64,000 nucleotides of DNA from Candidatus Uhrbacteria bacterium GW2011_GWC2_41_11 (GTDB taxonomy: Bacteria > Patescibacteriota > Patescibacteriia > UBA9934 > GWF2-40-263). Below the pieces are notes generated by a model. That model was not told the DNA's origin and did not search any database. It was given only the letters and a program-made list of their open reading frames with translations. Positions within the stretch are counted from its first letter, which is position 1; the number at the start of each line of letters is the position of its first letter. This document shows, one piece after another, positions 1 to 64,000 of the stretch. The stretch spans positions 85,958 through 149,957 of the forward strand of contig LCAH01000001.1 in assembly GCA_000996355.1 (NCBI GenBank), written 5' to 3'. A program made the translations under genes and the position numbers.

Positions 1-1
1 A

Positions 2-184
2 CTGTATAAATTTTTTCCAGATAAAATTTTTCGATCCGTTATTCCAAGAAGTATCCGTTTGGCTGAAGCGCCTTCGTTCGGTAAAACAATTTTAGGATAC
101 GATCCGTCTTCAAAAGCAGCGAAGGCTTATGAGCGTCTCGCACGCGAATTACTTTTTCGTGAACAAAATCGTCTTTCTTTTTAA
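2..184 (+). CDS. parA: ParA/Soj partitioning ATPase, C-terminal fragment (5' end lies outside the window)
   Basis: Frame 2 reads ...RSVIPRSIRLAEAPSFGKTILGYDPSSKAAKAYERLARELLF, the conserved ParA/Soj C-terminus. Its TAA stop at 182-184 sits 2 nt before the parB ATG. Confidence 0.75.
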   Translation: MYKFFPDKIFRSVIPRSIRLAEAPSFGKTILGYDPSSKAAKAYERLARELLFREQNRLSF

Positions 185-186
185 AT

Positions 187-1050
187 ATGAAACCTGTTCT
201 TGGACGCGGACTCGGATCTCTTATTCCGCAAAAAAAAATCCTCTCTTCTCCTCCATCTCCATCGCTTAATTTGCCGGTTGGAACAATGGTTATTGACATT
301 CCTATAGAAACAATTGTTCCTAATTCACATCAGCCTCGTACCTATTTTGCCCCTGAAGAATTGAATGATCTTGTTGAATCTGTTAAAGCACATGGTATTT
401 TACTTCCGCTGGTTGTGACACGAAAAGATGATGGATATGAATTGATTGCTGGTGAACGTCGTTTGCGTGCGGCAAAACTTGCAGGTTTTTCCACTGTGCC
501 TGCATTGGTTCGAGATGCAAATGAACAACAAAAATTAGAACTGGCCTTAATTGAAAATATCCAACGTCAAGATCTCAACGTTTTGGAAGAAGCAACCGCT
601 TTTCGAACGTTCATAAATGAGTTTGATTTGACGCAGGAAGAAGTTGCGAAACGAGTAGGGAAGAGTCGATCTGTGGTGGCGAACACATTGCGTTTGCTTG
701 AACTTCCTGAGTTTATGCAACAAGCACTTCGAGAAGGAAAGATCAGTAAAAGCCATGCACGCACCCTTTTATCTGAATCAGATCCAGAAAAACAACGTGC
801 TTTGTTTGAAGCGATGATACGCGGAGAAGTGACCGTTCGTGCGGCAGAACATTCGGTGTCTGCTCATCAGCGTTCGGCTCCCGGTACAAGACGTGGAGAC
901 CCGAATCTTATTGATTATGAACGTCAGTTGCAGGAACAATTTGGAACAAAAGTTGAAATTCGCGAGCAGAAAGGAAAAGGAAACATTACATTTCATTTTT
1001 ATTCGAAAGATGATTTGAGAGAACTCTTGCGACGATTCGCAAATTTATAA
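187..1050 (+). CDS. parB: ParB/Spo0J chromosome partitioning protein
   Basis: ParB box GERRLRAAKLAGFSTVPALVRD, IENIQRQDLN and an HTH region; immediately follows the parA fragment. Confidence 0.93.
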   Translation: MKPVLGRGLGSLIPQKKILSSPPSPSLNLPVGTMVIDIPIETIVPNSHQPRTYFAPEELNDLVESVKAHGILLPLVVTRKDDGYELIAGERRLRAAKLAGFSTVPALVRDANEQQKLELALIENIQRQDLNVLEEATAFRTFINEFDLTQEEVAKRVGKSRSVVANTLRLLELPEFMQQALREGKISKSHARTLLSESDPEKQRALFEAMIRGEVTVRAAEHSVSAHQRSAPGTRRGDPNLIDYERQLQEQFGTKVEIREQKGKGNITFHFYSKDDLRELLRRFANL

Positions 1051-1053
1051 AAA

Positions 1054-1083
1054 ATCTCCCTCTGAAAACAGGGGGATTTTTTT
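1054..1083. terminator. Hairpin plus T-run between convergent parB and rel; probable bidirectional terminator
   Basis: atctccctctg-aaaa-cagggggat followed by 7 T. It lies between the parB stop (1050) and the rel stop (1082). Confidence 0.5.
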
Positions 1084-2575
1084 AGAGTTTTGTTTTTGAT
1101 TTTGGCAGGACGTTTCGAAGCCAAGCACCCATCACATGTTTTTGTTTATCTTTGATTTTTGAGCGCGCGTGTTGGGTCTTGACGAATTTTAACCAATCAG
1201 GATTTGGACCTTTACGATTTTTGTCTGTGATGATGTCTACAATATCTCCGGATTTGAGAGCAGAATCCAAGTTTACAAGTTGATTGTTTACACGGGCTGC
1301 TGTGCACTTGTTTCCAATTTCGGTGTGAATGGCAAAAGCAAAATCAATCGGAGTAGCGCCTTCCGGAAGATCAATCACGTCTCCTTGAGGAGTAAAAACA
1401 AAGATGCGATCTTTAAATGCATCTATTTTTAGCACCTCAAGTTGTTCAAGAAAATCGGATTTGCTTGCGAGTTCTTTTTGAATAACAACAAGTTCTTCCA
1501 TCCAGTGAAGATTTTTTTGTGGAGTTACTCCTGTTTCTTTATATCGCCAGTGCGCGGAAATACCATATTCCGCTAACTCATGCATTTCACGTGTGCGAAT
1601 TTGAAATTCAGCCACGTCACCATTTTCACAAAAGACACTTGTGTGCAACGATTGATATCCGTTTGGTTTTGGTTGCGCAATGTAATCTTTAATGCGGCGG
1701 GGAACTGGAACCCAATGTTGGTGAATGAATCCAAGAACTGCGTAACATTCTGCGACATCTTCTACCACAATACGGATGGCAATGAGGTCATACACTTTAC
1801 TAATGTCGTTTTGGTAGCGCTGCATTTTTTGATACAGACTATATAAACGTTTGACTCGACCGTGAATCTCTACATGAGCAAGTTTTGCATCTCGTAAAAT
1901 TTGTTCTGCCTTTTCAATAAGTTTTGTGACAGACGCGCCTTTTTCTCGAACTTTTGTTTCCATGATTTGTCGCATCCAATCAAATTCTTTTGGAAAAAGA
2001 TATTGAAATGCAAGGTCTTCAAGATCTCCTTTCATTTCGGACATGCCAAGACGATTGGCAATCGGTGCGTAAATTTCTAAAGCTTCACGAGCTGTACGTT
2101 CTTGTTTGTGAACAGGCATGGCATAGAGTGTTTGCAGATTGTGCAGACGGTCAGCAAATTTGATAAAAATAACACGCACGTCACTTGCCATTGCTAAAAA
2201 CATCTTGCGCATATTTTCAACATAACGATCCACTCCTCGATATACCACTTTTTTCAATTTGGTGACACTTTCAACAAGTGACGCAATATCATCTCCAAAA
2301 TTTTTGCGAATGTCCTCAATGTCAACCTCACTGTCTTCCGCAACATCATGCAAAAGACCTGCAGCAACGACGTTGAGGTTCAAGCCCATTTCTGCCAGTT
2401 TATATGCGACAGCCAGAGGATGAAGAATATAATCATGACCTGTCAAGCGTTTTTCTCCTTGGTGCGCTTCATTGGCTAAATGATAAGCTCGCCGGATGAG
2501 ATCAACATCCGGATTCATATAGTTTTTTTCGACTATTGAAAGCAGATCTTCAATTGTGCGGGAATTTTCTGGCAT
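1082..2575 (-). CDS. rel: Short (497 aa) bifunctional (p)ppGpp synthetase/hydrolase Rel; carries HD, synthetase and TGS domains but no C-terminal ACT/RRM region
   Basis: HD motif LHPLAVAYKLAEMGLNLNVVAAGLLHDVAED; RelA/SpoT synthetase region (GRVKRLYSLYQKMQRY, IRIVVED); TGS domain (FVFTPQGDVIDLPEGATPIDFAFAIHTEIG). The ORF ends shortly after the TGS domain. Confidence 0.9.
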   Translation of the reverse strand: MPENSRTIEDLLSIVEKNYMNPDVDLIRRAYHLANEAHQGEKRLTGHDYILHPLAVAYKLAEMGLNLNVVAAGLLHDVAEDSEVDIEDIRKNFGDDIASLVESVTKLKKVVYRGVDRYVENMRKMFLAMASDVRVIFIKFADRLHNLQTLYAMPVHKQERTAREALEIYAPIANRLGMSEMKGDLEDLAFQYLFPKEFDWMRQIMETKVREKGASVTKLIEKAEQILRDAKLAHVEIHGRVKRLYSLYQKMQRYQNDISKVYDLIAIRIVVEDVAECYAVLGFIHQHWVPVPRRIKDYIAQPKPNGYQSLHTSVFCENGDVAEFQIRTREMHELAEYGISAHWRYKETGVTPQKNLHWMEELVVIQKELASKSDFLEQLEVLKIDAFKDRIFVFTPQGDVIDLPEGATPIDFAFAIHTEIGNKCTAARVNNQLVNLDSALKSGDIVDIITDKNRKGPNPDWLKFVKTQHARSKIKDKQKHVMGAWLRNVLPKSKTKL

Positions 2576-2656
2576 AGGTGCATGATTTAGAGTAGAAGGG
2601 TTTCTCTTATCTGTAAAGATTTTTTCTTTCTTTTTCTTTTTTTGAAAAAGATTTTA

Positions 2657-2685
2657 TTGACGGAACAGAAAATTTCAGCTAAAAT
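2657..2685 (+). promoter_or_regulatory. Sigma70-like promoter for the hypothetical gene at 2712
   Basis: TTGACG, 17-nt spacer, TAAAAT. Sits in the divergent intergenic region between rel and the + strand ORF. Confidence 0.4.
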
Positions 2686-2711
2686 ATAAGTAATTTATTG
2701 AATTTTTGTGT

Positions 2712-3941
2712 ATGTCAAATCCAGAACGAGGAGGATCTCCGTCTGAAGGAGAGCGTAAATTTTTGCGTGAATCATCTGAACGTGAACGTGTTTCCAATCG
2801 AGGAGAGGTGGGAGAAAAACGAAAAGAAGGAATTGGACATGAGCAATTGATTCAGGCAGAAATTGCTCGTGCACATCGCCTTGCATCAACAAGATCAGTC
2901 AGAGAGACTGGAGATATTGTTGTTCATCCAGAAAATGGGCGTGAACAAGGGGCTCGTGCAGATGTCCTTGTTCGTGATACAACAGGTAATTTTGTTTCTC
3001 TCCAAGAGATTGTTCCAGAGGCTCAAGGAATTCAAGTTGTTTATGGACGTGAAATTGCGGTTGATCCTGATTCAAATGAGGTCACTGTTCCTGTTGATTT
3101 TCATTCATCTGATTTGCCGTATGTCATTCGTGAATTGCTTCGTGCTGGTCATCGGACAAAAGCACGAACCGGAAAAGGAGAATCTGAATTTGCCTCTGCT
3201 CTTGAGAAAGAGTGTAAAACACGAAAAGCATTAGAGGATGGTCTTGAAGAGATAATGAAAAACGTGCGAGGAATAGATATTCCAGAGTTAGAAGCACGAT
3301 ATCGTTTATTGGAAACAGAGCATGCAAAAGCAATGGGTGTTGCAGAAAAAGCTCTTGATAAATTGATGGGTGTGGGGGCGAGTGCCTACCAAGAGATGAC
3401 GAATCGTGATGTATATGAGACAGCCGGCGGAGTTGATACTTTTCGAAAAGAGCTTCGACAGCAGCTTTTAGAAAAACAATCATCTTTAGTTTTTCCGTAT
3501 GATGAAAAAGGAAACCGATTCCTTTTAGGAACACCAGCAGAAGGAGCCGAACATCTGTGGGAAATGTCGACAGCGCAGAGTCTTGGTCATATTTGGCGTG
3601 ATTCGGAAACAGCAAAACGATATCGTTTTCGGAAACGTTTAAAAATTTCTTCTGATCCAGTTAATGTTTTGAGAACATTCGGGAAAGTTGCTGTTTGGGA
3701 TACATTAAAAATAAGTTTTCGTTCTGCCGGATTCTTAGCTTTGCGTTTGATTGATGTTGTTCCTGCAAAAGCGATGCGTTGGGCAGACCATAAAGTAGAT
3801 GGGTGGCTTTACGACCAGCAGAAATATTTTGGGGAAATGATTTGGGGAAAGGGATATAAGCCAAAATGGAAAAAAGTAGAAGAACAAGATAAAGAGAATG
3901 AGGAATGGATAGAAAAGAAAACAAAGGATAATTTGAAATAA
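2712..3941 (+). CDS. Hypothetical protein (~410 aa), no recognisable domain
   Basis: Long ORF with no competing ORF. ATG at 2712; the track's TTG at 2706 is an alternative start. Own promoter upstream and a terminator downstream. Lys/Glu-rich C-terminus. Confidence 0.6.
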   Translation: MSNPERGGSPSEGERKFLRESSERERVSNRGEVGEKRKEGIGHEQLIQAEIARAHRLASTRSVRETGDIVVHPENGREQGARADVLVRDTTGNFVSLQEIVPEAQGIQVVYGREIAVDPDSNEVTVPVDFHSSDLPYVIRELLRAGHRTKARTGKGESEFASALEKECKTRKALEDGLEEIMKNVRGIDIPELEARYRLLETEHAKAMGVAEKALDKLMGVGASAYQEMTNRDVYETAGGVDTFRKELRQQLLEKQSSLVFPYDEKGNRFLLGTPAEGAEHLWEMSTAQSLGHIWRDSETAKRYRFRKRLKISSDPVNVLRTFGKVAVWDTLKISFRSAGFLALRLIDVVPAKAMRWADHKVDGWLYDQQKYFGEMIWGKGYKPKWKKVEEQDKENEEWIEKKTKDNLK

Positions 3942-3944
3942 AAC

Positions 3945-3968
3945 AAAAACCGCCGAAAGGCGGTTTTT
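3945..3968. terminator. Rho-independent terminator shared by convergent genes
   Basis: aaaaaccgcc-gaaa-ggcggttttt, a perfect GC stem with A-run and T-run on either side. Lies between the 2712 ORF stop (3941) and the topA stop (3980). Confidence 0.7.
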
Positions 3969-3979
3969 GTGAAGAAAGA

Positions 3980-6205
3980 TTATTCTTCGTTTGTGGTTTT
4001 TTCAAAGTCACATTCTTTTGAAGAACATCGGACAGATCCTTTTGCCGCAAAAACAATGAGGCTGTTGCATTTGGGACATGTTTCACCTGTTGGTTTTTGC
4101 CAAAGGGCAAATGAACAAGCAGGATATTGATTACATCCGTAAAAGGTGCGTTTTTGACGCGTGCGTTTTTCAACAAGTTCACCTTTTTTGCATACGGGGC
4201 ATGTTATTCCAATTTTTGATTCAATATTTTTGATGGTTTTGCATTCTGGATATCGTGAGCAGGAGAGAAAAGGACCAAAACGTCCATGTTTGATCACCAT
4301 GGGTGCTTGGCAGGTTGGACAAATTTCATTTGTGGTTTCCACTTCCGGCGGAGCGCCTTCTCCTTGGTCTTTGAGTGGTTTGGTATTTTTACATGTTGGA
4401 TAGTTGCTGCATGCGAGAAATTTTCCAAACCGTCCGTGCTTAATGACCATGGGTGAGTTACATTTGTCGCAACTGATATCTGTTTTTACATCATCGGGTC
4501 TGGATCGAGCAACGGTTTTTTCTTTTTCCTCAAGAGTTTGATGGAAGGGTTCGTAGAATGCTCGAATGACCGGAACCCACGGGGTTTCTCCATCTGCAAC
4601 CGCATCAAGTTTCTGTTCCATGTTTGCGGTAAATGCGTAGTCGACGATGTTCGGAAAATGTTCAACAAGAAGATCGTTGACGGTTTTTGCAATGCCTCCT
4701 GGAAAAAGTTTTTTCTGCTCATCTCGTTCCACATATCCGCGATCAATAATCGTTGCAATAGTTGGCGCATAGGTGGATGGGCGTCCAATCCCGTATTCTT
4801 CCAAGGTTTTTACAAGGGTTGCATCTGAATAGCGTGGAGGCGGTTCCGTGACATGTTCTTTGGAATCCAGTTGAACGAGGGTGAGAATATCTTCGACGAT
4901 AAGATCCGGAAGCAATGTTTCTTTTTGTTTTTCCGCGTACACTTTTAAATATCCTTCAAAACGAATCATAGAACCAGCTGTTCGAAATGCATATGGAGTA
5001 TTGGTTGCAATATCAACCGTTGTGCTTTCGAATATCGCTTCTGGAAGCTGGGTTGCGACCGCACGTCGCCATACAAGATCATAAAGACGCCAGAGACGAC
5101 GATCAAGAACATTTTGTAACTGATCTGGATGACGACGAACATCTGTTGGACGAATAGCTTCATGTGCTTCCTGAGCGCCTTTGGATTTTGTTTTGTATCG
5201 GCGAGGTTCTGGAAGGGTGAATATGTCTTTAAAATTCTCACGGATAAACGTGGTTGTTTCTTGAAGAAAGAGATCAGAAAGATTTACCGAATCTGTACGC
5301 ATGTAGGTGATAAGAGCAACGGAACCTTCTCCGGGAATTTCAACTCCTTCATATAATTTTTGTGCGAGACGCATTGTGTCTTTAGCTGTGAGACCAAGTT
5401 TTGTGTTTGCGTCTTGTTGAAGAGTGGAAGTGGAAAACGGAGGGGGAGGAGAACGACGCACGGTTTTTTGAGAAATGTTGGAAATGCGATATGTTGCTCC
5501 GTTTAATGATTGAAGAATTTGATCGGCATTTTCTTTTGATTCAATAGCAAGTTTTTCAAGACGTGTTCCGTTTTTTGTGTGGAGCTTTGCTGGAAAGTTT
5601 TTTTCGTTTTTAGAAAGGAGTGCTTCTATGGTCCAATATTCTTGAGGTTTGAAGACTTCTCGTTCGCGTTCACGTTCAACAACCAAACGTACAGCCACAG
5701 ATTGAACACGGCCAGCGGATAATCCTTTTTGAATTTTTCGCCAAAGAAAAGGAGAGAGTTCGTATCCAACTAAACGATCAAGCACACGACGTGCTTGTTG
5801 AGCGTCGACGAGATGTTGGTCAAGTGGACGCGGGTTTTCTAAAGCATGTTCAATCGCTCGTTTGGTAATTTCGTGAAAGGTAATACGTTCGAGTTTTTCC
5901 GGAGGGACTTGCAAAATTTCAGCAAGATGCCAGGAAATAGCTTCTCCTTCACGGTCTTCGTCTGTTGCAAACAGAATTTTATCTGCTTTTTTTGCCGCTT
6001 CTTTGAGGGTTTTTACCTGTTTCAGTTTTTCCCTTGGAACAATATATTTTGGTTGAAATTCATGTTCGACATCTACACCTAACGCACTTTTTGGTAAATC
6101 GCGAACATGACCAAAAGAAGAAAGAACGGTATAACCTCTTCCGAGAAATTTTCCGATGGTTTTTGCTTTCGTCGGAGACTCGACGATGACAAGATGATGA
6201 GACAT
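3980..6205 (-). CDS. topA: DNA topoisomerase I
   Basis: TOPRIM N-terminus MSHHLVIVESPTKAKTIGKFLG...GHVRDLP; catalytic core; three C-terminal C4 zinc-ribbon motifs (CDKCNSPM...C..C, CPTCQ...C..C, CPVCKKG...C). Confidence 0.95.
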   Translation of the reverse strand: MSHHLVIVESPTKAKTIGKFLGRGYTVLSSFGHVRDLPKSALGVDVEHEFQPKYIVPREKLKQVKTLKEAAKKADKILFATDEDREGEAISWHLAEILQVPPEKLERITFHEITKRAIEHALENPRPLDQHLVDAQQARRVLDRLVGYELSPFLWRKIQKGLSAGRVQSVAVRLVVEREREREVFKPQEYWTIEALLSKNEKNFPAKLHTKNGTRLEKLAIESKENADQILQSLNGATYRISNISQKTVRRSPPPPFSTSTLQQDANTKLGLTAKDTMRLAQKLYEGVEIPGEGSVALITYMRTDSVNLSDLFLQETTTFIRENFKDIFTLPEPRRYKTKSKGAQEAHEAIRPTDVRRHPDQLQNVLDRRLWRLYDLVWRRAVATQLPEAIFESTTVDIATNTPYAFRTAGSMIRFEGYLKVYAEKQKETLLPDLIVEDILTLVQLDSKEHVTEPPPRYSDATLVKTLEEYGIGRPSTYAPTIATIIDRGYVERDEQKKLFPGGIAKTVNDLLVEHFPNIVDYAFTANMEQKLDAVADGETPWVPVIRAFYEPFHQTLEEKEKTVARSRPDDVKTDISCDKCNSPMVIKHGRFGKFLACSNYPTCKNTKPLKDQGEGAPPEVETTNEICPTCQAPMVIKHGRFGPFLSCSRYPECKTIKNIESKIGITCPVCKKGELVEKRTRQKRTFYGCNQYPACSFALWQKPTGETCPKCNSLIVFAAKGSVRCSSKECDFEKTTNEE

Positions 6206-6229
6206 GTAAGGTGATAATGAGGGAACAAA

Positions 6230-6262
6230 GAGAAAACGTCAAGAATAGAACTTCCGCGTTTG
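6230..6262 (-). promoter_or_regulatory. Candidate promoter for topA with a very short or no leader
   Basis: The minus strand reads TTGACG-17 nt-CATTAT, ending about 12 nt before the topA ATG. There is no obvious SD. Confidence 0.25.
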
Positions 6263-6296
6263 GCCTATTTCGTTGTCACAAGCTCCGTTCCTCGTT

Positions 6297-7400
6297 TTAT
6301 TTTACATAGAACATTCCGCCGACGTGAGTTGTTAATCCTTTTAATTCAAGCATGGAAACAGCTGCAGTGATCACGGATGTTGGTTCTCTGATTTGACGCG
6401 CAAGTTCATCAATGTGAATGGGTTGACTTGAAAGCAATGTGTAGATTTTTTCTTCCAATGGATCTGTCCATTGAATATCAACCGGAGGAACAGGCGTAGA
6501 AGAAATATCTTTTGGTGTTGCTCCAAGAACAGAAAGGATATCTTCTGGACAAGTGACAACATGGGCTCCTGTTTTAATAAGCTCGTTTGTCCCTGTAGAT
6601 AACGGATTATAAATGGATCCTGGAACCGCAAAGACGTCGCGGCCAATATCCAAAGCTGCTTTTGCCGTAATAAGAGATCCGGATGTGATGGCCGCCTCAA
6701 TAACAACAGTGCCTTGACAAAGACCAGCAATAATACGATTGCGTAAAGGGAAATGATGACTGAGTCCGGGAGTTCCAATGGGAAATTCAGAAAGAAGGGC
6801 TCCACCCGTTTCGAGAATTTTTTCTGCGAGTGCGCGATGTCCGGCTGGATAGATGCTGTTGGCATCCAATCCAGATCCAAGAACTGCAAGAGTCATCCCA
6901 CGGACATTGGAAACAGCCTGATGGGCAAGAGCATCAATGCCGTATGCCATGCCACTCACAATTACTGTTCCGTGTATCGCAAGATATTCTGCGAGTGTTT
7001 GAACCACACGGCGACCATATTCGGTCGGATGACGTGAGCCGACAAGTGCCACGCACAATGCATCTTTTGGAGGAAGCGTTCCGCGCAAAAAAAGAAGCGC
7101 AGGAGGATCGTAGAGATGGGTGAGATTTTGTGGATAAAAAGGATCTCCAAATACAACAACCGTCACGTTGTGGCGTTCAAGTTGCTCTTTTTCTTCTTCA
7201 GGATTGAATTGGTTTCGTTTAGAAAGAAACTCATCTGTGATTCGTTCATCGATTCCGGCCAACAGAAATTCTGTTCGATGAGCAGAGAATGCAGTCTCAA
7301 ATGAAGGAAATATTTTTCGAAGCATGCTGATTCGACGTGCTCCAAATTTTGGAAATCGGGCAAGGGCAAGAAGAAATCCCAGATCTCTGCCATCGATCAT
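6297..7400 (-). CDS. dprA: DNA processing protein DprA (Smf)
   Basis: Rossmann-like DprA core GSRHPTEYGRRVVQTLAEYLAIHGTVIVSGMAYGIDALAHQAV...GGALLSEFPIGT; N-terminal SAM-like and C-terminal winged-helix regions. Confidence 0.9.
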   Translation of the reverse strand: MIDGRDLGFLLALARFPKFGARRISMLRKIFPSFETAFSAHRTEFLLAGIDERITDEFLSKRNQFNPEEEKEQLERHNVTVVVFGDPFYPQNLTHLYDPPALLFLRGTLPPKDALCVALVGSRHPTEYGRRVVQTLAEYLAIHGTVIVSGMAYGIDALAHQAVSNVRGMTLAVLGSGLDANSIYPAGHRALAEKILETGGALLSEFPIGTPGLSHHFPLRNRIIAGLCQGTVVIEAAITSGSLITAKAALDIGRDVFAVPGSIYNPLSTGTNELIKTGAHVVTCPEDILSVLGATPKDISSTPVPPVDIQWTDPLEEKIYTLLSSQPIHIDELARQIREPTSVITAAVSMLELKGLTTHVGGMFYVK

Positions 7401-7407
7401 AAAAACA

Positions 7408-7941
7408 TCAGGATATTAAAAGTTCCTCGAGTCGTAAACAGGTCTGTTTCAAAATATCTGGTAACTGGTTTTGTTCTTCTGTATTCCATGTTCCCAGAAC
7501 CCATGCATCCAGAGGAATAGCTGATCGTTCTGGACGTCCAATACCTATGCGAAGTCGTTTGATCTCGTTTGTCTTTAACTGTTCTATAATAGACTTCATT
7601 CCATTATGGCCTCCGGAAGAACCGGATGAACGAAAACGAAGCAATCCAAATGGAAGATCTGCATCATCATAGACAACAAGAATATCTTTTGGATCAATAT
7701 GCCAGAATCCAGACGTTGCTGTCACAGCTTCTCCAGAACCATTCATGAATGTAGTCGGAAGAAGGACAATAATTTTTTCTTCTTGGATTCGACATTCAGC
7801 AACGTTTGCGGAAAAGGTTCGTTTTTCTTTGAAGATCCCTTCATGATTTTTTGCGAACTGTTCCGCAGCCAAAAATCCAATATTGTGACGTGTTTTTGCA
7901 TACGCTGAACCTGGATTTCCTAAACCAACAAGGAGTTTCAT
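7408..7941 (-). CDS. pth: Peptidyl-tRNA hydrolase
   Basis: MKLLVGLGNPGSAYAKTRHNIGF N-terminus; the catalytic His/Asp context is conserved. Confidence 0.93.
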   Translation of the reverse strand: MKLLVGLGNPGSAYAKTRHNIGFLAAEQFAKNHEGIFKEKRTFSANVAECRIQEEKIIVLLPTTFMNGSGEAVTATSGFWHIDPKDILVVYDDADLPFGLLRFRSSGSSGGHNGMKSIIEQLKTNEIKRLRIGIGRPERSAIPLDAWVLGTWNTEEQNQLPDILKQTCLRLEELLIS

Positions 7942-7949
7942 AAAGAGAA

Positions 7950-9314
7950 CTAGACCGCACGAACGGTTGGAAGGCGGGCAGATACTTTAATAGGTGTTCC
8001 GGAAAGAGGAAATGATTCATGTAAACGATTTTCCAAATAACGAAGATAGCTTGGGTGAATCACATCTGTTCGTTTTGCACGAATGGTGACCGCAAAGGTG
8101 GGTGGGGCCACACCAACCTGTTTGATTCCAAGAACTTTTGGCGGTTTTGGTCCTTTGCCTTTCATAGGAAGGCGTGCGCGAGTTGCTTTGATAAAAAAGG
8201 CTTCAAGTTCTTCAAGAGGAATTTCGGTAAAACGTGCTGTTTGAACTTCATCAATCAAATGAAAAAGTTCATCCACACGTTGGCCGGTTTTTGCAGAGGT
8301 AAAAAGGACAGGTGCCCAGGTAAGAAACGGGAGTGCATTTTTGATCGCCTCAGAAAATTTTCCAATTGTGGTTGGAGTTTTGTCTGGAATAAGATCCCAT
8401 TTGTTTGCAACGACAATGACACCAATTCCTGTTTCTTGAAGGAGACCGGCAAGAATACGGTCTTGAACTCCGAATGGCTCTGATGCATCTAATACGAGCA
8501 AAGCAATATCTGCACGTTTGATGGTTTCGACAGTTCGTTCAACACCTATTGCTTCCAATCCACCTGTTTTTCTGACTTTGCCGCGTTTTCGCATTCCGGC
8601 TGTATCAATAAAGAGATAATTTTTTTCTCCTACTTCAACAAGGGTATCAACAGGTTCTCGTGTCGTGTGAGCAATTGGACTCACAATAAATCGTTCTTCC
8701 TTGAGTAATTGGTTTAAAACCGAAGACTTTCCAACATTTGGTTTTCCAATAACAGCAACACGTACCGGAGAAATCTGACTTAATTCTGCGGGAGGAATTC
8801 CATGTTTTTCCAATGATTCATACACACGATCCAACATATCGCCAAGACCGGTGCCGCGTAAGGCAGAAATAGGAATAGGTGTAGGAAGACCTCCTAAACG
8901 CCATTCACCGGATTCAGCTGCAAGGATTTGAGCAGGGGATTCAGCTTTATTTCCAACTGTGATCACTGGTTTTTTTGAGCGGCGTAAACGTTCGGCAATT
9001 TTTCGTTCTTGTGGAAGGGGAACGCCTTTGAGATCAAGAACAAATAAAATAAGATCCGCTTGTTCGATCGCGCGTTCCGTTTGTTTCATGGCATCTTGTT
9101 CAAGATCTTCCGCGTGAGGAACATCAAGACCGGCTGTATCAACGATACGAATGATTCGTCCACGCCAAAGACAATCCGCCTCATGCCGATCACGTGTGGT
9201 TCCTGGAACACGGGAAACTAATGCTTTATTTTCTTCAGCCAGACGGTTAAATAGGGTAGATTTACCAACGTTCGTTCGGCCGATAATGGCGATGGTTGGA
9301 AGATGAGGGCGCAT
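7950..9314 (-). CDS. der: Ribosome-associated GTPase Der/EngA (two GTPase domains plus a KH-like domain)
   Basis: Two P-loops (IAIIGRTNVGKSTLFNRL and VAVIGKPNVGKSSVLNQL) and DTAG motifs. Start placed at the internal ATG (MRPHLPTIAIIG) at 9314, which avoids overlap with the upstream LCP gene. The longer track ORF would start at 9407. Confidence 0.88.
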   Translation of the reverse strand: MRPHLPTIAIIGRTNVGKSTLFNRLAEENKALVSRVPGTTRDRHEADCLWRGRIIRIVDTAGLDVPHAEDLEQDAMKQTERAIEQADLILFVLDLKGVPLPQERKIAERLRRSKKPVITVGNKAESPAQILAAESGEWRLGGLPTPIPISALRGTGLGDMLDRVYESLEKHGIPPAELSQISPVRVAVIGKPNVGKSSVLNQLLKEERFIVSPIAHTTREPVDTLVEVGEKNYLFIDTAGMRKRGKVRKTGGLEAIGVERTVETIKRADIALLVLDASEPFGVQDRILAGLLQETGIGVIVVANKWDLIPDKTPTTIGKFSEAIKNALPFLTWAPVLFTSAKTGQRVDELFHLIDEVQTARFTEIPLEELEAFFIKATRARLPMKGKGPKPPKVLGIKQVGVAPPTFAVTIRAKRTDVIHPSYLRYLENRLHESFPLSGTPIKVSARLPTVRAV

Positions 9315-9318
9315 GTTA

Positions 9319-10806
9319 TTAGGTGCGGACAAGTGAAGTACTTGTTTCGCCAAGAATAATAAGGAAATCAACATTTTTTTCCGTGGTTTTTGCTTCCGTA
9401 TTTTCATTGCTTACAGAAATTTCTTTTGGAACAATGCCTTTTGCAAACATCCATCCGGAAGCAGACATAGAAATATCCGCTTTTAAAAATTCTTGAAGAA
9501 TTTTTAATTCCTCGGTTCGTTGTCCGTCTGTGAGATCATAAATAACGGTGCGAGAATATTCGCGTTCAGCTGCGTTTCCAATTTTCACCACTTCAAATCC
9601 CTGACCTTCCAGAAGTTGAGCGGTGTAGGAAGCTAAGCCTTTTGTTCCTGTTCCATTCTGAATTTCTACACGAACAAAATGGGTTTGTTTTTCCGGAGCT
9701 TTTGCAAGAACATCTTCTTTCCAAGTGGTTGAATCAAAGACATGATCCGCAAGAAGACGAAGCGGTTCCCAGTCATCATTTTTTGGAAGAAGAACAAACC
9801 CAAGCCCTTCCAGAGAAGTCGGATAGATCGGACTGTCTGGAGATGTATCCAACACATGGTTCACGATATTGTTTGAGTCGTAGTTTCGCAAAAGTTTTGC
9901 TAAACGCACCATTTCCCATAGAGAAAGATTCGTCTGAACGTGACCTTCCAACATGGTGAAAATTCCATTGATTTTTCCTGGATTGAGCCAGGTGTTCAGA
10001 CGAAACGTTTTTTCCTTTACAGCCAGAAGAATTTTTTGCTGACGTCGGCTACGGGCGAAATCTGAGCCTTCCCCATTTGTTCCATGACGGGATCTGGTAT
10101 AAATGAGAGCAGTTTTTCCATCCATGGTTTGCCATCCTTCTTTAAAGGAGATTGTTTGAATAAGATCGTCTTCTGTTGGGTATTGCGAATCAACGAAGGA
10201 ATGTTCGACAAAAACATCAACACCTCCCAAGGTATCAATCAGTTCTTGAAAAGCGTCAAAGTCCACCTTGACATAATAATGGATGTTTTGTCCAAATAGA
10301 TTGCTTAAAACTTTGCCTGTTTCCGCTGCTCCGGTTCCTGGATCATCTTTTTCCGCAAGAGCGTTGACGGAGTTGATTTTTCGCCATCCATAGCCTGGAA
10401 CAGGGACAGTTAAGTCTCGAGGGATGGAAAACATTCCAACAGAAGTGTCTGACGGGCGTACGCTGCCAAAAATAATAGTGTCTGTAAGTTCAGGACCGTC
10501 ATGTCCAGCGCCTCCCACTCCGAGTAAGAGAAAATTGATACGGTCCCCTTCTTCTCCTTTTAAGAGTTTGTCATCTGTTTGAACAAGTTCGCGGAGCGTG
10601 GAGAAGAGGGAGAGACGGGGAAATGATCCGAGACGAGCCTCACCACTCGTGGCAACTTGGTGGGAAAAAATTCCTCCAAATGAAGCAATCACGATCGAAA
10701 CAATAACAAAAAGACGGCGGAAAAAAATAAATGGCCGCGTTCCATCTGTGTCCAGTCGATATTTTTTTCGCAAGAAATCAATCTTCAAATCATCCATACG
10801 AATCAT
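9319..10806 (-). CDS. LytR-CpsA-Psr (LCP) family cell-envelope polymer transferase with C-terminal LytR_C domain
   Basis: N-terminal TM segment; LCP core INFLLLGVGGAGHDGPELTDTIIFGSVRPSDTSVGMFSIPRDL...GYGWRKINSVNA; C-terminal LytR_C-like region. Confidence 0.8.
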   Translation of the reverse strand: MIRMDDLKIDFLRKKYRLDTDGTRPFIFFRRLFVIVSIVIASFGGIFSHQVATSGEARLGSFPRLSLFSTLRELVQTDDKLLKGEEGDRINFLLLGVGGAGHDGPELTDTIIFGSVRPSDTSVGMFSIPRDLTVPVPGYGWRKINSVNALAEKDDPGTGAAETGKVLSNLFGQNIHYYVKVDFDAFQELIDTLGGVDVFVEHSFVDSQYPTEDDLIQTISFKEGWQTMDGKTALIYTRSRHGTNGEGSDFARSRRQQKILLAVKEKTFRLNTWLNPGKINGIFTMLEGHVQTNLSLWEMVRLAKLLRNYDSNNIVNHVLDTSPDSPIYPTSLEGLGFVLLPKNDDWEPLRLLADHVFDSTTWKEDVLAKAPEKQTHFVRVEIQNGTGTKGLASYTAQLLEGQGFEVVKIGNAAEREYSRTVIYDLTDGQRTEELKILQEFLKADISMSASGWMFAKGIVPKEISVSNENTEAKTTEKNVDFLIILGETSTSLVRT

Positions 10807-10921
10807 TGAGTATTATAAGGAAGAAGAAGAGGAAAAACAAGAGGAGAGTAATAAAAAAAAGACGATGTTTAAAATAAAAACCCTTTGAAAGGAAAACATT
10901 CCTACAAAGGGTTGTGTCGAT

Positions 10922-12211
10922 TTACACAAGCGGGAAATTTTTTTTGAGAAACTCCCCGAATTGTTCGACGAATTCTTCGTCATACCAATCATCCCAGGTG
11001 TACTGGGAGAGTGGTTCTATTCCACTCCTATCAAGAAAGATTTGAACATTGTCCACCCACCAATCCTTGCTTGACGAACCTATGTTATCGTCAAGAAAGA
11101 TTCCGTGGACTTGCCTGGTACCGACAATGGCGAATCCACTTGGGTAGTTGTCACTGGCATAGAGGACACTTCCTCCGTACCCATGAATCTTCAGCGCTTT
11201 GACCCAATCTTTAAAGAGAGAGGATTCGGAATAGATAAAGAAATTATACGATTTCTTTGCCTTTGGTCCAGGTATAACTGTGACACCAAAGGCACCAAGC
11301 ACCGTTTCGTCTCTGACTTTTTCAATCAGAGGGACGTCGGCGTCTTTGTAACGCTGAATGCGCTGCGCGTCTTTTATGAGACCTTGTGCCTCAATGTCCA
11401 AACACACAAGGAATTCCAGTTTTATTCCATCCGCAGCGGCTTTTTCCCGCAGCTCTGCAATGACTTGTCGAGTCTTCTCAACTTCACCGCGTCGGATATA
11501 CGTGAAAATTTCGTCCGTTTTCCAAAGCGGGGAAGGAAAGACCTCCCCTTTTTTTTCAAGAAACTGAATGAGAGTTCCACTAATTGTCGGTGTATCAGTG
11601 GAAGAGACATCGATTTCTTGTGTCCCAATAGATTCGGAGACAAAGTCAAAGACAAGTCGACAAAGATATTGCCGATCGTCTGTTCTTTTTTTGTCGACCC
11701 CTCCGAAACGAGTCCATGTCTCTTTGACAAGGATTGTCCCGTCCGCTGTTGAGAGTTCGTAGCTCGCCTGTTGAGAAGTATCTTTTCGTATGCCCCATTG
11801 CATGGAGATAAGAAGTTCGTCGCCGAGGGTCATCCCGAGATTTATTCCCGCAGGTTTCGTCTGCGAAAGATAATCACCCAGGGTCAGACCGCGGTCTTTG
11901 GGTCTTACGATACGGAGCGGTGCGCCCGCGATTGCTTCCAGCAGTTTAATTCGCGGAAGCACGGCGTCCTTCAGGTAAATGTCGAGCTCGTCATCTTTGA
12001 GACTACGGATCGTGTCGTCGAACACATCCTTTCCATGATCTCTGCGGATGATCGCGAGGAACCGGCAACTCCTGGCTTCCTCATCGCTATAGTTTAGCGA
12101 CTGCGCCTTTTCAAATGCACCATTTGGACTCATTGTTCCTGCAATCTGCAGGAGTTCTTCATGAGTCAGTGCCAATCGTGATCGAACTTTCAAATCTTCT
12201 ATATCTCTCAT
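10922..12211 (-). CDS. Hypothetical protein (429 aa) in a GC-elevated segment at the 3' side of tRNA-Val; possibly horizontally acquired
   Basis: Long ORF with SD-like caggagg 6 nt upstream of the ATG. Local GC is about 50-52% by eye against about 40-42% in flanking genes. I recognise no domain (segments such as HGYGGSVLYASDNYPSGFAIVGTRQVHGIFLDDN match nothing I know). Confidence 0.6.
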   Translation of the reverse strand: MRDIEDLKVRSRLALTHEELLQIAGTMSPNGAFEKAQSLNYSDEEARSCRFLAIIRRDHGKDVFDDTIRSLKDDELDIYLKDAVLPRIKLLEAIAGAPLRIVRPKDRGLTLGDYLSQTKPAGINLGMTLGDELLISMQWGIRKDTSQQASYELSTADGTILVKETWTRFGGVDKKRTDDRQYLCRLVFDFVSESIGTQEIDVSSTDTPTISGTLIQFLEKKGEVFPSPLWKTDEIFTYIRRGEVEKTRQVIAELREKAAADGIKLEFLVCLDIEAQGLIKDAQRIQRYKDADVPLIEKVRDETVLGAFGVTVIPGPKAKKSYNFFIYSESSLFKDWVKALKIHGYGGSVLYASDNYPSGFAIVGTRQVHGIFLDDNIGSSSKDWWVDNVQIFLDRSGIEPLSQYTWDDWYDEEFVEQFGEFLKKNFPLV

Positions 12212-12348
12212 TTCATCCTCCTGTGGCGTGCCACGTAGCGTGCCTATTTTTCGGATTGCACTCCTTTTTAAGAGAAAGGAGGTTTTTACTTATCAGAATT
12301 TAAGTATTTTGTCAATTTTTGAAAACAAAAAACATCCTCATGATGTTC

Positions 12349-12425
12349 TGGTGGACGCACCTGGATTCGAACCAGGGACCTCTGCAATGTGAATGCAGCG
12401 CTCTAACCAACTGAGCTATGCGTCC
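12349..12425 (-). tRNA. tRNA-Val (anticodon CAC)
   Basis: Reverse complement folds as a cloverleaf: acceptor GGACGCA/TGCGTCC, D-arm GCTC-AGTTGGTTA-GAGC, anticodon stem CTGCA/TGCAG with loop TTCACAT (U33, CAC, A37), T-arm CCTGG-TTCGAAT-CCAGG, and an encoded CCA. Confidence 0.9.
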
Positions 12426-12540
12426 ATGTCTGGCAGAATAGCAAAGGTTTCTTTTCTCTTCAAGAGAGAGATTGAAGACTTGTCGTGATGTTTTTTTTCT
12501 GATATTGTGACCCTATCTTAAGCCTTTTTTCATAAGGATT

Positions 12541-13158
12541 ATGTCTTTTTTTCACGGATCAGATCATACGCCGGATCAGTTCTGGCATAGAAAATTCGGA
12601 CCCGTGGTTGGGGCGGGAATTCTTTTTGTGTTGGAGATTATCCAGATTTTGGTTTTTTCCGCAGCGATTATCATTCCCATCCGATATTTTCTTATCCAGC
12701 CTTTTTATGTAAAAGGAGCATCCATGGAGCCGAATTTTTATGATCACGAATATCTTCTTATTGATGAAATCAGTTATCGATTTCGTGAACCGAAACGGGG
12801 AGATATTATTGTATTCCGTTATCCGCGGAATCCTTCTGAATTCTTTATTAAACGTGTGGTTGGTTTACCAGGAGAAACCGTCGAAATTTTGGATGGAGTT
12901 GTTACGCTCTATAATAATGAACATCCAAATGGTATTCGACTCGAGGAATCTTATTTGTCCGGTGCCTATACGCCAGGTCGTATAAAATATGTGCTTGGTT
13001 CTGATGAATATATCGTATTGGGAGACAATCGTGATGCGAGTTTGGATTCGCGCGCATTTGGTCCTGTAAAACGAGATGAATTGGTTGGACGCGTTTGGAT
13101 ACGGGGACTTCCTCTCAATCGTGCGGGAATTTTTGAAACTCCAGAGTATCCGTTGTAA
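12541..13158 (+). CDS. lepB: Signal peptidase I
   Basis: N-terminal TM segment; catalytic Ser box GASMEPNF; Lys box KRVVGLPGE; GDNRDASLDSRAFGPV motif. Confidence 0.92.
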   Translation: MSFFHGSDHTPDQFWHRKFGPVVGAGILFVLEIIQILVFSAAIIIPIRYFLIQPFYVKGASMEPNFYDHEYLLIDEISYRFREPKRGDIIVFRYPRNPSEFFIKRVVGLPGETVEILDGVVTLYNNEHPNGIRLEESYLSGAYTPGRIKYVLGSDEYIVLGDNRDASLDSRAFGPVKRDELVGRVWIRGLPLNRAGIFETPEYPL

Positions 13159-13199
13159 TTATGAAACATGAATTTCATGTTTCTTTCATTTGAGCGTTT

Positions 13200-14630
13200 A
13201 TGCCTAAAAAAGTATTTTCAATAAAAAAATCTGTGAGTTCAAAAAAAGCTCCGGAATCCGAGGAAGAATTATTTTCAGAACCTTCAGAAACAAAGAAGGC
13301 AGTTGTCAATTCTCCATCCGTTGTTCGTGCAGGAAAGAGAACCCCGGAACTCTTACGTGGATTTCGAGATATTTTACCGGACGAACAGCCTTATTGGGAT
13401 ATGGTTCGGGATGCAACGCGTTCTGTGGCTGAAGCATACAGTTTTGATCGGATTGATTTGCCGATTTTGGAACGAGAAGAATTGATTTTGCGTACGATTG
13501 GAAAACAGACGGACATTGTAGAAAAAGAGATGTATGCGTTTGAGGATCAGGGGGGAGATCGGGTTGTGTTACGTCCTGAAATGACTGCATCTGCTGTCCG
13601 AGCGTATATCAATCACGGCATGCTGAATCTATCACAGCCGGTTAAGTTATATTACATGGGTCCGAATTTTCGCTATGAACGTCCACAGGCAGGGAGATAT
13701 CGTCAACATCATCAGATCGGGTTTGAAGTGATGGGAAGTGAAGAACCTATCCTAGATGCTCAGCTTATGGTTCTCACGTTTCATTTATTGAAGGATCTTG
13801 GTATCGATACGGTCATGCATGTGAATTCCATTGGAACACTCGAATCTCGTCAGCAATATAAAACAGAATTGACTTCGTATTATCGCAGCAAGCGCAATCA
13901 GATTTGCGAAGATTGCAAACGGCGTCTTTTGAAAAATCCGTTGCGTCTTTTGGATTGTAAAGTAGAGACCTGTCAGCCGATCAAAGCGGATGCACCGCAA
14001 ATTCTTGATTGGTTGGATGAAGATTCGAAAAATCATTTCATGCACGTTCTTGAATTTTTAGATGAGGCAGGAGTGCCTTATACACTTGATTCCAGGCTGG
14101 TTCGAGGGCTGGACTATTATACGCGTACTGTTTTTGAGATTTGGGCGGCGGCGGATGAAGGGGAACGTTCACAGAATTCTTTGGGCGGCGGTGGACGCTA
14201 TGATAATCTCATTGAAATGCTTGGCGGAAGGGAGGGAACTCCGGCCTGCGGAGTAGCCCTTGGAATGGAACGAATCATCTTGGCTATGCGTGAACTTCAA
14301 GTAGAAATACCTAAACATGGAGCAGATGTTTTTTTTGCTCAGCTCGGGGATGCTGCTCGCAGGCAGGGATTGCGGCTCTTTGAAGAATGTCGACGTTCCG
14401 GTATCCGTATTCGTGAGGCATTTGGAAAAAATGCCTTGAAGACTCAATTGGAACTGGCAAATAAATGTGCCGTTCCTTATACATTGATTTTGGGGCAGAA
14501 GGAAGTCTTAGATGGAACCATTATCATTCGAGATATGGAATCGGGTGCGCAGGAGATTGCTGATGTAACAAAAATCGTTTCTCTTTTAAAAAAGAAGCTT
14601 GAACCAAAGGAAAAGGAAGAAAAAAGTTGA
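13200..14630 (+). CDS. hisS: Histidyl-tRNA synthetase with an N-terminal extension of about 45 aa that is Lys/Ser-rich
   Basis: Class II motifs: GFRDILPDE, MYAFEDQGGDRVVLRPEMTA, YYMGPNFRYERPQAGRYRQHHQIGFEV, GGGRYDNL; C-terminal anticodon-binding domain. Confidence 0.93.
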   Translation: MPKKVFSIKKSVSSKKAPESEEELFSEPSETKKAVVNSPSVVRAGKRTPELLRGFRDILPDEQPYWDMVRDATRSVAEAYSFDRIDLPILEREELILRTIGKQTDIVEKEMYAFEDQGGDRVVLRPEMTASAVRAYINHGMLNLSQPVKLYYMGPNFRYERPQAGRYRQHHQIGFEVMGSEEPILDAQLMVLTFHLLKDLGIDTVMHVNSIGTLESRQQYKTELTSYYRSKRNQICEDCKRRLLKNPLRLLDCKVETCQPIKADAPQILDWLDEDSKNHFMHVLEFLDEAGVPYTLDSRLVRGLDYYTRTVFEIWAAADEGERSQNSLGGGGRYDNLIEMLGGREGTPACGVALGMERIILAMRELQVEIPKHGADVFFAQLGDAARRQGLRLFEECRRSGIRIREAFGKNALKTQLELANKCAVPYTLILGQKEVLDGTIIIRDMESGAQEIADVTKIVSLLKKKLEPKEKEEKS

Positions 14631-14672
14631 CAACAAATTGATTTTTCAGTATCTTTTTGCCGAAAGGTTCGG

Positions 14673-14693
14673 GGTCGTTAAACGACCTATTTA
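14673..14693 (+). terminator. Weak hairpin after hisS
   Basis: ggtcgt-taa-acgacc followed by a tatttat tail. Confidence 0.3.
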
Positions 14694-14747
14694 TCCAAAA
14701 GAGATTTTTTGAAATTCTCTTTATCTAAGAAAGGAAGGTGATTATCT

Positions 14748-14999
14748 GTGCTTGATATTAAACGTCGTAAAGGAGAAAGCTTTGAAAGTATGCTCCGCCG
14801 ATTTACAAAACGGATCCAGGAAAGCGGAAAAATGCTTCAGGCAAAAAAAATTCGTTTTCATACGAAAAAGAAAAATAAGAACGCCGCTCGCAAGAGTGCA
14901 CTGCGTCGCATTGAATTGGCAACCAAGCGGGAATATCTCATCAAGACAGGTCGTCTCACCGAAGAGGATCAGCGACATCAACACCGTTCATATCGATAA
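14748..14999 (+). CDS. rpsU: 30S ribosomal protein S21
   Basis: GTG start preceded by aggaaggtg; basic 83-aa protein with LRRFTKRIQESGKMLQAKKIRFHTKKKNKNAARKSA matching S21. Confidence 0.88.
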   Translation: MLDIKRRKGESFESMLRRFTKRIQESGKMLQAKKIRFHTKKKNKNAARKSALRRIELATKREYLIKTGRLTEEDQRHQHRSYR

Positions 15000-15055
15000 G
15001 ATAAAAAGAAAAAAGGTGATGTGGCTTTGCTCGTCACCTTTTTTAAAAAAAATGT

Positions 15056-15499
15056 ATGTCTATACTTGAACGAATTCAACAGGAGACAACGGCAGCCATG
15101 AAAGAACATCGAGAGGCGGAACTTTCTACCCTTCGTCTTTTGCGTGCGGCTTTGAAGAATCGACAAATTGAATTATTGCGGGAATTGTCAGATGAGGATG
15201 TTCTTGCCATTGTGCGTTCACAAATAAAACAGATAAAAGATGCAATTGTTTCTTTTGAAGCCGGGCAGCGTGCAGATTTAATTGAGAAGGCAAAAGCGGA
15301 AATAAAAGTGTTGGAACACTATCTTCCTGCTCCTTTATCTCAAGAAGAACTTGTGACAATCGTGCGGACTGCTTTGGAAGCGGCAGGTCTTTCAAAAAAA
15401 ACAGATAAGGGAAAAGCCATGGGTATTGCCATGAAAGCGCTCGCGGGTCGTGCAGATGGAACACAAATAAAAGAGGTTGTTGAGACCTGTTTGGCCTAA
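15056..15499 (+). CDS. yqeY: GatB/YqeY domain protein
   Basis: YqeY-family sequence throughout (…LRLLRAALKNRQIE…KAKAEIKVLEHYLP…GKAMGIAMKALAGRADG). The rpsU-yqeY pairing is typical. Confidence 0.85.
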   Translation: MSILERIQQETTAAMKEHREAELSTLRLLRAALKNRQIELLRELSDEDVLAIVRSQIKQIKDAIVSFEAGQRADLIEKAKAEIKVLEHYLPAPLSQEELVTIVRTALEAAGLSKKTDKGKAMGIAMKALAGRADGTQIKEVVETCLA

Positions 15500-15501
15500 T
15501 T

Positions 15502-15744
15502 ATGATCGAGCATCTTTCTTCTATTGTGATGCAGGAATGGTTTTTTCGTTTTGTACGAGTCTTGTCTCTTTTTGCCATGATTATTTTTATTCACAGCATT
15601 TTGTTTGGAGCATTTAAACATATGAATGCTTCCGGTCGTGATGATTTGACAGGGGATGGTCGAAAATACATATTGACTGGAACACTTGGCGCGATTGCAA
15701 TGATGATGTTTTTTTTCATGGCTTCGGCTGCTCTTGCTGATTGA
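15502..15744 (+). CDS. Small 2-TM membrane protein, possibly a minimal TrbC/VirB2-like pilin-type protein
   Basis: 80 aa laid out as helix (LSLFAMIIFIHSILFGAF), a polar loop with GDG, then helix (LTGTLGAIAMMMFFFMASAALA). Starts 3 nt after the yqeY stop, directly upstream of the pilin-module proteins. Confidence 0.5.
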   Translation: MIEHLSSIVMQEWFFRFVRVLSLFAMIIFIHSILFGAFKHMNASGRDDLTGDGRKYILTGTLGAIAMMMFFFMASAALAD

Positions 15745-15845
15745 CGATTGCGGGATGTTTTTATTTCTCTGGGCATGAGAAATGATTTCGTGTACAATAA
15801 AGAAAAATTGGCTGAGGTTTCATGTTGCAGAGAGGGAACCACAAT

Positions 15846-17699
15846 ATGCGTTTACGAAAGACCGCCATGGCTCTTGGCGTATTTGTGTTTGTGGGGATTT
15901 TGATGGTGTTAGGAACAAGAGATGTTTACGCACAAATAAACAGTGCAAGCGTGAATGCTGTCGGTTCTGCTTCCGGATTGTCTACGCAGGAATTAACGAT
16001 TCTTATTGCTCGTATCATTCGGGCAGCGCTTGGTGTTCTTGGAATTGTTTTCGTTGCACTGATTGTGTATGCCGGTTATTTGTACATGATTTCATCCGGC
16101 GATCCGGTGAAAACAGCGAATGCAAAAAAAATCATCAAAAGTGCTGCGATAGGTCTTGTCATTATTTTTGCTTCGTATTCCATTGCGAGTTATGTCCTTG
16201 GAAGATTATTAGCTGCGGCCGGACTCGCAGGAACAACGACAACAACAGCTGCACCATATTCAGAACCATTATCCGGTTCTCTTGGATCTGGAATGATTGA
16301 AAATCATTACCCAGGACGCAACGCTATTGATATTCCTCGCAATACTCGAATCATGATTACATTCAAGGAACCAATGAATCCTGATTCTTTTGTAAAGGAT
16401 GATGATAAGGATCCAGCGACAACCGATGATATGAATACAGATAATCTTTTGATCTATCCAACGGATTCTGTGAATGGATCTGAAGGAGTTGAAGCAAAAG
16501 ATGTTGCATTGGCGAGTACGGCTGTTGCGGTTAGTTATACGGAAGATCTTCGTACCTTTGTTTTTGATCCTATTGATTTGTTGGGGAATGCGCTTGAAGA
16601 TACAAATTATACCGTGAAAATACAGCCAGATAGTTTGAAAGCTGATGGAACAGCAGTGTTTTCCGGAGCCTATGCAGAAGGATATGAATGGAGTTTTGAA
16701 GTTTCAACCGAAGTAGACCTCACTCCTCCAAAAGTGGTCTCTGCCATTCCTGTCTCTTCAGACAATCCATACGATCGGAATGTGACGATTCAGATCACAT
16801 TTAATGAGGCTATGGATCCCGTTGCTGTATCCGGAACCTACGATCCGAATCAAGAAAAAACATTTTCTAATATCGAAATAGTAGCCACTCCTGAGGGAGA
16901 AACGAAAAATAACGTTTATGGATCTTTTCTTATAAGTAATGGATACAAGACCGTAGAATTTACCTCGTTTGATGCATGCAGCAAGGATCCTTGCGGAGAT
17001 ACCATTTATTGTCTGCCAGCGCTTGCAAATATCGAAGTACAAGCACATGCAGCAGGTTTGAGTACCGATCCGCCTCAAGCTTCCATGATAGGTGGTTTGT
17101 TTGATGGACTAGCTGATGCGGCAGGAAATTCTCTTGATGGAGATGGAGATGGAACTGCAGAAGGTCCTGGGGTAAGTTTAGATGATTATCAATGGAATTT
17201 TCAGACATCAGACGCTATTAATGATGATGTTCCAGAAATTATTTCTTTGTCTCCGGGAATTCGAGAAGAAAATGTGGATTTGAACACACAGGTGAAAGTG
17301 ACGTTTAATATGCTTATGCAGTCATCTTCATTAAATAGTGATGCGATTCGTCTTATTCCAGATCAGGTACAGGAACTTTGGTATACTCTTTCGCAGATGT
17401 CTTTAAATAGCAACTTTCAACCAGCAAATGTAGAAGAAAACCCTGTTTATACCCAGGCAATGGTGGATCATGCTTCTTTTTGGGAGAGTGATGAAACACA
17501 GGGAATTTTTTATAATTACTATCCTGTCATTTCGAATGATGTAAAGAGCGTCTATCAGATTTGTATGTATCCATCATACGGACCGTCCAATAGTGAAAGT
17601 TTTTCCTCGTGTGCAACCACATTGCAACCGTATTGTTGTGATGGACTTCCTTCAAATAAGGCGTGTACAACAAATAAGGGAACAACCCTCGGTGATTAG
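15846..17699 (+). CDS. Secreted/surface protein (~617 aa): signal peptide, TrbC/VirB2-like pilin module, then an ectodomain
   Basis: Start set at the ATG with gagggaacc 8 nt upstream; the track ORF begins at 15822. Has a signal peptide, then LTILIARIIRAALGVLGIVFVALIVYAGYLYMISSGDPVKTANAKKIIKSAAIGLVIIFASYSIASYV (two TM helices flanking a short loop), then a Thr-rich linker and about 480 aa with no TM. Confidence 0.75.
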   Translation: MRLRKTAMALGVFVFVGILMVLGTRDVYAQINSASVNAVGSASGLSTQELTILIARIIRAALGVLGIVFVALIVYAGYLYMISSGDPVKTANAKKIIKSAAIGLVIIFASYSIASYVLGRLLAAAGLAGTTTTTAAPYSEPLSGSLGSGMIENHYPGRNAIDIPRNTRIMITFKEPMNPDSFVKDDDKDPATTDDMNTDNLLIYPTDSVNGSEGVEAKDVALASTAVAVSYTEDLRTFVFDPIDLLGNALEDTNYTVKIQPDSLKADGTAVFSGAYAEGYEWSFEVSTEVDLTPPKVVSAIPVSSDNPYDRNVTIQITFNEAMDPVAVSGTYDPNQEKTFSNIEIVATPEGETKNNVYGSFLISNGYKTVEFTSFDACSKDPCGDTIYCLPALANIEVQAHAAGLSTDPPQASMIGGLFDGLADAAGNSLDGDGDGTAEGPGVSLDDYQWNFQTSDAINDDVPEIISLSPGIREENVDLNTQVKVTFNMLMQSSSLNSDAIRLIPDQVQELWYTLSQMSLNSNFQPANVEENPVYTQAMVDHASFWESDETQGIFYNYYPVISNDVKSVYQICMYPSYGPSNSESFSSCATTLQPYCCDGLPSNKACTTNKGTTLGD

Positions 17700-17708
17700 T
17701 CACAACAC

Positions 17709-20700
17709 ATGAAAACACGTTTTTTCTTCATTTCTTGTTTCGTCATTCTTTTTTGGGGCATATCGGCTCAATGGTTTGATATTCCTCCGGCTTTGGCTCA
17801 AGCGATTCAAACAAATGAGGCATTTGGCGGAGTAGCCCCAGAGAGTTTTGCAGAAACAGCCGGATTAGCTGGAGGAGATATCACTCTTATTATTGCTCGG
17901 TTGATTCGAGTAGTTCTTGGAACGCTTGGGGTTGTAGCTGTGGCATTTGTTTTGTATGGCGGATTTTTGTGGATGACCTCGAGAGGGGAAGATCTAAAGA
18001 TAAAGAAAGCAAAGATGATCATGACAAATGCATTGATTGGTTTGATCATTGTTTTGTCATCGTTTGCTATTGCTCAATTTGTGATCAGTCGACTGTCTTC
18101 TGCAACAGGAGCAGGAACGACAACAGAAGGAACAGAAAAAACAACGTATAATGATGTGTTAGATGCGAGTGCAACTTTTGTTTTGCGTTCTGTGAATACA
18201 GAATGTGCTTCCGCGATTCGCAACCTTGAACTTCAATTTATTTTTAGTCAGAACGTTTCTGTTTCCACAGTGAATGATAGTGGAATTGTTGTTTCTCGTG
18301 CGGATGGAGATCCGGTTTCTGGTTCTTTTGAAACATCGGGAAGTCGTGTGACGTTTATTCCATCTGCAACATGCACAACTTCAGACGGAATTGAGGTTCA
18401 TTGCTTTGATGCAGAAACAGTTTATGAAGTGAATCTGAGTTCTGCTGTTTTGAAGAGTAGTTCCGGTCGTACGCTTGAATGTTCTGAAACATATCCCTGT
18501 CACCAAACATTTACGACTGGGTCTGGTTTCGATACGAAAAAACCAGATATCCAGATGACAAGTCCAGATGATGGCGGTTCAGCATATAGTGGCACAGCAG
18601 AACTTCTTCAGGCACTTACTTCTGATGATTCAGGTGTTTCTTCTCTTGAATTTTCTTTGGATGGAGATGCTGTGGATGTGGCTGGTCTCGATGAGAGTTC
18701 AGCTCTCGCCCTTGCCATGGAAAATATTTTTTATGGGGAGTGGGATACCGTTGGGTATGTCACAAATAAAATGTATCATTTTTCTGCGGAGGGATTTGAC
18801 TGCGGGGGAAATAGTGATACGTCTTCAGAAATCGATGTTGTTTTACGCGCTCCGAATTGTAACAATGATATACAGGATGCAGAAGATCCTTATTTTGAAG
18901 ACGGAGTTGACTGCGGAGGAAATCAATCAGATGAATATTATTGCGGAGCGTGTAATGGGTCCTCTTGTATAGAAAATTCTGATTGTGCTTCAGGGAGTTG
19001 TGCAGAAAACATTTGTGTCTATTCAGCTGAAATAGAAGCCATTTTTCCTGGAGACGGTGCTCCTGGAAACTTGATGACAATTTCTGGAAACGGATTTGGA
19101 AATACGCAAGGTACGATTCTTTTTCTTGGAAGTATTGATGATGATACAGATGATGTTTCTGTTGGTCCTTATACTGCTTGTGACGGAACATGGACCGATA
19201 ATCAAATTGTCATTCAACTTGATGAAAAAATGGTAAGTGGACCGGTCGAGCTCGTGACCTCGGATGGATTTCGAGATAGAACCGATGATGAAAATGGTCC
19301 ATTGATCAGCGATTTTGAAGTGAATACAACCGTACGTCCCGGGCTTTGTCGTGTGGATCCAGAGAAGGCGTCTGGAAAAGATACAGTCACGGTTCAGGGA
19401 AATAATTTTGGAGACAATCAAGGATCTTCAGTTTTGTATTTTGATACATCAACCGCTTCGAGTTATCCATCTTGGGCGTCAAATAGTTTGAAAGCGGTTG
19501 TTCCTCTTCTTGACACTGGCTCGTATGACCTCCAGTTATTTGGAGGGAATGGAGATACGCGAGAGGGTTCAAACAAGTTGATATTTAACATCAATTCAAC
19601 CTCATCAAGTTCGGAACCGCCAGTTATTAGCGATGTGGATACAGGAGTGAAGCGTTGTGAAGATGAAAAAGGTTTCATTTGTACAGATGATGCAGATTGT
19701 GTGGCTGGTATTCCTTGTGCAGAAGATAAAAATGCCGGTCCGATCAGTCAATATGTGACGATTTACGGTTCGCATTTTGGAACAACTCCTGGAACCGTAC
19801 GTTTTCGAAACCAAGATCTTGATCTTGTCGCTCTTGCAGATACAAATTTTCCAGACAGTTGTGGAGAGGATTTCTGGGACAATGACAGTATTCTTGTGAA
19901 AGTTCCGAAAATATATGATTTATCTGATGGACATGCACTGAATGTTGGTTTGCATGATCTTTGGGTTGTTCGAGGAGAAGATGGAACTGTTTCTGATCCT
20001 GTGGATTTTGAAGTGATTGAAGGAAAAGCTGGACCAAGTATTTGTGCGGTAGAACCAGACGCAGGTCCTCCAGGGACAGATGTTTCATTTTTTGGTGAAG
20101 AATTTGGGAGTGATAAAGGATCTGTTATTTTTTACGAAAATCAAAAAGTTTCTCCAGGGGCATGGTCTGATGAACAGATCTCTGGAACCATTCAAAATCC
20201 CCTTCAAGTTCCAACTCAAGCAAAAACAGGTCCAGTAAAAATTCAGGCAGATGATGGACAATATTCGAATTCTGTTTCCTTTGAAGTCGGAATGTGTGAC
20301 GTTGATTTTTCTTGTGGAAGCGGACAGGAGTGTTGTGCGGATGGAGCATGTCGAATTGAGGAAACATGTAAGGAATCTATTCCTGTTTCCCATTACGCAT
20401 ACTTTTTTTCCACAGGAGACATTCCGGAAGCTCCGGAAGTGATTATTGAATGTAGTGATACGTATATTTCTCCAACTCCATGGGAATTTTGGGAAGGAGG
20501 AACAGATGTTTGTTTGACCGCAGCCGTTGCTGCATCTTTTTCCGAACCCATGGATACAAAAACATTTACTTCTTCAACTATTTCCGTTGAAAAGTGTCTT
20601 TTAGCGAATTGTGATTCAACAACTGCTGTGGAGATGTCTCCAAAAGGAAATCCAACAAGCATGGCCGAAACATCTTTTTTCTGGGAACCAGCTCAGGATT

Positions 20701-23700
20701 TTGAGCCTGAAACACGTTATCGTATAACTGTGAAAGGTGGAGAGAATGGCGTGAAGAGTGTACAAGGAGTTGCTATGGAAAAGGATTCGCAGTGGGAATT
20801 TGTTACAGCTCCTTCTGGAAATGAATGTACGATTGGCGGAGTGTATTTGACGCCTGCAAAATTTACCGCAACAGAAAAAGAACAACGTGTTCAATATACT
20901 GTTGCGCCTATTTCAGATGAATATCAGTGTCTTCTTTTAAGTTGTACAAATCATCAATGGACATACAATAGCAGTGATCCTTCAAAGGCAGATTTTGCCG
21001 AATTTGAAAATGCTTGTTCTTTGAAAGTGGCTGTTCATAAGGAAACAAACCCTGGGGTTCCTGTGGTGATTACTTCCTGGTTGTATGATAATGGAAATTT
21101 GGGTCCAAATGATACCGCAGATTTGACAATCAATTTTACGGATCCAAAAATTATTGACTTCTGGCCTGGTTGTGATTCCGTTTGTTTAAATGCTTCTGTT
21201 TCAGCTGTCTTTAATATTGACATGAAAGATGAATTTTCTGGATTTGAAATAGGGGGAGATCACATGGTTCGTCTGTATGAATGTGAAGATCCTGGGTGTA
21301 CATCAGATGAATTAACAGAAGTCAATGATCGTTCTGTTACATATGATTTGGAAACATTCACTGTTACCATTCGTTCGAATACGGATTTGAAGACGGATAC
21401 TTCTTATCGAGTAGTTTTTTCAGGGGAATTAACATCGACCAGTGATGTTTCTCTTTCGAAATCTGCTTCTGATCTCGCCTACGGAGACGATTTTTCGTGG
21501 ATTTTTACAACAAAAGATGAAGCGTGTGCAGTCAATCGTGTGGAGGTTACTCCTGAACAAGTGACCCTTACTATTATTGGCGAACGTCAAACATTTCAAG
21601 CAACGCCGTATAGTGCTCCAGATGATTGTTCGGAAAACGGTCAGGCATTAAACGGAGATCATTATCAATGGTCTGCTTGGACCGCGGAAGATGTGGAAAA
21701 TAACGTGGAAGACGCAGATGTCGTTCAGCTCATGGTAGATGGAAAAATTCGTGTAAGCGAAACATTTCCAGCTTACTGTTCAAGTTCTTCTTGCAATACC
21801 ATTGGATCGAATACCCCGGTGGCTATTTGCGGAAATAACACGGTTCATTGTACGACCGATGCAAATTGTGTTGCGTATGGAGCAGACGCAACTTGCAATG
21901 ATTTTGGTCAATGTGTGGAACCGGGGGAAGATTGTGATGACGGAAATGTCACGGAAAATGACGGTTGTTCTTCTATTTGTCTGACAGAAGGAGTGACAGC
22001 ATGTGTATCTTTGACAGACGTTGGTTGTTGTGGGAACGGAGTGCGTGAAGGACGGGAGGAATGTGATGATAAAAACACAAAAAATGGAGACGGATGCTCA
22101 AGTGTTTGTTTAAATGAGGGAGCAAAGGCTTTGAAATATGATTGTGGAGATGGAAAAGTGGCACAAAGTGCATCAACAGGAGGAGAAGAATGTGATTGGA
22201 AAGAGGAAAATGATGTGTATGGTTGTTCTTCCAATTGTTTGAATGTTGGTTCGATTTCCAAAGAAGATCTTTATGCAATTTGTGGAAATGGGGCGCAGGA
22301 AAACGGAGAAGATTGTGATGATAAAAACACAAAAAATGGAGACGGATGTTCGTCTACTTGCCAAAATGAGGGTTCTTCGTCTTCCTATAGTTCTGTCTGC
22401 GGAAACAATAAAATAACCTGCCATAAAAATGTAGATTGTAGTTCATATGGAAGTGGAACACAGTGCAATGTATTAGGGCAATGTGTGCAAACAGGAGAGG
22501 ATTGTGATGATGGAAATATAGAGGACGGAGATGGGTGTTCTTTTAACTGTCTGTTTGAGGGTTCGAGTGTGGAATATACAAATCCGTCTATTTGCACGGA
22601 CGGAACAATTGGAACAGGTGAAGCATGTGATGCGGAAGAAGTAGGAACAGTGATTGCCGGTTTTGGAGTGGCAGAAATAACCACAGATGCTCCGGAAGAG
22701 GTTACAATAAGCGGAACAGGAACAGCATCTTCAACCGTGACAGCTACAGAAGGAACAAGTGGAGTGACTGGTTTCGCGACAGTGACACTGGAATGTTCTT
22801 GTACGTCTGATGTTTCGTGTGGGGATGCTGAGGTATATGGATGTGGAGACGCGAATTGTTGTTTTGAACGTCCGCATATTCTTCTTCCAACGACTCCAGC
22901 AAATGGAAAAACAGATGTCTGTCGCAACACAGCAGTAGCTGTTGATTTTGATCAAATCATGGATGAAACGTCTTTTAAACAGACGATTGGTGAAGGAGAA
23001 AATCAAACCGTGGAATTAAACATGTATCTAGAACTCACGGCTGTGAATGGAACAAAAATAACAGATGCAAATGCTACAACTCTTTGTCCAGCAAGTTATC
23101 ATAAGGAAGTTGCATTTGCAGATGAATTATCCAATCCACTTGTTCGAATCTGGGATTGGCTTGTTCGCGGAGTGGCAAAATTGTTCAATCATGTTTATGC
23201 AGCAGAAATATCTTGTCAGCTAGCTGTTTCATATTCCATAGAAAAAACAGATACCGGTTCCAAAGTCTATGTAAACTATGGAGAAGCTCTTCAAGCGAAC
23301 GGAACGTATCGTTTGATTGTGATGGGTGATTCGGATGATTTAGATGGAAAATCAGATGGAGTGAAAAGTACATATGGTGTTGCTCTTTTGGAAGACATAT
23401 CAACAACATTCACGGTAGGAAATGAAATTTGTGCATTGGAAGCAGTTCAAGTGACAGATGAAGGAAAAGAAATTGTGACTGAATTTGATGATGCAAGTTC
23501 CGGATTTTTTAGCGAACAAGGAGAACAACACACCCTGACAACAACCGCTTTTACTCTTCATGGTGCAAATCAGGAAGAAATTCAGGAGATTGCCGGTGTA
23601 TATGATTGGAATTGGTCTTGGGATTCGACATCTTCAGATACTGAGGCAGATAATGCTGTCTCTGTGACAAAAGCGGACACAACACAAACAACAGCTGTTG

Positions 23701-26700
23701 GCGTAGCAAATGGAAAGGAAAACGGAATAGCTATAGCAACAATTACCACAGACGTTGTGGGAAAATCTGTCGGTTCTGAGGTATCCGGCACTGTTTCTCT
23801 TACCGCATTTTTGTGTGAAAATCCTTGGCCAAATCCAGAGGAAACAATTTTTCCTTTTGCCGATACAGCAGAGGCAGGTTTTGATTTTAATTTGAGCTCT
23901 CCTTATACAAATTTTTCCTTTTCCTATTGTCGTGATATGGAAGGAAAAAATACAACACTTCCAGAGCTTCGAGTTGTTGAGACGCCTCAATCTCCTATTT
24001 CAGAAATTTATAAAGAAATTCTTTTCCTTGTTGAAGGAACGAACGATGCAGTCGGTGTTCGTGTTTTTTCCAATGAGAAGTATTTATCCCCAAATGAATG
24101 GTATAAAGATCAGGCATTTACAGGTTCACCAACATCAACACTGTTTGATGGTTATGAGGCGATTCAGGATGGAGATACCTATTATGTGGTTGCGGCGAAC
24201 CAGGATGGAGATACCATTTATCCAAATATTTATGTGATTTCGGTTAATGAAGATGCCGGAGACGAAACAAAACAGATCATGAGTCAAATTCTTAAGAACT
24301 GGTTATTCAATGCCAATAGTGATGTGGTGACCGATTTGAACGTGTGTCGTACTGGTTCAGAGTATCTTACCGATTCAGTGACGGGAGGTTTTGTTTCATG
24401 TGATTGGGATCAAGATTGTCGTCAGGTTACCTATAGTGATAGTTCCTCCGCAGTCGTTCCGGATGGATGGTGTGATGCGCAGAAAGCCAAGTTATCGAGA
24501 GATATGCGTCGTTTGACAGATATTAAAACGATAGAACAGACACTTGATTCGTATGGAGATATTCATCGGCATTGTTCAGCAACGTACAGTCAGGCATGTG
24601 GCACGGATGATGATTGTTCAGGAGATGAAATATGTCTTGCTAATGTCCCTTTAATTCAGAGCGGTTCATTTCTGCGTGCATTTACAACAAGTACCTGGCC
24701 GTCCTGGTCAGCCGTTCTTGCAAATGAACTCGGAACGTCTCTTCCGCAAGATCCAATCAATATATTTGTAAGTTGTCCGGATGGAACTCAAGAAACGTAT
24801 TGTTGGGATGGTACACAAGGAATTTTTCAGTGTCAGGAAGGGTCCCATGCATATCTCTTTCAGAGTGTTGCAGGAGAAAGTTATAATCTTTATGCTCAAC
24901 TTGAAATGGATGAAGCAGATTGGGTCTACAATATAGATGATGACGCGACAGATAATGCCAACATTTTTGTAGAGTATGCACAAAGTTCAAATCCCGATGG
25001 GTTTTATCGGGATAGTGAAATGTGTAGCGGGGTTTTGATAGGAAGTTCAGCAAGGTGTGGGGATGGAGTTTTGGCAACAACAGAAATGTGCGAAATTGGT
25101 CAATCAAAAACAAAAGAATGCGACGCAAATGGAGACGGTGATATGGATGGGACTATTTCTTTAGCATGTATCAATGATGGAGGAATATGTCGATATCAAA
25201 CATCATCTGATTCGAATCTCTCTGAATGTATTTTGTATGAATGTGGCAATGGAGTGATGGATCCGGGAGAAACGTGCGATGATGCAATTTTGAATGGGAC
25301 GTATGGTTTTTGCGATGAAAATTGTTCACTTGCAGGTGCATTTTATTGTGGGGATGGCAGTATAGCCGGAGGAGAAGAATGTGACTGTGGAAGCAATACA
25401 GACACAATGGACACCGGTTCCTGGTCATCGATTCATTGCAGTAAATCAAATGGACAATATACCACGAATCCAGATGGTGGATGTGCGTTTGACTGCACAT
25501 TTCCTGGTCCTTCATGTGGAGATGGAGAAATAAATGGCGATGAAGCGTGTGATGGGGATTATAAGTCTTGGTCTGGCAAACTCTGCGGATCCGCGGATGC
25601 GTATGTCTCTTGTGAAACGGATACTGAATGTATGGATACGGAATGCGGTGATGGTGGATCGTCGTGTCCTATGTCTTCGATTTGTGTCGGGGGAAGTAAT
25701 GCAGGTGCAGCATGTACAGATTCTTTGGATTGCAACAGTGGCGACTGTTCTGATATCACCTATCAGCTTGTTCGATATCGAAGTTGTGACGATTCCGACG
25801 CAACTCCAACGTGCACTTGGAATCAGACAACAAATCCAGGAGATTGGACGGATTGCGTAGGAGGAAATCAATATTGCGGAAATGGAGTTCAGGAAGGAAA
25901 AGAAGAATGTGATGATGGAAATACGGATAACAGTGATGCGTGTACAACTTTATGTAAAATAAATGTGTGTGGAGATGGACATTCGTATAATGGTGTTGAA
26001 ACGTGTGATGAGGGCGACCAAAATGGCGTTGTTTGTACAGCCGATTATCAAGATACTTGTGCGTACTGTACGGTCTCATGTCAATACACAGTTGTTTCAG
26101 GGGCTTATTGCGGCGATCAGGTAATTGAAGAAGAAACAGAATATTGTGATGGAACTTCTGTTTCAAAATTCTGTTTTAAACCGCATGATACTCCGGACGA
26201 ACGTGATGTGACTGGAATGTGTGAAACGGATGCAGATTGCAATGTAAACGCAGGGTATACCTGTGAAACAACAGGTGTTTGTGATGGTGGCTCTCATTTG
26301 TTTGGAAGCGGAGATACAGCGACCTATGCAGACTATAATGGTCTTCCGTGTGTAAGCGGAAGTATAGAGTTTGACGAACGTTGCGGAACAACAAATAGTG
26401 GAACAGGAACATCTGAAGGGGTGTGCGTAGCGCCTGAATGTGCCAGTTCATGTTTTTCTTCTTGTCCTTATACATACGAACAATCTTCTATCTTGATTCA
26501 GACAGAGCTTTCAAATGCAACACAACAAACATCCGCTGACCTTTATAGTTATCTCTCAGGTCAGAGTCCGGACACAGCGCTGCTTTTTTTGCCAGCATGT
26601 ACCGTTGGAACTCAGTTAATGGCTGATATTGATATGTCTGATGTCGAACCTCCGACGGTAGATATTGTATTTGTGACAGATTTGTCTGGAAGTATGACCA

Positions 26701-27965
26701 CGGTGTTGGATACAAAAACAGGAGATAACCGTATTCAAGTGACGGTTGATTCTATGACGCAGGCTATTCAGGATTTATTCGATGATTATGGAGGTAATTC
26801 AGCAAATATGCGTATCTCCACAGTGAGTTTTACTGATTATTTGTCTGATGGTGTTGATACAGATGGAGAAAACGGAATTACAGACAGTGACGGATGTATT
26901 CAAGACACAAAAGATGGTGATGCTCTTGCGTGGATTGATCATGGGCTTGGTTCATCAACGGGAGAAAATGACATGTTATACAATGCGGAAACCGGTGTGG
27001 AAACATATGTAGCACGCGCTCACGGATATACCCCTACTGCTGCCGGACTTAAATGTGCTGATAAGGTTTTACAAAATTCTGATGCTAATTATAAAGTAAT
27101 TGTTTTGTTGAGTGACGGAGAACCAACCATTAATCTTGCTGGAGTGATCAATACATCTACACCAGAATCGAATGTCCCAGAAGTTGTATCTGTGCGCGAT
27201 CAGATGATATCCAAAGGAATTCATATATTTACAGCAGCCTTAACGACAAATACAGATCTTGTCGGATACATGGCTCACTTTTCAAGTGATGTTTGCGGAA
27301 CATGTGATGCGTGTGAATCATCATGTGAAACAAGTTGTGCCTCCGAATGTTCGGGTGAAAGTGCAACAGATCAATCATGTGTTGATGACTGTGAAGCAAA
27401 TGGAGATCTGTGTCTGGAAGATTGTGCAACGGATGTAGATTGTGATGTCGATTGCGACGGTATGGTCGGATCAGCCTTGAGTGCATGTTTAGGAGCGTGT
27501 ACTTCTGCAGTTAATTGTGTAGATACGTGTGAAAAGACCATCAAGTCATGTAAGGACTTGTGTACACCGACGGATGAGGAATGTGAGGATTCTTGTGTAG
27601 ATACATGTACATCTTCATCTTGTGAAGGATCCTGTCTTTCTTACGAAGATGTTAATGATTGTAAACCAAGAGAATCAGTTGAATATGCCTATTCTGCATC
27701 TACCGCAGAAGATCTTGAAACAATGTATCAGACGATCGTGGACAGTATTCTTGGTGTGACTGTTGGATTTACAACGGATTTTGCCGGACAGACGACCTTG
27801 ACATCTGGAGTGGTTGCTGACGGAGATAATGTCATAATGCCGTTTCCAGAAGGATTTGATTGCCGCACAACTGGTGCATGGACCATTCCATTCCGAATAA
27901 GTTTTGCAGGAACAGGGGTTGTTCATATCAGTGATATTTCTTTGAATTATTGTCCGATAGATTAA
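17709..27965 (+). CDS. Giant (3418 aa) cell-surface protein: signal peptide, TrbC/VirB2-like pilin module, IPT/TIG repeats, Myxococcus-type cysteine-rich repeats, vWA domain, Cys-rich C-terminus
   Basis: Uninterrupted 10.26-kb ORF. The N-terminal module ITLIIARLIRVVLGTLGVVAVAFVLYGGFLWMTSRGEDLKIKKAKMIMTNALIGLIIVLSSFAIAQFV is paralogous to the 15846 gene. Four IPT/TIG-like units (IFPGDGAPGNLMTISGNGFG, VQGNNFG, IYGSHFG, FFGEEFG). At least eight repeats of CGNGxxExGEECDDGNxxxGDGCSxxC. A vWA with MIDAS DLSGSM...SDGEPT near the C-terminus, then a Cys-rich tail. Confidence 0.85.
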   Translation: MKTRFFFISCFVILFWGISAQWFDIPPALAQAIQTNEAFGGVAPESFAETAGLAGGDITLIIARLIRVVLGTLGVVAVAFVLYGGFLWMTSRGEDLKIKKAKMIMTNALIGLIIVLSSFAIAQFVISRLSSATGAGTTTEGTEKTTYNDVLDASATFVLRSVNTECASAIRNLELQFIFSQNVSVSTVNDSGIVVSRADGDPVSGSFETSGSRVTFIPSATCTTSDGIEVHCFDAETVYEVNLSSAVLKSSSGRTLECSETYPCHQTFTTGSGFDTKKPDIQMTSPDDGGSAYSGTAELLQALTSDDSGVSSLEFSLDGDAVDVAGLDESSALALAMENIFYGEWDTVGYVTNKMYHFSAEGFDCGGNSDTSSEIDVVLRAPNCNNDIQDAEDPYFEDGVDCGGNQSDEYYCGACNGSSCIENSDCASGSCAENICVYSAEIEAIFPGDGAPGNLMTISGNGFGNTQGTILFLGSIDDDTDDVSVGPYTACDGTWTDNQIVIQLDEKMVSGPVELVTSDGFRDRTDDENGPLISDFEVNTTVRPGLCRVDPEKASGKDTVTVQGNNFGDNQGSSVLYFDTSTASSYPSWASNSLKAVVPLLDTGSYDLQLFGGNGDTREGSNKLIFNINSTSSSSEPPVISDVDTGVKRCEDEKGFICTDDADCVAGIPCAEDKNAGPISQYVTIYGSHFGTTPGTVRFRNQDLDLVALADTNFPDSCGEDFWDNDSILVKVPKIYDLSDGHALNVGLHDLWVVRGEDGTVSDPVDFEVIEGKAGPSICAVEPDAGPPGTDVSFFGEEFGSDKGSVIFYENQKVSPGAWSDEQISGTIQNPLQVPTQAKTGPVKIQADDGQYSNSVSFEVGMCDVDFSCGSGQECCADGACRIEETCKESIPVSHYAYFFSTGDIPEAPEVIIECSDTYISPTPWEFWEGGTDVCLTAAVAASFSEPMDTKTFTSSTISVEKCLLANCDSTTAVEMSPKGNPTSMAETSFFWEPAQDFEPETRYRITVKGGENGVKSVQGVAMEKDSQWEFVTAPSGNECTIGGVYLTPAKFTATEKEQRVQYTVAPISDEYQCLLLSCTNHQWTYNSSDPSKADFAEFENACSLKVAVHKETNPGVPVVITSWLYDNGNLGPNDTADLTINFTDPKIIDFWPGCDSVCLNASVSAVFNIDMKDEFSGFEIGGDHMVRLYECEDPGCTSDELTEVNDRSVTYDLETFTVTIRSNTDLKTDTSYRVVFSGELTSTSDVSLSKSASDLAYGDDFSWIFTTKDEACAVNRVEVTPEQVTLTIIGERQTFQATPYSAPDDCSENGQALNGDHYQWSAWTAEDVENNVEDADVVQLMVDGKIRVSETFPAYCSSSSCNTIGSNTPVAICGNNTVHCTTDANCVAYGADATCNDFGQCVEPGEDCDDGNVTENDGCSSICLTEGVTACVSLTDVGCCGNGVREGREECDDKNTKNGDGCSSVCLNEGAKALKYDCGDGKVAQSASTGGEECDWKEENDVYGCSSNCLNVGSISKEDLYAICGNGAQENGEDCDDKNTKNGDGCSSTCQNEGSSSSYSSVCGNNKITCHKNVDCSSYGSGTQCNVLGQCVQTGEDCDDGNIEDGDGCSFNCLFEGSSVEYTNPSICTDGTIGTGEACDAEEVGTVIAGFGVAEITTDAPEEVTISGTGTASSTVTATEGTSGVTGFATVTLECSCTSDVSCGDAEVYGCGDANCCFERPHILLPTTPANGKTDVCRNTAVAVDFDQIMDETSFKQTIGEGENQTVELNMYLELTAVNGTKITDANATTLCPASYHKEVAFADELSNPLVRIWDWLVRGVAKLFNHVYAAEISCQLAVSYSIEKTDTGSKVYVNYGEALQANGTYRLIVMGDSDDLDGKSDGVKSTYGVALLEDISTTFTVGNEICALEAVQVTDEGKEIVTEFDDASSGFFSEQGEQHTLTTTAFTLHGANQEEIQEIAGVYDWNWSWDSTSSDTEADNAVSVTKADTTQTTAVGVANGKENGIAIATITTDVVGKSVGSEVSGTVSLTAFLCENPWPNPEETIFPFADTAEAGFDFNLSSPYTNFSFSYCRDMEGKNTTLPELRVVETPQSPISEIYKEILFLVEGTNDAVGVRVFSNEKYLSPNEWYKDQAFTGSPTSTLFDGYEAIQDGDTYYVVAANQDGDTIYPNIYVISVNEDAGDETKQIMSQILKNWLFNANSDVVTDLNVCRTGSEYLTDSVTGGFVSCDWDQDCRQVTYSDSSSAVVPDGWCDAQKAKLSRDMRRLTDIKTIEQTLDSYGDIHRHCSATYSQACGTDDDCSGDEICLANVPLIQSGSFLRAFTTSTWPSWSAVLANELGTSLPQDPINIFVSCPDGTQETYCWDGTQGIFQCQEGSHAYLFQSVAGESYNLYAQLEMDEADWVYNIDDDATDNANIFVEYAQSSNPDGFYRDSEMCSGVLIGSSARCGDGVLATTEMCEIGQSKTKECDANGDGDMDGTISLACINDGGICRYQTSSDSNLSECILYECGNGVMDPGETCDDAILNGTYGFCDENCSLAGAFYCGDGSIAGGEECDCGSNTDTMDTGSWSSIHCSKSNGQYTTNPDGGCAFDCTFPGPSCGDGEINGDEACDGDYKSWSGKLCGSADAYVSCETDTECMDTECGDGGSSCPMSSICVGGSNAGAACTDSLDCNSGDCSDITYQLVRYRSCDDSDATPTCTWNQTTNPGDWTDCVGGNQYCGNGVQEGKEECDDGNTDNSDACTTLCKINVCGDGHSYNGVETCDEGDQNGVVCTADYQDTCAYCTVSCQYTVVSGAYCGDQVIEEETEYCDGTSVSKFCFKPHDTPDERDVTGMCETDADCNVNAGYTCETTGVCDGGSHLFGSGDTATYADYNGLPCVSGSIEFDERCGTTNSGTGTSEGVCVAPECASSCFSSCPYTYEQSSILIQTELSNATQQTSADLYSYLSGQSPDTALLFLPACTVGTQLMADIDMSDVEPPTVDIVFVTDLSGSMTTVLDTKTGDNRIQVTVDSMTQAIQDLFDDYGGNSANMRISTVSFTDYLSDGVDTDGENGITDSDGCIQDTKDGDALAWIDHGLGSSTGENDMLYNAETGVETYVARAHGYTPTAAGLKCADKVLQNSDANYKVIVLLSDGEPTINLAGVINTSTPESNVPEVVSVRDQMISKGIHIFTAALTTNTDLVGYMAHFSSDVCGTCDACESSCETSCASECSGESATDQSCVDDCEANGDLCLEDCATDVDCDVDCDGMVGSALSACLGACTSAVNCVDTCEKTIKSCKDLCTPTDEECEDSCVDTCTSSSCEGSCLSYEDVNDCKPRESVEYAYSASTAEDLETMYQTIVDSILGVTVGFTTDFAGQTTLTSGVVADGDNVIMPFPEGFDCRTTGAWTIPFRISFAGTGVVHISDISLNYCPID

Positions 27966-27967
27966 AT

Positions 27968-28849
27968 ATGAATGTATTTGATGAATCTCCTTCGGAAAGA
28001 CCTCTTTTTTTCCAGAAACGTTTTTTAATGATTGCAGGAGCAATGGTTGTTTTTATTCTTCTTATTTTTTTTGTCTGGAATGTCGTCTCACATCGAAATG
28101 AAACAAAACAACAGGAAGGTCTAGTAAAACAAGCAACTGCGGAATTGGAAAAAGCGCTTGCTCTATGTCAGAAGTCAGATGATCCAACCGGTTGTGCTCA
28201 AACAAAGATAGGAGAAACAGCTATACGTATTGGAGCAGCAATCATTTGTACAAAACTCGATGGGGAGGCAAAAGATAATTGTGTTTTGGGTACGGCTCTT
28301 GAACATGGTCAGATAAAGGATTGTGATTTGATGGAAGATAAAGAAGGAAAGACTTCATGTGAGGATGCCGTGTATCAGCGTCTTGCTTACGAAGAAAATC
28401 ATTTAGACTATTGCAATAAAATGGAGAGTTCTCTTGGAAAAGATCGGTGTTTAGATGGAGTGAGTTATCAAATAGCTGTTAAACAGGGATGCGGGGAAAA
28501 AACAGGAATCGAACCATCCGTCTGCGAAGCGATTCAGACGCTTGAAAGAGTTATCGCAAGTCAGGATCCTTCTCAATGTATGAATATATTTCAAGAAAAC
28601 GATCGTTCTGTTTGTTTGGAAGCGATTGGGTCAGGGGATCGTGACCATGATGATTTAACAGGGGATCAGGAAACACGTTTCGGAACAAGTGATACGAATC
28701 CAGATACAGACGGAGATGGTCTCACAGACAAAGATGAAATAATGGTGTGGGGAACGAATCCTCTTGTGTCTGATTCGGATGGAGATCATTTTACAGATGC
28801 CGAGGAAGTTCAAGGAGGATATAATCCGCTTGGCGCAGGACGTTTATAG
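27968..28849 (+). CDS. Membrane-anchored protein with a Cys-rich region and C-terminal thrombospondin type-3-like Ca-binding repeats (paralog 1 of 3)
   Basis: ATG 3 nt after the giant gene's stop. TM helix MIAGAMVVFILLIFFVW; C-terminus DTNPDTDGDGLTDKDEIMVWGTNPLVSDSDGDHFTDAEEVQGGYNPLG. Confidence 0.7.
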   Translation: MNVFDESPSERPLFFQKRFLMIAGAMVVFILLIFFVWNVVSHRNETKQQEGLVKQATAELEKALALCQKSDDPTGCAQTKIGETAIRIGAAIICTKLDGEAKDNCVLGTALEHGQIKDCDLMEDKEGKTSCEDAVYQRLAYEENHLDYCNKMESSLGKDRCLDGVSYQIAVKQGCGEKTGIEPSVCEAIQTLERVIASQDPSQCMNIFQENDRSVCLEAIGSGDRDHDDLTGDQETRFGTSDTNPDTDGDGLTDKDEIMVWGTNPLVSDSDGDHFTDAEEVQGGYNPLGAGRL

Positions 28850-28894
28850 GAATATACTTAAAAGAGTTATTTTTTACGATTGTGTTTTCTTTTT

Positions 28895-29557
28895 ATGTTT
28901 GAGAACGTAAAAAAAGAGCCTGAGGATATTTTTGCTGGAAGCGAAGGGGCTGTCCCGACTCCACCTCCTCCTGTTGCTCTTGCGGGTCAATCTCTTTCTT
29001 CTTCTCGGGAAATTTCTTCGTCCCCCATTTCATCGGAGCAAACCAGAGAAAAACAGACATCTCATTGGTCATGGAAAATGATCGGAATAGTTGGGATGGC
29101 AATTGTCATTGTTGCTGTGGCAGGCGTATTGTCTTCTCGAATTTTAGCAAGTCGTACAAAATCGTCAGATCGCGTTCCTTCTGTGCAAACAGACGAAGAA
29201 AAGATGCAAGAATTAAAAAAAGAGACAGAAAAAATACCAAAAACAACCTCTGAACAAAATAAACCTCAAGAACAAACGTCTGTTATTTTTCCAACTCCAA
29301 TTGTTGTTCCAGAACCAGACGCAGATAAAGATGGTCTTTCTGATGCACAGGAGGCAGAAATTGGAACGAGTCCAACAAATGCAGATACAGATGGTGACGG
29401 GTTGTTTGATCAGGAAGAGGTTGCTGTTTATAAAACCAATCCTCTGAACCCTGATACGGATGGAGATACGTATTTGGATGGAAAGGAAGTATCAAGCGGA
29501 TATAATCCAAATGGTTCTGGAAAATTATTTACTGTTCCAACAGAGGTTGCCCCGTGA
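28895..29557 (+). CDS. Membrane-anchored protein with thrombospondin type-3-like repeats (paralog 2 of 3)
   Basis: ATG at 28895 (the track's TTG at 28880 is the alternative). TM IGIVGMAIVIVAVAGVL; C-terminus PDADKDGLSDAQEAEIGTSPTNADTDGDGLFDQEEVAVYKTNPLNPDTDGDTYLDGKEVSSGYNPNG. Confidence 0.7.
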   Translation: MFENVKKEPEDIFAGSEGAVPTPPPPVALAGQSLSSSREISSSPISSEQTREKQTSHWSWKMIGIVGMAIVIVAVAGVLSSRILASRTKSSDRVPSVQTDEEKMQELKKETEKIPKTTSEQNKPQEQTSVIFPTPIVVPEPDADKDGLSDAQEAEIGTSPTNADTDGDGLFDQEEVAVYKTNPLNPDTDGDTYLDGKEVSSGYNPNGSGKLFTVPTEVAP

Positions 29558-29581
29558 TAAATACACGTCTTACATAGTGTT

Positions 29582-30589
29582 ATGCCGGATCGTTCTCTAT
29601 CAGTGATTGAAACTCCGGAAGAGGTAAACAAACATTCTGTTGATCCTCTTATTTTTACGATGCCTGAAAAGTATCGGGGGCTTGCCGTTACACAAAAATC
29701 AGTTACACAAAAAACAGTTGTTCCTTTTTCAGGGTCACCTGTTGTTTCTCCACCTGCACCTGTATCTCCGAAAGCTGTTCCGTCTCCACTTTTAAAATCG
29801 AAAATGGCACGATCAACAAAGATTTTACTTATTGCTGGCGGTGTTTTCATTCTGGGAATGGGAGGAACAGGTATTTATTTTGTTTTTTTACGATCTCAAC
29901 CTGCACAACAGCAGGAAATTGTCTCTAAACCGGTTGTCAAAGAACCTATAAAACAAGAACAACCGAAGCCAGTTGTTAAAGAGGAGCCGTCAAAGGAAAA
30001 AATACCTGTTTCGCCTTTTCCGAAAGAATTACTTCCTGGTCGTGATACGGACAGTGATGGATTAACAGATGTGGAAGAAGTTGTATTTGGAACCAATAGC
30101 GGACTTCCAGATTCAGACGCTGACGGATATCTCGATGGAAATGAAGTATCGCATGGATATAATCCAAAAGGAACAGCACCGACAACATTGCTCGAATCTG
30201 GTGCTATAAAAGAATATGCCGCACCTGGAGCCGTCTATCGTTTTTTTTATCCAATTGGCTGGACAACACGAACAGGAGAAATCGATCCGTTGCAAGTCAT
30301 ATTGGTTGTTCCAAGCGGGGAAACAGTGACGGTTACATTGGCGGCAAAAAATGTCACTCAATCTCTGATAGAGTGGTACACTCAAGCGCATCCTGAACGA
30401 CCAGGAACAGATTTTGTTTCAACAACCACAAAAAAAGGATACCCATCCCTTCTTTCGAAAGATCAAATGACTGCCTATGTGGATGCAGGGACAGTTGTGG
30501 CTGCGTTTTTCTATCAATCAGGAACGAAGACGACTCTGGATTATCTCCAGACATTTCAAATGATTTTGAATAGTTTGATTTTAAGTTGA
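29582..30589 (+). CDS. Membrane-anchored protein with thrombospondin type-3-like repeats plus an extra C-terminal domain (paralog 3 of 3)
   Basis: TM ILLIAGGVFILGMGGTGIYFVF; DTDSDGLTDVEEVVFGTNSGLPDSDADGYLDGNEVSHGYNPKG; then about 140 extra residues. Confidence 0.7.
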   Translation: MPDRSLSVIETPEEVNKHSVDPLIFTMPEKYRGLAVTQKSVTQKTVVPFSGSPVVSPPAPVSPKAVPSPLLKSKMARSTKILLIAGGVFILGMGGTGIYFVFLRSQPAQQQEIVSKPVVKEPIKQEQPKPVVKEEPSKEKIPVSPFPKELLPGRDTDSDGLTDVEEVVFGTNSGLPDSDADGYLDGNEVSHGYNPKGTAPTTLLESGAIKEYAAPGAVYRFFYPIGWTTRTGEIDPLQVILVVPSGETVTVTLAAKNVTQSLIEWYTQAHPERPGTDFVSTTTKKGYPSLLSKDQMTAYVDAGTVVAAFFYQSGTKTTLDYLQTFQMILNSLILS

Positions 30590-31068
30590 ATTCTGTGAAA
30601 ATTCAGGTCGAATGGAACCAATCACGTTTACGTGGTGGTCAGTGCTTACCGCATGTGTTTATCCAGCAAATGGTGGATAAAACGGAACAATATATTCATG
30701 GGAAAGGAAATAAATTCGTTTCTGTCGCGTTTGTTTCTCCCAAGGAAATACGTCGTCTGAATCGAGATTATCGTGGAAAAGATGTCGTGACAGATGTGTT
30801 ATCTTTTCCTCTTCATACGGATGTGTTGGCTGGGGAAGTTTTGATTTGTTTTGAACAAGCAAGACTTCAGGCTCAAGAACAAGGTCATGGTATCCGCAAA
30901 GAGATTGGTATTTTATTTGTGCATGGATTGTTGCATATTTTTGGGTTTGATCATGAAACGAAACAGGATCGAAAAAAAATGTTTCTTCTTCAAACGAAAA
31001 TTCTCGCTCAGGTAGGTATTTCTTGGAAGGATCCTTTTTCTGATGCGGAAAAGACAAAAAAAATATGA
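30586..31068 (+). CDS. ybeY: rRNA maturation endoribonuclease YbeY
   Basis: DVLSFPL and the His-triad motif HGLLHIFGFDHE; 4-nt overlap with the upstream gene. Confidence 0.88.
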   Translation: MNSVKIQVEWNQSRLRGGQCLPHVFIQQMVDKTEQYIHGKGNKFVSVAFVSPKEIRRLNRDYRGKDVVTDVLSFPLHTDVLAGEVLICFEQARLQAQEQGHGIRKEIGILFVHGLLHIFGFDHETKQDRKKMFLLQTKILAQVGISWKDPFSDAEKTKKI

Positions 31069-31436
31069 TTCAATTGAGCCGTCTTTTTCAGAGTTTTTGT
31101 CATGCAATGCGTGGACTGAAAATAATCTTTCAATCCGAACAGAGTTTTCGTATTCAAGTTTTTGCTGCTTGTGTTGTTGGAATATTCCTTTTTATGTTTC
31201 CACTTTCTAGGAGTCAGACTGTTGTTATTTTGTTTTTGATGGCCTTTGTTCTCATTCTTGAAATGATTAACAGTATTTTTGAACGTTTAGTTGATGCATT
31301 TAAACCACGTATTCATCCGGTCGTTGGAGAAATAAAAGATATTATGGCAGCGACGGTACTTGTCGCATCTGTTGTCGCAGCATGTATTGGACTTGTAATT
31401 TTTGGACCTCATTTTTTTCGCTTGTTTTTGTCTTGA
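31065..31436 (+). CDS. dgkA: Diacylglycerol/undecaprenol kinase family protein
   Basis: 123-aa, 3-TM protein with LEMINSIFERLVDAF matching the DgkA signature; overlaps ybeY by 4 nt. Confidence 0.8.
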   Translation: MIQLSRLFQSFCHAMRGLKIIFQSEQSFRIQVFAACVVGIFLFMFPLSRSQTVVILFLMAFVLILEMINSIFERLVDAFKPRIHPVVGEIKDIMAATVLVASVVAACIGLVIFGPHFFRLFLS

Positions 31437-31480
31437 AATTTACGTATACTTAAAAGACAGATTCCGTTTTTTAAACGCCT

Positions 31481-32743
31481 ATGTCGGAAGACGTGATTAT
31501 TGGTTTAGATATCGGTTCACACGCGGTTCGGGTGGCTGTCGGTCAACCTGTTCCAAGCGTGGAAGGAAAGACAAACCAAATGCACATTATTGGTGCAATA
31601 GAAGTTCCATCTGAAGGGATGAGCAGAGGAAATGTCTCAAGCATCGAAGATGCAGTTTCTTCAGTTTCAAAAGTATTGGAACAAACGGAACGTCTGACTG
31701 GATTACCGCTAAGTCGTGCTTGGGTGGGAATTTCAGGTACGCATATTATTGCTCAAGAAAGCCGGGGAGTTATTGGAGTGGCAAGAAGTGATGGAGAAAT
31801 TCGTGAAGAAGATGTTGAACGTGCGATTGAGGCAGCGCGCACAGTTGCTATGCCAACTAATCATGAAATTTTGCATGTGATTCCTCGAAGTTTTACCGTT
31901 GACGGTCAGAGAGGTATCAAAGATCCTGTAGGGATGAACGCGATTCGGCTTGAGGTGGATGCCTTGATTATTCAGGGTCTTAGTTCACAAATCAAAAATT
32001 TAACAAAGTGTGTTTATCGGACAGGATTAGATATTGAGGATCTTGTTTTTTCTATTTTAGCTACGGCAGAAGCAGTGGTGACAAATAAACAAAAAGATCT
32101 GGGGGTGTGTGTAATCAATATTGGTGCTTCCACCACCAGTTTGATTATTTTTGAAGAAGGAGACGTTCTTCATACCGTTGTTCTTCCCATTGGGTCTTCC
32201 CATATTACCTCTGATCTCGCCATTGGTCTTCGAACATCTTTGGATGTGGCAGAGCAGGTTAAAATTCGATACGGTCATGCCTTGCCTGAAGAAGTTGATA
32301 AAAAAGAAGAAATCAATTTAGCTGAACTTGGAGCCCAAGATGAAGAATATGTTGGACGACGTTTTATTGCAGATATTATTGAAGCACGTGTGCAGGAAAT
32401 TTTTGAGAAAGTTGATGCAGAACTTTCAAAAGTGGAACGATCCGGCATGCTTCCGGCCGGTGTTGTCCTCACAGGCGGAGGAGCAAAATTGGCTGGGATG
32501 CTTGAAACGGCAAAACGATCCCTTCGACTCCCGACATCTCTTGGAACGCCCATTGGTGTGACTTCAGTTGTGGAACGTATGAATGATCCAGCAATGAGCA
32601 CAGCAATCGGTCTCGTATTGTGGGGATATAATATTGCATCCTCGACTGAGAGTCATCGGTTTAGTGGAGTTTTTTCAAAAGTGAAGAATGTCAAAAAGAT
32701 GGCAAGTGGTCTTGGAAAGTGGTTTAAGTCCTTGCATCCATAA
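31481..32743 (+). CDS. ftsA: Cell division protein FtsA
   Basis: Actin-fold ATPase; N-terminal VIIGLDIGSHAVRVAVG; directly upstream of ftsZ. Confidence 0.92.
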   Translation: MSEDVIIGLDIGSHAVRVAVGQPVPSVEGKTNQMHIIGAIEVPSEGMSRGNVSSIEDAVSSVSKVLEQTERLTGLPLSRAWVGISGTHIIAQESRGVIGVARSDGEIREEDVERAIEAARTVAMPTNHEILHVIPRSFTVDGQRGIKDPVGMNAIRLEVDALIIQGLSSQIKNLTKCVYRTGLDIEDLVFSILATAEAVVTNKQKDLGVCVINIGASTTSLIIFEEGDVLHTVVLPIGSSHITSDLAIGLRTSLDVAEQVKIRYGHALPEEVDKKEEINLAELGAQDEEYVGRRFIADIIEARVQEIFEKVDAELSKVERSGMLPAGVVLTGGGAKLAGMLETAKRSLRLPTSLGTPIGVTSVVERMNDPAMSTAIGLVLWGYNIASSTESHRFSGVFSKVKNVKKMASGLGKWFKSLHP

Positions 32744-32921
32744 AAGTGATTTTTTTACAAGAAGCATATACAGACCCTGGGGATGGTTTGTGTATTTTTT
32801 TATTTGACAACTTTTTTTTTGCGACCTACAGTGTATACGATTTTTGCACAGTTGAGCGTAAAATTGACGAAAAAATGTATTCAAGAGGAATAAAAAAACA
32901 AATGCTTTGAACACTTTTTGT

Positions 32922-34214
32922 ATGGCTGAAGTAAAACCCGATATTGAGACGTTCGCTAAAATTAAAGTTTGTGGAATTGGCGGAGGAGGTGGAGCTGCTA
33001 TTAACCGAATGATTACGGATAAAATTAAAAGTGTTGATTTTATTGCTATCAATACCGACATTCAGGCACTTCACCACAGTCTTGCGTCTGTGAAGATTGC
33101 GATTGGAAAGACGGTGACACGCGGACTTGGAGCAGGAATGAATCCTGATCTTGGTCGACGGGCAGCAGAAGAAAATCAAAATGAAATTCGTAATGCATTG
33201 AATGGGGCAGACATGGTCTTTTTAACTTGCGGACTCGGAGGCGGTACCGGAACAGGTGCAGTGGGTGAAGTTGCCAAACTTGCAAAAGATATTGGTGCTT
33301 TGACAGTTGCGGTTGTGACAAAACCATTTGCGTTTGAAGGTGCACAACGTCGACGCATCGCGGAAGAGGGATTTAATCAATTGATTCAATACGTCGATAC
33401 AGTGATTACAATCCCAAATGACCGTGTTCTTCAAATTATTGATAAAAAAACATCGCTTATTGATGCGTTTAATATTGTTGATGATGTTTTGCGTCAGGGT
33501 GTTCAAGGAATTTCCGAATTGATTACCATTCCTGGTTTGATTAATGTGGATTTTGCAGATGTGAAAGCTATCATGGAAAATGCCGGTTCTGCCCTTATGG
33601 GTATTGGTCGTGCCTCTGGAGAAAATCGTGCAGTGGAAGCCGCAAAACAAGCGATCGCCAGCCCATTGCTTGAACTGTCTGTAGATGGAGCCAAAGGTAT
33701 TTTGTTTACGATTACGGGAGGCCATGATCTTGGTATGCATGAAGTGGCCGAAGCTGCGAAAGTAGTGACTGGCTCTGCAGATGAAGATGCAAAAATTATT
33801 TTTGGTGCGATTATTGATGAAGATTTGAAAGAAGAAGTTCGTATCACGGTTGTGGCAACAGGTTTTGATCATCATGAACGTCGGCGCGGTTCCGGATCTG
33901 TCGAAGTCCCTGTTCAAGGGACGTGGACACCGAGTGCATTTCTTCGTGTGCGTGAAGAAGAAGAACGAAAAGAACGAATACGACCAACTATTTCTTCATC
34001 AACGCCTTTATCTTCTTCTGTATCCTCTGTATCTTCTATCTCGCTTAAACCACGACCTATTTTTGAAGAAGCCCGTCCTATTTCAACATCTCAAGCAGTT
34101 GTTCATTCTTCTCCTCCACCTTCTATGCCAAAACTTGCACCAAAAGTGCAACCACCTCCAACAGAGGAAGAGGAATTAGAGATTCCGGCATTTATTCGAA
34201 AGAAAATGATGTAA
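32922..34214 (+). CDS. ftsZ: Cell division protein FtsZ
   Basis: Tubulin signature GGGTGTGAVGEVAKLAKDIGALTVAVVTKPFAFEG; long Ser/Pro linker; conserved C-terminal peptide EELEIPAFIRKK. Start taken at ATG 32922 (the track's TTG at 32907 is the alternative). Confidence 0.93.
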   Translation: MAEVKPDIETFAKIKVCGIGGGGGAAINRMITDKIKSVDFIAINTDIQALHHSLASVKIAIGKTVTRGLGAGMNPDLGRRAAEENQNEIRNALNGADMVFLTCGLGGGTGTGAVGEVAKLAKDIGALTVAVVTKPFAFEGAQRRRIAEEGFNQLIQYVDTVITIPNDRVLQIIDKKTSLIDAFNIVDDVLRQGVQGISELITIPGLINVDFADVKAIMENAGSALMGIGRASGENRAVEAAKQAIASPLLELSVDGAKGILFTITGGHDLGMHEVAEAAKVVTGSADEDAKIIFGAIIDEDLKEEVRITVVATGFDHHERRRGSGSVEVPVQGTWTPSAFLRVREEEERKERIRPTISSSTPLSSSVSSVSSISLKPRPIFEEARPISTSQAVVHSSPPPSMPKLAPKVQPPPTEEEELEIPAFIRKKMM

Positions 34215-34233
34215 ATTATAGTCAGAATATAAA

Positions 34234-34263
34234 AATCCCTGGAATTATTTTCAGGGATTTTTA
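34234..34263 (+). terminator. Rho-independent terminator after ftsZ
   Basis: aatccctg-gaattattttc-agggatt followed by tttaat. Confidence 0.6.
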
Positions 34264-34271
34264 ATAGTGTA

Positions 34272-34300
34272 TTGTAAAAAGAAAGAGAATTTGATATATA
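34272..34300 (+). promoter_or_regulatory. Sigma70-like promoter for the trpS T-box leader
   Basis: TTGTAA, 17-nt spacer, TATATA. Confidence 0.45.
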
Positions 34301-34306
34301 TGAATT

Positions 34307-34567
34307 GTTCGTTGAAAATATATAAATTCCTTGATATGAGTCCTTTGTCAAAAAAATGACAAAGGGTTGGGCTCGTGTCGCTCGAAAGAGCAGGAAGATG
34401 TTCGCGTCAGTGAACGTTCGGTATCCTCCGTTACCATGGGATAATCGATATCTTTGAACAGGAGTCGATGAGAGATTCTTCTTTATGAAGAATAACTAAG
34501 GTGGCACCGCGAGAAAACTCGTCCTTAGCACACAACATGTTTGTGTTTTAAGAACGAGTTTTTATTT
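34307..34567 (+). promoter_or_regulatory. T-box riboswitch leader upstream of trpS
   Basis: T-box core AAGGTGGCACCGCG at 34498-34511 (one mismatch from the AGGGTGGNACCGCG consensus). Right after it comes a long terminator hairpin, AACTCGTCCTTAGCACACAAC...GTTTGTGTTTTAAGAACGAGTT plus TTTATTT, at 34516-34567. A perfect 9-bp hairpin at 34342-34365 sits in the 5' part of the leader. The ORF begins 15 nt after the terminator. Confidence 0.75.
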
Positions 34568-34581
34568 ATGTTATTTTTTGT

Positions 34582-35586
34582 ATGAACACAAAAAAGAGAG
34601 TGCTTACAGGAGATAGACCAACAGGAAAACTTCATTTAGGTCATTATGTTGGATCTCTCCAAAATCGTCTAAGACTTCAATCCGAACACGAGCAAATTTT
34701 TTGTATGATCGCTGATTTGCAGGCTCTTACAGATCACGCAGATCATCCAGAAAAAGTTCGAAAGAATGTTTTGGAAATTACCATGGATAATCTTGCTGTA
34801 GGTTTGGATCCAGATAAAACAGTATTTTTTATTCAATCCCACATTCCAGAAATTGCGGAACTTACCGTGTTGTTCATGAATTTAGTTACGCTCGCACGTC
34901 TTAAACGAAATCCAACTGTGAAGGATGAAATGAAACAAAAAGGATATGGCGAGGATGTTCCTGCTGGATTTTTGGCATACCCAATAAGTCAGGCTGCAGA
35001 TATTTTAACTTTTCATGCAAATAGTATTCCTGTTGGGGAAGATCAACTTCCTGTTCTTGAACAGACGAATGAAATTGTGACAAAGTTTAATAGTCTTTAT
35101 GGAAATCTTTTTTCAAAAATCGAACCTGTTCTCTCAACAGTTCCAAGGCTTGTTGGTGTTGATGGTGGTGCCAAGGCAGGAAAATCATTAGGAAATGCTA
35201 TTTATCTCAGTGATTCAAAAGAGGAAATCATGAGAAAGGTGATGATGATGTACACTGATCCTGATCATATTCGTATGGAGATGCCAGGAAAGATTGAAGG
35301 AAATGTTGTCTTTACCTATCTTGACGTATTTGATCCAGATAAAGAAACTATGCAGATATTAAAAACAAAATACAGTCAAGGTGGACTCGGAGATGTCGAA
35401 ATAAAATATCGTCTTGTGGATATTCTTGAAAACTTTATTGCTCCTATAAGAGAAAAAAGAATTGAGTATGAGTGTCATCCAGAGATGGTATTGCGTATTC
35501 TTGAAGAAGGAACAAATAGAGCACGTGAAATTGCAAAAGAAACAATGTGTGAAGTGAAAAAAGCAATTGGTCTTGATTATTTTTGA
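34582..35586 (+). CDS. trpS: Tryptophanyl-tRNA synthetase
   Basis: Class I HIGH region GDRPTGKLHLGHYVGSL; KMSKS-like GAKAGKSLGN; size typical of TrpRS. Confidence 0.92.
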   Translation: MNTKKRVLTGDRPTGKLHLGHYVGSLQNRLRLQSEHEQIFCMIADLQALTDHADHPEKVRKNVLEITMDNLAVGLDPDKTVFFIQSHIPEIAELTVLFMNLVTLARLKRNPTVKDEMKQKGYGEDVPAGFLAYPISQAADILTFHANSIPVGEDQLPVLEQTNEIVTKFNSLYGNLFSKIEPVLSTVPRLVGVDGGAKAGKSLGNAIYLSDSKEEIMRKVMMMYTDPDHIRMEMPGKIEGNVVFTYLDVFDPDKETMQILKTKYSQGGLGDVEIKYRLVDILENFIAPIREKRIEYECHPEMVLRILEEGTNRAREIAKETMCEVKKAIGLDYF

Positions 35587-35592
35587 AAGATT

Positions 35593-36081
35593 ATGACGTA
35601 TCATCCAACGGTTAAACAAATTATTTCTTTGCTCACCGAACATGAATGTTGGTTTACAACATTTGAACATGAGCCAACGACAACGAGTGAAGAATCAGCA
35701 AATGTTCGACCAGAATACACGCTTCATCATGGAGCAAAAGCAATGATTGTTCGGGTAAAGATATCTGAAACAAATAAAAAATATGTAATGCTTGTATTTC
35801 CAGGGGATCATAAATTTGATCGTCAAAAAGTTCAGTATTTTTTTGAGGCAAAAGATGTTCGATTGGCAACTCCTGAAGAAGTGGGTGCACAAACCGGAGG
35901 AATACAGATTGGGGGTGTTCCGCCATTTGGTCAACTTTTTGGTATGGAGGTGATTGTGGATCCATCTTTGTTAGAGAACGAACAGATGATATTTAATGCA
36001 GGAGATCGTTGTTTTTCCATTGCGATGAGGACAGCGGATTATAAAAATTTGGTTCACCCGGTTATTGCGAAAATGATATAA
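35593..36081 (+). CDS. YbaK/ProX-type aminoacyl-tRNA deacylase domain protein
   Basis: Glycine-rich GGIQIGGVPPFG and surrounding YbaK-fold pattern. Confidence 0.7.
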   Translation: MTYHPTVKQIISLLTEHECWFTTFEHEPTTTSEESANVRPEYTLHHGAKAMIVRVKISETNKKYVMLVFPGDHKFDRQKVQYFFEAKDVRLATPEEVGAQTGGIQIGGVPPFGQLFGMEVIVDPSLLENEQMIFNAGDRCFSIAMRTADYKNLVHPVIAKMI

Positions 36082-36136
36082 GTCCATTGGAAAATGAGAA
36101 TCAAATCTGGTATACTGGAATTGATTTTTTATTGAT

Positions 36137-36631
36137 ATGCGGTGTCCTGCTTGTAACCACTCTGAGACAAAAGTTGTTGATTCGCGCATGTCTGCTGATG
36201 GGGCGAGTATTCGTCGTCGTCGAGAATGTGAGGCGTGTGATTTTCGTTTTTCCACCATGGAAGAAATTGAATTACTTGATTTGGCTGTGATTAAACGTGA
36301 TGGGAGAAAGGAAGTCTATGCACGTGAAAAATTAGTACGAGGTTTAGAAAAAGCATTAGAAAAACGACCGTATGTGGCAGGAGATTTACAAAAACTTGTT
36401 CATAAAATTGAGCGAGACATTCAAAAAAAACATCACGGGGAAATGACAAGTCGAGATATTGGAGAAATAGTCATGAAACATCTGCGCGGATTTGATAAAA
36501 TTGCTTATATTCGTTTCGCGTCCGTGTACCGCTCATTTGAGGATGTACAAAAATTTGACCGCGAACTTCGAAAATTATTAGCGGGTTCCAAAAATGTTTC
36601 CAAAAGACGTGGGTTGTTATCAAAATCTTGA
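36137..36631 (+). CDS. nrdR: Transcriptional repressor NrdR
   Basis: Zn ribbon MRCPACNHSETKVVDSR...RRRECEACDFRFST followed by an ATP-cone. Confidence 0.92.
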   Translation: MRCPACNHSETKVVDSRMSADGASIRRRRECEACDFRFSTMEEIELLDLAVIKRDGRKEVYAREKLVRGLEKALEKRPYVAGDLQKLVHKIERDIQKKHHGEMTSRDIGEIVMKHLRGFDKIAYIRFASVYRSFEDVQKFDRELRKLLAGSKNVSKRRGLLSKS

Positions 36632-37872
36632 TGATTTTTATGGATGATCTTAAACAACAACGAACCATTTTATTTATTTTTCTTTCCCTCGCTGGAGTTG
36701 TTGGTCTACTTACGGGAGCTGTTGGGGGAGCGCTCTCCGTGCTTTCTCTTTCTGATTCAGCCTGGTTACGGGAAAAAATAAAATTTGAATCAACCACAGA
36801 ACAGCAAATCGTCAATCTCATGCAAGAAGAATCGGCAACGATTGATGTGGTTGAACATGTGACTCCTGCGGTTGTGAGCATTATCGTTAAAAAACGATTA
36901 AGTGATCTTCCAACAGCAACATTTCCTTTTTTAGATGATGTTTCTTTTTTCTCTTCGTCAAAAGGTTCAATCTCTGAATCGGATCCATTGGTGGAGATTG
37001 GGGGAGGAACAGGATTTTTTATTACGACTGACGGTTTGCTTGTCACAAATAGACATGTCGTGGAAGATGAAAAGGCTCAATACACCGTGATGACAAATGA
37101 TGGAAAAGAATATGTGGCTGAGATTGTCGATCTTGATCCTTTTTATGATATTGCAGTGCTCAAAGTTTTGAATCAAACATTTCCTACGGTTGTGTTCGGT
37201 CACGCAGATTCGATTCGTATCGGACAAACCGTTATTGCCATTGGAAATACCTTGTCCGAATATCGCAATACTGTCACAAAAGGTGTTGTCTCTGGTATAA
37301 ACCGCCGTGTTTCTGCGTATGATTTTACCCGAGGGGGAGAAATTATCGAGGGGGCAATTCAGACAGATGCCGCGATCAATCCAGGAAATTCCGGTGGTCC
37401 TCTTATCAATCTGAAAGGAGAAGTTATTGGGATGAATACAGCGATCAGTGCAGAAGGAGAAGGAGTCGGGTTTGCGATTCCTATTGAGGAAGTGAAACAG
37501 GTTGTCATTTCTGTGGAACGTTTTGGTCACATCGTGAGACCGTGGCTTGGGGTGCGATTTGTGATGGTGACAGAAACAATGGCAGAAGAACAACATCTTC
37601 CTGTGGATCAAGGGGCATGGCTTGTTCCAGACGAGAAAACGAGTGATCCCGCAGTGATTCCAAAAAGTCCAGCTGACATTGCAGGATTGAAAAGCGGAGA
37701 TATTATTTTGCGGGTAAACGAAAAAGAACTTGACGAAGAATATACGCTTGCAGATGCGATTCGAACACTTGAAGCTGGAGATGCTGTTATGATTACCGTT
37801 CAACGTGGAGAAGAAATATTTGATGTACAGGTGACATTGACGGAATTTATTGATGAGGAACAAAAATTATGA
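36628..37872 (+). CDS. htrA: HtrA/DegP-family serine protease with PDZ domain
   Basis: N-terminal TM; catalytic triad context TNRHVV, DIAVLKV, GNSGGPLINLKGEVIGMNTAI; C-terminal PDZ. 4-nt overlaps with nrdR and pyk. Confidence 0.9.
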   Translation: MMIFMDDLKQQRTILFIFLSLAGVVGLLTGAVGGALSVLSLSDSAWLREKIKFESTTEQQIVNLMQEESATIDVVEHVTPAVVSIIVKKRLSDLPTATFPFLDDVSFFSSSKGSISESDPLVEIGGGTGFFITTDGLLVTNRHVVEDEKAQYTVMTNDGKEYVAEIVDLDPFYDIAVLKVLNQTFPTVVFGHADSIRIGQTVIAIGNTLSEYRNTVTKGVVSGINRRVSAYDFTRGGEIIEGAIQTDAAINPGNSGGPLINLKGEVIGMNTAISAEGEGVGFAIPIEEVKQVVISVERFGHIVRPWLGVRFVMVTETMAEEQHLPVDQGAWLVPDEKTSDPAVIPKSPADIAGLKSGDIILRVNEKELDEEYTLADAIRTLEAGDAVMITVQRGEEIFDVQVTLTEFIDEEQKL

Positions 37873-39293
37873 CAAAAGAATCTTTTTCCAAAAGAACAAA
37901 AATTGTTTGCACTATTGGACCTTCCAGTCGAGATGTTACAACGTTGCGTGCCATGATTCGAGCAGGAATGAATGTGGCACGTCTGAACTTTTCTCATGGA
38001 ACTTACACGCAGCACAAAATATTGATGAGTCATATTCTGACAGCCGGAAAAAAAGAAGGAGAGCCTGTCGCGTTGCTTCAGGATTTACAGGGACCAAAAA
38101 TCCGTTTGGGTAATGTCCCAGATGAAGGAGTTATTTTGGAAACCGGAAAGACCGTGATCCTTCAAACAGAAACAGATCATTTTGTTGCAGGAGAGATTCC
38201 TGTGTTTCCTATAACCTATTCTCACTTACACAAAGATCTTTCTGTTAGTGATCGCATTTTGATTGATGACGGGTTGTTGGAGTTAAAAACGATCCGTATT
38301 TCTGATAAACGTATTCGTGCGGAAGTTGTCCATGGAGGTCGAGTCACATCGCACAAAGGAATGAATTTTCCAGACTCGACTTTGTCTATTTCTTCTTTAA
38401 CAGAAAAAGATCGAGAAGATTTAAAATTCGGTATGCAACAGGGTGTGGATTGGGTTGCTCTTTCTTTTGTGACGTCAGCAAAAGATATTGTCTTGTTGCG
38501 TCGACTGTTAAAACAAGCGGCTCGTCCAGGGCAAAAAATTCCTCACATTTTAGCAAAAATTGAGAAGCACGAAGCCATTACTCATTTTGAAGAAATTTTG
38601 CAAGAAGTAGATGGTATTATGGTTGCGCGTGGGGATCTTGGAATGGAAATTCCAGCGGAAGAAGTTCCGTTACGGCAAAAGGAAATAGTAGAACGATGTA
38701 GACAAGTGGGAAAACCAGTGATTGTTGCAACGCAGATGCTTGATTCCATGATACGTAATCCACGGCCAACACGTGCCGAGGTTTCCGATGCGGCCAATGC
38801 GGTGATTGATCATGCGGATGCGGTCATGCTCTCCGGAGAATCTGCAACTGGTTCTTATCCGGTTGAGGCCGTTGAGATACTTGCGCGTATTGCAGTGACA
38901 ACTGAATCTTCTCCTCTTGATGATCTTCCAGATTGTGAAGATGCAGATACCCCTATGTTTGAGGCTGTGATGAGTCATTTGTTTCGATTGCTTTCCGTTC
39001 ATCATTATATTCACGGGATTGTTGCGTCTCCATCCCTTACTCTTGGATGTGAACGTCTTGGAATTTCTCGACCTCAAATTCCTTTGTTTCTAGCCTCGAG
39101 TGATCCTCAAGAAGTGCGACAACTGTGTCTTCGTTGGGGAGTACGTCCATTTTTGATGAAAGAGACGTCACCAGATTTATTTGGAAAACATGCAGTTCAA
39201 CAGTTGCGGAAACTTCAACTTGTTCGTTCAGGAATGCGTATTGCTGTTGTGCATCCGGGTCCGTTTCCAGGATTTGATTTTTTAACTGTTTAA
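37869..39293 (+). CDS. pyk: Pyruvate kinase
   Basis: KIVCTIGPSSRDVTTLRAMIRAGMNVARLNFSHG; MVARGDLGMEIP; 474 aa. Confidence 0.93.
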   Translation: MTKESFSKRTKIVCTIGPSSRDVTTLRAMIRAGMNVARLNFSHGTYTQHKILMSHILTAGKKEGEPVALLQDLQGPKIRLGNVPDEGVILETGKTVILQTETDHFVAGEIPVFPITYSHLHKDLSVSDRILIDDGLLELKTIRISDKRIRAEVVHGGRVTSHKGMNFPDSTLSISSLTEKDREDLKFGMQQGVDWVALSFVTSAKDIVLLRRLLKQAARPGQKIPHILAKIEKHEAITHFEEILQEVDGIMVARGDLGMEIPAEEVPLRQKEIVERCRQVGKPVIVATQMLDSMIRNPRPTRAEVSDAANAVIDHADAVMLSGESATGSYPVEAVEILARIAVTTESSPLDDLPDCEDADTPMFEAVMSHLFRLLSVHHYIHGIVASPSLTLGCERLGISRPQIPLFLASSDPQEVRQLCLRWGVRPFLMKETSPDLFGKHAVQQLRKLQLVRSGMRIAVVHPGPFPGFDFLTV

Positions 39294-39318
39294 GAGAAGA
39301 AATTATCTTCTGCTTCCT

Positions 39319-39528
39319 ATGGATGATTCACTTCTTTTTACTGGAAAAGCACCAGAACAAATCGTGAAGGAAGCTGTTCAAATTGTTGATCGTCTTCATC
39401 AAGATTTGCGGCAAGTGGAAGAGGAACGCAGACAACGGATGTTTCAAATTATCGAGGAAGGAGAACAACGAGCTGTGGCAAAATTATGGAAACGGATCGA
39501 ACGTTTGTTTGGCCTTGTTACAAGATAA
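39319..39528 (+). CDS. Hypothetical small protein (69 aa)
   Basis: ORF only; weak translation signals; charged and helical. Confidence 0.35.
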   Translation: MDDSLLFTGKAPEQIVKEAVQIVDRLHQDLRQVEEERRQRMFQIIEEGEQRAVAKLWKRIERLFGLVTR

Positions 39529-39536
39529 TTTTTTCT

Positions 39537-40046
39537 ATGGATGAAGATATTCAAAATCAAAAAGAACAAGAAATCGAAAGAGGGGAAGTGACACAAGAAC
39601 AGGAAGCAGAAGTTCGTGCAGACTTTAAAGATACACGTGAAGCAGAAGTGTTTTATAAAAACATTTTAGAGAGAGAAAAAAAACGTGGCAGTTCTCATGA
39701 AGAAGCATCTCGTATTGCTTTACGCGAAACACTTACACAATTGTCCAAACTTATGGATCGTCGAACAATACGTGCGGTTCGATCCATCCAAACAGGTTCA
39801 GAAATTGTTTCTAGTGCCCTTAGTCGCATCCGTGAGGAAGACGCACCCGGATTGAAACATTTTACAGCTGAGACCCTTGAGGCAATGAGGCAAGCAAAGG
39901 AACGAACACAAGCAGCTAGACAACAAATAGGAGGATTGATTGAGGTTGTTTCAGGTGGCTCTGAACCAAGATCCGAAGAAACGCAAGCTGAAATGATAAA
40001 AATTCGAAAAGAAATAGAAGAAGGAAGAAAAAAAGAATCTGTTTAA
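39537..40046 (+). CDS. Hypothetical coiled-coil protein (~169 aa)
   Basis: ORF from the internal ATG 39537, after the preceding ORF's stop. Highly charged E/R/K-rich helical sequence. Confidence 0.45.
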   Translation: MDEDIQNQKEQEIERGEVTQEQEAEVRADFKDTREAEVFYKNILEREKKRGSSHEEASRIALRETLTQLSKLMDRRTIRAVRSIQTGSEIVSSALSRIREEDAPGLKHFTAETLEAMRQAKERTQAARQQIGGLIEVVSGGSEPRSEETQAEMIKIRKEIEEGRKKESV

Positions 40047-40121
40047 ATATTTCTATACGAGGGCTTGCAGGAAAAAAGACCCACTGGTATCATAATCGCC
40101 GTTCCCATTTGGGACATTCGC

Positions 40122-40199
40122 GGATCGGTGGTGTAGCCCGGTTAACACGTCTCCCTGTCACGGAGAAGATCGAGGGTTCGAATCCCTTCCGGTCCGCCA
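40122..40199 (+). tRNA. tRNA-Asp (anticodon GTC)
   Basis: Acceptor GGATCGG/CCGGTCC; D-arm GTGT-AGCCCGGTTA-ACAC; anticodon stem TCTCC/GGAGA with loop CTGTCAC (U33, GUC, A37); T-arm GAGGG-TTCGAAT-CCCTT; discriminator G; encoded CCA. Confidence 0.9.
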
Positions 40200-40392
40200 G
40201 GACTATTCAGTATCGTGCAACCCGAGTGGCTGCAAAAGATAATGGAAAGTCCAAACCCACAAAATCGCCTTAGGGGCGATTTTGTGTTTGGGGTGAGTGT
40301 AAGTTCCTTTGAAAGTGAACTGGTTTGTTTTAGTTGTTTTTCGTTTATTTCATTACCTTACCTTGGTACTCTCTTTAGCATACCTTTGAAAT

Positions 40393-41541
40393 CTACAGAC
40401 TTTTGAGCAATGAAGATTCAAAGGTCCGAACAACCTTTTGGTCTTTTGCGAAACGCTCCTCTGCTAATTGGATGAGTTTTTGAATGAGATCGACATTCGA
40501 TACGCCAGAAGCTTTCCAATTATGGTGGTAGAGGCTGCCGGGGAGTGTATTTACCTCATTCACGAATACCTGATTCGTCTTCGAGTCGATCAAAAAGTCA
40601 ACGCGAGCAATACCGGTACAGCCCAAAACTTTGTACACCGCTTTACCAAGCTTCAAGACTTCCTTGGAGAGATCTGGAGGGATGTTTGCAGGTATCTCGC
40701 TATAGTTATTATTCACGCCCGAATCAGATCCTTTCTTGCCACCCGACAGATATTTATCTTCAAAGTTGAAAAACTCAGTCTTGTTGAGTGGGCGTTCGAT
40801 GGAAGCTGGCGTCAATATATCGTTACCCATGATTGGAAGCGTGACTTCAATAAGATTCTCAACGCTTTCTTCGACGAGCACTTTATTATCATAGTGAGAT
40901 GCGACTTCGAGCGCTTGCTCTAATTCTGACCGATCCTTAACTTTTGTGATCGCAATAGAGGAGCCGAGATGTACGGGCTTCACGAAGAGAGGCCATTGTA
41001 GCACGCTGGCACGCTCTATAAAGCCCTTTCTATCCTTCTCCCAGACATTTTGTGTGAGCCACTCGTAACGCACAACTGGTAAACCAGCCGCAGACACCAC
41101 TTGCTTTGTTAAAACTTTGTCCATCGCAACTGCAGAAGCGGCCATGTCGCAGCCTACGAAAGGTACATTCGCCATGCGAAGAATACCCATCAAGCTTCCA
41201 TCTTCTCCATATGTGCCGTGCATAGCGGGAAAGACCAGATCAATGTCGATCTTTTTTGAAACCATTCCAGAGAGGACAATAGAAAATTTCTCCCCAATAG
41301 AAAGTTGGAGTGGCTTCAGCTTTGTGAACTTGTCTTGAATATCGCCCTTAAAATAGTCCATGTAGTTCATCTGCTTTTCTGAATACCAGAGCCCTTCTTT
41401 TGTAATGTAGATTGGAATTACCTCGTACTCATCTAATGTGAGAAGTGTGTCGATAATTGGAGTATGAGCGGTGATGATTGAAACATCATGCTCCGCGCTT
41501 TTTCCGCCAAAAATGACGGCAATTGTTTTTTTGTTCTTCAT
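40393..41541 (-). CDS. ddl: D-alanine--D-alanine ligase
   Basis: IAVIFGGKSAEHDVSI; VFPAMHGTYGEDGSLMGIL; ATP-grasp region ARVDFLID...VNEVNTLPG. Start set at the internal ATG (MKNKKTIAVIFGG), just downstream of the MurF-like stop. Confidence 0.9.
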   Translation of the reverse strand: MKNKKTIAVIFGGKSAEHDVSIITAHTPIIDTLLTLDEYEVIPIYITKEGLWYSEKQMNYMDYFKGDIQDKFTKLKPLQLSIGEKFSIVLSGMVSKKIDIDLVFPAMHGTYGEDGSLMGILRMANVPFVGCDMAASAVAMDKVLTKQVVSAAGLPVVRYEWLTQNVWEKDRKGFIERASVLQWPLFVKPVHLGSSIAITKVKDRSELEQALEVASHYDNKVLVEESVENLIEVTLPIMGNDILTPASIERPLNKTEFFNFEDKYLSGGKKGSDSGVNNNYSEIPANIPPDLSKEVLKLGKAVYKVLGCTGIARVDFLIDSKTNQVFVNEVNTLPGSLYHHNWKASGVSNVDLIQKLIQLAEERFAKDQKVVRTFESSLLKSL

Positions 41542-41551
41542 AGTTTTGTTA

Positions 41552-42979
41552 TTAGATATATTGATCTGGCCAGTCGTTCTGCAAGAGAACAATGTCGCCT
41601 TTTACTGTAATGCGAGGTAAGGCGGCGAACGATTTCAAGGCCTCGTCAAACCAGATAACCTCCCCTTCATATTTTTCTTCATACAGTCCTTCCTCGATGA
41701 ACGGAGTCACGGAATTTTTAACAAGTACAACTTTTTCGATTTGAGCTCTGGCTAACTCTCTCCCAATTTCACGGTGCACTTCTTCCTTCTTGGAGCCCAT
41801 TTCAACTAAGCCCGGTGTTACATAGAAGCGTCGTCCATTTAGTGATGCGAGAAATGCAATAACCGCCTTAACGCCATCTGGATTACCGTTATAGCTGTCA
41901 TCAAGCGTTGTTACGCCATTTCTATCTACGCTTGGAGCAAGACGATGATCAAAAGGCTTTGTCTTCAACGTTCCTGCACGGATATGAGAAGGGGTGGAAC
42001 CCAATCGCCTTGCAAGATCTGCGGAAAGGGCAAGAGGTCCGATCTGGTGCAGGCCCAACAGCGAGGATCGTATTTCCATCGGAACGTTGTTCTTCTCCAT
42101 AACAAACGACGTCCCAGAAAGATCTGAATGTGCGTTCTCCATGCGCCAACTGTTAACGCCTTCACGGCTATACATGATGTGGTTCGGGCGTGCATGGTCG
42201 CGAGCCAATATACTCTCACCGTTTACGTATAAAGGTTTATCGCCGAGGAAATCAGCAAGTTCATAAATTGTCTGTACCGTTTTTTCAATAGTCTTAAATT
42301 TTTGGAGATGTGCTTCGTTGATGCCGGTAATGATTCCAATATCCGGGTTGATCAATTTACATAACCTTTTTACATCGCCGGGATAGTATTCTCCCAACTC
42401 AAAGATAAGCACCTCCTCGTTGCCTCGTAACGTTTTGATAAATTTACTGATGCCAAGTGGCGTATTATAGCTATGTGGTGGGGCAGCGACTTCTTTATCT
42501 TCCGATAGGACCGTTTTCAAAATTTCGCGCATGGACGTCTTTCCGTAACTCCCGGCGATAGCAATCTTTACTCCATGATGTTCTGCGAGCTTTTTCTTTG
42601 CAAAATAAATGATGACGAATTCGATTGGTTTCTGGACAAGCAATTGAATTATTGTGAGAGGTGCAAGGATGAGGTAACTAAGTAAGATGGGGGACAAAAT
42701 AATAATCGCGGCGCCCAGTACATGCCTAAAGGGTAGATTGGTGGCGATTATGAGCCAAAGACCAGATGAAGCAATGCTAATCAATAACATCAGGCCGACA
42801 AATACAAGTAAGACCGTTTTTGCGGACCATTTTATCTGTTTACGCTTTTCAACAAAGCGAAAATCTTTGACATCATGAAGCCATGCAAGATAATCTTGCG
42901 CCTTGTATTCGCTTGCTTGGAGCATATAGACCAAAGAACGAATATATCGAGGATGGAATCTTGAAAAAAATAGCCTCAT
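41552..42979 (-). CDS. Mur ligase family protein, MurF-like (UDP-MurNAc-tripeptide--D-Ala-D-Ala ligase-like); an N-terminal ~120-aa multi-TM segment stands in place of the usual N-domain
   Basis: Mur ligase P-loop IAIAGSYGKTSMREIL; C-terminal TPGLVEMGSKKEEVHREIGRELA resembling MurF; the first ~120 aa are hydrophobic helices; 4-nt overlap with the hydrolase gene. Confidence 0.75.
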   Translation of the reverse strand: MRLFFSRFHPRYIRSLVYMLQASEYKAQDYLAWLHDVKDFRFVEKRKQIKWSAKTVLLVFVGLMLLISIASSGLWLIIATNLPFRHVLGAAIIILSPILLSYLILAPLTIIQLLVQKPIEFVIIYFAKKKLAEHHGVKIAIAGSYGKTSMREILKTVLSEDKEVAAPPHSYNTPLGISKFIKTLRGNEEVLIFELGEYYPGDVKRLCKLINPDIGIITGINEAHLQKFKTIEKTVQTIYELADFLGDKPLYVNGESILARDHARPNHIMYSREGVNSWRMENAHSDLSGTSFVMEKNNVPMEIRSSLLGLHQIGPLALSADLARRLGSTPSHIRAGTLKTKPFDHRLAPSVDRNGVTTLDDSYNGNPDGVKAVIAFLASLNGRRFYVTPGLVEMGSKKEEVHREIGRELARAQIEKVVLVKNSVTPFIEEGLYEEKYEGEVIWFDEALKSFAALPRITVKGDIVLLQNDWPDQYI

Positions 42980-43725
42980 ACAAAAGCGTTTATTAGTTTA
43001 GCTACACGCTTTGCATCAGATACAAATACAAAATGATCAGCACCCCCTATTATTTTGAGTTGGGAGTTTTGAATGCAGTTATTTAGCGTTCTCGCGTCAG
43101 CAAGTGGCGTCTGTTGATCCTGATCACCCCAGATGAGAAGCGTTGGGAGTGTGAGCTTGCTCGCATCATCCCTTAAATCTTCGCTCACGACTTTTACAAA
43201 CGTATCTTTCAAGTTACCTGCGTTGCGGTAGTCTTCACTACCTACTGTTCGTGTAGCGTAGTTTTTTAATCGTTTTCGTATCGATGCCACAGGGATGATG
43301 GAGATAGCCATCTTGCCGATCTTGATCACCAAAGAAATGCAATGATGAAAGAATGTTTTTTGCGATACGCCTGCTGCGCCAATGAGTACAAGTTTCTTCG
43401 GGAGTAAGATCGCTGTTGCTATTGCCTTTATAGCAACTCGACCTCCAAAAGAATGAGCAATAATAGTATCAATTTCAGAAATGTTGAGTTTTTTAAGAAA
43501 TGACGCGAGGAACTGAGCGTAGTCGACAACTCCCCACGGATTGGGTGGAGTTTCACTTTTTCCAAACCCCGGAAACGAAAGTGAGACGAATCTCTTATTT
43601 TTCAGCTCACGTACGAGTGGATCAAAAGAAAACGCATTACCACCCCAGCCATGGAGCAATAATACGACCGGTCCAGAACCGGTATCTTTGTATTCAGTAT
43701 CGATGTCGTCAACAATGATCTGCAT
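42976..43725 (-). CDS. Alpha/beta-fold hydrolase
   Basis: HGWGGN oxyanion region; nucleophile elbow AHSFGG; C-terminal GGADHFV region (catalytic Asp/His). Confidence 0.8.
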   Translation of the reverse strand: MQIIVDDIDTEYKDTGSGPVVLLLHGWGGNAFSFDPLVRELKNKRFVSLSFPGFGKSETPPNPWGVVDYAQFLASFLKKLNISEIDTIIAHSFGGRVAIKAIATAILLPKKLVLIGAAGVSQKTFFHHCISLVIKIGKMAISIIPVASIRKRLKNYATRTVGSEDYRNAGNLKDTFVKVVSEDLRDDASKLTLPTLLIWGDQDQQTPLADARTLNNCIQNSQLKIIGGADHFVFVSDAKRVAKLINAFV

Positions 43726-43765
43726 GTAAGCGGTCTTGATGACGACATGTGGTGACCATCAAGTT

Positions 43766-44545
43766 TTATGAATTTTCTCTGAACCGTTGCCAGATTTGTT
43801 CGAACATCCAGCGCTGTGCGCTTGCAAATTCTTTCGATCGCACGATAAAGCCAATGATCCCTGTCTTTTCGTTAAATGAGAGCATGGCAATTTTGTCGCC
43901 AAAAATATATGTCTCATTTTCAAAGGGTGCTTTCCCCTTAACGATTCGCGTTTCACGCCTGCTCGTTTTATCAGCTTTTTGGATGTTTCGGGCTTCTGGT
44001 GAATCTGTCGCAATCAGACGAAGGGTGATGTTTTGCGCGACGCGACGTTGAATAAAGGCGTCGTGATATTCTCGAGAGAACACACGATCTTCTTCTTCGA
44101 AGTTCGACATGAGAAGAAGCTCAAAGTCAGAACCGGAAAGAATATCTTCCGTAATCTGATGTAACCCTTCAATGCCGGTGAATGTCTGAAGCACAGGACG
44201 GTCGTTACGACTCCCATATTGAGCAAGGAGTTCCGGCATGGATTCTTGGATAGATTCCACCTGCCGACGCATTCGTCGGATCTCTGTTCGCAACCTAGCA
44301 ATGATTGCTTTTGGTTCACGCGTCCAAATGATCTTGCGATTGCCCATATTCTCCTCGTCCATGAGACCAAGCTCCTGAAGTTGCTGATAGGCGGCATAAG
44401 CAGACGAACGATCCATCTTTGTTGCCTTTGCAATTTGTCCTACAGAAGAACGTCCAAGTTTATAGCTGGCAAGGAAAAAAGTGATCGCGTTTGGACTTAC
44501 ACGAAGATTTTCCAAAGAAGATTTAATACTTGTGAGCTCGGCCAT
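43766..44545 (-). CDS. TrmB-family transcriptional regulator
   Basis: N-terminal wHTH (LENLRVSPNAITFFLASYKLGRSSVGQIAKATKMDRSSAYAAYQQLQELGLM). Same length and architecture as the ORF at 58082-58855. Confidence 0.7.
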   Translation of the reverse strand: MAELTSIKSSLENLRVSPNAITFFLASYKLGRSSVGQIAKATKMDRSSAYAAYQQLQELGLMDEENMGNRKIIWTREPKAIIARLRTEIRRMRRQVESIQESMPELLAQYGSRNDRPVLQTFTGIEGLHQITEDILSGSDFELLLMSNFEEEDRVFSREYHDAFIQRRVAQNITLRLIATDSPEARNIQKADKTSRRETRIVKGKAPFENETYIFGDKIAMLSFNEKTGIIGFIVRSKEFASAQRWMFEQIWQRFRENS

Positions 44546-44634
44546 ATAATAGCGTTAGGAGTTTCTTTGTAGAAATAAATCAGACGATTTCGTTATAATA
44601 CTAGAAAAACTACTGTATTTAGTGAGAAAAGTCA

Positions 44635-44653
44635 ATCTACTAGTGTAGTAGAT
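44635..44653. promoter_or_regulatory. Perfect 8-bp inverted repeat (ATCTACTA-GTG-TAGTAGAT), about 90 bp upstream of the TrmB-like gene; candidate operator
   Basis: Palindrome seen directly. On the minus strand it abuts a TTGACT -35-like hexamer. A consensus TATAAT occurs at 44594-44599 on the plus strand. Confidence 0.3.
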
Positions 44654-45010
44654 AGTTCTACAACAATATTACATGGGTTTGCGCATCCGAAATACACGGA
44701 TTTTGTAATTTTTCATTGTTGATAATCCTCCAAGAGCCTCACAACTCAAACTTCGTAAACCAGCTTACTTTTCAGGTTCCCAAGTAGGAATCGTTTTTCC
44801 GTGACGCTGCCTTCTTTGAGTAGGTACTTCGCATACTCCATGTTATTTTAGAATTCAACCCTTCCTTTTTAACTACTGTCTCATTTTATCTCAAATCTCT
44901 CAAAAAGACCCCGACCCACTCGCCTCAAATCGCCCCAAAAATAACCGTCGAAAAACCCTTGAAATACCCCTGGTTTTTTGGTTCATAACTCATGCGTCCC
45001 GCCACATAAA

Positions 45011-45033
45011 AGCGACCCACGTGGTCGTTTTTA
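45011..45033 (+). terminator. Short GC hairpin plus T-run inside a 555-bp noncoding stretch
   Basis: gcgacc-cacgt-ggtcg followed by ttttt; no annotated plus-strand gene upstream of it. Confidence 0.3.
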
Positions 45034-45100
45034 TGTTTAACCAAAGCTTTCTTTTAGATGAGCTTCATGGTACAGTTTTCTTAATTGACTTCAGTCGATT

Positions 45101-45640
45101 ATGTGTTCGATTCAACGATTTTTCCTCGGTTTAAGCCTGATGGGTGCGTTGTGTGGGTTGCTCGTCAATGCCACGCCCACTTTCGCCTGTTCTTGTGTTC
45201 GAGCGACGTCGACTGAACAGTTTAATGATGCGACGACGGTTTTTGTTGGAAGAGTAAAAAGTATTTCCGAAGATAGTAGTTCTCGATCCGTCGACTTTAA
45301 TGTGAGTGAATCGCAGAAAGGTTCGGTCGCTGAAAACGTAACCGTGACGACCGGCTTGGGCGGTGGTGATTGCGGTTTCGATTTTGAAGTAGGTCATGAG
45401 TACATGGTCTACACCCGTGGACAAGAACAGCTTAGCACGAATATCTGCGTCGGAACCTCTTTCATTGCAAGTACTCAGGACGGCAATAGAGAAGATGACG
45501 CTGCGAGCAATCCCGAAGTATCGACTATAGAGTTGGACACCGAAGATAATTCCGTCGGTTCTTTCGTTATTATCGTGCTCATTTGCTTTTGCTTAGGTGC
45601 ATTGGTGGTGTATCTAATAGGACGTAAGAAGACCAGATAG
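45101..45640 (+). CDS. Membrane-anchored extracellular TIMP/NTR-like (metalloprotease-inhibitor-like) domain protein
   Basis: Signal peptide ending ...TFA, so the mature N-terminus would begin CSC as in TIMPs. CSCVRATSTEQFNDATTVFVGRVK aligns with TIMP CSCSP..QAFCNADVVIRAK. GDCGFDFEVGHEYMVYT...STNICVGTSF aligns with TIMP SVCG...KEYLIAG...ITLCDF. A D/S-rich linker and a C-terminal TM follow (FVIIVLICFCLGALVVYLIG-RKKTR). Confidence 0.7.
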   Translation: MCSIQRFFLGLSLMGALCGLLVNATPTFACSCVRATSTEQFNDATTVFVGRVKSISEDSSSRSVDFNVSESQKGSVAENVTVTTGLGGGDCGFDFEVGHEYMVYTRGQEQLSTNICVGTSFIASTQDGNREDDAASNPEVSTIELDTEDNSVGSFVIIVLICFCLGALVVYLIGRKKTR

Positions 45641-45824
45641 TTATGGAATAAGAGTCCCTCCACATGCCTCAAAATCATCCAGACAGAAATTGCATAAACT
45701 CCTTCGAGTCCCGTCCGTTCCGTTGTAAAAAACTCAGTTCACGCTGATTTTTTTGTATAAACAACAAACCCCGCGTCGAACGACGGTTAACCCGAGTAGG
45801 GTTTGTCGTTTCGCGCAGGGTGAA

Positions 45825-46388
45825 TCAGAGTTTGGTCGGCGTGAAATCGCTCCAACGCTTTATCTCGTGGAAGGCGTTGGGTGTGATATTGGCACTCGTC
45901 GCGTCATCTTGATAGAGCACGAGCTCGTTGTTTATAAGACAAAGCAGGTCCCCCGTGTCGATCGTTACACCAGTCTGATAGATCCACCCCATGCGCGGAA
46001 TGATCGCGAGCGGTTCGGAGCGATCCGGGCAGGAGTTGATCAGTCGATCGGCCAGTCTCACGTGGGAGTCACGCCTATCCGTACGTGCTATCCAGAGCAC
46101 GTCCTTGAGCAAGCTCACCTCCAAGTTGTTGCCACTGACGTGGACGTCGTGTCCTTTTTGAGTTGCTGTGATGATGAAGAGTCCCTTCGGACTGAGACAA
46201 AAGAGCTGGTCGGACCACGGGTTGGGTTGCTGTGCCCTGTAGCCGATGGTGTAGCCCATGCCGATCTTGTTACCACAGAAGTTGTCCAGGTCGACCGAGG
46301 TGTGAAAATCGAGGTTTGGCGTCGTCTCCGTCTGCGATGGGGAACAACAACAACCGCTGATTATGATAATAAGAGCAAGAATGTACAT
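45825..46388 (-). CDS. Lipoprotein (~187 aa), hypothetical
   Basis: Start at the internal ATG giving MYILALIIIISGCCCS, a lipoprotein signal with lipobox ISGC. The antisense + strand ORF (45753-46475) has no such features. Confidence 0.55.
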   Translation of the reverse strand: MYILALIIIISGCCCSPSQTETTPNLDFHTSVDLDNFCGNKIGMGYTIGYRAQQPNPWSDQLFCLSPKGLFIITATQKGHDVHVSGNNLEVSLLKDVLWIARTDRRDSHVRLADRLINSCPDRSEPLAIIPRMGWIYQTGVTIDTGDLLCLINNELVLYQDDATSANITPNAFHEIKRWSDFTPTKL

Positions 46389-46537
46389 CACATCTCCTTT
46401 ATGGTGGGGAAGAGTATACAACGAGACTTCGTTGCCGGTTGTGCCGCAGGATTTTTTGGCAACAAAAAAAGATAACAAAAATATCGATTTTCGTCAAGAA
46501 ATTTGATTTGTGTGTCATTTATTGCTATGAGGTGTTT

Positions 46538-46864
46538 TCATTTTTTTTGAAGAAGTTTTTGGGTCACTTTCGTAGCGATTTTATTCGAGACTTGATTGAT
46601 TGGTCCGTGATGATATGGATCCATTTCTCTAAGAAGTGGGGCAATAAATTCCAATTCCAGACTTTCCATAACATGTGGGTGTCCTTTGCTCTCTATAAGT
46701 GCTTCAACAGCAATCTCGATCACCTCATCTAAGATTTTTTCCGCGTTTTCTCTCGTTCGGTTATTCTCATTTTTTCCTTCCTTTATAAAGCGATCTTTCA
46801 AATTCATAAATCGTTTCGCTGTTTGTTCTACCGAAAATTCTCCATGTCCGGATTCTCTTTCCAT
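46538..46864 (-). CDS. Hypothetical protein (108 aa)
   Basis: ORF only, helical and charged; preferred over an overlapping low-complexity + strand ORF. Confidence 0.35.
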   Translation of the reverse strand: MERESGHGEFSVEQTAKRFMNLKDRFIKEGKNENNRTRENAEKILDEVIEIAVEALIESKGHPHVMESLELEFIAPLLREMDPYHHGPINQVSNKIATKVTQKLLQKK

Positions 46865-46911
46865 ATTTTGAGAAATAAATAGTTTCTTTAGAAAAAAGAT
46901 ACCAAGTTCTG

Positions 46912-48273
46912 TTGGTTAGATCAAATTTAATGAAATGTATCTTTAAATCAAATGGAGTTTTTTCTTTTTCTTTTTCTTTCTTGTATCATAGAAGAAAAAT
47001 ATTAGATCTTTGTTTTATGCCTTCTTACGATTCTGAATTACGACGACTAGATACAGCACGCGAATTTGGACAAAGGGATTATTTTGCTGATCTTGCTTTT
47101 ATTGAGAATCTTTATATAAACACAAATATTCATCGGGAAGATCGTGCAAAACTTTTACGAGATGCTGTTCGATTTCCGATTTTTGATCAAGGTATTCATG
47201 GATCAGGAGGAATAGAAGATATAGAGAAATTTTTGAATCAATTGAATTTTTCTTCAAAAACAGCATTTATTTCTTCTCTTTCCAGAGCATTTGGAAAGAG
47301 AGTTTCAGAACGGTTATATCAGAAGTTTCTTTCGGATTTTAAACGTAGTCTGAATCGGTATTTGGAGAACTATCAACCAGATAGTTTTTTCACGGTTCGA
47401 GAATCTGATCAGGTCGAAAAGATGCAACAATATACCGAGGAGGAATTGAGGAAAGAAGTAGTAAATATTGTTCAATTCATCGAAGAAAAAAATATGCAAT
47501 ATGAGGATTTTGATTTGGTTCTTCACGATGCTCTCTTTTTTACCTGTGCATCTACAAAGAAGAGTTATGAATCAAGTCCAAATAAAAAAGCAATGGAAAT
47601 AGTTGGCTTCCTTAATAAAAAATATGGAAAGGAAAAAGTTCGATTGTATAAAGAAAACATAAAAAGAGTGTGTGCACCTGATTATCATGGGACAGATGAA
47701 GTTGAAAGAAGATTATATGAATTGTTTGCACCATTGAATAATTTAGATTCAAGAGATGTGAAGAGTGTGATTCAACAGAGTGCGATGTATTTTCAAGATG
47801 CGGGTTTACCTCGATGGAAATTTTCAGAAGAGTCATCTGTAAGAAGTTTTGTTTCTTCTGTGAAACAAATGCTGGAATATCAAATTAAAAAAGAAAAACA
47901 CGAAGAATTATTTCAAAAACTTGGTTTATTTTTTGAGACAGAATCACAAAAAGTTGAAGAAAAACAACGAATAGAAAGAATGTATAAAGTAGATTCAAAA
48001 AAGATGGTGCCAAAAGAATATCAATACGAACTATGGGATCTCGGTAAAAAACGAAGAGAGATTTTTCCATTGTTTTTTGAATTTGATGTGGAAAAATCTA
48101 TCACAATTATTTCTCAAGCGACAAGAGATGCTGGTGTTCAAAAAGAATGGCCAAGAAAGTTTGATGAACCTGTATTGCAGCAAATCATGATTTATCTCAA
48201 TGAAATGCACGGGAAGGAAGTTGTTGATCGATTTGTTTCTTCTGTGAAACAACAGTGTGAAGGTTTGAAATAA
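46912..48273 (+). CDS. Hypothetical protein (up to 453 aa; alternative start 47020), all-helical, in an AT-rich segment
   Basis: Long ORF at about 33-36% GC by eye; no recognisable domain. Confidence 0.5.
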   Translation: MVRSNLMKCIFKSNGVFSFSFSFLYHRRKILDLCFMPSYDSELRRLDTAREFGQRDYFADLAFIENLYINTNIHREDRAKLLRDAVRFPIFDQGIHGSGGIEDIEKFLNQLNFSSKTAFISSLSRAFGKRVSERLYQKFLSDFKRSLNRYLENYQPDSFFTVRESDQVEKMQQYTEEELRKEVVNIVQFIEEKNMQYEDFDLVLHDALFFTCASTKKSYESSPNKKAMEIVGFLNKKYGKEKVRLYKENIKRVCAPDYHGTDEVERRLYELFAPLNNLDSRDVKSVIQQSAMYFQDAGLPRWKFSEESSVRSFVSSVKQMLEYQIKKEKHEELFQKLGLFFETESQKVEEKQRIERMYKVDSKKMVPKEYQYELWDLGKKRREIFPLFFEFDVEKSITIISQATRDAGVQKEWPRKFDEPVLQQIMIYLNEMHGKEVVDRFVSSVKQQCEGLK

Positions 48274-48341
48274 TTTTTTATCCTTGACATTCAAGTCACG
48301 GCATGGTTTTTTTGTGGCAGGTCTTTTAAAAAGGAGAAACA

Positions 48342-49499
48342 ATGTCGCATAGGTATCATGATTTTCTGTATAGGGAAATGCATGTCTCGGATTTTATCTG
48401 GGAGCTTCTTCACACACCCCAAGTTCAACGTCTCCATGGTATTTCTCAAGATGTTCTTCCTTCAGGGTTGTTACCATGGAATATGCCAAGTCGACTTGAA
48501 CATGGGATGGGTGTCGTACGTTTGGCAACGGAAGTCATAAAAAACAATCCATCATTCGCGCCTTATGAAAATCTTCTTTTGGGCGCAGCCCTTCTTCATG
48601 ATGCGGGAAATGCATCTCTTTCTCATTTAAACGAACCTTTTTTGAAGGTCATAATGGGAAAAGACGGTGAATCATTTCTGGAAGAAATATTGCATCAATC
48701 TGAAGCTGCTGAGGTATTGAATCATTTTGGATGTTCCCCTGAGCAAGTAGTTCGATTTGTAACAGGGGAAGCGGCACCTCTTTCTCGTGTTTTGAATGGT
48801 TCAATGGATATTGATAACTTGGATAATATTCATCGATACTGGATGATTTCAAATAAGCAACCGCTTTTTGATCCAATTCTTCTTGCATCCTCTTTTCGTT
48901 TTTGTGATGGAAAATGGATGTTGGATGCAAACATGCATCCCGAATCTCGTAAATGGCAAAAAGCGCGTGAGGCTGTCTATGCAGTCATTTATGGAGAACC
49001 TCATTTGAATACAGCCAAAATGCTTGAACGTGCGATTTGGTTTGCTTTTGAGCAAGGAGAACTTTCGGAAGCGTACTTTCGCATGAATGATCAAGAGGCT
49101 GTTGAATACTTGCAATCATGTAATGAAAAAACAGCATTTCTTGCCAACCGGGTTTCTACGCGTGACCTTTATGCGCTCTGTTTTGCTTTTGAAACAACGA
49201 AACCGTCTGAGAAATTTTTGGCTCTTTCCCAAAAATGGGATGCACGCTATGAAGTGGCAGATGCGATTGCAGCACATATAAAAATGCCTCGTGAGGCAGT
49301 GTGTGTGCATCTCGGAAAGGGAAGAGACAGGCGTAAAATCGATTTACCTTTTGTTCGTGATGACGGTTCCTTTTTTATGGACAATAGTCCTCCTGAATGT
49401 TTGGAACCTATCTATCGGATAAAAGTGTATCTTGATGGAGAGGTTCATCGTCATACAATAGCAGTTCATGATATGGTCAAAACATGGATCATGTCATAA
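48342..49499 (+). CDS. HD-domain phosphohydrolase (dGTPase/SAMHD1-like superfamily)
   Basis: HD motifs RLEHGMGVVRLA and AALLHDAGNASLSH, then DIDNLD. Confidence 0.65.
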   Translation: MSHRYHDFLYREMHVSDFIWELLHTPQVQRLHGISQDVLPSGLLPWNMPSRLEHGMGVVRLATEVIKNNPSFAPYENLLLGAALLHDAGNASLSHLNEPFLKVIMGKDGESFLEEILHQSEAAEVLNHFGCSPEQVVRFVTGEAAPLSRVLNGSMDIDNLDNIHRYWMISNKQPLFDPILLASSFRFCDGKWMLDANMHPESRKWQKAREAVYAVIYGEPHLNTAKMLERAIWFAFEQGELSEAYFRMNDQEAVEYLQSCNEKTAFLANRVSTRDLYALCFAFETTKPSEKFLALSQKWDARYEVADAIAAHIKMPREAVCVHLGKGRDRRKIDLPFVRDDGSFFMDNSPPECLEPIYRIKVYLDGEVHRHTIAVHDMVKTWIMS

Positions 49500-49506
49500 G
49501 ATCTTA

Positions 49507-49533
49507 AACGAACGGAAAAGCCGTTCGTTTTTT
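49507..49533 (+). terminator. Rho-independent terminator after the HD-domain gene
   Basis: aacgaacgg-aaaag-ccgttcgtt followed by tttt. Confidence 0.6.
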
Positions 49534-49552
49534 GGTCGTCTATGTTTGGTTT

Positions 49553-50626
49553 ATGGAAACAAAATTATCCCTTCTTTCTCGCAAAGAACAATTTCAACAA
49601 TTATTTCCCTCAGAACCGTCCTATCGCTGGAAACAGATAGAAACGGCTTTTTTTGATGGACACGCAAATGGTTGGCAGGATGTTCAGACACTTCCAAAGT
49701 CTGTGCGTGAAGGTGTAGAACAAGAAATTTTATGGATGACTGTTGAAACAGAACAGGTTTACGATTCCAAACAAAGTCAAACATTTAAAGCAATATTAAA
49801 AACACGAGATGGATTATTTTTTGAAACCGTGCTCATGGAAAATCGAACAGGACAATGGACAATTTGTGTTTCTTCTCAAATTGGATGTGCGATGCGTTGT
49901 TCGTTTTGTGCGACTGGAACCATGGGATTAAAACGAAGTTTGTTGTCTGATGAGATCGTGGATCAATATCGTTTTTGGATGTCTTTTTTGAAAGCGCGTC
50001 CAGAGATATCTCAACGCATCAGTAATGTTGTGTTCATGGGGATGGGTGAGCCCATGGCAAATTATGAAAACGTCAAACAAGCGATTCGAATGTGGCTTAC
50101 GTACACCGATATTGGTTCCACACACATCACGGTTTCTACAGTCGGAATTTTGACACAACTTGATCGGTTGCTTACGGATCCGGATTGGCCGTCGGTGCGT
50201 ATTGCGATTTCTTTGCATAGTGCAAATCAAGAAAAACGTCGTGAAATCATTCCAACAACCGTTGATGATTTTTTAGTGAAACTCGCTGATTGGTCACATC
50301 GATATGCAGAGACTCTTGGCAATCGAAAGCATCATGTGACATATGAATACCTTTTGCTGAATAAAGTGAATGATGGGTTGGATGAAGCAAAAGAACTTGC
50401 TCAATTCATTCGTTCCACTTCTTCAGGAAAAATAAATGTGATTCCGTATAATCCTGTCCCGGATAAACCATTTGAACGCAGTCAGCGTGAATGTATTGAT
50501 CAATTTAAAAATATTCTTGTTTTAGCGGGACTTGATGTGACGGAACGTCGAAGTATGGGAAATGATATTGCGGCTGCCTGCGGACAATTGGTAACGACCA
50601 AAAAAAACGTTCAGGAACGATCCTGA
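49553..50626 (+). CDS. rlmN: 23S rRNA (A2503 C2) methyltransferase RlmN (radical SAM)
   Basis: Radical-SAM CAMRCSFCATG; NVVFMGMGEPMANYENV; start at the in-frame ATG downstream of the terminator (the track's TTG at 49532 lies inside the T-run). Confidence 0.9.
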   Translation: METKLSLLSRKEQFQQLFPSEPSYRWKQIETAFFDGHANGWQDVQTLPKSVREGVEQEILWMTVETEQVYDSKQSQTFKAILKTRDGLFFETVLMENRTGQWTICVSSQIGCAMRCSFCATGTMGLKRSLLSDEIVDQYRFWMSFLKARPEISQRISNVVFMGMGEPMANYENVKQAIRMWLTYTDIGSTHITVSTVGILTQLDRLLTDPDWPSVRIAISLHSANQEKRREIIPTTVDDFLVKLADWSHRYAETLGNRKHHVTYEYLLLNKVNDGLDEAKELAQFIRSTSSGKINVIPYNPVPDKPFERSQRECIDQFKNILVLAGLDVTERRSMGNDIAAACGQLVTTKKNVQERS

Positions 50627-50656
50627 ACGCAATTGTTTCATACAGTAATCATGACT

Positions 50657-51715
50657 TTATTTAGCCATACTTTCCGGAGTAATGATTCCCGCATATTCAC
50701 CATTTTTTGTCACAATGACAACAGGATTGATGGATTCGTTGAGTACATCAAACACCTGTTGAAGCGACATATCCGCATCAACCACAGAGACACGTGCTGT
50801 GATATGTTCTACAGGAAGATGTGGCTGTCTCTTTTGTTCAAGGAGAAGACGTTCAGTTGAAGCGACTCCATATGTACCATCACGGAGAAGAACAGGAAAA
50901 AGACCGATATGTGACGATGCGTCAACAATAGTCTCTGCGATCAGGCGAATCCTTGGTCCTGATGGAGAAGTCCAATGTATTTCTGATATAAGTTCAACCT
51001 GATCAAGGATATTTTGAGCCGTTCCTTTAAGAGATTCGTAAAAACTTGTAAACTCCCAGATCTTTTGTCCTTCAAAGAACATGATGTATGCGATGAATAA
51101 AAGGATATATTGTCCCAACACAAATCCGATGATTCCCATACAAACGGCCAAGAACTTGCTGATTCTGATCGTATAATAAGTCGCTTTCAGTCCGTCCATT
51201 TTTTCCATAAGGAGACCGCGCAAGATTCTTCCGCCATCCATGGGAAACAAAGGAATGAGATTAAATAATCCGATCATTATATTGATTTTCACAATCATAG
51301 CCAGAGACACAAGAAAGAAACGAAGAAAGGTTTGTTCAATCAATGTTTGAATCATCACACTTAAGATGATAGCAATGGTTACAATGAAAAAATTCACCGC
51401 AGGTCCGGCCATGGCAATCAATGTTTCTTGCCTCGGATGACTCGGAATGATTTTCATTCGCATGTGTGCGGCACATCCGAAGATATAAAACGTGATGTCA
51501 TTGGTTAAAACACCAAACCGTCTGGCTGTGAATACATGACCAAGTTCGTGCAGAAAAACAAAAAAGAAACTCACTCCGAGAAGGATAGGTGCATAGAGGA
51601 TCTCCTCATTTTCTTTGAGAAAAAGGGAGAAAATACCAATGATTGCTAAGGGGATAAAAAATGAAACATGAACAAGAATATCAAGACCAAACCAATGCCC
51701 TATTTTTACCTTCAC
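50657..51715 (-). CDS. Site-2 protease family (M50) zinc metalloprotease with tandem CBS domains
   Basis: Multi-TM; HExxH as FLHELGHVFTARRFGV; LDG-like motif PMDGGRIL; C-terminal CBS pair (VVDADMSLQQVFDVL...PVVIVTKNGEYAGIIT). Confidence 0.85.
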   Translation of the reverse strand: MKVKIGHWFGLDILVHVSFFIPLAIIGIFSLFLKENEEILYAPILLGVSFFFVFLHELGHVFTARRFGVLTNDITFYIFGCAAHMRMKIIPSHPRQETLIAMAGPAVNFFIVTIAIILSVMIQTLIEQTFLRFFLVSLAMIVKINIMIGLFNLIPLFPMDGGRILRGLLMEKMDGLKATYYTIRISKFLAVCMGIIGFVLGQYILLFIAYIMFFEGQKIWEFTSFYESLKGTAQNILDQVELISEIHWTSPSGPRIRLIAETIVDASSHIGLFPVLLRDGTYGVASTERLLLEQKRQPHLPVEHITARVSVVDADMSLQQVFDVLNESINPVVIVTKNGEYAGIITPESMAK

Positions 51716-51815
51716 GCAAAACTCCTTTTGTAAAAGAACACCCCTTCCTTTTTCTCAGAAAAAAAAGAACAGAATTGCCTGTTTTATAGGAAAAAATTGA
51801 TTTTGTCAAGAAAGG

Positions 51816-51845
51816 TTGATTTACAAAGGAACCCGAAGGTATACT
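51816..51845 (+). promoter_or_regulatory. Sigma70-like promoter; its -10 ends about 8 nt before the GT2 ATG, so the mRNA may be leaderless or have a very short leader
   Basis: TTGATT, 18-nt spacer, TATACT. Confidence 0.35.
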
Positions 51846-51853
51846 GGTTTTCT

Positions 51854-52903
51854 ATGATTCCAACGGTTTCTATCAATATCGTCGCCTGGAACAGCATGGA
51901 TCGGCTTCCGACTTTACTTGAATCCATCTTTTCTCAAACGTTTCAAAATTTTGTTGTTCGAATTGTTGATAATGGTTCCACGGATCATGTGGGTGAGTTT
52001 TTGCGCGAAAAATATCCGCAAGTGATGCTTATTCGAAATACGCGAAATCTTGGATTTTCTTGTGCTCACAATCAAGGAATTCGATACGCGATTGATAAAT
52101 GGACAGATCAATCGCTTGATGCGTGTTTTGTTCTTGTGGTGAATCCAGATGTCGTGTTTACCCCGACATTTTTAGAAGACCTTTTGCGAAATACAGAAAA
52201 TAATCCGAAGGTTGCGAGTTTTGGAGGAAAATTATTGCGTGCGTTTCCGAATCCGGAAAGTGATGATGCGTGGCGAGATATGATTCGATCTTCCATGATT
52301 GATTCAACCGGACTTCGCCCAAATCGTCGCCGGTGTGTTGCAGAACGCGGAGCAGGAGAGGAAGACACAGGACAATACGATAAAGAGACTGATATTTTTG
52401 GAGTGAGCGGAGCGCTTGTTTTATATCGAGCCTCTGCTCTTGAGGATATACGATTTGAAGAAGATGAATATTTTGATCATGATTTTTTTGCGTATCAGGA
52501 AGATATAGATTTGGCTTGGCGTTTACGCAGTTGCGGATGGTCTGCGCGATTTGTGCCTCGAGCGCTTGCATATCATGAACGAGCCATGTCTGGAAATGAA
52601 CGAGTAACTCTGTGGCAGCTTATGAAAAATCGACAGCGTAAATCGCGGTTGCGCAGTTACTATTCAACACGCAATCATTGGGTCATGCTTTTCAAAAATA
52701 TGTCTTGGTCAGATTGGGTGTTGTCTCTCCCTTGGGTGATTCCGATGGAAGCGGCTCGTTTTGTCTATGTTTGTGTGTTTGAATCTATGAATATTGGTGC
52801 ATTTGCTGAAGTTGTTTTATGGATGCCGCACATGTGGCACAAACGTAGACAGATTATGAAAAAAAGAAATGAATCAAAGACCTTGCGTGCCTGGTTTCAA
52901 TAA
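51854..52903 (+). CDS. Family 2 glycosyltransferase
   Basis: VSINIVAWNS...VVRIVDNGSTD; DxD-type region. ATG 51854 preferred over the track's TTG 51797, which reads through the promoter-like element. Confidence 0.85.
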   Translation: MIPTVSINIVAWNSMDRLPTLLESIFSQTFQNFVVRIVDNGSTDHVGEFLREKYPQVMLIRNTRNLGFSCAHNQGIRYAIDKWTDQSLDACFVLVVNPDVVFTPTFLEDLLRNTENNPKVASFGGKLLRAFPNPESDDAWRDMIRSSMIDSTGLRPNRRRCVAERGAGEEDTGQYDKETDIFGVSGALVLYRASALEDIRFEEDEYFDHDFFAYQEDIDLAWRLRSCGWSARFVPRALAYHERAMSGNERVTLWQLMKNRQRKSRLRSYYSTRNHWVMLFKNMSWSDWVLSLPWVIPMEAARFVYVCVFESMNIGAFAEVVLWMPHMWHKRRQIMKKRNESKTLRAWFQ

Positions 52904-53746
52904 GTGGATATGGATCTTTCTATTTTGATTGTTCACTATAATACCCCGCGTCTTTTGCGACAGACATTACGGAGTATTCGTCGGGCTGCTCCGCGTTTGT
53001 TTTACGAAATTTTCGTCGTTGACAACAATCCTTCCGAACGTCTTCCTGCAAGTTTGCACGCAGAATTTCCTGAAGTGCATATTTTGAAAAGCGAAAAAAA
53101 TATTGGATTTGCTTCAGGAATGAATCAGGGAATGAAAGCGGCTCATGGTCGACATTTTTTAATTTTTAATCCGGACATGATTGTTTTACCCGGATCTCTT
53201 GAACATCTCACAGCTTTTTTGGATGAACATCCATCGGTCGGAATGGTTGGTCCAAAATTATTGCATCCGGATGGCACCCTTCAATTTTCCTGTTATCGAT
53301 TCATGAAACCAATAACGATTGTATACCGACGTCTCCCACTCATTGATTGTCTTTCATGTGTTTCACGGGAATTGAAACGATATCTTATGTCTGATTGGGA
53401 TCATACATCTGTTGCGTCTGTTGATTATCTATTGGGTGCATGTCTTCTTGTGCGACGGGAAGCTGTGGAGGAAGTTGGCGGGTTTGATCCGTCTTATTTT
53501 ATGTATTTTGAGGATCAAGATTGGTGCCGGCGGTTTTGGCAGGCAGGATGGGAGGTTGTTTATCATCCAGAAATCAGCATGATCCATTATCATCGTCGGG
53601 AAACCGCAGAAGGAGGATTTTTTCGCCAACTTTTTCGTCCGCTTACACACATTCAATTGCGAAGCGCGTGGCGTTATTTTCGTAAATTTCGTGGACAGCC
53701 TTATTCCTATGAAAGAAAAAAAATTCGTTCTGAGAGTGGTGAATAG
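52904..53746 (+). CDS. Family 2 glycosyltransferase (second copy)
   Basis: LSILIVHYNTPRLL...FVVDNNPSE; GFASGMNQG; starts right after the previous stop. Confidence 0.85.
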   Translation: MDMDLSILIVHYNTPRLLRQTLRSIRRAAPRLFYEIFVVDNNPSERLPASLHAEFPEVHILKSEKNIGFASGMNQGMKAAHGRHFLIFNPDMIVLPGSLEHLTAFLDEHPSVGMVGPKLLHPDGTLQFSCYRFMKPITIVYRRLPLIDCLSCVSRELKRYLMSDWDHTSVASVDYLLGACLLVRREAVEEVGGFDPSYFMYFEDQDWCRRFWQAGWEVVYHPEISMIHYHRRETAEGGFFRQLFRPLTHIQLRSAWRYFRKFRGQPYSYERKKIRSESGE

Positions 53747-53754
53747 CAGAAATT

Positions 53755-55797
53755 TTGTGTACCATAAAGGACATGACACACAGCGTAAATTTTCTTGAAC
53801 ATCTTGAACAACCTTCTCAACAACGAACACATAAACATCGTCGTGTTTGGTTGATTGTTTTTTCTCTTCTTGGCAGCATTCTTTTTTTGGCTGTGCTTTT
53901 TTTTGTTCTTGTTTGTGGACAAGTTTTGGTTGCAGCTTTTGATGGAAAAGATCGGTTGGTAGCAGTACAAGAAGCTGTAGTTCATCAGGATTTTGAACAA
54001 GCACAACATGAACTTGTTGTTGCTCAAGAAGATTTTGATCAGGCTGAGCGCGGTTGGCAGCGTCTGCGTTGGCTTCGTTCTTTTGGGTGGGTCGGAGTTC
54101 AATGGGAGGCTGTACAGACAATGATTCATGCTGGAAATCATCTTGTGACAGCTGCAGAAGATGTCGTGAATTTTGGAGCAGAACTCATGCGATTGTCTGG
54201 TGTGACAGCGGAACAACTTTCTTCCATCCGTCCAGACATAGGGGCTGAATCAACGTACGATCAGCTTTCTGCAAAAACAAAACGTGCACTTTTACAGCGT
54301 TTAGCAGGAGGGGCTCCCGATCTTTCTGTGACAGCTGCAAAAATAGATGTTGCCCTCGCAGAACTTGATTTGCTTTTTACAAAAGATCTTGCTACGCCTC
54401 TTTCAACAGCTTTGAAAATAATGAAAGATCGCGTAGAACCTCTTGCGAATGCTGTAAAAACAGCTTCTGTATTTGCGTCTCTTATTCCTGCATACGCAGG
54501 TTTAGATCATCCGGTGAATCTGCTTGTGTTATTTGAAAATAATAATGAGTTGCGTCCAGGAGGAGGATTTATTGGAACATTCGGAGTACTCCAAATCCAA
54601 GATGGAGAAATTCGTTCGTTTGTCACAAAAGATGTTTATGCACTTGATGATCCCGCAGATCCTCAATATGAAGCAATGCCTCCGGAACCATTGCGTCGAT
54701 ACAATGCGTCGGGAGATTGGTTTTTCCGCGACAGTAATTGGTCTCCTGATTTTTCTGTTTCGGCTAGACAAGCGCTTGCAATTTTTGAACAAGAAAATCG
54801 TGTGTTACCTGAAGAGATGCGTGTTCAGTTTGGTTTCCCAGAGACATTTGATGGGGTGATTGCATTTACGCCAACGTTTGCAGCCGAGTTATTGCGATTA
54901 TTGGGACCGGTTGAAATGGGAGGACAAATTTTTACCTCAGAAAATATTGCAGAGACGTTAGAGTATCAGGTGCAGTTTGGATTTTCCAAAGCAGGTATTC
55001 CTGAACCACAGCGCAAAGATATTTTAGTCGGTCTGATTGAAAAAGTGCGTTATCGATTCATGAATCTTCCAGCCAAAGAATGGTCAAAATTTTTAGATGT
55101 TTTTTCTGAAGCGATTCAGAAAAAACACATGGCTTTTTTTCACACAGATTCAGAGATACAAGAACGTCTGATACATGCAGGGTGGGCCGGTAACATCACT
55201 CCATCAGACGGAGACCATTTGATGGTTGTGGATGCAAATCTTGCAAGTCTGAAATCAGATCCTGCGGTTCAGCGGACTATTTTTTATAGTATACGTCCAT
55301 CAAGTGATGGAGAATATGTCGCACAAGTAACGATCCGATATGAGCACAAAGGAAATTTTGATTGGAAGACAACGCGCTATCGAACCTATACACGTGTGTA
55401 TACTCCGCTTGGAAGTCGTCTTCTTCGCGCATCCGGTATGTTTATTGATGATGCACTGAAAGATCCAAACCGAAATCCAGGGTCTGTAGATATGGGAGAA
55501 GAACTTGGATTTCAAGTGTTCGGAGCATTTACATCTGTAGAACCAGGACAAACACAAGAGTTGCATTTCGAATATTTACTCCCTTCTTCGATAAAGGAGA
55601 TAATTCAAAAAAATCAGTATCATTTGAAAGTCTATAAACAGATAGGAGCTTTATCTCATGCATTGACGCTTGATCTTGATTTTGATAAAACGCTCAAACA
55701 CGCCTTGCCTGAAGAAGAAATGAAAGAATGGAATGATGATGTCTATCGATTGAACACGAAATTAGATCAAGATCGGACGTTTGAGGTGAATTTTTGA
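53755..55797 (+). CDS. Membrane-anchored extracytoplasmic protein (~680 aa) in the glycosylation cluster; possibly DUF4012-like
   Basis: N-terminal TM (LIVFSLLGSILFLAVLFFVLV); motif NNNELRPGGGFIGTFGVLQIQDGEI. The DUF4012 assignment is from memory and is weak. Confidence 0.6.
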   Translation: MCTIKDMTHSVNFLEHLEQPSQQRTHKHRRVWLIVFSLLGSILFLAVLFFVLVCGQVLVAAFDGKDRLVAVQEAVVHQDFEQAQHELVVAQEDFDQAERGWQRLRWLRSFGWVGVQWEAVQTMIHAGNHLVTAAEDVVNFGAELMRLSGVTAEQLSSIRPDIGAESTYDQLSAKTKRALLQRLAGGAPDLSVTAAKIDVALAELDLLFTKDLATPLSTALKIMKDRVEPLANAVKTASVFASLIPAYAGLDHPVNLLVLFENNNELRPGGGFIGTFGVLQIQDGEIRSFVTKDVYALDDPADPQYEAMPPEPLRRYNASGDWFFRDSNWSPDFSVSARQALAIFEQENRVLPEEMRVQFGFPETFDGVIAFTPTFAAELLRLLGPVEMGGQIFTSENIAETLEYQVQFGFSKAGIPEPQRKDILVGLIEKVRYRFMNLPAKEWSKFLDVFSEAIQKKHMAFFHTDSEIQERLIHAGWAGNITPSDGDHLMVVDANLASLKSDPAVQRTIFYSIRPSSDGEYVAQVTIRYEHKGNFDWKTTRYRTYTRVYTPLGSRLLRASGMFIDDALKDPNRNPGSVDMGEELGFQVFGAFTSVEPGQTQELHFEYLLPSSIKEIIQKNQYHLKVYKQIGALSHALTLDLDFDKTLKHALPEEEMKEWNDDVYRLNTKLDQDRTFEVNF

Positions 55798-55815
55798 AGA
55801 AAGGGAAGTATTTCT

Positions 55816-56820
55816 ATGTTTATAAAAAAAATTGGAATTGATTTGGGAACAACAACGGTTCTTGTGTATGTTCCGAAACGAGGAGTCATTATCAACGAAC
55901 CGTCTGTTGTGGCTATTTCAAAAATTGATAAAAAAGTGCTTGCGGTTGGAAGGGAGGCAAAGGATATGATTGGACGCACACCAGATACCATCGTGGCGCG
56001 TCGACCATTGAAGGATGGAGTGATTGCCGACTATCGCACAACCGAAGCCATGCTTCGTTATTTTATTAACAAGACATTAGGAGGAATTCGTATTTTTCGA
56101 CCAGAAGTGATGGTTGCTGTTCCAGGAGGCATTACCTCAACGGAACGTCGTGCTGTTATTGACGCAACTCTGACTGCTGGTGCCCGCGCTGCTTATATTA
56201 TTAAAGAGCCAATTGTGGCTGCAATCGGAGCAAATATTCCCATTGGTTCGCCGTCTGGGCACATGATTATTGATATTGGAGGAGGAACGGCTGAAATGGC
56301 TGTTATTTCTTTGGGAGGAATTGTTGCATCTGCGTCTATTCGTATTGGGGGAGTAAAATTTGATCATGCGGTTTCAGAATTCATCCGTCGCAAATATGGA
56401 TTGGCTATTGGGGAACGTACTTCTGAACAAATTAAAATTCAGATTGGTTCAGCTATGTATTTACCAGAGAAGCTTGCCATGGAAGTAAAGGGTCGTGACA
56501 TGATTACTGGTCTTCCAAAAATTATTGAGGTGACATCTGATGATGTGACCGAAGCGATTCAAGATGAATTGGAAGGAATTATTGCAACTGTGAAAGAAGT
56601 TTTACACAAAACACCACCAGAGTTATCTGCAGATGTGATGGAAAAGGGAATTATTATGTCTGGAGGATCTTCTCAGCTCCGCAATCTTGATCAACTTATT
56701 GCAGAAGCAACAGGAGTCCCAACGTATGTCGCAGAAGATCCACAATTGTGTGTGGTCAAAGGAACGGGTATTGCTCTTGAAAATTTGGATGCATATAAAC
56801 GAAGCGTATTTACGAGTTAG
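55816..56820 (+). CDS. mreB: Rod-shape-determining actin homolog MreB
   Basis: IGIDLGTTTVLVYV phosphate-1 motif; DIGGGTAEMAV; 334 aa. Confidence 0.92.
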   Translation: MFIKKIGIDLGTTTVLVYVPKRGVIINEPSVVAISKIDKKVLAVGREAKDMIGRTPDTIVARRPLKDGVIADYRTTEAMLRYFINKTLGGIRIFRPEVMVAVPGGITSTERRAVIDATLTAGARAAYIIKEPIVAAIGANIPIGSPSGHMIIDIGGGTAEMAVISLGGIVASASIRIGGVKFDHAVSEFIRRKYGLAIGERTSEQIKIQIGSAMYLPEKLAMEVKGRDMITGLPKIIEVTSDDVTEAIQDELEGIIATVKEVLHKTPPELSADVMEKGIIMSGGSSQLRNLDQLIAEATGVPTYVAEDPQLCVVKGTGIALENLDAYKRSVFTS

Positions 56821-56826
56821 AGAATT

Positions 56827-57972
56827 ATGTTTTTTGCCATTGACGCTTCGTCCGCTGCAAAACAAAAACGAACAGGTGCCGATTGGTACAGTTACCATCT
56901 CATCCAGGCACTCAAATCTCAAACACTCGAATCAGACGATCGTGTTTGTCTTTATAGCCCTTCGGCTCTTCAGGAAGAACTTGCTGTGCTTCCTCCACAA
57001 TGGGAAACACGTGTGCTGCATTGGCCTTTTTCTACTGGATGGATGCAGGGTCGCATGAGTTGGGAAATGCTGCGACGATCGCCAAATATTCTTTTTGTTC
57101 CAACCCAATCATTCCCACGTATTCATCCGCATACATTAAGCAAGCAACGCGCAACGGTTACAACTATTCATGACATTGCTTTTCACCGATTTCCTGATTT
57201 ATATGATCCAATAGAACGTAAACATCAGGAAAAAGAGGTTCGTTTTGCCATCAAGCATGCAGAAATTCTTTTAACACCTTCCGAATGGACAAAAAAAGAA
57301 CTTGCAGACGCGTATGGTGTTCCTCTTGAACAAATGGTTGTGACGCCACTTTCTCATGATGTGACACATTATCATCCGCTTGAGAGTACGGTTGTTGAGG
57401 AGGTATTACAAAAATATCGTCTGAGTCGAAAAAATTATTTTTTAAGTATTGGTCGCCTTGAACGTAAAAAAAATATTCCCTTGCTCATTCGTGCGTTTGA
57501 AATATTTAAACGATCCCGCGGAACAGGTGACCCATTTGAATTGGTGTTGATTGGAATGTCTGGATTTGGATTTGAAGAAATTCATCAAGCTGTTGATTGC
57601 TCACCATTTAAAGAGTCAATCCGTCCATTGGGATGGGTTGAAGAAGTAGACATCCCCGCCTTGATGAATGGCACATTTGCGTATGTGTTTCCAAGTCGAT
57701 ATGAAGGATTTGGAATTTCAAACGTGGAAGCCATGGCATGTGGAATTCCTCTTTTGACTTCTGATATTCCTGCACATCGGGAAGTGGTGAGAGATGCTGG
57801 ATTATTTCTTTCTCCAGATGAACCGGAAACATGGGCATCAGGTTTCCAACGTATTACCTCTGATCAAGGGTTGATTGAGGATTTGGTGCAGAAAGGAATA
57901 GTACGTGCACAATCATTTTCTTGGCAGACGACCGCACGAAAGACATGGGATGTGTTAAAAGGGCTTGTTTGA
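56827..57972 (+). CDS. Family 1 (GT4-type) glycosyltransferase
   Basis: GT-B C-terminal motif EGFGISNVEAMACGIPLLTSDIPAHREVV. Confidence 0.88.
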   Translation: MFFAIDASSAAKQKRTGADWYSYHLIQALKSQTLESDDRVCLYSPSALQEELAVLPPQWETRVLHWPFSTGWMQGRMSWEMLRRSPNILFVPTQSFPRIHPHTLSKQRATVTTIHDIAFHRFPDLYDPIERKHQEKEVRFAIKHAEILLTPSEWTKKELADAYGVPLEQMVVTPLSHDVTHYHPLESTVVEEVLQKYRLSRKNYFLSIGRLERKKNIPLLIRAFEIFKRSRGTGDPFELVLIGMSGFGFEEIHQAVDCSPFKESIRPLGWVEEVDIPALMNGTFAYVFPSRYEGFGISNVEAMACGIPLLTSDIPAHREVVRDAGLFLSPDEPETWASGFQRITSDQGLIEDLVQKGIVRAQSFSWQTTARKTWDVLKGLV

Positions 57973-58081
57973 GCTGTGGATAACAAGAAATACTCCGTTT
58001 TTCTTTCACAAGCTTGCATATTTTTCAAAGGTCGTGTATAGTGTCAAAAAATAGTGACATTCTCTTTTTTCCTTTATTTTT

Positions 58082-58855
58082 ATGGAAGAACTCATTCGCG
58101 AACTCATTCATCTTGGCCTCTCTGAAAAAGAGGGTGCTGTTTATCTTGCCTCCCTTGAATTAGGGCCAGCTGTTGTCCAAGACATTGCCAAAAAAGCGAA
58201 TGTTAATCGTGCGACTACCTACGTCATGATTGAAACTTTGGCTGCTCGTGGACTCATGAGCACGTTTGTTAAAGGAAAGAAACGTTTTTTTGCTGCAGAA
58301 TCTCCAGAACGTTTATTGACGATTGTTCGTCTTCAGCGCCGAGAATTGGAAGAAAAAGAAAAAGAAATTAGTTCTGTTTTGCCAAAACTTCACGCAGTTT
58401 ATAATATTGAAGGGGTAAAACCCCAGATTCGTTATTTGGAAGGTGCAGAAGGAATTGTTTCGGTTATGGAAGTGTTTGAAGCCATGGAAGGGGAGTTTGT
58501 GGAAATGGTTTCCATTGACGACATCGAAAATATTCGCGAACTCATTCATCATCGCGAACGTCATTTGGAAGAACTTCAAAAACGCAATGTTTCTTATCGT
58601 CTGATTGCCGTCATGAAGAATCCTGATTTTTCTAAAGTGCCAAAAATTACCGGTGGAGAAGTGCGTCTGGTTCCTGCAGAAAAATTCCCTATTCATGGAG
58701 ATTTTATTGTTCGCAACAATACGGTTTTCCTTTACTCGTTTACAAGCGCCATGCTTGGTGTTGTTCTTACAAGCAAAGAGATCGCAGACACCTTGCGTCA
58801 GATGTTTAATCTTGCCTGGGAAGGATCTGCAAATTATCCGACAGAAAAACGGTAA
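58082..58855 (+). CDS. TrmB-family transcriptional regulator (paralog of 43766-44545)
   Basis: wHTH LSEKEGAVYLASLELGPAVVQDIAKKANVNRATTYVMIETLAARGLM; 257 aa against 259 aa for the other copy. Confidence 0.7.
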   Translation: MEELIRELIHLGLSEKEGAVYLASLELGPAVVQDIAKKANVNRATTYVMIETLAARGLMSTFVKGKKRFFAAESPERLLTIVRLQRRELEEKEKEISSVLPKLHAVYNIEGVKPQIRYLEGAEGIVSVMEVFEAMEGEFVEMVSIDDIENIRELIHHRERHLEELQKRNVSYRLIAVMKNPDFSKVPKITGGEVRLVPAEKFPIHGDFIVRNNTVFLYSFTSAMLGVVLTSKEIADTLRQMFNLAWEGSANYPTEKR

Positions 58856-58877
58856 AAAATTTTTTCGTCATTTCAAA

Positions 58878-58903
58878 AAAGACCTCCTAATAGGGGTCTT
58901 TTA
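58878..58903. terminator. Bidirectional rho-independent terminator
   Basis: aagacctcc-taata-ggggtctt followed by ttag; lies between convergent genes. Confidence 0.55.
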
Positions 58904-59131
58904 GTTTAGAAGGTTGTAACGCGATCGAGGTCTCGGTGGAGGAGACCAATTCGGATCAATGAACGGTAGAAACGGCGGACCCTTTGGTTCATTCGGTGTG
59001 ACCGGAACGATTTGTGGTTGTGGAACGTCCCAGATCGTCGGTCTTTGCGGTAAAGGTTCCTCATTGGGTTCCGCTGGTTTTCCAAACGGATATTCTTCAA
59101 ACCCATCTTGGCGAATGATTATAACCGCCAT
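58901..59131 (-). CDS. Small Pro-rich hypothetical protein (76 aa)
   Basis: Strong SD aaggag about 8 nt upstream of the ATG on the minus strand; Pro-rich (PPFLPFIDPNWSPPPRPR). Confidence 0.5.
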   Translation of the reverse strand: MAVIIIRQDGFEEYPFGKPAEPNEEPLPQRPTIWDVPQPQIVPVTPNEPKGPPFLPFIDPNWSPPPRPRSRYNLLN

Positions 59132-59280
59132 GATTCTTTCTCCTTCTACGTTTTCTACCTTCTACGAAAATATCACATCTTCTCTCTAACAAACTTGCAG
59201 ACATTTGTCCATGAATAAATAAATTCGTGGCCACATGTCTGCGCCGAACGGATGAATTCCGTTTGGCGAGAGTGTGTTAC

Positions 59281-59679
59281 TTATTTGCGAAGACCGCGCG
59301 CGAACAAATTCCATTCGCGCTCTACGTCGGTTGTGCCGCCATCCATTCGGACATATTTGGCAGCAGCTAAACCTGCTGGAGCCTTGCCACCCTCAAACAT
59401 GACCGGAAGAAGTTTGACAGGACGACCCTGTCTCTGACAACCGATCACTTCTATCCAGGCATTCGACACCCCTTCCTTTGTGTATGGAAGGAGGAAGAAT
59501 TTTATTCCTTGATCCAAATATTCCTGAATATTCCACAAGACGTGGATTTCACCAGGCTGACTTTCATGAGTCTGAATTTCGACTTCCGGAATTCGTGTCC
59601 GGAGTTCGGACAAAAATCGATCAACCTCGGGATTTTGTCCCGAAATATTTAGAACAAGGATTTTCATTTTTTGCTCCAA
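59281..59679 (-). CDS. Hypothetical cytoplasmic protein (132 aa) in a GC-elevated islet
   Basis: SD tggag 7 nt upstream; MKILVLNISG...HVLWN... suggests an alpha/beta fold (speculative). Confidence 0.5.
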   Translation of the reverse strand: MEQKMKILVLNISGQNPEVDRFLSELRTRIPEVEIQTHESQPGEIHVLWNIQEYLDQGIKFFLLPYTKEGVSNAWIEVIGCQRQGRPVKLLPVMFEGGKAPAGLAAAKYVRMDGGTTDVEREWNLFARGLRK

Positions 59680-59763
59680 AGTTTGCAGTCACCCAGTGGC
59701 GAACATTCACCACCGTGTGTCTGCGTTGAAGAAAAGATTCTTCAACGGAAGATGTTTTTGGTC

Positions 59764-60138
59764 TTACGGCATCCAGATGCCGTACCGCCGTCGGTAGTTG
59801 AGCTGGCGGTATATGTATCGGATTCCGCGGCCAAATCCCTGAAGCAGGGGTCGAAACATATTCCGCCAAAACCATCGACGGCTGGCCTCGAGAATGTGCC
59901 AGAGAGCCACGATTGGCTTCCGAACACACCATTTGAACCACCACTGAGCGCGGTGATCGAAATGGAGTGTGGGGATTTTTGCCCCAACAATCTCGAAGAT
60001 CATTCCCACACCAACAGGCAGTACCACAAATACCATGAATGTGGTGCAAAGCCAGGCAGTGATTCCGCCAGAAAATGGTTTGGTGATGAGTAACTCTGCC
60101 GCGCCCAAAAGCATCTGGGCGAGGTCGTCGATTGGCAT
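59764..60138 (-). CDS. Small membrane protein (124 aa), first gene of a two-gene minus-strand unit
   Basis: Perfect SD aaaggagg 7 nt upstream of the ATG; hydrophobic helices (ITAWLCTTFMVFVVLPVGVGMIFEIVG); Trp/Arg-rich C-terminus. Preferred over the overlapping + strand ORFs. Confidence 0.55.
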   Translation of the reverse strand: MPIDDLAQMLLGAAELLITKPFSGGITAWLCTTFMVFVVLPVGVGMIFEIVGAKIPTLHFDHRAQWWFKWCVRKPIVALWHILEASRRWFWRNMFRPLLQGFGRGIRYIYRQLNYRRRYGIWMP

Positions 60139-60301
60139 TTAAGCCTCCTTTGCCGCAAACGGAGCGGCATTTACTCCATTTTTTTTAAAAACAGATGTAT
60201 TTAATTTAGCAAAAAATAAGCTTTTTGTCAATTAGTTTAAACAATTTGTTTAAGAATGGTGAAAAAGACTTTAGAGACCGATATATGTTATACTTCTGCA
60301 T

Positions 60302-61270
60302 ATGTCGTCTGTTTCAGAATCGTCAACTATTTCCGTGATTGGCCAAGAGCGAGTTATTGCATTTTTGGAGCGTGCGGCTGCGGCGGATCGATTATCTCAT
60401 GCCTATCTTTTTGTTGGTCCAGAAGGAGTGGGAAAAACAACGGTCATTCATTGGTTTTTACAAACGCTTTTTCCAGAAGGGCTTGCTCATCCAGATATTT
60501 CTTTTGTTCGTCGGCTTTCAGATGAAAAAACAGGAAAAATAAAATCTGCCATTACAGTTGAACAGATTCGTACATTGCGTGAACGTCTTGGAATGAGTGC
60601 ATTTCTTGGCGGATACAAAGCGGCTGTGATCGAAGAAGCAGATGTATTGAATCTGGAAGCATCAAATGCCTTATTAAAACTATTGGAAGAACCAACAGTA
60701 AAAACGATTTTAATGTTACGTGCGACTTCTCCAGAACAATTACTTCCAACCCTTGTTTCTCGTTGCCAGATTCTTCGATGTCCCTTTGTTTCAGAACAGA
60801 AAATGATTCATGGATTAGAAATACGGGGGATTCATTCTGAAGAAGCAAAAAAAATGGCACGAATTTCTCATGGCTGTCCTGGACGTGCATTTCGTTTTTT
60901 GGAAAATCCAGAGGAACGTATACAAGAAGAAAAAACATGCGCAAATTTGATGGCTCTTTTGCAAAAACCATTGAGTGAACGTTTGGTATTGGCAGCGGAA
61001 CAGGTTCCAAAAGAGGAAGCGAATCGAATAGAATCTCTTCTTCATTTGTTGAATATATGGGAATGGATGTTACGAGATCTCTTTCTTATTTCTTCTGGAA
61101 TAGAAAAAAATTATGCTGAATTTTTTGGAGAAATATTCGTGTCTCTTGCAAAAAGCCGTTCGCCAAATCAATGGAGTCGTATCTTGAAAGTTTTGCGAAA
61201 AATTCGAATAGATTTTTCTTCCCATGTGAATCCTCAACTAGCTATCGAACATTTGTTCCTTTCTTTTTAA
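60302..61270 (+). CDS. holB: DNA polymerase III delta' subunit
   Basis: AAA+ fold with HAYLFVGPEGVGKTT and AAVIEEADVLNLEASNALLKLLEEP. Confidence 0.85.
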   Translation: MSSVSESSTISVIGQERVIAFLERAAAADRLSHAYLFVGPEGVGKTTVIHWFLQTLFPEGLAHPDISFVRRLSDEKTGKIKSAITVEQIRTLRERLGMSAFLGGYKAAVIEEADVLNLEASNALLKLLEEPTVKTILMLRATSPEQLLPTLVSRCQILRCPFVSEQKMIHGLEIRGIHSEEAKKMARISHGCPGRAFRFLENPEERIQEEKTCANLMALLQKPLSERLVLAAEQVPKEEANRIESLLHLLNIWEWMLRDLFLISSGIEKNYAEFFGEIFVSLAKSRSPNQWSRILKVLRKIRIDFSSHVNPQLAIEHLFLSF

Positions 61271-61280
61271 TGTTTATTTT

Positions 61281-62348
61281 ATGCAAATAACACGTTTTTG
61301 GATCATTCCTCTTCTGGCTTTTTTTCTTTTTTCTGGTGCGGGATGTTTAAATCTTGGAGGAACAAAGTCACAGCAAGGTGTAAAGGATGGAGGGGTATAC
61401 AAATCCATTGATGGAGCTGCAAAGTGGTCACAATCGGTTGCATTTCCGTCTGCGAAAGGAGTTGGAAGTGTTGGAACGACCGATGTCTTGACGATGACTT
61501 TTGATCCATCAGATACGAAAACGTTATACATGGGAACAAAAGAAAATGGTCTTTTATTTAGTTATGATAACGGAGTTTCTTGGCAATATCCTGGAGATAG
61601 TCAGTTGAAGGAAGGAGGTGTGCGATCTATTGCTGTTGATCCAGCAGATATTTGTACCGTCTATGCAGTCAGTGGAACACGATTGTATAAAACAGAAACA
61701 TGTAGTCGGCGTTTTCAAAGTGTGTATCAAGAGGCGCGTTCCGGAGTAAGTCCGCGTCGTGTTGCTCTTGATTGGTATCAGTCTGATACAGTTTATCTTG
61801 GTCTTTCAAATGGAGATATTTTGAAAAGTACTGATCGTGGAGTAACTTGGTTAACATTATTTACCGTAAAAGGAGAAGTGACTCAGTTGGTTGTGAGTCA
61901 TAAAGACAGTCGAATTCTTCTGGTAGGAACAGGTGGTGGTTTGTTTAAAAGTGTTGATGCTGGAGTGACTTGGACAAAAATGGAAGAAGCATTGAAACCA
62001 TTCAAAGAAGGAGAAGATATTTTTTCCCTTGTTCAAAGCGAAGATGGTTCCATAATTTTAGCAGCGACGAAGTATGGGTTGCTTCGCTCAAAAGATGTAG
62101 GAGATAGTTGGGAAGCGGTGAAATTAGTGACAGCTCCAGGACAAGTTATTGTTCGTGCTGTTGCCATGAATCCGACAGATCCACAAACTATTTATTACGC
62201 AACGTCTTCCACTTTTTATACATCCATTGATAGTGGAGTGACTTGGAAAACACAAAAACTTCCAAGTTCACGTTCAGCCTCCATACTCCTTGTGAATCCA
62301 GAACATCCAGAGGTCATATATTTGGGTGTTACAAAGATTGAGAAATAA
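61281..62348 (+). CDS. Lipoprotein with BNR/Asp-box repeats (predicted beta-propeller)
   Basis: Lipoprotein signal LLAFFLFSGAGC; at least seven S-x-D-x-G-x-T-W-type repeats (SIDGAAKWS, SYDNGVSWQ, STDRGVTWL, SVDAGVTWT, SKDVGDSWE, SIDSGVTWK). Confidence 0.75.
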   Translation: MQITRFWIIPLLAFFLFSGAGCLNLGGTKSQQGVKDGGVYKSIDGAAKWSQSVAFPSAKGVGSVGTTDVLTMTFDPSDTKTLYMGTKENGLLFSYDNGVSWQYPGDSQLKEGGVRSIAVDPADICTVYAVSGTRLYKTETCSRRFQSVYQEARSGVSPRRVALDWYQSDTVYLGLSNGDILKSTDRGVTWLTLFTVKGEVTQLVVSHKDSRILLVGTGGGLFKSVDAGVTWTKMEEALKPFKEGEDIFSLVQSEDGSIILAATKYGLLRSKDVGDSWEAVKLVTAPGQVIVRAVAMNPTDPQTIYYATSSTFYTSIDSGVTWKTQKLPSSRSASILLVNPEHPEVIYLGVTKIEK

Positions 62349-62366
62349 AATATTTTTTACCTGTTT

Positions 62367-62921
62367 ATGTCTGTGATGTTAACTCAATACAAACCGGAAT
62401 TTGAAGCGGTGATCGAACATATGCGTGGAGAACTTGTTCAGATGCGTACTGGGCGTGCGACCCCTGCCATTGTCGAAGATCTTATGGTGGAAGCATATGG
62501 CGCACCTATGACCATCAAAGGAACTGCTTCGGTCAATGTGGCTGATGCCAAAACATTGGTGATCGAACCATGGGATAAAGGGCTTTTGAAAGCGATTGAA
62601 AAAGCGATTCAAGAATCCAATATTGGAATCAATCCAGTGGTTGACGGAAAAGTTGTGCGCTTAGTGATGCCACCGATGACAGAAGAGAGTCGCAAACAGC
62701 TTGTCAAAGTGATGAAAGAAAAATTAGAACAAGCTCGTGTGAGTCTTCGTGGGGTACGGGAAAAAGCACGCGAGGAAGTGGTTGGAATGGAAAAAGAAAA
62801 AGAAATAGGCGAAGATGAAAAATTTCGTCTGTTTGAAGAAATCGACAAGATGACAAAAGAATACGTTCAAAAAGTGGAGGACACCGGCCATCAAAAAGAA
62901 GAAGAAATTATGACGGTTTGA
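62367..62921 (+). CDS. frr: Ribosome recycling factor
   Basis: Full-length RRF pattern (…EHMRGELVQMRTGRATPAIVEDLMVEAYGAPMTIK…VVRLVMPPMTEESRKQL…). Confidence 0.92.
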   Translation: MSVMLTQYKPEFEAVIEHMRGELVQMRTGRATPAIVEDLMVEAYGAPMTIKGTASVNVADAKTLVIEPWDKGLLKAIEKAIQESNIGINPVVDGKVVRLVMPPMTEESRKQLVKVMKEKLEQARVSLRGVREKAREEVVGMEKEKEIGEDEKFRLFEEIDKMTKEYVQKVEDTGHQKEEEIMTV

Positions 62922-62922
62922 T

Positions 62923-64000
62923 ATGGCAGAAACTTCCATGGAACAGCTTGTCTCTTTGTGTAAACGGCGAGGATTTGTCTTTCCTTCGTCTGAAATTTAT
63001 GGTGGATTCGCGGCGATTTATGATTATGGACATTATGGAGCTTTATTGAAAAATAATATTCGTGACGCTTGGTGGAAACACATGGTGCAGTGGCGCGAAG
63101 ACATATTAGGGCTTGATTCTGCTATCTTCATGCATCCAACGACTTGGGTTGCTTCCGGACATGTGGGAAGTTTTGATGACCCACAAATTGATTGTCGAAC
63201 ATGTAAAAATCGATTTCGCGCTGATCATGTTTTGGAATCGTATGGGATTGAAGCAGATAAGGTTCCGATTGAGACCATCAATGCAGAACTTGAGCGATTA
63301 CGTCATGAAAAAAAATTGGTGTGTCAGGTATGTGGATCAAAAGATCTGACGTCCGCTAAACAGTTTTCTTTGATGGTTAAATCGAATCTTGGTTCACCTA
63401 CAAATGAATTGTCTGAGGAAAATGTTGTATACTTGCGTCCGGAAACATGTGGAGGTATTTATTTGCAGTACAAAAATACCATGGATGCACTTCATCCAAA
63501 ATTACCGTTTGGCATGGCACAGATTGGAAAAGCATTTCGCAATGAAATCGTTGCAAGACAGTTTGTATTTCGTACGCGAGAATTTGAACAAATGGAAATG
63601 CAATATTTTCACCATCCATCCATGACAAAAGCGTTGTACGAAAATTGGAGAGCAACACGATGGGAATGGTATAAAGCGATCGGAGTTCCTGAACAAAAGA
63701 TTCGATGGCACAAACATGAGAAACTCGCGCATTACGCATCCGAGGCCCATGATATTGAATATAATTTTGCTTCTTTGGGAGGGTTTAAGGAAATTGAAGG
63801 CGTTCATGCACGAGGAGATTGGGATTTGGCTCAACACGCAAAATTTTCTGGAGCTGATCTTTCCTATTTTGAAGAAACGACAAAAGAACGGTTTGTTCCG
63901 CATATTGTGGAGACATCTGTTGGGCTTAATCGTCTCTTTTTGATGTGTATAGATTTAGCATATACAGAAGAAGATGTAGATGGAGAGACGCGTGTGGTAT
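62923..64000 (+). CDS. glyQS: Glycyl-tRNA synthetase (dimeric GlyQS type), N-terminal ~359 aa; the gene continues past the window end
   Basis: Not in the ORF track because there is no stop in the window. Translation from ATG 62923 gives MAETSMEQLVSLCKRRGFVFPSSEIYGGFAAIYDYGHYG...FRNEIVARQFVFRTREFEQMEMQYF... Confidence 0.88.
   Translation, partial: MAETSMEQLVSLCKRRGFVFPSSEIYGGFAAIYDYGHYGALLKNNIRDAWWKHMVQWREDILGLDSAIFMHPTTWVASGHVGSFDDPQIDCRTCKNRFRADHVLESYGIEADKVPIETINAELERLRHEKKLVCQVCGSKDLTSAKQFSLMVKSNLGSPTNELSEENVVYLRPETCGGIYLQYKNTMDALHPKLPFGMAQIGKAFRNEIVARQFVFRTREFEQMEMQYFHHPSMTKALYENWRATRWEWYKAIGVPEQKIRWHKHEKLAHYASEAHDIEYNFASLGGFKEIEGVHARGDWDLAQHAKFSGADLSYFEETTKERFVPHIVETSVGLNRLFLMCIDLAYTEEDVDGETRVV

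Follow-up and report, generated by a model that had tools for sequence, protein, structure and literature searches.

Autogenous translational repression with an operator adjacent to the Shine-Dalgarno (SD) sequence is known from ribosomal-protein operons, ThrRS, phage T4 RegA, and gene 32, and ToxIN-like type III toxin-antitoxin systems carry repeat units of ~34-36 nt. How accessory genes are moved and controlled in the tiny genomes of the Candidate Phyla Radiation is little known, and roughly half of the genes in that group are orphans. Here we describe an orphan gene, ORF429 (429 aa; 10922..12211, minus strand), in a 64-kb stretch of a Candidatus Uhrbacteria genome, the whole of which is referred to below as the window. 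As in an SD-proximal operator system, a short cis-element lies at a fixed distance from the ribosome-binding site (RBS) of this gene and co-occurs with it.

ORF calling and ARAGORN agreed with the initial annotation that ORF429 is a single ORF between an LCP (LytR_cpsA_psr) gene, its downstream neighbor, and tRNA-Val(CAC), and that the tRNA, encoded on the strand of the ORF, has its 3' end toward it, 137 nt upstream of the start. Within ~10 kb of ORF429 are genes for LepB, HisRS, S21, YqeY, LCP, Der, Pth, DprA, TopA, and RelA/SpoT. The product is identical to UU48_C0001G0112, a "hypothetical protein" of Candidatus Uhrbacteria bacterium GW2011_GWF2_41_16, and contigs of the same species are 100% identical and are thus uninformative on selection. 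The features of the locus are collected in Table 1.

Table 1. Features of the ORF429 cassette and its surroundings (positions in the window)
Feature	Position	Strand	Description and evidence
tRNA-Val(CAC)	12349..12425	minus	ARAGORN; Rfam tRNA 73.7 bits; 3' end facing the cassette
Weak terminator-like hairpin and T-run after the tRNA	12322..12346	minus	dG -6.4 kcal/mol, z -0.98
Promoter-like TTGACA-17-TAAGTA	12287..12315	minus	-35 perfect, -10 weak, TG before -10
Leader hairpin CTCCTTT-CTCTTAA-AAAGGAG	12261..12281	minus	Sequence; alignment A10
Tandem direct repeat GGCACGCT-ACGT-GGCACGCC	12225..12244	minus	Ends 13 nt before ATG
SD AGGAGG	12217..12222	minus	Sequence; 5 nt before ATG
N-module, residues 2-71	11999..12208	minus	Five-helix; representative search, local HMM, alignment A5
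Central region, residues 72-303	11303..11998	minus	Long helix, five-strand beta-meander, helical bundle; AF2
C-terminal alpha/beta domain, residues 304-429	10925..11302	minus	Alignments A1 and A3
Intrinsic terminator of ORF429	10871..10913	minus	Nested hairpin, then UUUUUAUUUU

ORF429 is an accessory gene of foreign composition that was inserted at a variable spot, since three relatives (L014, L015, and L016) keep the order hisS-lepB | LCP-der-pth-dprA without an ORF429-like gene. In these relatives, lepB directly adjoins LCP (45-49% identical) with gaps of 80 to 490 bp, and all relatives in the synteny comparison are distant (LCP 43-53% identical). The absence from this junction fits the insertion proposed in the initial annotation, and neither orthologs at the same locus nor homology to a housekeeping enzyme turned up. 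The proposed GC-rich character held only in part: the GC content of ORF429 was 47.1%, lower than the 50 to 52% claimed at first and higher than the 41.6% of the window, and only 1.4% of 1290-nt segments were as GC-rich. GC3 is the clearer sign of foreign composition, at 0.474 where the median is 0.306 (robust z 3.1; rank 3 of 43) and a z of 4.5 against the core genes (0.293±0.041; n=36). High GC3 is otherwise confined, within the window, to a second tRNA-adjacent block (Ddl, Mur ligase, and hydrolase). Family members elsewhere lie between unrelated housekeeping genes in varied contexts, and they are mostly richer in GC3 than their neighbors (0.715 versus 0.30 for L004, and 0.633 versus 0.26 to 0.56 for L003).

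The cassette has the anatomy of a transcription unit, and judging from its SD, promoter-like site, and strong terminator, ORF429 would be transcribed autonomously. The good SD noted earlier was confirmed, and the terminator is far more stable than expected (dG -17.9 kcal/mol, z -5.3), with none of 200 shuffled sequences reaching its stability. The promoter claimed earlier is present as TTGACA-17-TAAGTA, but its -10 element agrees with TATAAT in just 2 of 6 positions and was missed by a consensus scan; a promoter here is nevertheless plausible, since TTGAC(A/T)-18-TATAAT occupies the corresponding position in homologous cassettes. In the subgroup comprising L001-L004 and L019, promoter, leader, and terminator are conserved together, with leaders 75-87% identical versus coding sequences 52-73% identical. 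Two leader hairpins, P1 and P2, are 97% paired versus 34-49% in slid controls and show five compensatory pairs. The window, L005, and L080 have kept only the 20-nt repeat and neither P1 nor P2; the leader hairpin of the window stands at the same position as P2 of the other cassettes (alignment A10). An Rfam scan of the leader gave no match and found only the tRNA. The conserved flanks end at promoter and terminator, and the loci have no terminal repeats in common. A 56-nt palindrome flanks the L004 copy. Besides, a "GTTCTTTGA(T/A)AA" box occurs near the transcription start of several N-module genes, and, given nine background matches in the window, it is a lead only.

The tandem repeat strictly co-occurs with the gene and is anchored to the RBS. 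Its family consensus, GGCACGCY-N4-5-GGCACGCC, matches once in the window (0 expected in 100 shuffles) and is found in all eight independent core-family loci, once each and on the strand of the gene, and it is absent from five relatives without the gene. In alignment A10 it is the sole invariant block. Across the core-family loci the motif lies 13 to 17 nt from the start codon, while its distance to the -10 element varies from 43 to 125 nt. Since the motif never varies, it offers no covariation in support of an RNA helix, and the hairpin predicted for it is inconsistent between loci, which favors sequence-specific recognition; a stable RNA hairpin was rejected because the predicted fold in the window is unlike that at the other loci. 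We also rejected a uORF, as an in-frame ATG is present only in L005 and L080 and in none of L001-L004; the L019 motif contains an ATG as well, which may be in frame. A viral scan gave at least 57 matches to the motif, mostly in GC-rich contigs, and these were judged chance, none of the matches listed adjoining a family gene. Counting against recognition by the product, the most divergent family member (P0037, L020) lacks the motif, and so do four other N-module genes (L078, L079, L081, and L083); if the N-module is the binder, either its specificity differs between subfamilies or another domain binds. Speculatively, the motif unit GGCACGCCA may mimic a tRNA acceptor end (compare the tRNA-Asp 3' end, GGTCCGCCA). 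A literature search on the tandem motif and on Patescibacteria islands found nothing relevant.

The ORF429 product is a soluble, acidic, three-part protein (pI 5.1, with a near-neutral N-module). Judging from the AF2 model of residues 1-303 (pLDDT 90.3, pTM 0.83), ORF429 appears to encode a real protein. The predicted layout comprises helices (1-95), a five-strand beta-meander (99-168), helices (180-300), and an alpha/beta domain (308-425); the helical N-terminal third and alpha/beta C terminus guessed at first were roughly right, and AF2 adds the beta-meander and the helical middle. A Foldseek search of the PDB with the confident model of residues 1-303 found no fold match (best E-value 0.26), and the central region thus seems to be without a detectable known fold. 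The C-terminal domain is predicted to be flavodoxin-like alpha/beta and was weakly CheY-like in Foldseek (E 0.017-0.6; TM ~0.5 normalized to the target). Its conserved elements are GYGGS, T-G-Q, and an FPL at the C terminus (alignments A1 and A3), and it stands alone in P0025, P0031, P0032, and P0061.

The N-module, with the motif SP..A....A....A.SCRFLAIIRRD(H/Y)G, is common to other orphan architectures, with matches confined to residues 2-72 in proteins of 68 to 580 aa. Based on a representative search and local HMM mapping, it occurs alone, in tandem, or fused to diverse regions. P0040 has a receiver-like region ahead of it, with weak matches (Pfam, NarL) over the DD and LLD motifs, and here the N-module takes the place that the HTH has in NarL-type regulators. 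The N-module may therefore be a binding or output module, and the ORF429 protein might bind nucleic acid, although its acidity and the near-neutral N-module speak against this. Searches of Pfam and PDB with the N-module profile brought up no consistent match, only Nif11 in one of 40 members and some Doa1 noise. In L078, where the N-module gene stands alone, the next gene downstream proved to be unrelated to the body of ORF429.

The family is rare, with about 20 near-full-length representatives among 1.84 billion, and its named sources are Patescibacteria only. The initial statement that the protein has no assignable motif holds after the searches: the single protein had no significant match in Pfam, NCBIfam, PHROGs, PADLOC, or PDB sequences, and the 22-member family gave nothing useful against Pfam and PDB sequences, with no Pfam match in any member. 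The best curated-family match, Bac_rhamnosid (E 0.0052), was below the curated cutoff. The remote-homology and Foldseek check suggested earlier revealed no housekeeping enzyme and no PDB fold match. Profile searches for further homologs added almost nothing, family relatives were absent from IMG/VR, INPHARED phages, and BFVD, and tblastn against phages and plasmids gave no match; among the matches listed, a metagenome scan yielded one further locus. The distant member P0037 has an AbiEii gene in its vicinity.

Taking these results together, we tentatively favor, at slightly under an even chance, that ORF429 was acquired horizontally as a self-contained cassette of one gene, whose translational operator is probably bound by the product of that gene. 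The cassette would consist of the promoter, a leader of roughly 70 nt, the ORF, and the intrinsic terminator, and would have entered this Uhrbacteria lineage horizontally, at the divergent lepB/LCP intergenic junction next to tRNA-Val. The tandem repeat, lying against the SD, would act on the mRNA as a translational operator. No partner gene is conserved and none travels with the cassette across the loci, so that the factor reading the motif across hosts should be either universal or the product itself. We infer that the product may recognize the repeat, as RNA or DNA carrying GGCACGCTACGTGGCACGCC, plausibly via the N-module, which would give an autogenous feedback workable in any host that the cassette enters. 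The remaining domains may carry an accessory activity, perhaps binding or sensing rather than classical catalysis, since the family alignment has very few invariant polar residues.

Other accounts of how the gene came to this junction have to be weighed. It is highly improbable that the gene is ancestral and was lost in the sampled relatives, its high GC3 being expression-linked codon bias: repeated loss is conceivable among relatives this distant, and the promoter and SD look strong, but three relatives have an intact lepB/LCP junction without the gene, the family is scattered in unrelated contexts, and the other high-GC3 block does not consist of classic highly expressed genes. ORF429 lies 3' of a tRNA and is absent in relatives, as island genes are; furthermore, the L003 cassette lies 250 nt from a tmRNA 3' end, and L018 has two tRNA-Val copies bracketing 3.7 kb. 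The gene might accordingly be the remnant of an integrase-mediated island at the tRNA-Val 3' end, which later lost integrase and att site. We regard this as distinctly improbable, because no integrase (tyrosine or serine) was found within ~10 kb of ORF429 and no repeat of the tRNA 3' end (attL/attR) was found flanking it in a scan of 10500-12700, tRNA-Val(CAC) stands at the same lepB/LCP junction in L016 and L018 in the opposite orientation to that in the window, and most other family loci have no adjacent tRNA. The tRNA-targeted integration suggested initially thus did not hold up; tRNA-Val marks the variable junction and is only a candidate as an integration site. A selfish mobile gene (a free-standing homing gene or a small recombinase), with the flanks or the repeat as recognition sites, would suit the solitary insertions at many unrelated intergenic sites, the foreign GC, the conserved noncoding ends, and the palindrome around the L004 copy. 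This too is decidedly improbable, as no nuclease, recombinase, or transposase domain was found with Pfam, NCBIfam, PHROGs, or the fold search, invariant polar residues are very few, the conserved flanks stop at promoter and terminator without shared terminal repeats, and the copies have diverged (45-66% protein identity) and are not recent.

As for what the cassette does, the leader could be a host- or ligand-dependent RNA element (riboswitch-like, a ribosome standby site, or a translational enhancer) that is not bound by the product, in which case the protein would be an accessory enzyme or binding protein of an ordinary kind, controlled by a metabolite or by the ribosome. The structured leader with covarying hairpins P1 and P2 and the anchoring of the motif to the SD agree with this, and portability between hosts would also follow if the partner were universal, like the ribosome or a common metabolite. 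We consider it unlikely, given that the window, L005, and L080 keep only the 20-nt repeat, too little for a typical aptamer, that Rfam gave no match, and that the invariant repeat provides no covariation for an RNA helix. A single-gene antiphage defense or other conflict system in a tRNA-adjacent island, which would be compatible with an autoregulated cassette, is improbable. The gene is indeed sporadic, horizontally moved, solitary, and at a variable spot, L018 has an MNT-type nucleotidyltransferase at the same lepB/LCP junction, and P0037 has its AbiEii neighbor; against this, the PADLOC-DB 2.0 defense models gave 0 families at E<=10, ORF429 has no effector-type domain, and the neighbors at other loci are housekeeping rather than defense genes. 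The earlier suggestion of a defense role thus found no support, either from PADLOC or from conserved partner genes, of which there are none.

If the product binds the element, it would represent a new kind of nucleic-acid-binding module, and the cassette a portable autoregulatory design; if the product does not bind, the element would be a new leader motif read by something universal. In either case, the 20-nt cis-element has stayed invariant among family members while their proteins diverged to about 33% identity, and the family, with a confident predicted structure without known relatives, offers a concrete, testable handle. A broader proposal, which we hold to be quite unlikely, is that the N-module proteins, ORF429 among them, form a Patescibacteria-specific pool of self-regulating one-gene cassettes that move between genomes as whole units of promoter, leader with operator, gene, and terminator, with a new fold and a new nucleic-acid-binding module for the GGCACGCC tandem repeat. 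Were it true, the Candidate Phyla Radiation would harbor portable, autoregulated accessory (or selfish or defense) elements of a class not described before.

Among known systems, phage morons share with ORF429 a promoter-like site, a single ORF, a strong intrinsic terminator, a GC3 well above that of the host, and a position between conserved genes. Unlike morons, ORF429 lies outside a prophage, with housekeeping flanks and no IMG/VR, INPHARED, or BFVD match, its protein family is unknown, and its cassette has a conserved leader motif. Islands adjacent to tRNA or tmRNA genes are similar in the position on the tRNA 3' side and in a junction that varies between relatives, whereas ORF429 is a single gene with neither an integrase nor an att duplication. 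The C-terminal ~125 residues recall CheY-like receivers (flavodoxin-like; PF00072) through Foldseek matches to KdpE, Spo0F, and CheY in the E range given above. However, this domain has no Pfam match, begins with a beta-hairpin rather than beta-alpha, and in alignment A3 shows no conserved acidic pocket or phospho-acceptor Asp, with no conserved acidic residues after beta1 or beta3. ToxIN-like systems likewise have a solitary protein gene closely preceded by direct repeats in the transcript, but the ORF429 leader has only two units of 12 to 13 nt, no terminator separates the repeats from the gene, and PADLOC gave 0 matches. ORF429 resembles systems of autogenous translational repression in its short invariant cis-element, which accompanies the gene at a fixed 13 to 17 nt from the start codon. 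It differs from them in that a tandem direct repeat takes the place of a known operator hairpin and in that its product, a putative binder, is without a known RNA-binding domain.

ORF429, the 429-aa gene, and the same-strand tRNA-Val(CAC), whose 3' end faces it across the 137 nt preceding its start codon, lie as the initial annotation had described them, and the good Shine-Dalgarno (SD) match was likewise confirmed. The promoter-like sequence claimed upstream is present, but its -10 element shares just two of six bases with the consensus, and a consensus promoter scan did not call it. From the SD, this promoter-like site, and an intrinsic terminator of its own right after the stop codon, we conclude that ORF429 is an independent transcription unit. 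It is flanked on one side by an LCP (LytR_cpsA_psr) gene followed by Der, Pth, DprA, and TopA, and on the other by LepB, HisRS, S21, and YqeY. Candidatus Uhrbacteria bacterium GW2011_GWF2_41_16 has a database entry for an identical protein, UU48_C0001G0112, annotated as hypothetical.

Features of the ORF429 cassette in the window
Feature	Position	Strand	Description
ORF429	10922..12211	minus	429 aa, ATG start
tRNA-Val(cac)	12349..12425	minus	same strand as ORF429
SD	12217-12222		AGGAGG, upstream of ORF429
Promoter-like site	12287-12315		TTGACA-17-TAAGTA, upstream of ORF429
Leader repeat	12225-12244	minus	tandem direct repeat
Intrinsic terminator	10871-10913		-17.9 kcal/mol, z -5.3

The GC content of ORF429 was 47.1% (window, 41.6%), lower than the 50 to 52% estimated by eye, and the deviation stands out more at third codon positions than in overall GC (GC3 0.474 versus 0.306 for the median, robust z 3.1; z 4.5 against 36 core genes at 0.293±0.041). 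Only genes of a second foreign-looking, tRNA-adjacent block exceeded this GC3. That block (40393-46475, after tRNA-Asp at 40122-40199, and 46912-48273) holds six genes with GC3 of 0.39 to 0.49, namely, Ddl, a Mur ligase, an alpha/beta hydrolase, and three unknowns, and is followed by a very AT-rich gene (GC 0.32). Elsewhere in the window (15822-27965), a 625-aa ORF with a T4SS-pilin-like domain (617 aa in database records) precedes a giant protein of 3418 aa that contains TIG/Big_5 repeats.

Related genomes were gathered through the adjacent LCP protein, and neighboring genes were placed by tblastn. In three relatives (L014, L015, and L016; LCP 45 to 49% identical), the order hisS(-) lepB(-) / LCP(+) der pth dprA was kept, and the lepB-LCP gaps of 80, 170, and 490 bp contained no ORF429-like gene; the gap in L016 carries tRNA-Val(CAC) in the orientation opposite to that in the window. 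In another relative, L018, tRNA-Val(CAC) occurs twice at the same junction, immediately before LCP (6021-9907); the copies share their 21-nt 5' leader exactly, and the 3.7 kb between them encode an MNT-type nucleotidyltransferase plus two unknown ORFs. Thus, the lepB/LCP junction is a variable spot, and ORF429 is species-specific among the sampled genomes. All contigs encoding the identical protein were 100% identical in DNA across this region; the population is therefore clonal here, which says nothing about selection.

ORF429 and its family profile matched no curated family in Pfam, NCBIfam, PHROGs, or PADLOC and no PDB sequence, in accord with the earlier statement that no motif could be assigned. 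No relatives were found by tblastn in 50,697 phage and 72,556 plasmid records, nor in IMG/VR. An exhaustive HMMER search of 1.84 billion representatives gave 67 matches: about 20 were full length or nearly so (24 to 40% identical), about 40 were restricted to residues 2 to 72, and some to the C-terminal domain. Residues 2 to 72, the N-module, carry the motif SP..A....A....A.SCRFLAIIRRD(Y/H)G and occur alone in proteins of 68 to 101 aa, in tandem, or N-terminal to several unrelated orphan bodies of 200 to 580 aa. In one protein only, P0040, the N-module is C-terminal, preceded by a receiver-like region with a DD, D, T, K signature whose formal matches are weak (E 0.0057 for Pfam, E 0.72 for the alignment to NarL). 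NarL-type regulators carry an HTH where P0040 has the N-module, a likeness of position only. The family is acidic and lacks membrane segments, and its few invariant polar residues (E92, C49, R255, and Y345) argue against a classical enzyme; the remainder of ORF429 more probably senses or binds something than catalyzes a reaction.

The full-length AlphaFold2 model was fair (pLDDT 80.6), and that of residues 1 to 303 was confident (pLDDT 90.3, pTM 0.83). The predicted helices (1-95) and alpha/beta domain (308-425) accord roughly with the initial guess; between them, a five-strand beta-meander (99-168) and further helices (180-300) are predicted. Foldseek found no credible match for the first 300 residues in PDB or BFVD (best E 0.26). 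The modeled C-terminal domain showed only a loose resemblance to CheY-like folds (E≥0.017, TM about 0.5 normalized to target), and the family alignment contains no conserved phospho-acceptor pocket there.

Family members occupy unrelated genomic contexts: between UvrC and Ddl, between a methyltransferase and an exonuclease-like gene, beside tmRNA and SmpB, beside GlmS, and between aldolase-side genes and PfkB. They are usually GC3-richer than their neighbors (L004, 0.715 versus 0.30; L003, 0.633 versus 0.26 to 0.56; L080, 0.645 versus 0.47 to 0.56), and N-module genes outside the core family also form GC3-rich islands, as in L081 (6001-7698, 565 aa; 0.52 versus about 0.33) and L083 (403-2013, 536 aa; 0.68 versus 0.35), both solitary genes between housekeeping genes with consensus-like promoters. 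Comparison of noncoding flanks revealed conserved DNA. In the P0003-P0006 subgroup, a TTGAC(A/T)-17/18 promoter (-10 TATAAT in L002 and L003, TACCAT in L004), a leader of about 140 nt, and a terminator, AGAGAGC-CTGACCA-GCTCTCT-T(n), are kept as a set, with identities of 75 to 87% in the leader, 52 to 73% in coding DNA, and 45 to 66% in the proteins. Pairing in two leader hairpins was 97%, compared with 34 to 49% in slid controls, and five pairs were compensatory.

Several further observations concern these loci. In L004 (contig GC 41%), the cassette is flanked on each side by a copy of a 56-nt, GC-rich, nearly perfect palindrome (45-100 and 1781-1836); these may be REP-like elements of the host or may mark the boundaries of the cassette. 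In L003 (255-4287), the family gene is preceded by an RVT_1 reverse-transcriptase gene and a 142-aa ORF, and 250 nt downstream of it comes the tmRNA 3' end, adjoining SmpB. L078 (1-1185) and L079 (1-610) carry a stand-alone N-module gene (81 to 82 aa) followed by an HTH/Myb-like-repeat gene; their leader and those of the P0003-P0006 cassettes begin alike, with GTTCTTTGATAA, and the ribosome-binding site of the second gene, ACAGGAGGAATTGAAATG, resembles ACAGGAGGATGAAATG of the window. Near their transcription start, several N-module genes of other architectures share a box resembling GTTCTTTGA; background matches exist, so it is only a lead.

The whole core family, the window included, shares a tandem direct repeat, GGCACGCY-N4-5-GGCACGCC, found once per locus on the gene's strand in 8/8 independent loci (window, L001-L005, L019, and L080). 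No further copy occurs in the window (none expected from 100 shuffles), and the five relatives without the gene lack it; it is the only invariant block in the alignment of all eight leaders. The repeat ends 13 to 17 nt before every start codon, whereas anywhere from 43 to 125 nt separates it from the -10; therefore, it is anchored to the ribosome-binding site, not the promoter. In L005 (565-589), the database start of P0002 falls inside the repeat; the family alignment and SD indicate that the true start is ATG 589, 8 codons downstream. The repeat's predicted hairpin is inconsistent between loci and its sequence never varies, which points to sequence-specific recognition. The tRNA-Asp 3' end GGTCCGCCA (40190-40199) agrees with the repeat unit GGCACGCCA at 7/9 positions; that the repeat might mimic a tRNA acceptor end is an idea only.

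Several explanations for the cassette were weighed. The empty junctions and anomalous GC3 support the initial reading of ORF429 as an insertion and make ancestral presence with later loss unlikely. For the tRNA targeting first suggested, an integrase-mediated event found no support: none of the neighboring genes encodes an integrase, and no repeat of the tRNA-Val end flanks ORF429. A decayed tRNA island is improbable, having no supporting features. A selfish homing or recombinase gene would account for solitary insertions, but we found neither a catalytic domain nor defined element ends, and the copies are old; we give it equally little credence. The proposed role in defense, marginally less doubtful, has no positive evidence, the PADLOC search having returned nothing.

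The cassette moves between hosts of differing composition, has an invariant element against its SD, and is accompanied by no other gene; whatever reads that element must therefore be either a universal factor or the cassette's own product. A leader RNA read by the host or a ligand is possible, but just 20 nt are conserved family-wide and Rfam gave no match. We favor, by inference, autogenous control in which the product would bind the repeat in its mRNA and occlude the SD. Of its parts, the N-module would most plausibly do the binding: it is the most conserved, is reused as a module, and in P0040 takes the place of the HTH output. Counter to autogenous control, the protein is acidic, and the N-module genes of L078, L079, L081, and L083 and the divergent outlier P0037 lack the repeat. 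This operator hypothesis is directly testable.

The cassette belongs to none of the curated protein, RNA, and defense families tested, and as far as the searched libraries and literature show, the protein family, its modular N-terminal domain, and the cotraveling invariant repeat are undescribed. As an accessory cassette acquired horizontally, it falls into an ordinary category. In anatomy, ORF429 resembles a phage moron or any self-contained accessory cassette at a hot spot beside a tRNA, and its proposed control logic resembles that of autogenously regulated genes with an SD-proximal operator.

Follow-up and report, generated by a model that had tools for sequence, protein, structure and literature searches.

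The closest described relatives of the proteins analyzed here are the patescibacterial pilins of Pfam family PF18895, such as SEML1_0014-0019 of Southlakia epibionticum and the "VirB2 arrays" of a recent study (Quinonero-Coronel et al. 2025, PMC12102498). They come from the same phylum and Pfam family as our proteins and have the same layout, a signal peptide followed by a two-helix hairpin, with divergent copies encoded in tandem. Known members are small (110 to 185 aa) and are often encoded beside virB4; in a published survey, ~40% of CPR pilin genes lay away from virB4. Published arrays hold 2 to 11 genes in tandem, and the PF18895-family array of S. epibionticum is essential and lies inside the T4SS cluster. 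A VirB2-type pilus is so far unobserved in any Patescibacterium, and reviews term it a possibility.

Canonical TrbC/VirB2 pilins (PF04956; Agrobacterium VirB2) share with our modules a long signal peptide cleaved at PAxA↓Q (the arrow marks the cleaved bond), an amphipathic lead-in, and two hydrophobic helices with a short loop. The profiles align colinearly over 66 columns. In VirB2 and TraA pili, both termini of the subunit point outward. The modules of our locus differ from canonical VirB2 in that the loop plus the first part of helix 2 is extended by ~7 residues and has a strongly basic character, virB1 and virB3 neighbors are lacking, and the C terminus is extended instead of being free or cyclized. 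Another relative is the Mbov_0395 family (NCBIfam NF045849), pilin-like conjugal transfer proteins of Mycoplasma ICEs. The module of our 617-aa protein matched positions 8 to 78 of the 80 in this family (E = 3.9e-8) at 32.9 bits, which is under the family cutoff of 40. The Mycoplasma proteins are small and ICE-encoded, in a monoderm, MPF-FATA-type context as for the T4SS of CPR bacteria.

Some type IV pilins are modular, e.g., Streptococcus sanguinis PilB, in which a vWA module is grafted onto the pilin core. The concept of a C-terminal adhesive VWA domain with a MIDAS on a pilin core is shared with our locus by analogy only; unlike the locus proteins, type IV pilins, which belong to an unrelated superfamily, are made with a class III signal peptide, have one N-terminal helix, and are processed by prepilin peptidase. 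Lastly, Vampirococcus lugosii encodes giant membrane proteins proposed for attachment (PMC8080830). Like the giant described below, these are very large, membrane-associated, multidomain proteins of a reduced genome; their domain content differs from that of our locus, and no VirB2-like N-terminal anchor is reported for them in that study.

The locus and its genomic setting

The window, i.e., the whole 64,000-nucleotide stretch of DNA that was analyzed, comes from an ultrasmall, uncultured member of Candidatus Uhrbacteria and contains three adjoining ORFs (80, 617, and 3,418 aa) that carry a hairpin of one VirB2-like type. Translation showed that the initial annotation had placed all three correctly. 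The features are as follows.

15502..15744, + strand: small hairpin gene; 80 aa, free-standing two-TM protein that is pilin-like but divergent and lacks a signal peptide
15846..17699, + strand: mid gene; 617 aa, with signal peptide, VirB2-like hairpin, linker, and ~480-aa ectodomain
15846..15935, + strand: predicted Sec signal peptide of the 617-aa protein, read from the sequence; cleavage after VYA (A30↓Q31)
15984..16217, + strand: hairpin module of the mid gene product, two helices around an SSGD turn; the Pfam match spans residues 55-125 of the 625-aa ORF
17709..27965, + strand: giant gene; 3,418 aa, with signal peptide (ALA↓Q), VirB2-like hairpin, and multidomain ectodomain
17880..18092, + strand: hairpin module of the giant (Pfam residues 58-125); 41% identical to the 617-aa module
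26631..27248, + strand: VWA domain of the giant; MIDAS-type DLSGS motif and LLSDGEPT loop
27968..28849, + strand: TSP1; PF18884 at 40.5 bits, single-pass, N-in, TM residues 19-37
28895..29557, + strand: TSP2; PF18884 at 49.1 bits, single-pass, TM residues 62-80
29582..30589, + strand: third TSP3 protein; PF18884 at 22.1 bits, single-pass, TM residues 81-99

The gene order LepB-HisRS-S21-YqeY-small-mid-giant-TSP1 was kept across Uhrbacteria and Magasanikbacteria (seven related genomes). The neighbors are housekeeping genes, including division and wall genes, and this synteny holds class-wide. Unlike the T4SS-adjacent PF18895 pilins, the array has housekeeping genes around it, and the 84 kb that were read contain no T4SS gene. 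Our scan of all window ORFs longer than 100 aa yielded no VirB4, VirD4, or VirB6, no unannotated window ORF had a polytopic membrane profile, and T4SS genes were likewise absent from the flanking 10 kb on either side of the window; the absence of such machinery noted in the initial annotation is therefore borne out.

Table S1 of PMC12102498 gives VirB4 as "Yes" for GCA_003523645.1, a near-identical assembly with an identical locus, while two draft Uhrbacteria genomes that encode the 617-aa ortholog are listed there without VirB4, an absence that is provisional in drafts. These two drafts leave room for a T4SS-independent role. Conversely, a link to a T4SS is possible because the PF18895 pilins of S. 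epibionticum are essential and T4SS-clustered. We regard T4SS dependence of the locus proteins as possible but not required.

The hairpin module and its family

The N-terminal modules of the 617-aa protein and the giant, described at the outset as nearly the same, had 41% identity in a 96-aa alignment (E = 1e-23). In both proteins, two long hydrophobic helices are separated by a four-residue turn, with a basic KxxKAKK stretch right after the turn, and a flexible linker comes next. PF18895 (T4SS_pilin; cutoff, 26.6 bits) matched the 617-aa protein at 43.4 bits and its module alone at 49.3 bits. The giant scored slightly under that cutoff, at 22.5 bits in full length and 26.1 bits as a segment. 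All 43 of 43 related modules matched the family, and the two fused modules of the locus were 40 to 54% identical to free-standing CPR pilins of 110 to 175 aa that databases name "pilin" or "VirB2 component." The AF2 model of the 617-aa protein (pLDDT 89.8) has helices at residues 50-82 and 87-124, and modeling of the module alone also gave a two-helix hairpin (helices 6-41 and 46-84; pLDDT 82). A Foldseek search with the hairpin returned generic hairpins only. Judged by these sequence matches, the module is a member of the CPR VirB2-like pilin family PF18895.

The initial annotation had likened the module to TrbC/VirB2-type conjugative pilin cores. This holds for the CPR VirB2-like family, whereas the sequence link to canonical TrbC/VirB2 appears weak. 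Aligned by hhalign with eight plasmid VirB2/TrbC sequences, the modules gave a colinear match with an E value of 0.002 and a probability of 14%. PF04956 was matched at E < 1 by 18 of 43 related modules (best, 7.7e-5) and by no window protein at E ≤ 0.01, and sequence searches with the modules found no pilin in the PDB. Type IV pilins were considered and rejected: the signals of the locus proteins follow the Sec-type n-h-c pattern and have AxA, two helices are present, there is no G↓F/M-xxx-E, and no window protein matched a type IV pilin Pfam model.

The 80-aa ORF had no Pfam match. Its TM segments span roughly residues 20-41 and 57-79. It aligned without gaps to the two larger modules (22% identity), and an HMM made from those modules scored it at 15.7 bits (E = 0.003). 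Its orthologs in three genomes (L002, L003, and L007) are 29 to 40% identical to it and scored higher, at 23 to 31 bits; those of L003 and L007 have the signal peptide that the 80-aa ORF lacks. By these alignments it is a divergent copy of the hairpin module, clearer in its orthologs, which upholds the earlier description of a free-standing two-TM protein of the same layout directly upstream.

Predicted cleavage sites are VYA↓Q in the 617-aa protein and ALA↓Q in the giant. The PAxAQ consensus is kept in 99 orthologs of the 617-aa protein, and the same site is invariant in canonical VirB2. For the 617-aa protein, column identity was 0.23 for the signal peptide, 0.53 for the module, and 0.50 on average for the ectodomain. 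The positive-inside rule and the analogy with VirB2 support a predicted topology in which the large C-terminal parts (480 and 3,300 aa) face the cell exterior, in agreement with the initial annotation.

The module family is very large, with at least 37,869 clusters at 50% identity, many of which bear a large tail or several hairpins in tandem. Among the best 150 matches, 63 were tandem multihairpin proteins, and such proteins carry 2 to 17 hairpins per chain. The same module also occurs with other ectodomains, for example, SLT (L009) and FG-GAP/LamG-like regions (P0114). In contrast to the small stand-alone size of known PF18895 pilins (about 110 to 185 aa), the cores here carry 480- and 3,300-aa ectodomains in proteins of 617 and 3,418 aa, and only the 80-aa ORF is small. 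Our literature search found no description of pilin-core fusions to large ectodomains or of giants with such N termini, although the initial annotation had taken the latter to be on record in Patescibacteria/CPR. The pilin family is already known, but its fusion to large outer domains, common in these bacteria, seems undescribed.

Ectodomains and the downstream TSP3-repeat proteins

In the 617-aa protein, a flexible Thr/Ala/Gly linker leads into ~480 beta-rich residues that make up three Big_5 Ig-like domains plus a C-terminal part containing Cys. This ectodomain is strongly conserved, with 46 positions invariant in 99 orthologs, and the protein had 384 homologs at E ≤ 0.001. Pfam was run on the whole giant and on its segments, and the domain order was hairpin, Big_5, Big_7, two TIG, Big_5, Cys-rich acidic repeats, further repeats, and a VWA domain with a Cys-rich C terminus. 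Five copies of TIGR02232 (myxo_disulf_rpt) were found in it (E = 3.4e-21). The VWA match was 25.3 bits on a segment (cutoff, 23.8) and fell under the cutoff in full length; the DLSGS and LLSDGEPT motifs align with the VWA protein 4rck. The Ig domains of the locus resemble those of S-layer SbsC and LdtMt2. Pfam and family HMM scans of the locus proteins detected no S-layer homology or wall-binding domain. Orthologs of the giant in six genomes (L002-L007) are 3,059 to 3,468 aa long, and the hairpin is their best conserved part (48 to 63% identity versus 32 to 58% for the remainder). On domain content, with Ig-like, TIG, Cys-rich repeat, and MIDAS-bearing VWA domains, the ectodomains look adhesive.

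The three downstream genes had been described as tandem single-TM paralogs with TSP3-like repeats. Each product does have one TM segment, and TSP1 and TSP2 exceed the PF18884 (TSP3_bac) cutoff of 25 bits, with the third below it. "Paralogs" is an overstatement because their mutual likeness is confined to a 46- to 77-aa TSP3 region; between TSP1 and TSP2 it is limited to 70 aa. TSP1 has a Cys-rich ectodomain with Ca-binding TSP3 repeats at its C terminus, and its orthologs directly follow the giant in L005 and L006. The third protein has weak repeats and an additional C-terminal domain.

Possible roles of the locus proteins

Our best explanation, to which we give an even chance as a whole, is that these genes specify a group of Sec-exported surface proteins conserved in ABY1-class Patescibacteria and held in the membrane by a self-associating hairpin derived from a VirB2-type pilin core. 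The precursors would be exported by Sec, and signal peptidase I would then cleave them. After membrane insertion, the two ends of the hairpin would lie outside the cell and the basic loop on the cytoplasmic side, so that the 480- and 3,300-aa parts would be displayed on the surface. The hairpin is probably a self-associating unit rather than a passive anchor, since it is conserved as much as or more than the ectodomains and recurs in nearly the same sequence in free-standing pilins and in proteins with 2 to 17 hairpins. Hairpins likely pack laterally with others, such as the 80-aa protein and small pilins encoded elsewhere, which would cluster or scaffold the ectodomains. The giant would most likely bind a ligand carried by a partner cell or by the cell's own envelope, using the Ig/TIG arrays, the acidic Cys-rich repeats, and the VWA domain, which is metal dependent, with the TSP3 proteins contributing Ca-binding surface components.

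A possible though doubtful alternative is that these are true modular T4SS pilins: a VirB4-type machine encoded elsewhere would extract the hairpins and polymerize them with small pilins into a pilus that presents adhesins to a host, in which the large proteins would serve as minor subunits, as tip subunits, or as bottle-brush decorations. The modules do share a family with the essential pilins of S. epibionticum, are 40 to 54% identical to stand-alone pilins, and include the most conserved region of the giant; the three-gene array resembles published ones, the conspecific assembly is listed with VirB4, and the outward termini of VirB2/TraA subunits mean that a C-terminal fusion could be displayed. 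However, beyond the T4SS-free 84 kb, the two drafts without detectable VirB4, and the lack of any observed pilus, up to 17 hairpins per protein are hard to square with one-by-one subunit extraction, and a 3,300-aa load on every subunit is too big for a homopolymer.

It is rather unlikely that the proteins are instead core structural parts of the envelope, an S-layer-like or wall-associated scaffold and not adhesins for another cell, in which the hairpin merely tethers an Ig-like lattice that is Ca-stabilized via the TSP3 and acidic Cys-rich repeats. Class-wide synteny among division and wall genes and the invariant positions of the 617-aa ectodomain would fit such a scaffold, as would the TSP3 proteins, which resemble Myxococcus cohesion and gliding proteins through their Ca-binding repeats only. 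Against it, the giant carries a VWA-MIDAS and TIG/Ig arrays, modules typical of ligand-binding adhesins, and wall-binding and S-layer homology domains were not detected. Conserved ectodomains are equally compatible with a structural envelope role and with adhesion.

Hydrophobic helices can yield spurious weak matches (other membrane families appeared at E values of 0.001 to 0.1, and Foldseek gave generic hairpins), but false ORFs or chance resemblance can be dismissed as extremely improbable on the conservation data: the E value of 1e-23 between the two modules, the 43/43 matches to PF18895, an uninterrupted 10-kb ORF with orthologs in six genomes, the 384 homologs, and the confident AF2 model.

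The initial proposal that the module anchors or polymerizes an adhesive surface structure, e.g., for attachment to a host cell, is supported in part, by the hairpin family, the predicted outward topology, and the adhesin-like domains; polymerization and host binding are candidate properties. The vertical inheritance of the block, surrounded by housekeeping genes, and the good conservation of its ectodomains favor a core envelope role over a host-range determinant.

VirB2-like pilins are among the most abundant Patescibacteria-specific protein domains and are essential in the sole genetically tractable species. Finding their core on conserved 600- and 3,400-aa surface proteins, on enzymes (a lytic transglycosylase, for example), and in proteins with as many as 17 hairpins in a row recasts the family. 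As a speculative extension, conjugation-type VirB2-like pilins might be modular, with a T4SS or the hairpins alone building a surface polymer that bears grafted ectodomains of up to ~3,300 aa, either an adhesin-decorated or -tipped pilus or a membrane lattice. If true, this would explain the huge expansion of PF18895 in Patescibacteria and the essential pilin arrays. The PF18895 core may be a general display or oligomerization module of the CPR envelope and not solely a conjugative pilus subunit, and the locus offers candidate molecules for attaching episymbionts to their partners.

Gene array and N-terminal hairpin

The initial annotation placed three pilin-like genes (small, mid and giant) and three downstream genes in this region, and our ORF map agreed with those positions. 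All six ORFs are tightly packed on the + strand:

15502-15744, + strand, small ORF, 80 aa
ATG at 15846 (longest ORF start 15822), + strand, mid ORF, 617 aa
17709-27965, + strand, giant ORF, 3418 aa
27950/27968-28849, + strand, first downstream ORF
28880/28895-29557, + strand, second downstream ORF
29582-30589, + strand, third downstream ORF

Beyond these ORFs, ybeY, dagK, ftsA and ftsZ continue the block unbroken, and a promoter and terminator scan of 12200-32000 gave no usable operon boundary. Promoter-like sites were depleted in this interval (31 found versus 44.1 +/- 5.5 expected from shuffling), and terminator-like hairpins with T-runs were enriched (32 found versus 13.6 +/- 3.8 expected).

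The mid and giant proteins had been described as beginning with almost the same module, which holds at 41% identity over 96 residues (E 1e-23). Each starts with a Sec-type signal peptide ending VYA|Q or ALA|Q, followed by a lead-in of roughly 20 residues and then two long hydrophobic helices joined by a four-residue turn (SSGD or SRGE) that leads into a basic stretch. AlphaFold2 returned the hairpin both for the module alone (pLDDT 82, helices 6-41 and 46-84) and for the full 617-aa mid protein (pLDDT 89.8, helices 50-82 and 87-124), where a linker modeled at low confidence separates it from a confident beta-rich ectodomain. Cleavage of the signal peptide, together with the basic loop, would place the N-terminus outside, the loop inside and the C-terminus outside. 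The large parts of both proteins would thus be extracellular, which fits the domains they carry.

The small ORF, proposed as a free-standing protein of the same layout, is a genuine, if divergent, third member of the array. It had no Pfam match, aligns without gaps to the mid and giant modules and scored E 0.003 against an HMM of the two. In three related genomes its orthologs occupy the same gene position and score 23 to 31 bits against this HMM; two of the three have a signal peptide, which is absent from the window copy. At one related locus (L007:5850-6602), YqeY and a small pilin-like gene share a single stop-to-stop frame, either as a fusion or with an internal start (MVERLL...) giving a signal peptide ending AQA.

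Relation to type IV secretion pilins

The assignment of the module to the T4SS-pilin family was borne out, as was the observation behind it. Against Pfam PF18895 (T4SS_pilin, the VirB2-like family of CPR), the mid protein scored 43.4 bits with a cut-off of 26.6, and the giant protein fell slightly under that cut-off. PF18895 was matched by all modules in a 43-module alignment, while PF04956 (canonical TrbC/VirB2) was matched by 18 of the 43 at E<1 (best, 7.7e-5) and CagC by 3. The fused modules are 40 to 54% identical to stand-alone pilins of 110 to 175 aa. On these sequence comparisons, membership in the CPR VirB2-like family is firm.

The link to canonical VirB2 is weak, although homology is plausible. 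Profile-profile comparison with eight annotated plasmid VirB2/TrbC proteins gave a colinear match of 66 columns at E 0.002, with a probability of only 14%. The two groups are alike in having a PAxA|Q signal-peptidase site: the VirB2 alignment shows it without variation, and 99 mid orthologs have it as their consensus. A Foldseek search of the PDB with the module model found generic helical hairpins only (E>1), the two-helix fold not being discriminating, and module profile searches against all PDB chains gave chance matches only (E>0.1). A database homology search with the 129-aa N-terminus returned one fragment only, as the word index and a database-wide E-value are too strict for such a short hydrophobic query. 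Type IV pilins were ruled out by the lack of a class III signal peptide, and the Pam pilus of CPR by its Ig-fold donor-strand exchange pilins, which have no VirB2-like hairpin (bioRxiv 10.64898/2026.03.03.709456).

The best NCBIfam match of both modules (15984-16217 and 17880-18092) was NF045849, nearly full length and below the model cut-off. This model describes a pilin-like conjugal transfer protein of Mycoplasma ICEs, and MPF-FATA systems are reported to be without VirB2 homologs (PMC12102498); both points may bear on the origin of CPR pilins.

Ectodomains and architectures of the family

The mid ectodomain carries three Big_5 Ig-like domains by Pfam, and its model resembles CopC-type Ig domains, L,D-transpeptidase Ig domains and the S-layer protein SbsC. 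The giant protein contains Big_5, Big_7, two TIG domains and cysteine-rich acidic repeats (TIGR02232, DUF4215), and has a C-terminal VWA domain with DLSGS and LLSDGEPT motifs. The three downstream proteins (TSP1-3) had been called tandem paralogs with single membrane anchors. Each does have one TM segment and TSP3 calcium-binding repeats, but "paralogs" is too strong a word, their mutual similarity being limited to the repeat region.

An exhaustive search of 1.84 billion cluster representatives with a profile of the mid and giant modules yielded 37,869 proteins at E<=1e-3, of which 10,144 reached E<=1e-10. The best 150 of the 37,869 (P0002-P0151), a sample biased toward relatives of the query, had the following architectures:

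Architectures among the best 150 family matches
Stand-alone hairpin: 14
Hairpin with a tail of 60-1000 aa: 49
Hairpin with a tail >1000 aa (total length up to 4029 aa): 25
2-17 tandem hairpins in a single polypeptide: 63

Some of the tails >1000 aa carry unrelated domains, such as FG-GAP and LamG-like regions. Tandem-hairpin "poly-pilins," such as P0079 (1775 aa) and P0016 (187 aa), would span the membrane several times and hint at side-by-side packing of hairpins. At a locus among housekeeping genes in a Saccharibacteria MAG (L009:9749-10855 and 11404-13047), a weakly matching hairpin is fused to an SLT lytic transglycosylase with an M23 peptidase adjoining, and a second hairpin lies on a 547-aa protein. 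No description of large-ectodomain pilin fusions was found in the literature searched; one preprint reports that PF18895 dominates freshwater-specific protein clusters and says nothing further on the family.

Inheritance, T4SS genes and assembly

The mid protein is identical to UU31_C0002G0069 of Candidatus Uhrbacteria bacterium GW2011_GWA2_41_10 (LCAD01000002.1, GCA_000994285.1), and the same locus occurs in GCA_003523645.1. Six Uhrbacteria-type genomes and one Magasanikbacteria genome share the gene order LepB-HisRS-S21-YqeY-(small)-mid-giant-(TSP1), with identities of 32 to 59% for mid and 27 to 58% for giant. The shared order and these identities show that the locus is part of the core chromosome and passed on vertically; it is not a mobile element. 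LepB (signal peptidase I; 12541-13158) is encoded four genes upstream of the array, whose precursors it would be expected to process. This proximity is kept in all related loci and may be coincidental housekeeping synteny.

GC skew over 1-64000 is positive almost throughout with a cumulative rise, the + strand holds most genes, and ParA and ParB are found at the window start or just ahead of it. This would suit a leading-strand segment fairly close to the origin. At 45101-45640, a 179-aa ORF without a family match may encode another anchored surface protein: its N-terminal segment is signal-like, it contains cysteines, and its C-terminal segment (residues 155-173) is very hydrophobic. Three ORFs of 411 to 453 aa (10922-12211, - strand; 2706-3941 and 46912-48273, + strand) are conserved in conspecific contigs, with no TM segments detected. 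The first two had no meaningful Pfam match and no NCBIfam match; the sole Pfam match of the third was a sub-threshold SpoVIF.

As noted in the initial annotation, no VirB4, VirD4 or other T4SS component lies in the window, and we found none within 10 kb past either end. Hidden components among unannotated window ORFs were ruled out, as none is polytopic or matches the module HMM. In Southlakia epibionticum, PF18895 proteins are small, and six form an essential array inside a T4SS cluster, whereas mid and giant carry large ectodomains with no T4SS gene nearby. VirB2-like pilins are reported in 1,948 assemblies, beside virB4 in 1,135, and in arrays of 2 to 11 genes (PMC12102498). In Uhrbacteria relatives, stand-alone PF18895 arrays of four to seven small genes (L027:9643-11305 and L028:8134-12131) come after an SBP_bac_1 solute-binding protein gene, in a setting of wall and polysaccharide genes; their large neighbors (829, 538 and 504 aa) had no Pfam match. 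No Pfam-recognizable VirB4 lies within 10 kb of these arrays either, so gene position does not separate fused from free pilins in the class.

The strong conservation of the hairpin across unrelated ectodomains, together with the covalently linked repeats, argues for specific helix-helix contacts, by self-association or docking to a conserved partner, over passive anchoring. Such an assembly may be a T4SS-extruded pilus, which reviews describe as possible in Patescibacteria but not as something observed. That the modules belong to the same family as the essential T4SS-clustered pilins keeps this reading in play, as does the listing of VirB4 for this organism (GCA_003523645.1; PMC12102498, Table S1). 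However, housekeeping synteny, the distance from any T4SS gene and the polytopic tandem-hairpin forms point away from an obligatory T4SS link. So do two VirB4-negative genomes among the four other Uhrbacteria genomes with a named mid ortholog in the PMC12102498 table (two yes, two no; all drafts). Alternatively, the hairpins may form a membrane-embedded oligomer.

Across 116 mid orthologs, the signal peptide had a mean column identity of 0.23, against 0.53 for the hairpin and 0.50 for the ectodomain. Giant orthologs are 48 to 63% identical in the hairpin versus 32 to 58% in the rest, the gap being widest in distant orthologs. With ectodomains this well conserved, a conserved ligand or a structural envelope role fits better than a fast-evolving host-range determinant. 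A pilus or adhesion function would be a reasonable hypothesis. Taken together, the locus joins a VirB2-like pilin core to large grafted ectodomains, an arrangement that is kept across a class and occurs widely in CPR.

What the first reader, a model, noticed from the sequence alone, without database searches (positions are those of the whole stretch)
17709..27965. 3418-aa giant protein combining IPT/TIG repeats, at least eight Myxococcus-type cysteine-rich repeats, a vWA/MIDAS domain and a Cys-rich tail
The single 10.26-kb ORF is unbroken on the + strand. The domain calls come from motifs read directly in the translation:
- four G-x-x-F-G IPT/TIG-like units between residues ~440 and 800;
- a block (residues ~1400-1620 and again ~2450-2800) of repeats fitting CGNGxxExGEECDDGNxxxGDGCSxxC;
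- a vWA domain with MIDAS DLSGSM...TPTAAGL...LLSDGEPT near residue 2990;
- a final C-x(3)-C-rich segment.
This mix of adhesion-type domains (TIG, vWA, Cys repeats) in one polypeptide points to an adhesin or host-interaction protein. In a small genome it is a very large investment.
Basis: partly seen in the sequence, partly recalled or inferred. Interest (0 to 1): 0.8.

Follow-up and report, generated by a model that had tools for sequence, protein, structure and literature searches.

The report
Giant pilin-anchored surface adhesin of Uhrbacteria
This is a real 3,418-residue gene from a tiny-genome CPR bacterium (Candidatus Uhrbacteria) in which a complete conjugation-type (VirB2-like) pilin is fused to a 350-kDa disulfide-rich stalk ending in a metal-dependent adhesion head; the whole protein and its operon are conserved across that lineage, and I found no study of it.

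Summary
The ORF (17709-27965, +) is real and intact.

Two corrections:
- The "Cys-rich tail" is not a tail. It is a hypervariable, lineage-specific expansion of one loop inside the VWA domain, and a conserved ~90-aa C-terminal domain follows it.
Residues 1-133 are a complete VirB2/PF18895-type pilin (signal peptide plus two-helix hairpin). Stand-alone 131-137-aa pilins end exactly where the giant ectodomain begins.

Main new results:
- An exhaustive profile search found 36 full-length collinear orthologues (3,031-3,997 aa, 32-59% identity). All named ones are from Candidatus Uhrbacteria.
- 34 species representatives carry the gene in the same operon: pilin+Big_5 paralogue, giant, then three TSP3 membrane proteins. 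It lies between yqeY and ybeY-ftsA-ftsZ.
- AlphaFold (pLDDT 91) shows a Mog1/PsbP-like domain in the unannotated middle. No catalytic domain was found.

Best reading: a pilin-anchored, extended surface fibre with a variable MIDAS head that attaches to a partner cell. It may be incorporated into a pilus. Function is inferred, not shown.

The parts
17709..27965 (+). Giant gene, 3418 aa (364 kDa). The only hydrophobic segments are at the N-terminus. The ectodomain (aa 128-3418) is 350 kDa, pI 4.05, with 182 Cys.
17709..17804 (+). Sec-type signal peptide, aa 1-32 (...PPALAQA).
   Evidence: Read from the sequence. A hydrophobic segment spans aa 5-25. The A-x-A/AQ cleavage region is conserved in the family alignment.
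17805..18107 (+). VirB2/TrbC-like T4SS_pilin module, aa 33-133. It comprises the FAETAGL motif, TM1, a basic loop (SRGEDLKIKKAKM) and TM2.
   Evidence: PF18895 scores 28.2 bits on the N-terminal 140 aa (cut-off 26.6) and matches 25/26 family N-termini, best 8.8e-13. It matches 14/14 full-length members. Stand-alone 131-137-aa pilins align end to end at 47-50% identity and stop at aa ~133.
18171..18818 (+). Two Ig-like domains: Big_5 (aa 174-270) and Big_7 (aa 279-325...).
   Evidence: aa 51-229 are 33% identical to the upstream paralogue.
18846..20285 (+). A conserved Cys knot (7 conserved Cys, aa ~384-436) followed by four IPT/TIG domains (aa 441-859).
20421..21818 (+). Two Big_5 domains (aa 930-1033 and 1158-1268). 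Each is followed by a stretch with no Pfam match; I judged these Ig-like from the sequence alone and did not test it.
   Evidence: for the Big_5 domains. The two following stretches are not confirmed by any tool.
21825..22634 (+). Cys-rich acidic repeat block 1 (myxo_disulf_rpt / DUF4215). It holds 5 clear units plus 1 degenerate unit, aa 1373-1642.
22656..23798 (+). Partial Big_5 domain (aa 1727-1770, weak, E 0.0014-0.0016) plus flanking stretches with no Pfam match; I judged these Ig-like from the sequence alone and did not test it.
   Evidence: weak
23814..24353 (+). Mog1/PsbP-like alpha/beta domain, aa ~2036-2215. It is among the most conserved parts of the family (50-54% mean identity over aa 2101-2200).
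24354..25043 (+). A long helix (aa 2258-2285) plus a beta-sheet domain with disulfide hairpins, packed on the previous domain. Its resemblance to the globular part of type IV pilins or pseudopilins is weak and unconfirmed.
25056..26528 (+). Cys-rich repeat block 2, aa 2450-2940. It holds 3 clear units (2512, 2723, 2754) plus expanded or degenerate units. Nearly all of its Cys are conserved.
26631..27698 (+). VWA domain with MIDAS (D2991, S2993, S2995, T3108/T3110, D3136) and three hypervariable loops.
27291..27677 (+). Hypervariable Cys-rich loop expansion inside the VWA module (aa ~3195-3323, 24 Cys).
   Evidence: Family occupancy is 0.11-0.15. Most orthologues have 7-23 aa here. Expansions of 123-153 aa with unrelated sequences occur in P0003, P0004, P0007 and P0008. 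The loop is absent from P0001.
27699..27962 (+). Conserved C-terminal domain, aa ~3331-3418, predicted beta-rich at low confidence. It ends ...YCPID. There is no LPXTG motif and no C-terminal hydrophobic anchor.
   Evidence: Most matches include profile positions ~440-545 (this region). Secondary structure. Hydropathy.
15822..17699 (+). Upstream paralogue, 625 aa: the same pilin module plus 3 Big_5 stretches. It lies immediately upstream of the giant gene in 30 of the related loci.
15502..15744 (+). Possible minimal two-TM pilin-like protein (80 aa, no signal peptide). The assignment is uncertain.
   Evidence: Weak BLAST match to the hairpin of the upstream paralogue. It is conserved at this position in 5 loci. 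It aligns in A7. It has no Pfam match on its own.
27950..30589 (+). Three consecutive paralogous single-pass membrane proteins with bacterial TSP3 (Ca-binding type) repeats: 27950-28849, 28880-29557 and 29582-30589. They are found downstream of the giant gene in 31 of the related loci.

Best explanation
The gene encodes a giant cell-surface fibre of a Candidatus Uhrbacteria (CPR/Patescibacteria) cell.

Proposed mechanism:
1. After Sec export and signal-peptide cleavage, a complete VirB2-type pilin hairpin (two transmembrane helices, basic loop in the cytoplasm) holds the N-terminus in the membrane.
2. The remaining 3,290 residues lie outside the cell. They form an acidic stalk, probably heavily disulfide-bonded, built from Ig-like (Big_5, Big_7, TIG) domains and Cys-knot repeats. 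A conserved Mog1/PsbP-like plus helix/sheet module lies in the middle.
3. At the far end, a VWA domain presents a metal-ion-dependent adhesion site (MIDAS) surrounded by hypervariable loops. This head binds a ligand on a partner or host cell surface.
4. The upstream pilin+Big_5 paralogue and the three TSP3 membrane proteins of the same conserved operon are probably co-assembled accessory or base components.

Shown here: the ORF, the domains, the membrane topology signals, the MIDAS conservation, the family, the operon, and the pattern of variable head on conserved stalk.

Inferred: extracellular extension, adhesion, the ligand, and the roles of the operon partners.
For: - Topology: the only hydrophobic segments are the signal peptide and the two hairpin helices; the loop between them is basic.
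- Pilin module: PF18895 is above its cut-off on the N-terminal 140 aa and matches 25/26 family N-termini. Short stand-alone pilins align end to end and stop where the ectodomain starts.
- Adhesion-type domains: TIG, Big_5, Big_7, myxo repeats and VWA.
- VWA head: the family profile's best solved relatives include pilus adhesins, namely PilB 1.7e-9, Mfa5 9e-9 and SpaC 7e-8, behind one unnamed VWA protein (7w6b, 1.4e-11). The MIDAS is conserved.
- Variability: it is concentrated in the three VWA loops, while the stalk is 25-55% identical throughout. 127 of 183 Cys are conserved in at least 80% of members.
- No catalytic or toxin domain was found in 14 full-length members.
- Family and operon: 36 collinear orthologues, and the same operon in 30-31 loci from other species.
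- Context: giant membrane proteins in the CPR bacterium Vampirococcus were proposed to mediate host attachment (PMC8080830).
Against: - There is no experimental or expression evidence.
- The VWA fold could not be modelled. AlphaFold with 2 sequences gave pLDDT 39.
- A few orthologues have a degenerate MIDAS (P0002 DYTNTM, P0046, P0041), so metal-dependent binding is not universal.
- The stalk is uniformly conserved and the gene has a fixed core-genome position next to ftsA/ftsZ. That would also fit a structural envelope role.
- No host is known for Uhrbacteria.
- Nothing in the window shows that the operon partners interact with the giant protein.
Confidence: 0.6

Rival explanations
1. Modular VirB2-type pilin. 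The N-terminal hairpin is extracted from the membrane and co-polymerises with the short PF18895 pilins of the same organism. The 350-kDa ectodomain is then displayed on, or at the tip of, a T4SS-like pilus. This would be analogous to modular type IV pilins such as S. sanguinis PilB, which carries a vWA module.
For: - The giant's first 133 residues are a complete pilin, 47-50% identical to stand-alone 131-137-aa pilins, and the fusion point is exactly their C-terminus.
- From established knowledge of F/VirB2 pilins, both termini face the outside of the assembled pilus, so a C-terminal fusion is topologically allowed.
- Tandem arrays of divergent VirB2-like genes are described in Patescibacteria (PMC12102498).
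- The hairpin is among the best-conserved parts of the giant protein (0.51 mean identity over aa 51-100).
- PilB is a precedent for a pilin plus vWA design (PMC8179133).
Against: - No T4SS machinery (VirB4, VirB6 and so on) lies in the 64-kb window or in the fetched flanks.
- No VirB2-family pilin with a large fused domain has been described, to my knowledge.
- It is unclear whether a 350-kDa appendage per subunit could be accommodated sterically.
- No pilus of this type has been demonstrated in CPR bacteria.
Confidence: 0.2
2. Structural envelope component. The protein would be a conserved scaffold, spacer or S-layer-associated fibre needed for envelope architecture or for cell-cell cohesion within the species. 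It would not be a host adhesin.
For: - It is a single-copy, collinear orthologue in every Uhrbacteria locus examined.
- It has a fixed position in a housekeeping neighbourhood (S26 signal peptidase, hisS, yqeY ... ybeY, ftsA, ftsZ).
- Its full-length conservation (32-59% identity) is of the same order as cytoplasmic YqeY and YbeY (median 47-49% in the same loci), although on the same best-match measure the giant itself has a median of only 36%.
- It does not show the copy-number or repeat variation typical of adhesins.
Against: - A conserved MIDAS sits at the membrane-distal end with hypervariable surrounding loops. That is the signature of a ligand-recognition head, not of a scaffold.
- The closest solved VWA relatives include pilus adhesins.
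Confidence: 0.15
3. Secreted enzyme or toxin carrier, by analogy with the giant genes of predatory Omnitrophota that are implicated in cell-wall degradation.
For: Giant genes of that kind exist (bioRxiv 10.1101/2023.11.21.568195). About 20% of the protein has no Pfam match.
Against: - No hydrolase, peptidase or toxin family was found in 14 full-length members or in the segment scans.
- The unannotated middle folds confidently into a Mog1/PsbP-like binding-type domain plus a helix/sheet domain. It is not an enzyme fold.
- The protein is N-terminally membrane-anchored.
Confidence: 0.03
4. Assembly chimera or a pseudo-ORF created by repeat collapse.
For: The gene contains repeated Cys-rich units. 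One public fragment (P0001) is itself an apparent chimera.
Against: - DNA repeat copies are at most 76% identical and there are no tandem arrays.
- 36 independently assembled orthologues are collinear over 2,600-3,400 residues.
- 27 distinct loci that contain the whole gene keep it intact; the other 7 are cut by a contig end.
Confidence: 0.01

Closest known systems
Stand-alone VirB2/TrbC-like pilins of Patescibacteria (Pfam PF18895 T4SS_pilin; tandem 'VirB2 arrays', PMC12102498)
   Same: Residues 1-133 are a complete copy: signal peptide, FAE-AGL motif, TM1, the GGFLWMT-GGN-K-AK loop and TM2. They are 47-50% identical to 131-137-aa pilins. The gene sits in a tandem array of two or three pilin-like genes.
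   Different: The protein carries a 3,290-aa C-terminal ectodomain, about 25 times the size of the pilin. It is not next to any T4SS gene in the window. Polymerisation is unknown.
Modular type IV pilin PilB of Streptococcus sanguinis (PDB 7b7p; PMC8179133)
   Same: The design principle is shared: a pilin module followed by a grafted vWA module with a MIDAS used for adhesion. PilB is the second-best solved match of the family's VWA profile (1.7e-9).
   Different: The pilin class differs. PilB is a type IV pilin with a class III signal peptide and an alpha-1 helix. The protein here has a VirB2-type two-helix hairpin and no G-F-T-L-x-E motif. About 2,800 residues of stalk lie between the pilin and the vWA here; PilB has a short linker.
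VWA-bearing pilus tip adhesins of other pilus systems (SpaC of L. rhamnosus 6m48; Mfa5 of P. gingivalis 6tnj; GBS104 3tw0)
   Same: A VWA domain with MIDAS and inserted variable arms sits at the distal end of a fibre made of Ig-like domains.
   Different: There is no LPXTG or sortase motif and no C-terminal anchor. This is a single polypeptide rather than a polymer of pilins, and it is anchored at the N-terminus.
Giant non-fimbrial adhesins (SiiE, LapA/MpIBP RTX adhesins; Mobiluncus 7651-aa adhesin)
   Same: They are very large, acidic, extended surface proteins built of Ig-like modules with distal ligand-binding domains.
   Different: There are no RTX repeats and no T1SS signal. The Ig repeats are not near-identical tandem copies. 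Every module here is distinct and orthologously conserved. The protein appears to be stabilised by disulfides (182 Cys) rather than by Ca-linked or ester/isopeptide cross-links. The anchor is a pilin hairpin.
Giant membrane proteins of the CPR bacterium Vampirococcus lugosii (PMC8080830)
   Same: These are CPR bacteria with reduced genomes that devote their largest genes (1,392-4,163 aa) to membrane-localised proteins proposed to mediate host attachment.
   Different: They come from a different lineage (Absconditabacteria). No homology was tested here. That paper, as far as I read it, reports neither a pilin-hairpin fusion nor a conserved operon.

Membership tests
VWA domain with MIDAS (Pfam PF00092/PF13519) | Profile match at or above the curated cut-off | tested here: met
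   The C-terminal segment scores 25.0-25.1 bits against a cut-off of 23.8. Over the whole protein the score is only 18.8. VWA_2 matches 27/31 orthologous C-terminal regions, best 5e-12. VWA matches 9/14 full-length members, best 7e-17. The family profile matches PDB VWA proteins at 1.4e-11.
VWA domain with MIDAS (Pfam PF00092/PF13519) | MIDAS residues D-x-S-x-S ... T ... D | tested here: met
   D2991 is present in 35/37 members, S2993 in 34/37, S2995 in 30/37 (+6 T), T3108 in 32/37, T3110 in 28/37 and D3136 in 34/37.
VWA domain with MIDAS (Pfam PF00092/PF13519) | Rossmann-like alpha/beta fold | tested here: inconclusive
   AlphaFold with a 2-sequence alignment gave pLDDT 39. Strands and helices alternate as expected, but the model is unreliable.
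VWA domain with MIDAS (Pfam PF00092/PF13519) | Divalent-cation-dependent ligand binding | not testable with these tools
   Needs biochemistry.
T4SS_pilin / VirB2-TrbC-like pilin (Pfam PF18895, PF04956) | Profile match at or above the curated cut-off | tested here: met
   The N-terminal 140 aa score 28.2 bits against a cut-off of 26.6. 25/26 family N-termini match, best 8.8e-13, and TrbC matches in 4. Scored over the whole protein the match is below the cut-off (22.5). 14/14 full-length members match.
T4SS_pilin / VirB2-TrbC-like pilin (Pfam PF18895, PF04956) | Signal peptide followed by two hydrophobic helices joined by a short basic loop | tested here: met
   Hydrophobic segments span aa 5-25, 57-91 and 101-131. 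The loop is SRGEDLKIKKAKM.
T4SS_pilin / VirB2-TrbC-like pilin (Pfam PF18895, PF04956) | Small stand-alone subunit (~100-150 aa) | tested here: not met
   The protein is 3418 aa. The pilin is only its first 133 residues.
T4SS_pilin / VirB2-TrbC-like pilin (Pfam PF18895, PF04956) | Encoded with T4SS machinery (VirB4, VirB6 ...) | tested here: not met
   No such genes were found among the window ORFs scanned or in the flanks of L002 and L003. The rest of the genome was not available.
T4SS_pilin / VirB2-TrbC-like pilin (Pfam PF18895, PF04956) | Polymerises into a pilus | not testable with these tools
   Needs filament purification, cryo-EM or multimer modelling.
IPT/TIG domain (PF01833) | Profile match above cut-off, repeated | tested here: met
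   Scores are 69.2-84.7 bits against a cut-off of 20.9. There are four units. 13/14 family members match.
Myxococcus-type cysteine-rich acidic repeat (TIGR02232 / DUF4215) | Profile match above cut-off; CGNG-x-E-x-CDDGN-x-GDGCS-x-C pattern | tested here: met
   TIGR02232 scores 74.8 bits against a cut-off of 20.8, with 5 stretches. My own HMM finds 8 units at E<=1e-5. DUF4215 matches 10/14 members, best 2.5e-28.
RTX / T1SS giant adhesins (SiiE, LapA type) | C-terminal RTX nonapeptide repeats and T1SS signal; long arrays of near-identical Ig repeats | tested here: not met
   There is no RTX or hemolysin-type Pfam match. The protein has an N-terminal Sec signal. There are no tandem DNA repeats.
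Sortase-assembled Gram-positive pilus tip adhesins | C-terminal LPXTG-type sorting signal with hydrophobic tail | tested here: not met
   The C-terminus is ...SLNYCPID, and no hydrophobic segment lies beyond aa 131.
Type IV pilins / pseudopilins (for the internal domain aa ~2230-2420) | Detectable sequence or fold similarity to pilin globular domains | tested here: inconclusive
Mog1/PsbP-like fold (for aa ~2036-2215) | Structural similarity of a confident model | tested here: met

The most novel reading that the evidence does not exclude
The giant protein and its 625-aa neighbour would be the first 'modular pilins' of the VirB2/conjugative-pilin class. In this reading their hairpins co-polymerise with the short PF18895 pilins that are abundant in Patescibacteria. 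A T4SS-derived pilus of Uhrbacteria would then carry a ~350-kDa MIDAS adhesin, forming the lineage's conserved host-attachment organelle. This would give a concrete function to the enigmatic, relaxase-less T4SS and pilin arrays of CPR bacteria.
Probability: 0.2. Interest if true: 0.8.

Novelty: new variant of a known kind. Interest (0 to 1): 0.58.

Why it matters
CPR/Patescibacteria are thought to live attached to other cells, but outside Saccharibacteria the attachment machinery is essentially unknown. This locus offers a lineage-wide, single-copy candidate for Uhrbacteria. The gene takes about 1-1.5% of the genome. It is kept collinear over ~3,400 residues in at least 34 species, with a conserved stalk and a variable metal-dependent head.

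The N-terminal fusion to a complete VirB2-type pilin links giant surface proteins to the unexplained pilin arrays of Patescibacteria. It also suggests a testable assembly route.

Practical uses:
- The Mog1/PsbP-like middle domain is a specific marker for the family.
- The variable VWA loops are candidates for host-specificity determinants that could be compared across populations.

Tried and rejected
1. The whole-protein search with the search for homologous proteins timed out.
2. The word-index search returned 1 hit for the C-terminal 518 aa and none for aa 1780-2450. This was a tool limitation, not absence of relatives. The exhaustive search later found 168 matches, including 36 full-length orthologues.
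3. The exact-sequence look-up of the window's FtsZ found nothing, so the source genome is not on record.
4. AlphaFold of the C-terminal module with a 2-sequence alignment was unusable (pLDDT 39).
5. The idea that aa ~2230-2420 is a type IV pilin-like domain could not be substantiated. No true type IV pilin genes occur in the window or the fetched loci for comparison.
6. Foldseek against the PDB gave no significant match for the middle module. The afdb50 library was unavailable.
7. The first genome scan with a 21-sequence alignment failed because no stretch was conserved enough. It worked with 5 sequences.
8. Promoter and terminator scans around the operon were no better than shuffled sequence and were not used.
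9. A profile search of the pilin module against the PDB found nothing.
10. Rejected readings: assembly chimera, RTX adhesin, sortase-anchored pilin, and enzyme or toxin carrier. See the rival explanations and the membership tests.
Full report
**Observation.** The window has one uninterrupted ATG-initiated ORF at 17709..27965 on the + strand, encoding 3418 aa.
- TIG: Pfam scores 69-85 bits. G-x-x-F-G motifs lie at residues 460, 564, 687 and 796, giving four units.
- Cys repeats: NCBIfam TIGR02232 finds the Myxococcus-type cysteine-rich acidic repeat at 74.8 bits with 5 stretches. An HMM trained on the clear copies finds eight units at E<=1e-5 and about five degenerate or expanded ones, in two blocks (aa 1373-1642 and 2450-2940).
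- VWA: the match is marginal on the whole protein (18.8 bits). It passes the cut-off on the C-terminal segment alone (25.0 against 23.8).
- Not an artefact: DNA-level repeats are at most 76% identical and there are no tandem arrays. Independent assemblies reproduce the architecture, as described below.

Residues 1-32 are a Sec-type signal peptide. Residues 33-133 match Pfam PF18895 (T4SS_pilin, the VirB2/TrbC-like pilin family common in Patescibacteria).
- The N-terminal 140 aa score 28.2 bits against a cut-off of 26.6. 25 of 26 family N-termini match, best 8.8e-13, and all 14 full-length members tested match.
- The only hydrophobic segments in the whole protein are the signal peptide and the two hairpin helices. 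The loop between them is basic.
- A profile of this module retrieved thousands of PF18895 proteins, and the best-scoring ones listed are mostly 120-265 aa.
- Stand-alone pilins of 131-137 aa, including ones from Uhrbacteria, align end to end with residues 1-133 at 47-50% identity. They terminate exactly where the giant's Gly/Thr linker begins.
- The protein is therefore a complete pilin plus a 3,290-residue C-terminal extension (350 kDa, pI 4.05, 182 Cys).

**Domain anatomy of the ectodomain**, in order:
1. Big_5 and Big_7 Ig-like domains.
2. A conserved Cys knot, then four TIG domains.
3. Two Big_5 domains, each followed by a stretch with no Pfam match.
4. Cys-repeat block 1.
5. A further weak partial Big_5 match, again with unmatched flanks.
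6. An unannotated 440-residue module.
7. Cys-repeat block 2.
8. The VWA domain.
9. A conserved ~90-aa C-terminal domain ending in YCPID.

**The family.** The word-index homology tool found almost nothing. An exhaustive HMMER search with the C-terminal profile found 168 proteins, 60 of them below 1e-30.
- Thirty-six cluster representatives of 3,031-3,997 aa are collinear with the window protein over 2,600-3,400 residues at 32-59% identity.
- Conservation is even along the length, at 0.25-0.55 identity per 50-residue window. 127 of 183 cysteines are conserved in at least 80% of members.
- Every named member is from Candidatus Uhrbacteria. Their annotations are generic: Ig-like, VWFA, IPT/TIG or cysteine-rich repeat protein, or hypothetical.
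- A scan of one genome per GTDB species with the Mog1/PsbP-like domain found 34 loci. Those with informative titles are named Uhrbacteria, Parcubacteria group or Patescibacteria; some are titled only "bacterium", and several carry an evidently wrong placeholder title.
- All 27 distinct loci that contain the whole gene keep it intact.
- On best-match tblastn identity in the same loci, the giant has a median of 36%. YqeY and YbeY have medians of 47-49%, and FtsA and FtsZ 70-78%.

**The operon.** In the window the gene order is as follows: an 80-aa two-helix pilin-like ORF (15502-15744, uncertain); a 625-aa protein with the same pilin module plus three Big_5 stretches (15822-17699; 33% identical to the giant over residues 51-229); the giant; then three paralogous single-pass membrane proteins with bacterial TSP3 repeats (27950-30589).
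- The same order, embedded in lytR - S26 signal peptidase - hisS - yqeY ... ybeY - (dagK) - ftsA - ftsZ - nrdR - htrA - pyk, is seen around orthologues on a 668-kb contig and in GCA_016209325.1.
- Across the species loci, the 625-aa paralogue was found in 30 loci and the three TSP3 genes in 31.
- No T4SS machinery was found among the window ORFs scanned with Pfam, and no type IV pilin motif occurs anywhere in the window.

**The head.** A profile of 31 orthologous C-terminal regions matches solved VWA proteins. The best are an unnamed VWA protein (7w6b, 1.4e-11), the modular type IV pilin PilB of S. sanguinis (1.7e-9), Mfa5 of P. gingivalis (9e-9) and SpaC of L. rhamnosus (7e-8). Three of these four are pilus-borne adhesins.
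- Pfam VWA_2 matches 27 of 31 members.
- The MIDAS residues are conserved in 28-35 of 37 members, and a few members are degenerate.
- The least conserved stretch of the whole protein is aa 3001-3350.
- Three loops of the VWA domain vary widely in length and sequence. The loop between 'MAHxSS' and 'EYAY' is 7-23 residues with two Cys in most members. It is expanded to 123-153 residues with 14-24 Cys, and unrelated sequences, in the window protein and four of its closer relatives (P0003, P0004, P0007, P0008).

**Mechanism.** The best-supported model is an N-terminally anchored, disulfide-stabilised, acidic surface fibre. I estimate its length at roughly 100 nm if extended; this is a rough figure from the domain count, not a computed result. 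Its distal MIDAS head, framed by variable loops, would bind a ligand on another cell. The operon partners probably form part of the same assembly.
- Shown: sequence, domains, topology signals, conservation pattern and synteny.
- Inferred: surface exposure, adhesion, the ligand and partner interactions.
- The most interesting variant is that the pilin module is functional as a pilin and inserts the protein into a VirB2-type pilus. In known F/VirB2 pili both termini face outward (my own knowledge), so the fusion is topologically allowed. Patescibacteria are reported to carry arrays of divergent VirB2-like genes of unknown role (PMC12102498). The S. sanguinis PilB paper (PMC8179133) provides a precedent for a pilin plus vWA design in another pilin class. 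I give this variant about 0.2.
- A structural envelope role is the main rival (0.15). The evidence for it is the core-genome behaviour of the locus.
- Enzyme or toxin carrier, and assembly artefact, are disfavoured.

**Comparison with known systems and novelty.** The protein is not an RTX/T1SS adhesin, not a sortase-anchored pilin and not a type IV pilin. In each case a defining feature was tested and not met (see the membership tests). It shares the general logic of giant adhesins and of modular pilins.
- Full-text searches found no description of this family or of VirB2-type pilins fused to large ectodomains.
- Giant membrane proteins have been noted in another CPR lineage (PMC8080830).
- I therefore rate it a new variant of a known kind. 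It is interesting for CPR biology, but it is a well-behaved, homology-explicable surface protein rather than something categorically new.

Noticed in passing
window 15502-15744 (+): An 80-aa ORF with two hydrophobic helices resembles the pilin hairpin but lacks a signal peptide. It has no Pfam match on its own. A similar small gene sits at the same place in L003/L004 (86 aa), L005, L007, L015 and L034.
   Followed up: partly
L001 76-1566 (protein P0001): A 496-aa predicted protein on a 2.6-kb, 2.5x-coverage contig joins an MreB N-terminus in frame to the giant family's C-terminal VWA module. This is probably a chimeric assembly. It also has a degenerate MIDAS (DYTNTM) and lacks the Cys-rich loop.
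   Followed up: partly
tool behaviour: The word-index homology search missed all 36 full-length orthologues, including one 59% identical. The exhaustive HMMER search found them at E down to 1e-208. A null result from that tool should not be read as 'no homologues'.
   Followed up: yes
L012, L015, L016, L019, L025, L027, L028, L034, L035: These genome records are titled 'uncultured Gammaproteobacteria bacterium isolate binchicken_*' or similar, yet they carry the Uhrbacteria-type giant gene and operon. The record titles appear to be wrong placeholders.
   Followed up: no
window 34582-36081 (+): A class-I (Trp/Tyr-type) aminoacyl-tRNA synthetase gene and a tRNA_edit-domain gene lie between ftsZ and nrdR. 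In the orthologous loci L002 and L003, nrdR follows ftsZ directly.
   Followed up: no
window 18090-27962 (ectodomain, aa 128-3418): The ectodomain has 182 cysteines (an even number), and 127 of the protein's 183 cysteines are conserved in at least 80% of orthologues. This implies dozens of disulfides, and so a need for extracytoplasmic oxidative folding in a CPR bacterium with a minimal genome. No Dsb- or VKOR-like gene was looked for.
   Followed up: no
window 27950-30589 (+): Three tandem paralogous single-pass membrane proteins each have one or two bacterial TSP3 (thrombospondin type 3-like, Ca-binding) repeats near the C-terminus. The first also has a Cys-rich region. They are conserved downstream of the giant gene in 31 related loci, and their function is unknown.
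   Followed up: partly
window 53755-55797 (+) and 55816-56820 (+): A DUF4012 protein (680 aa) lies directly upstream of mreB, and a GT4 glycosyltransferase follows. This was seen only in a Pfam scan of the neighbourhood.
   Followed up: no
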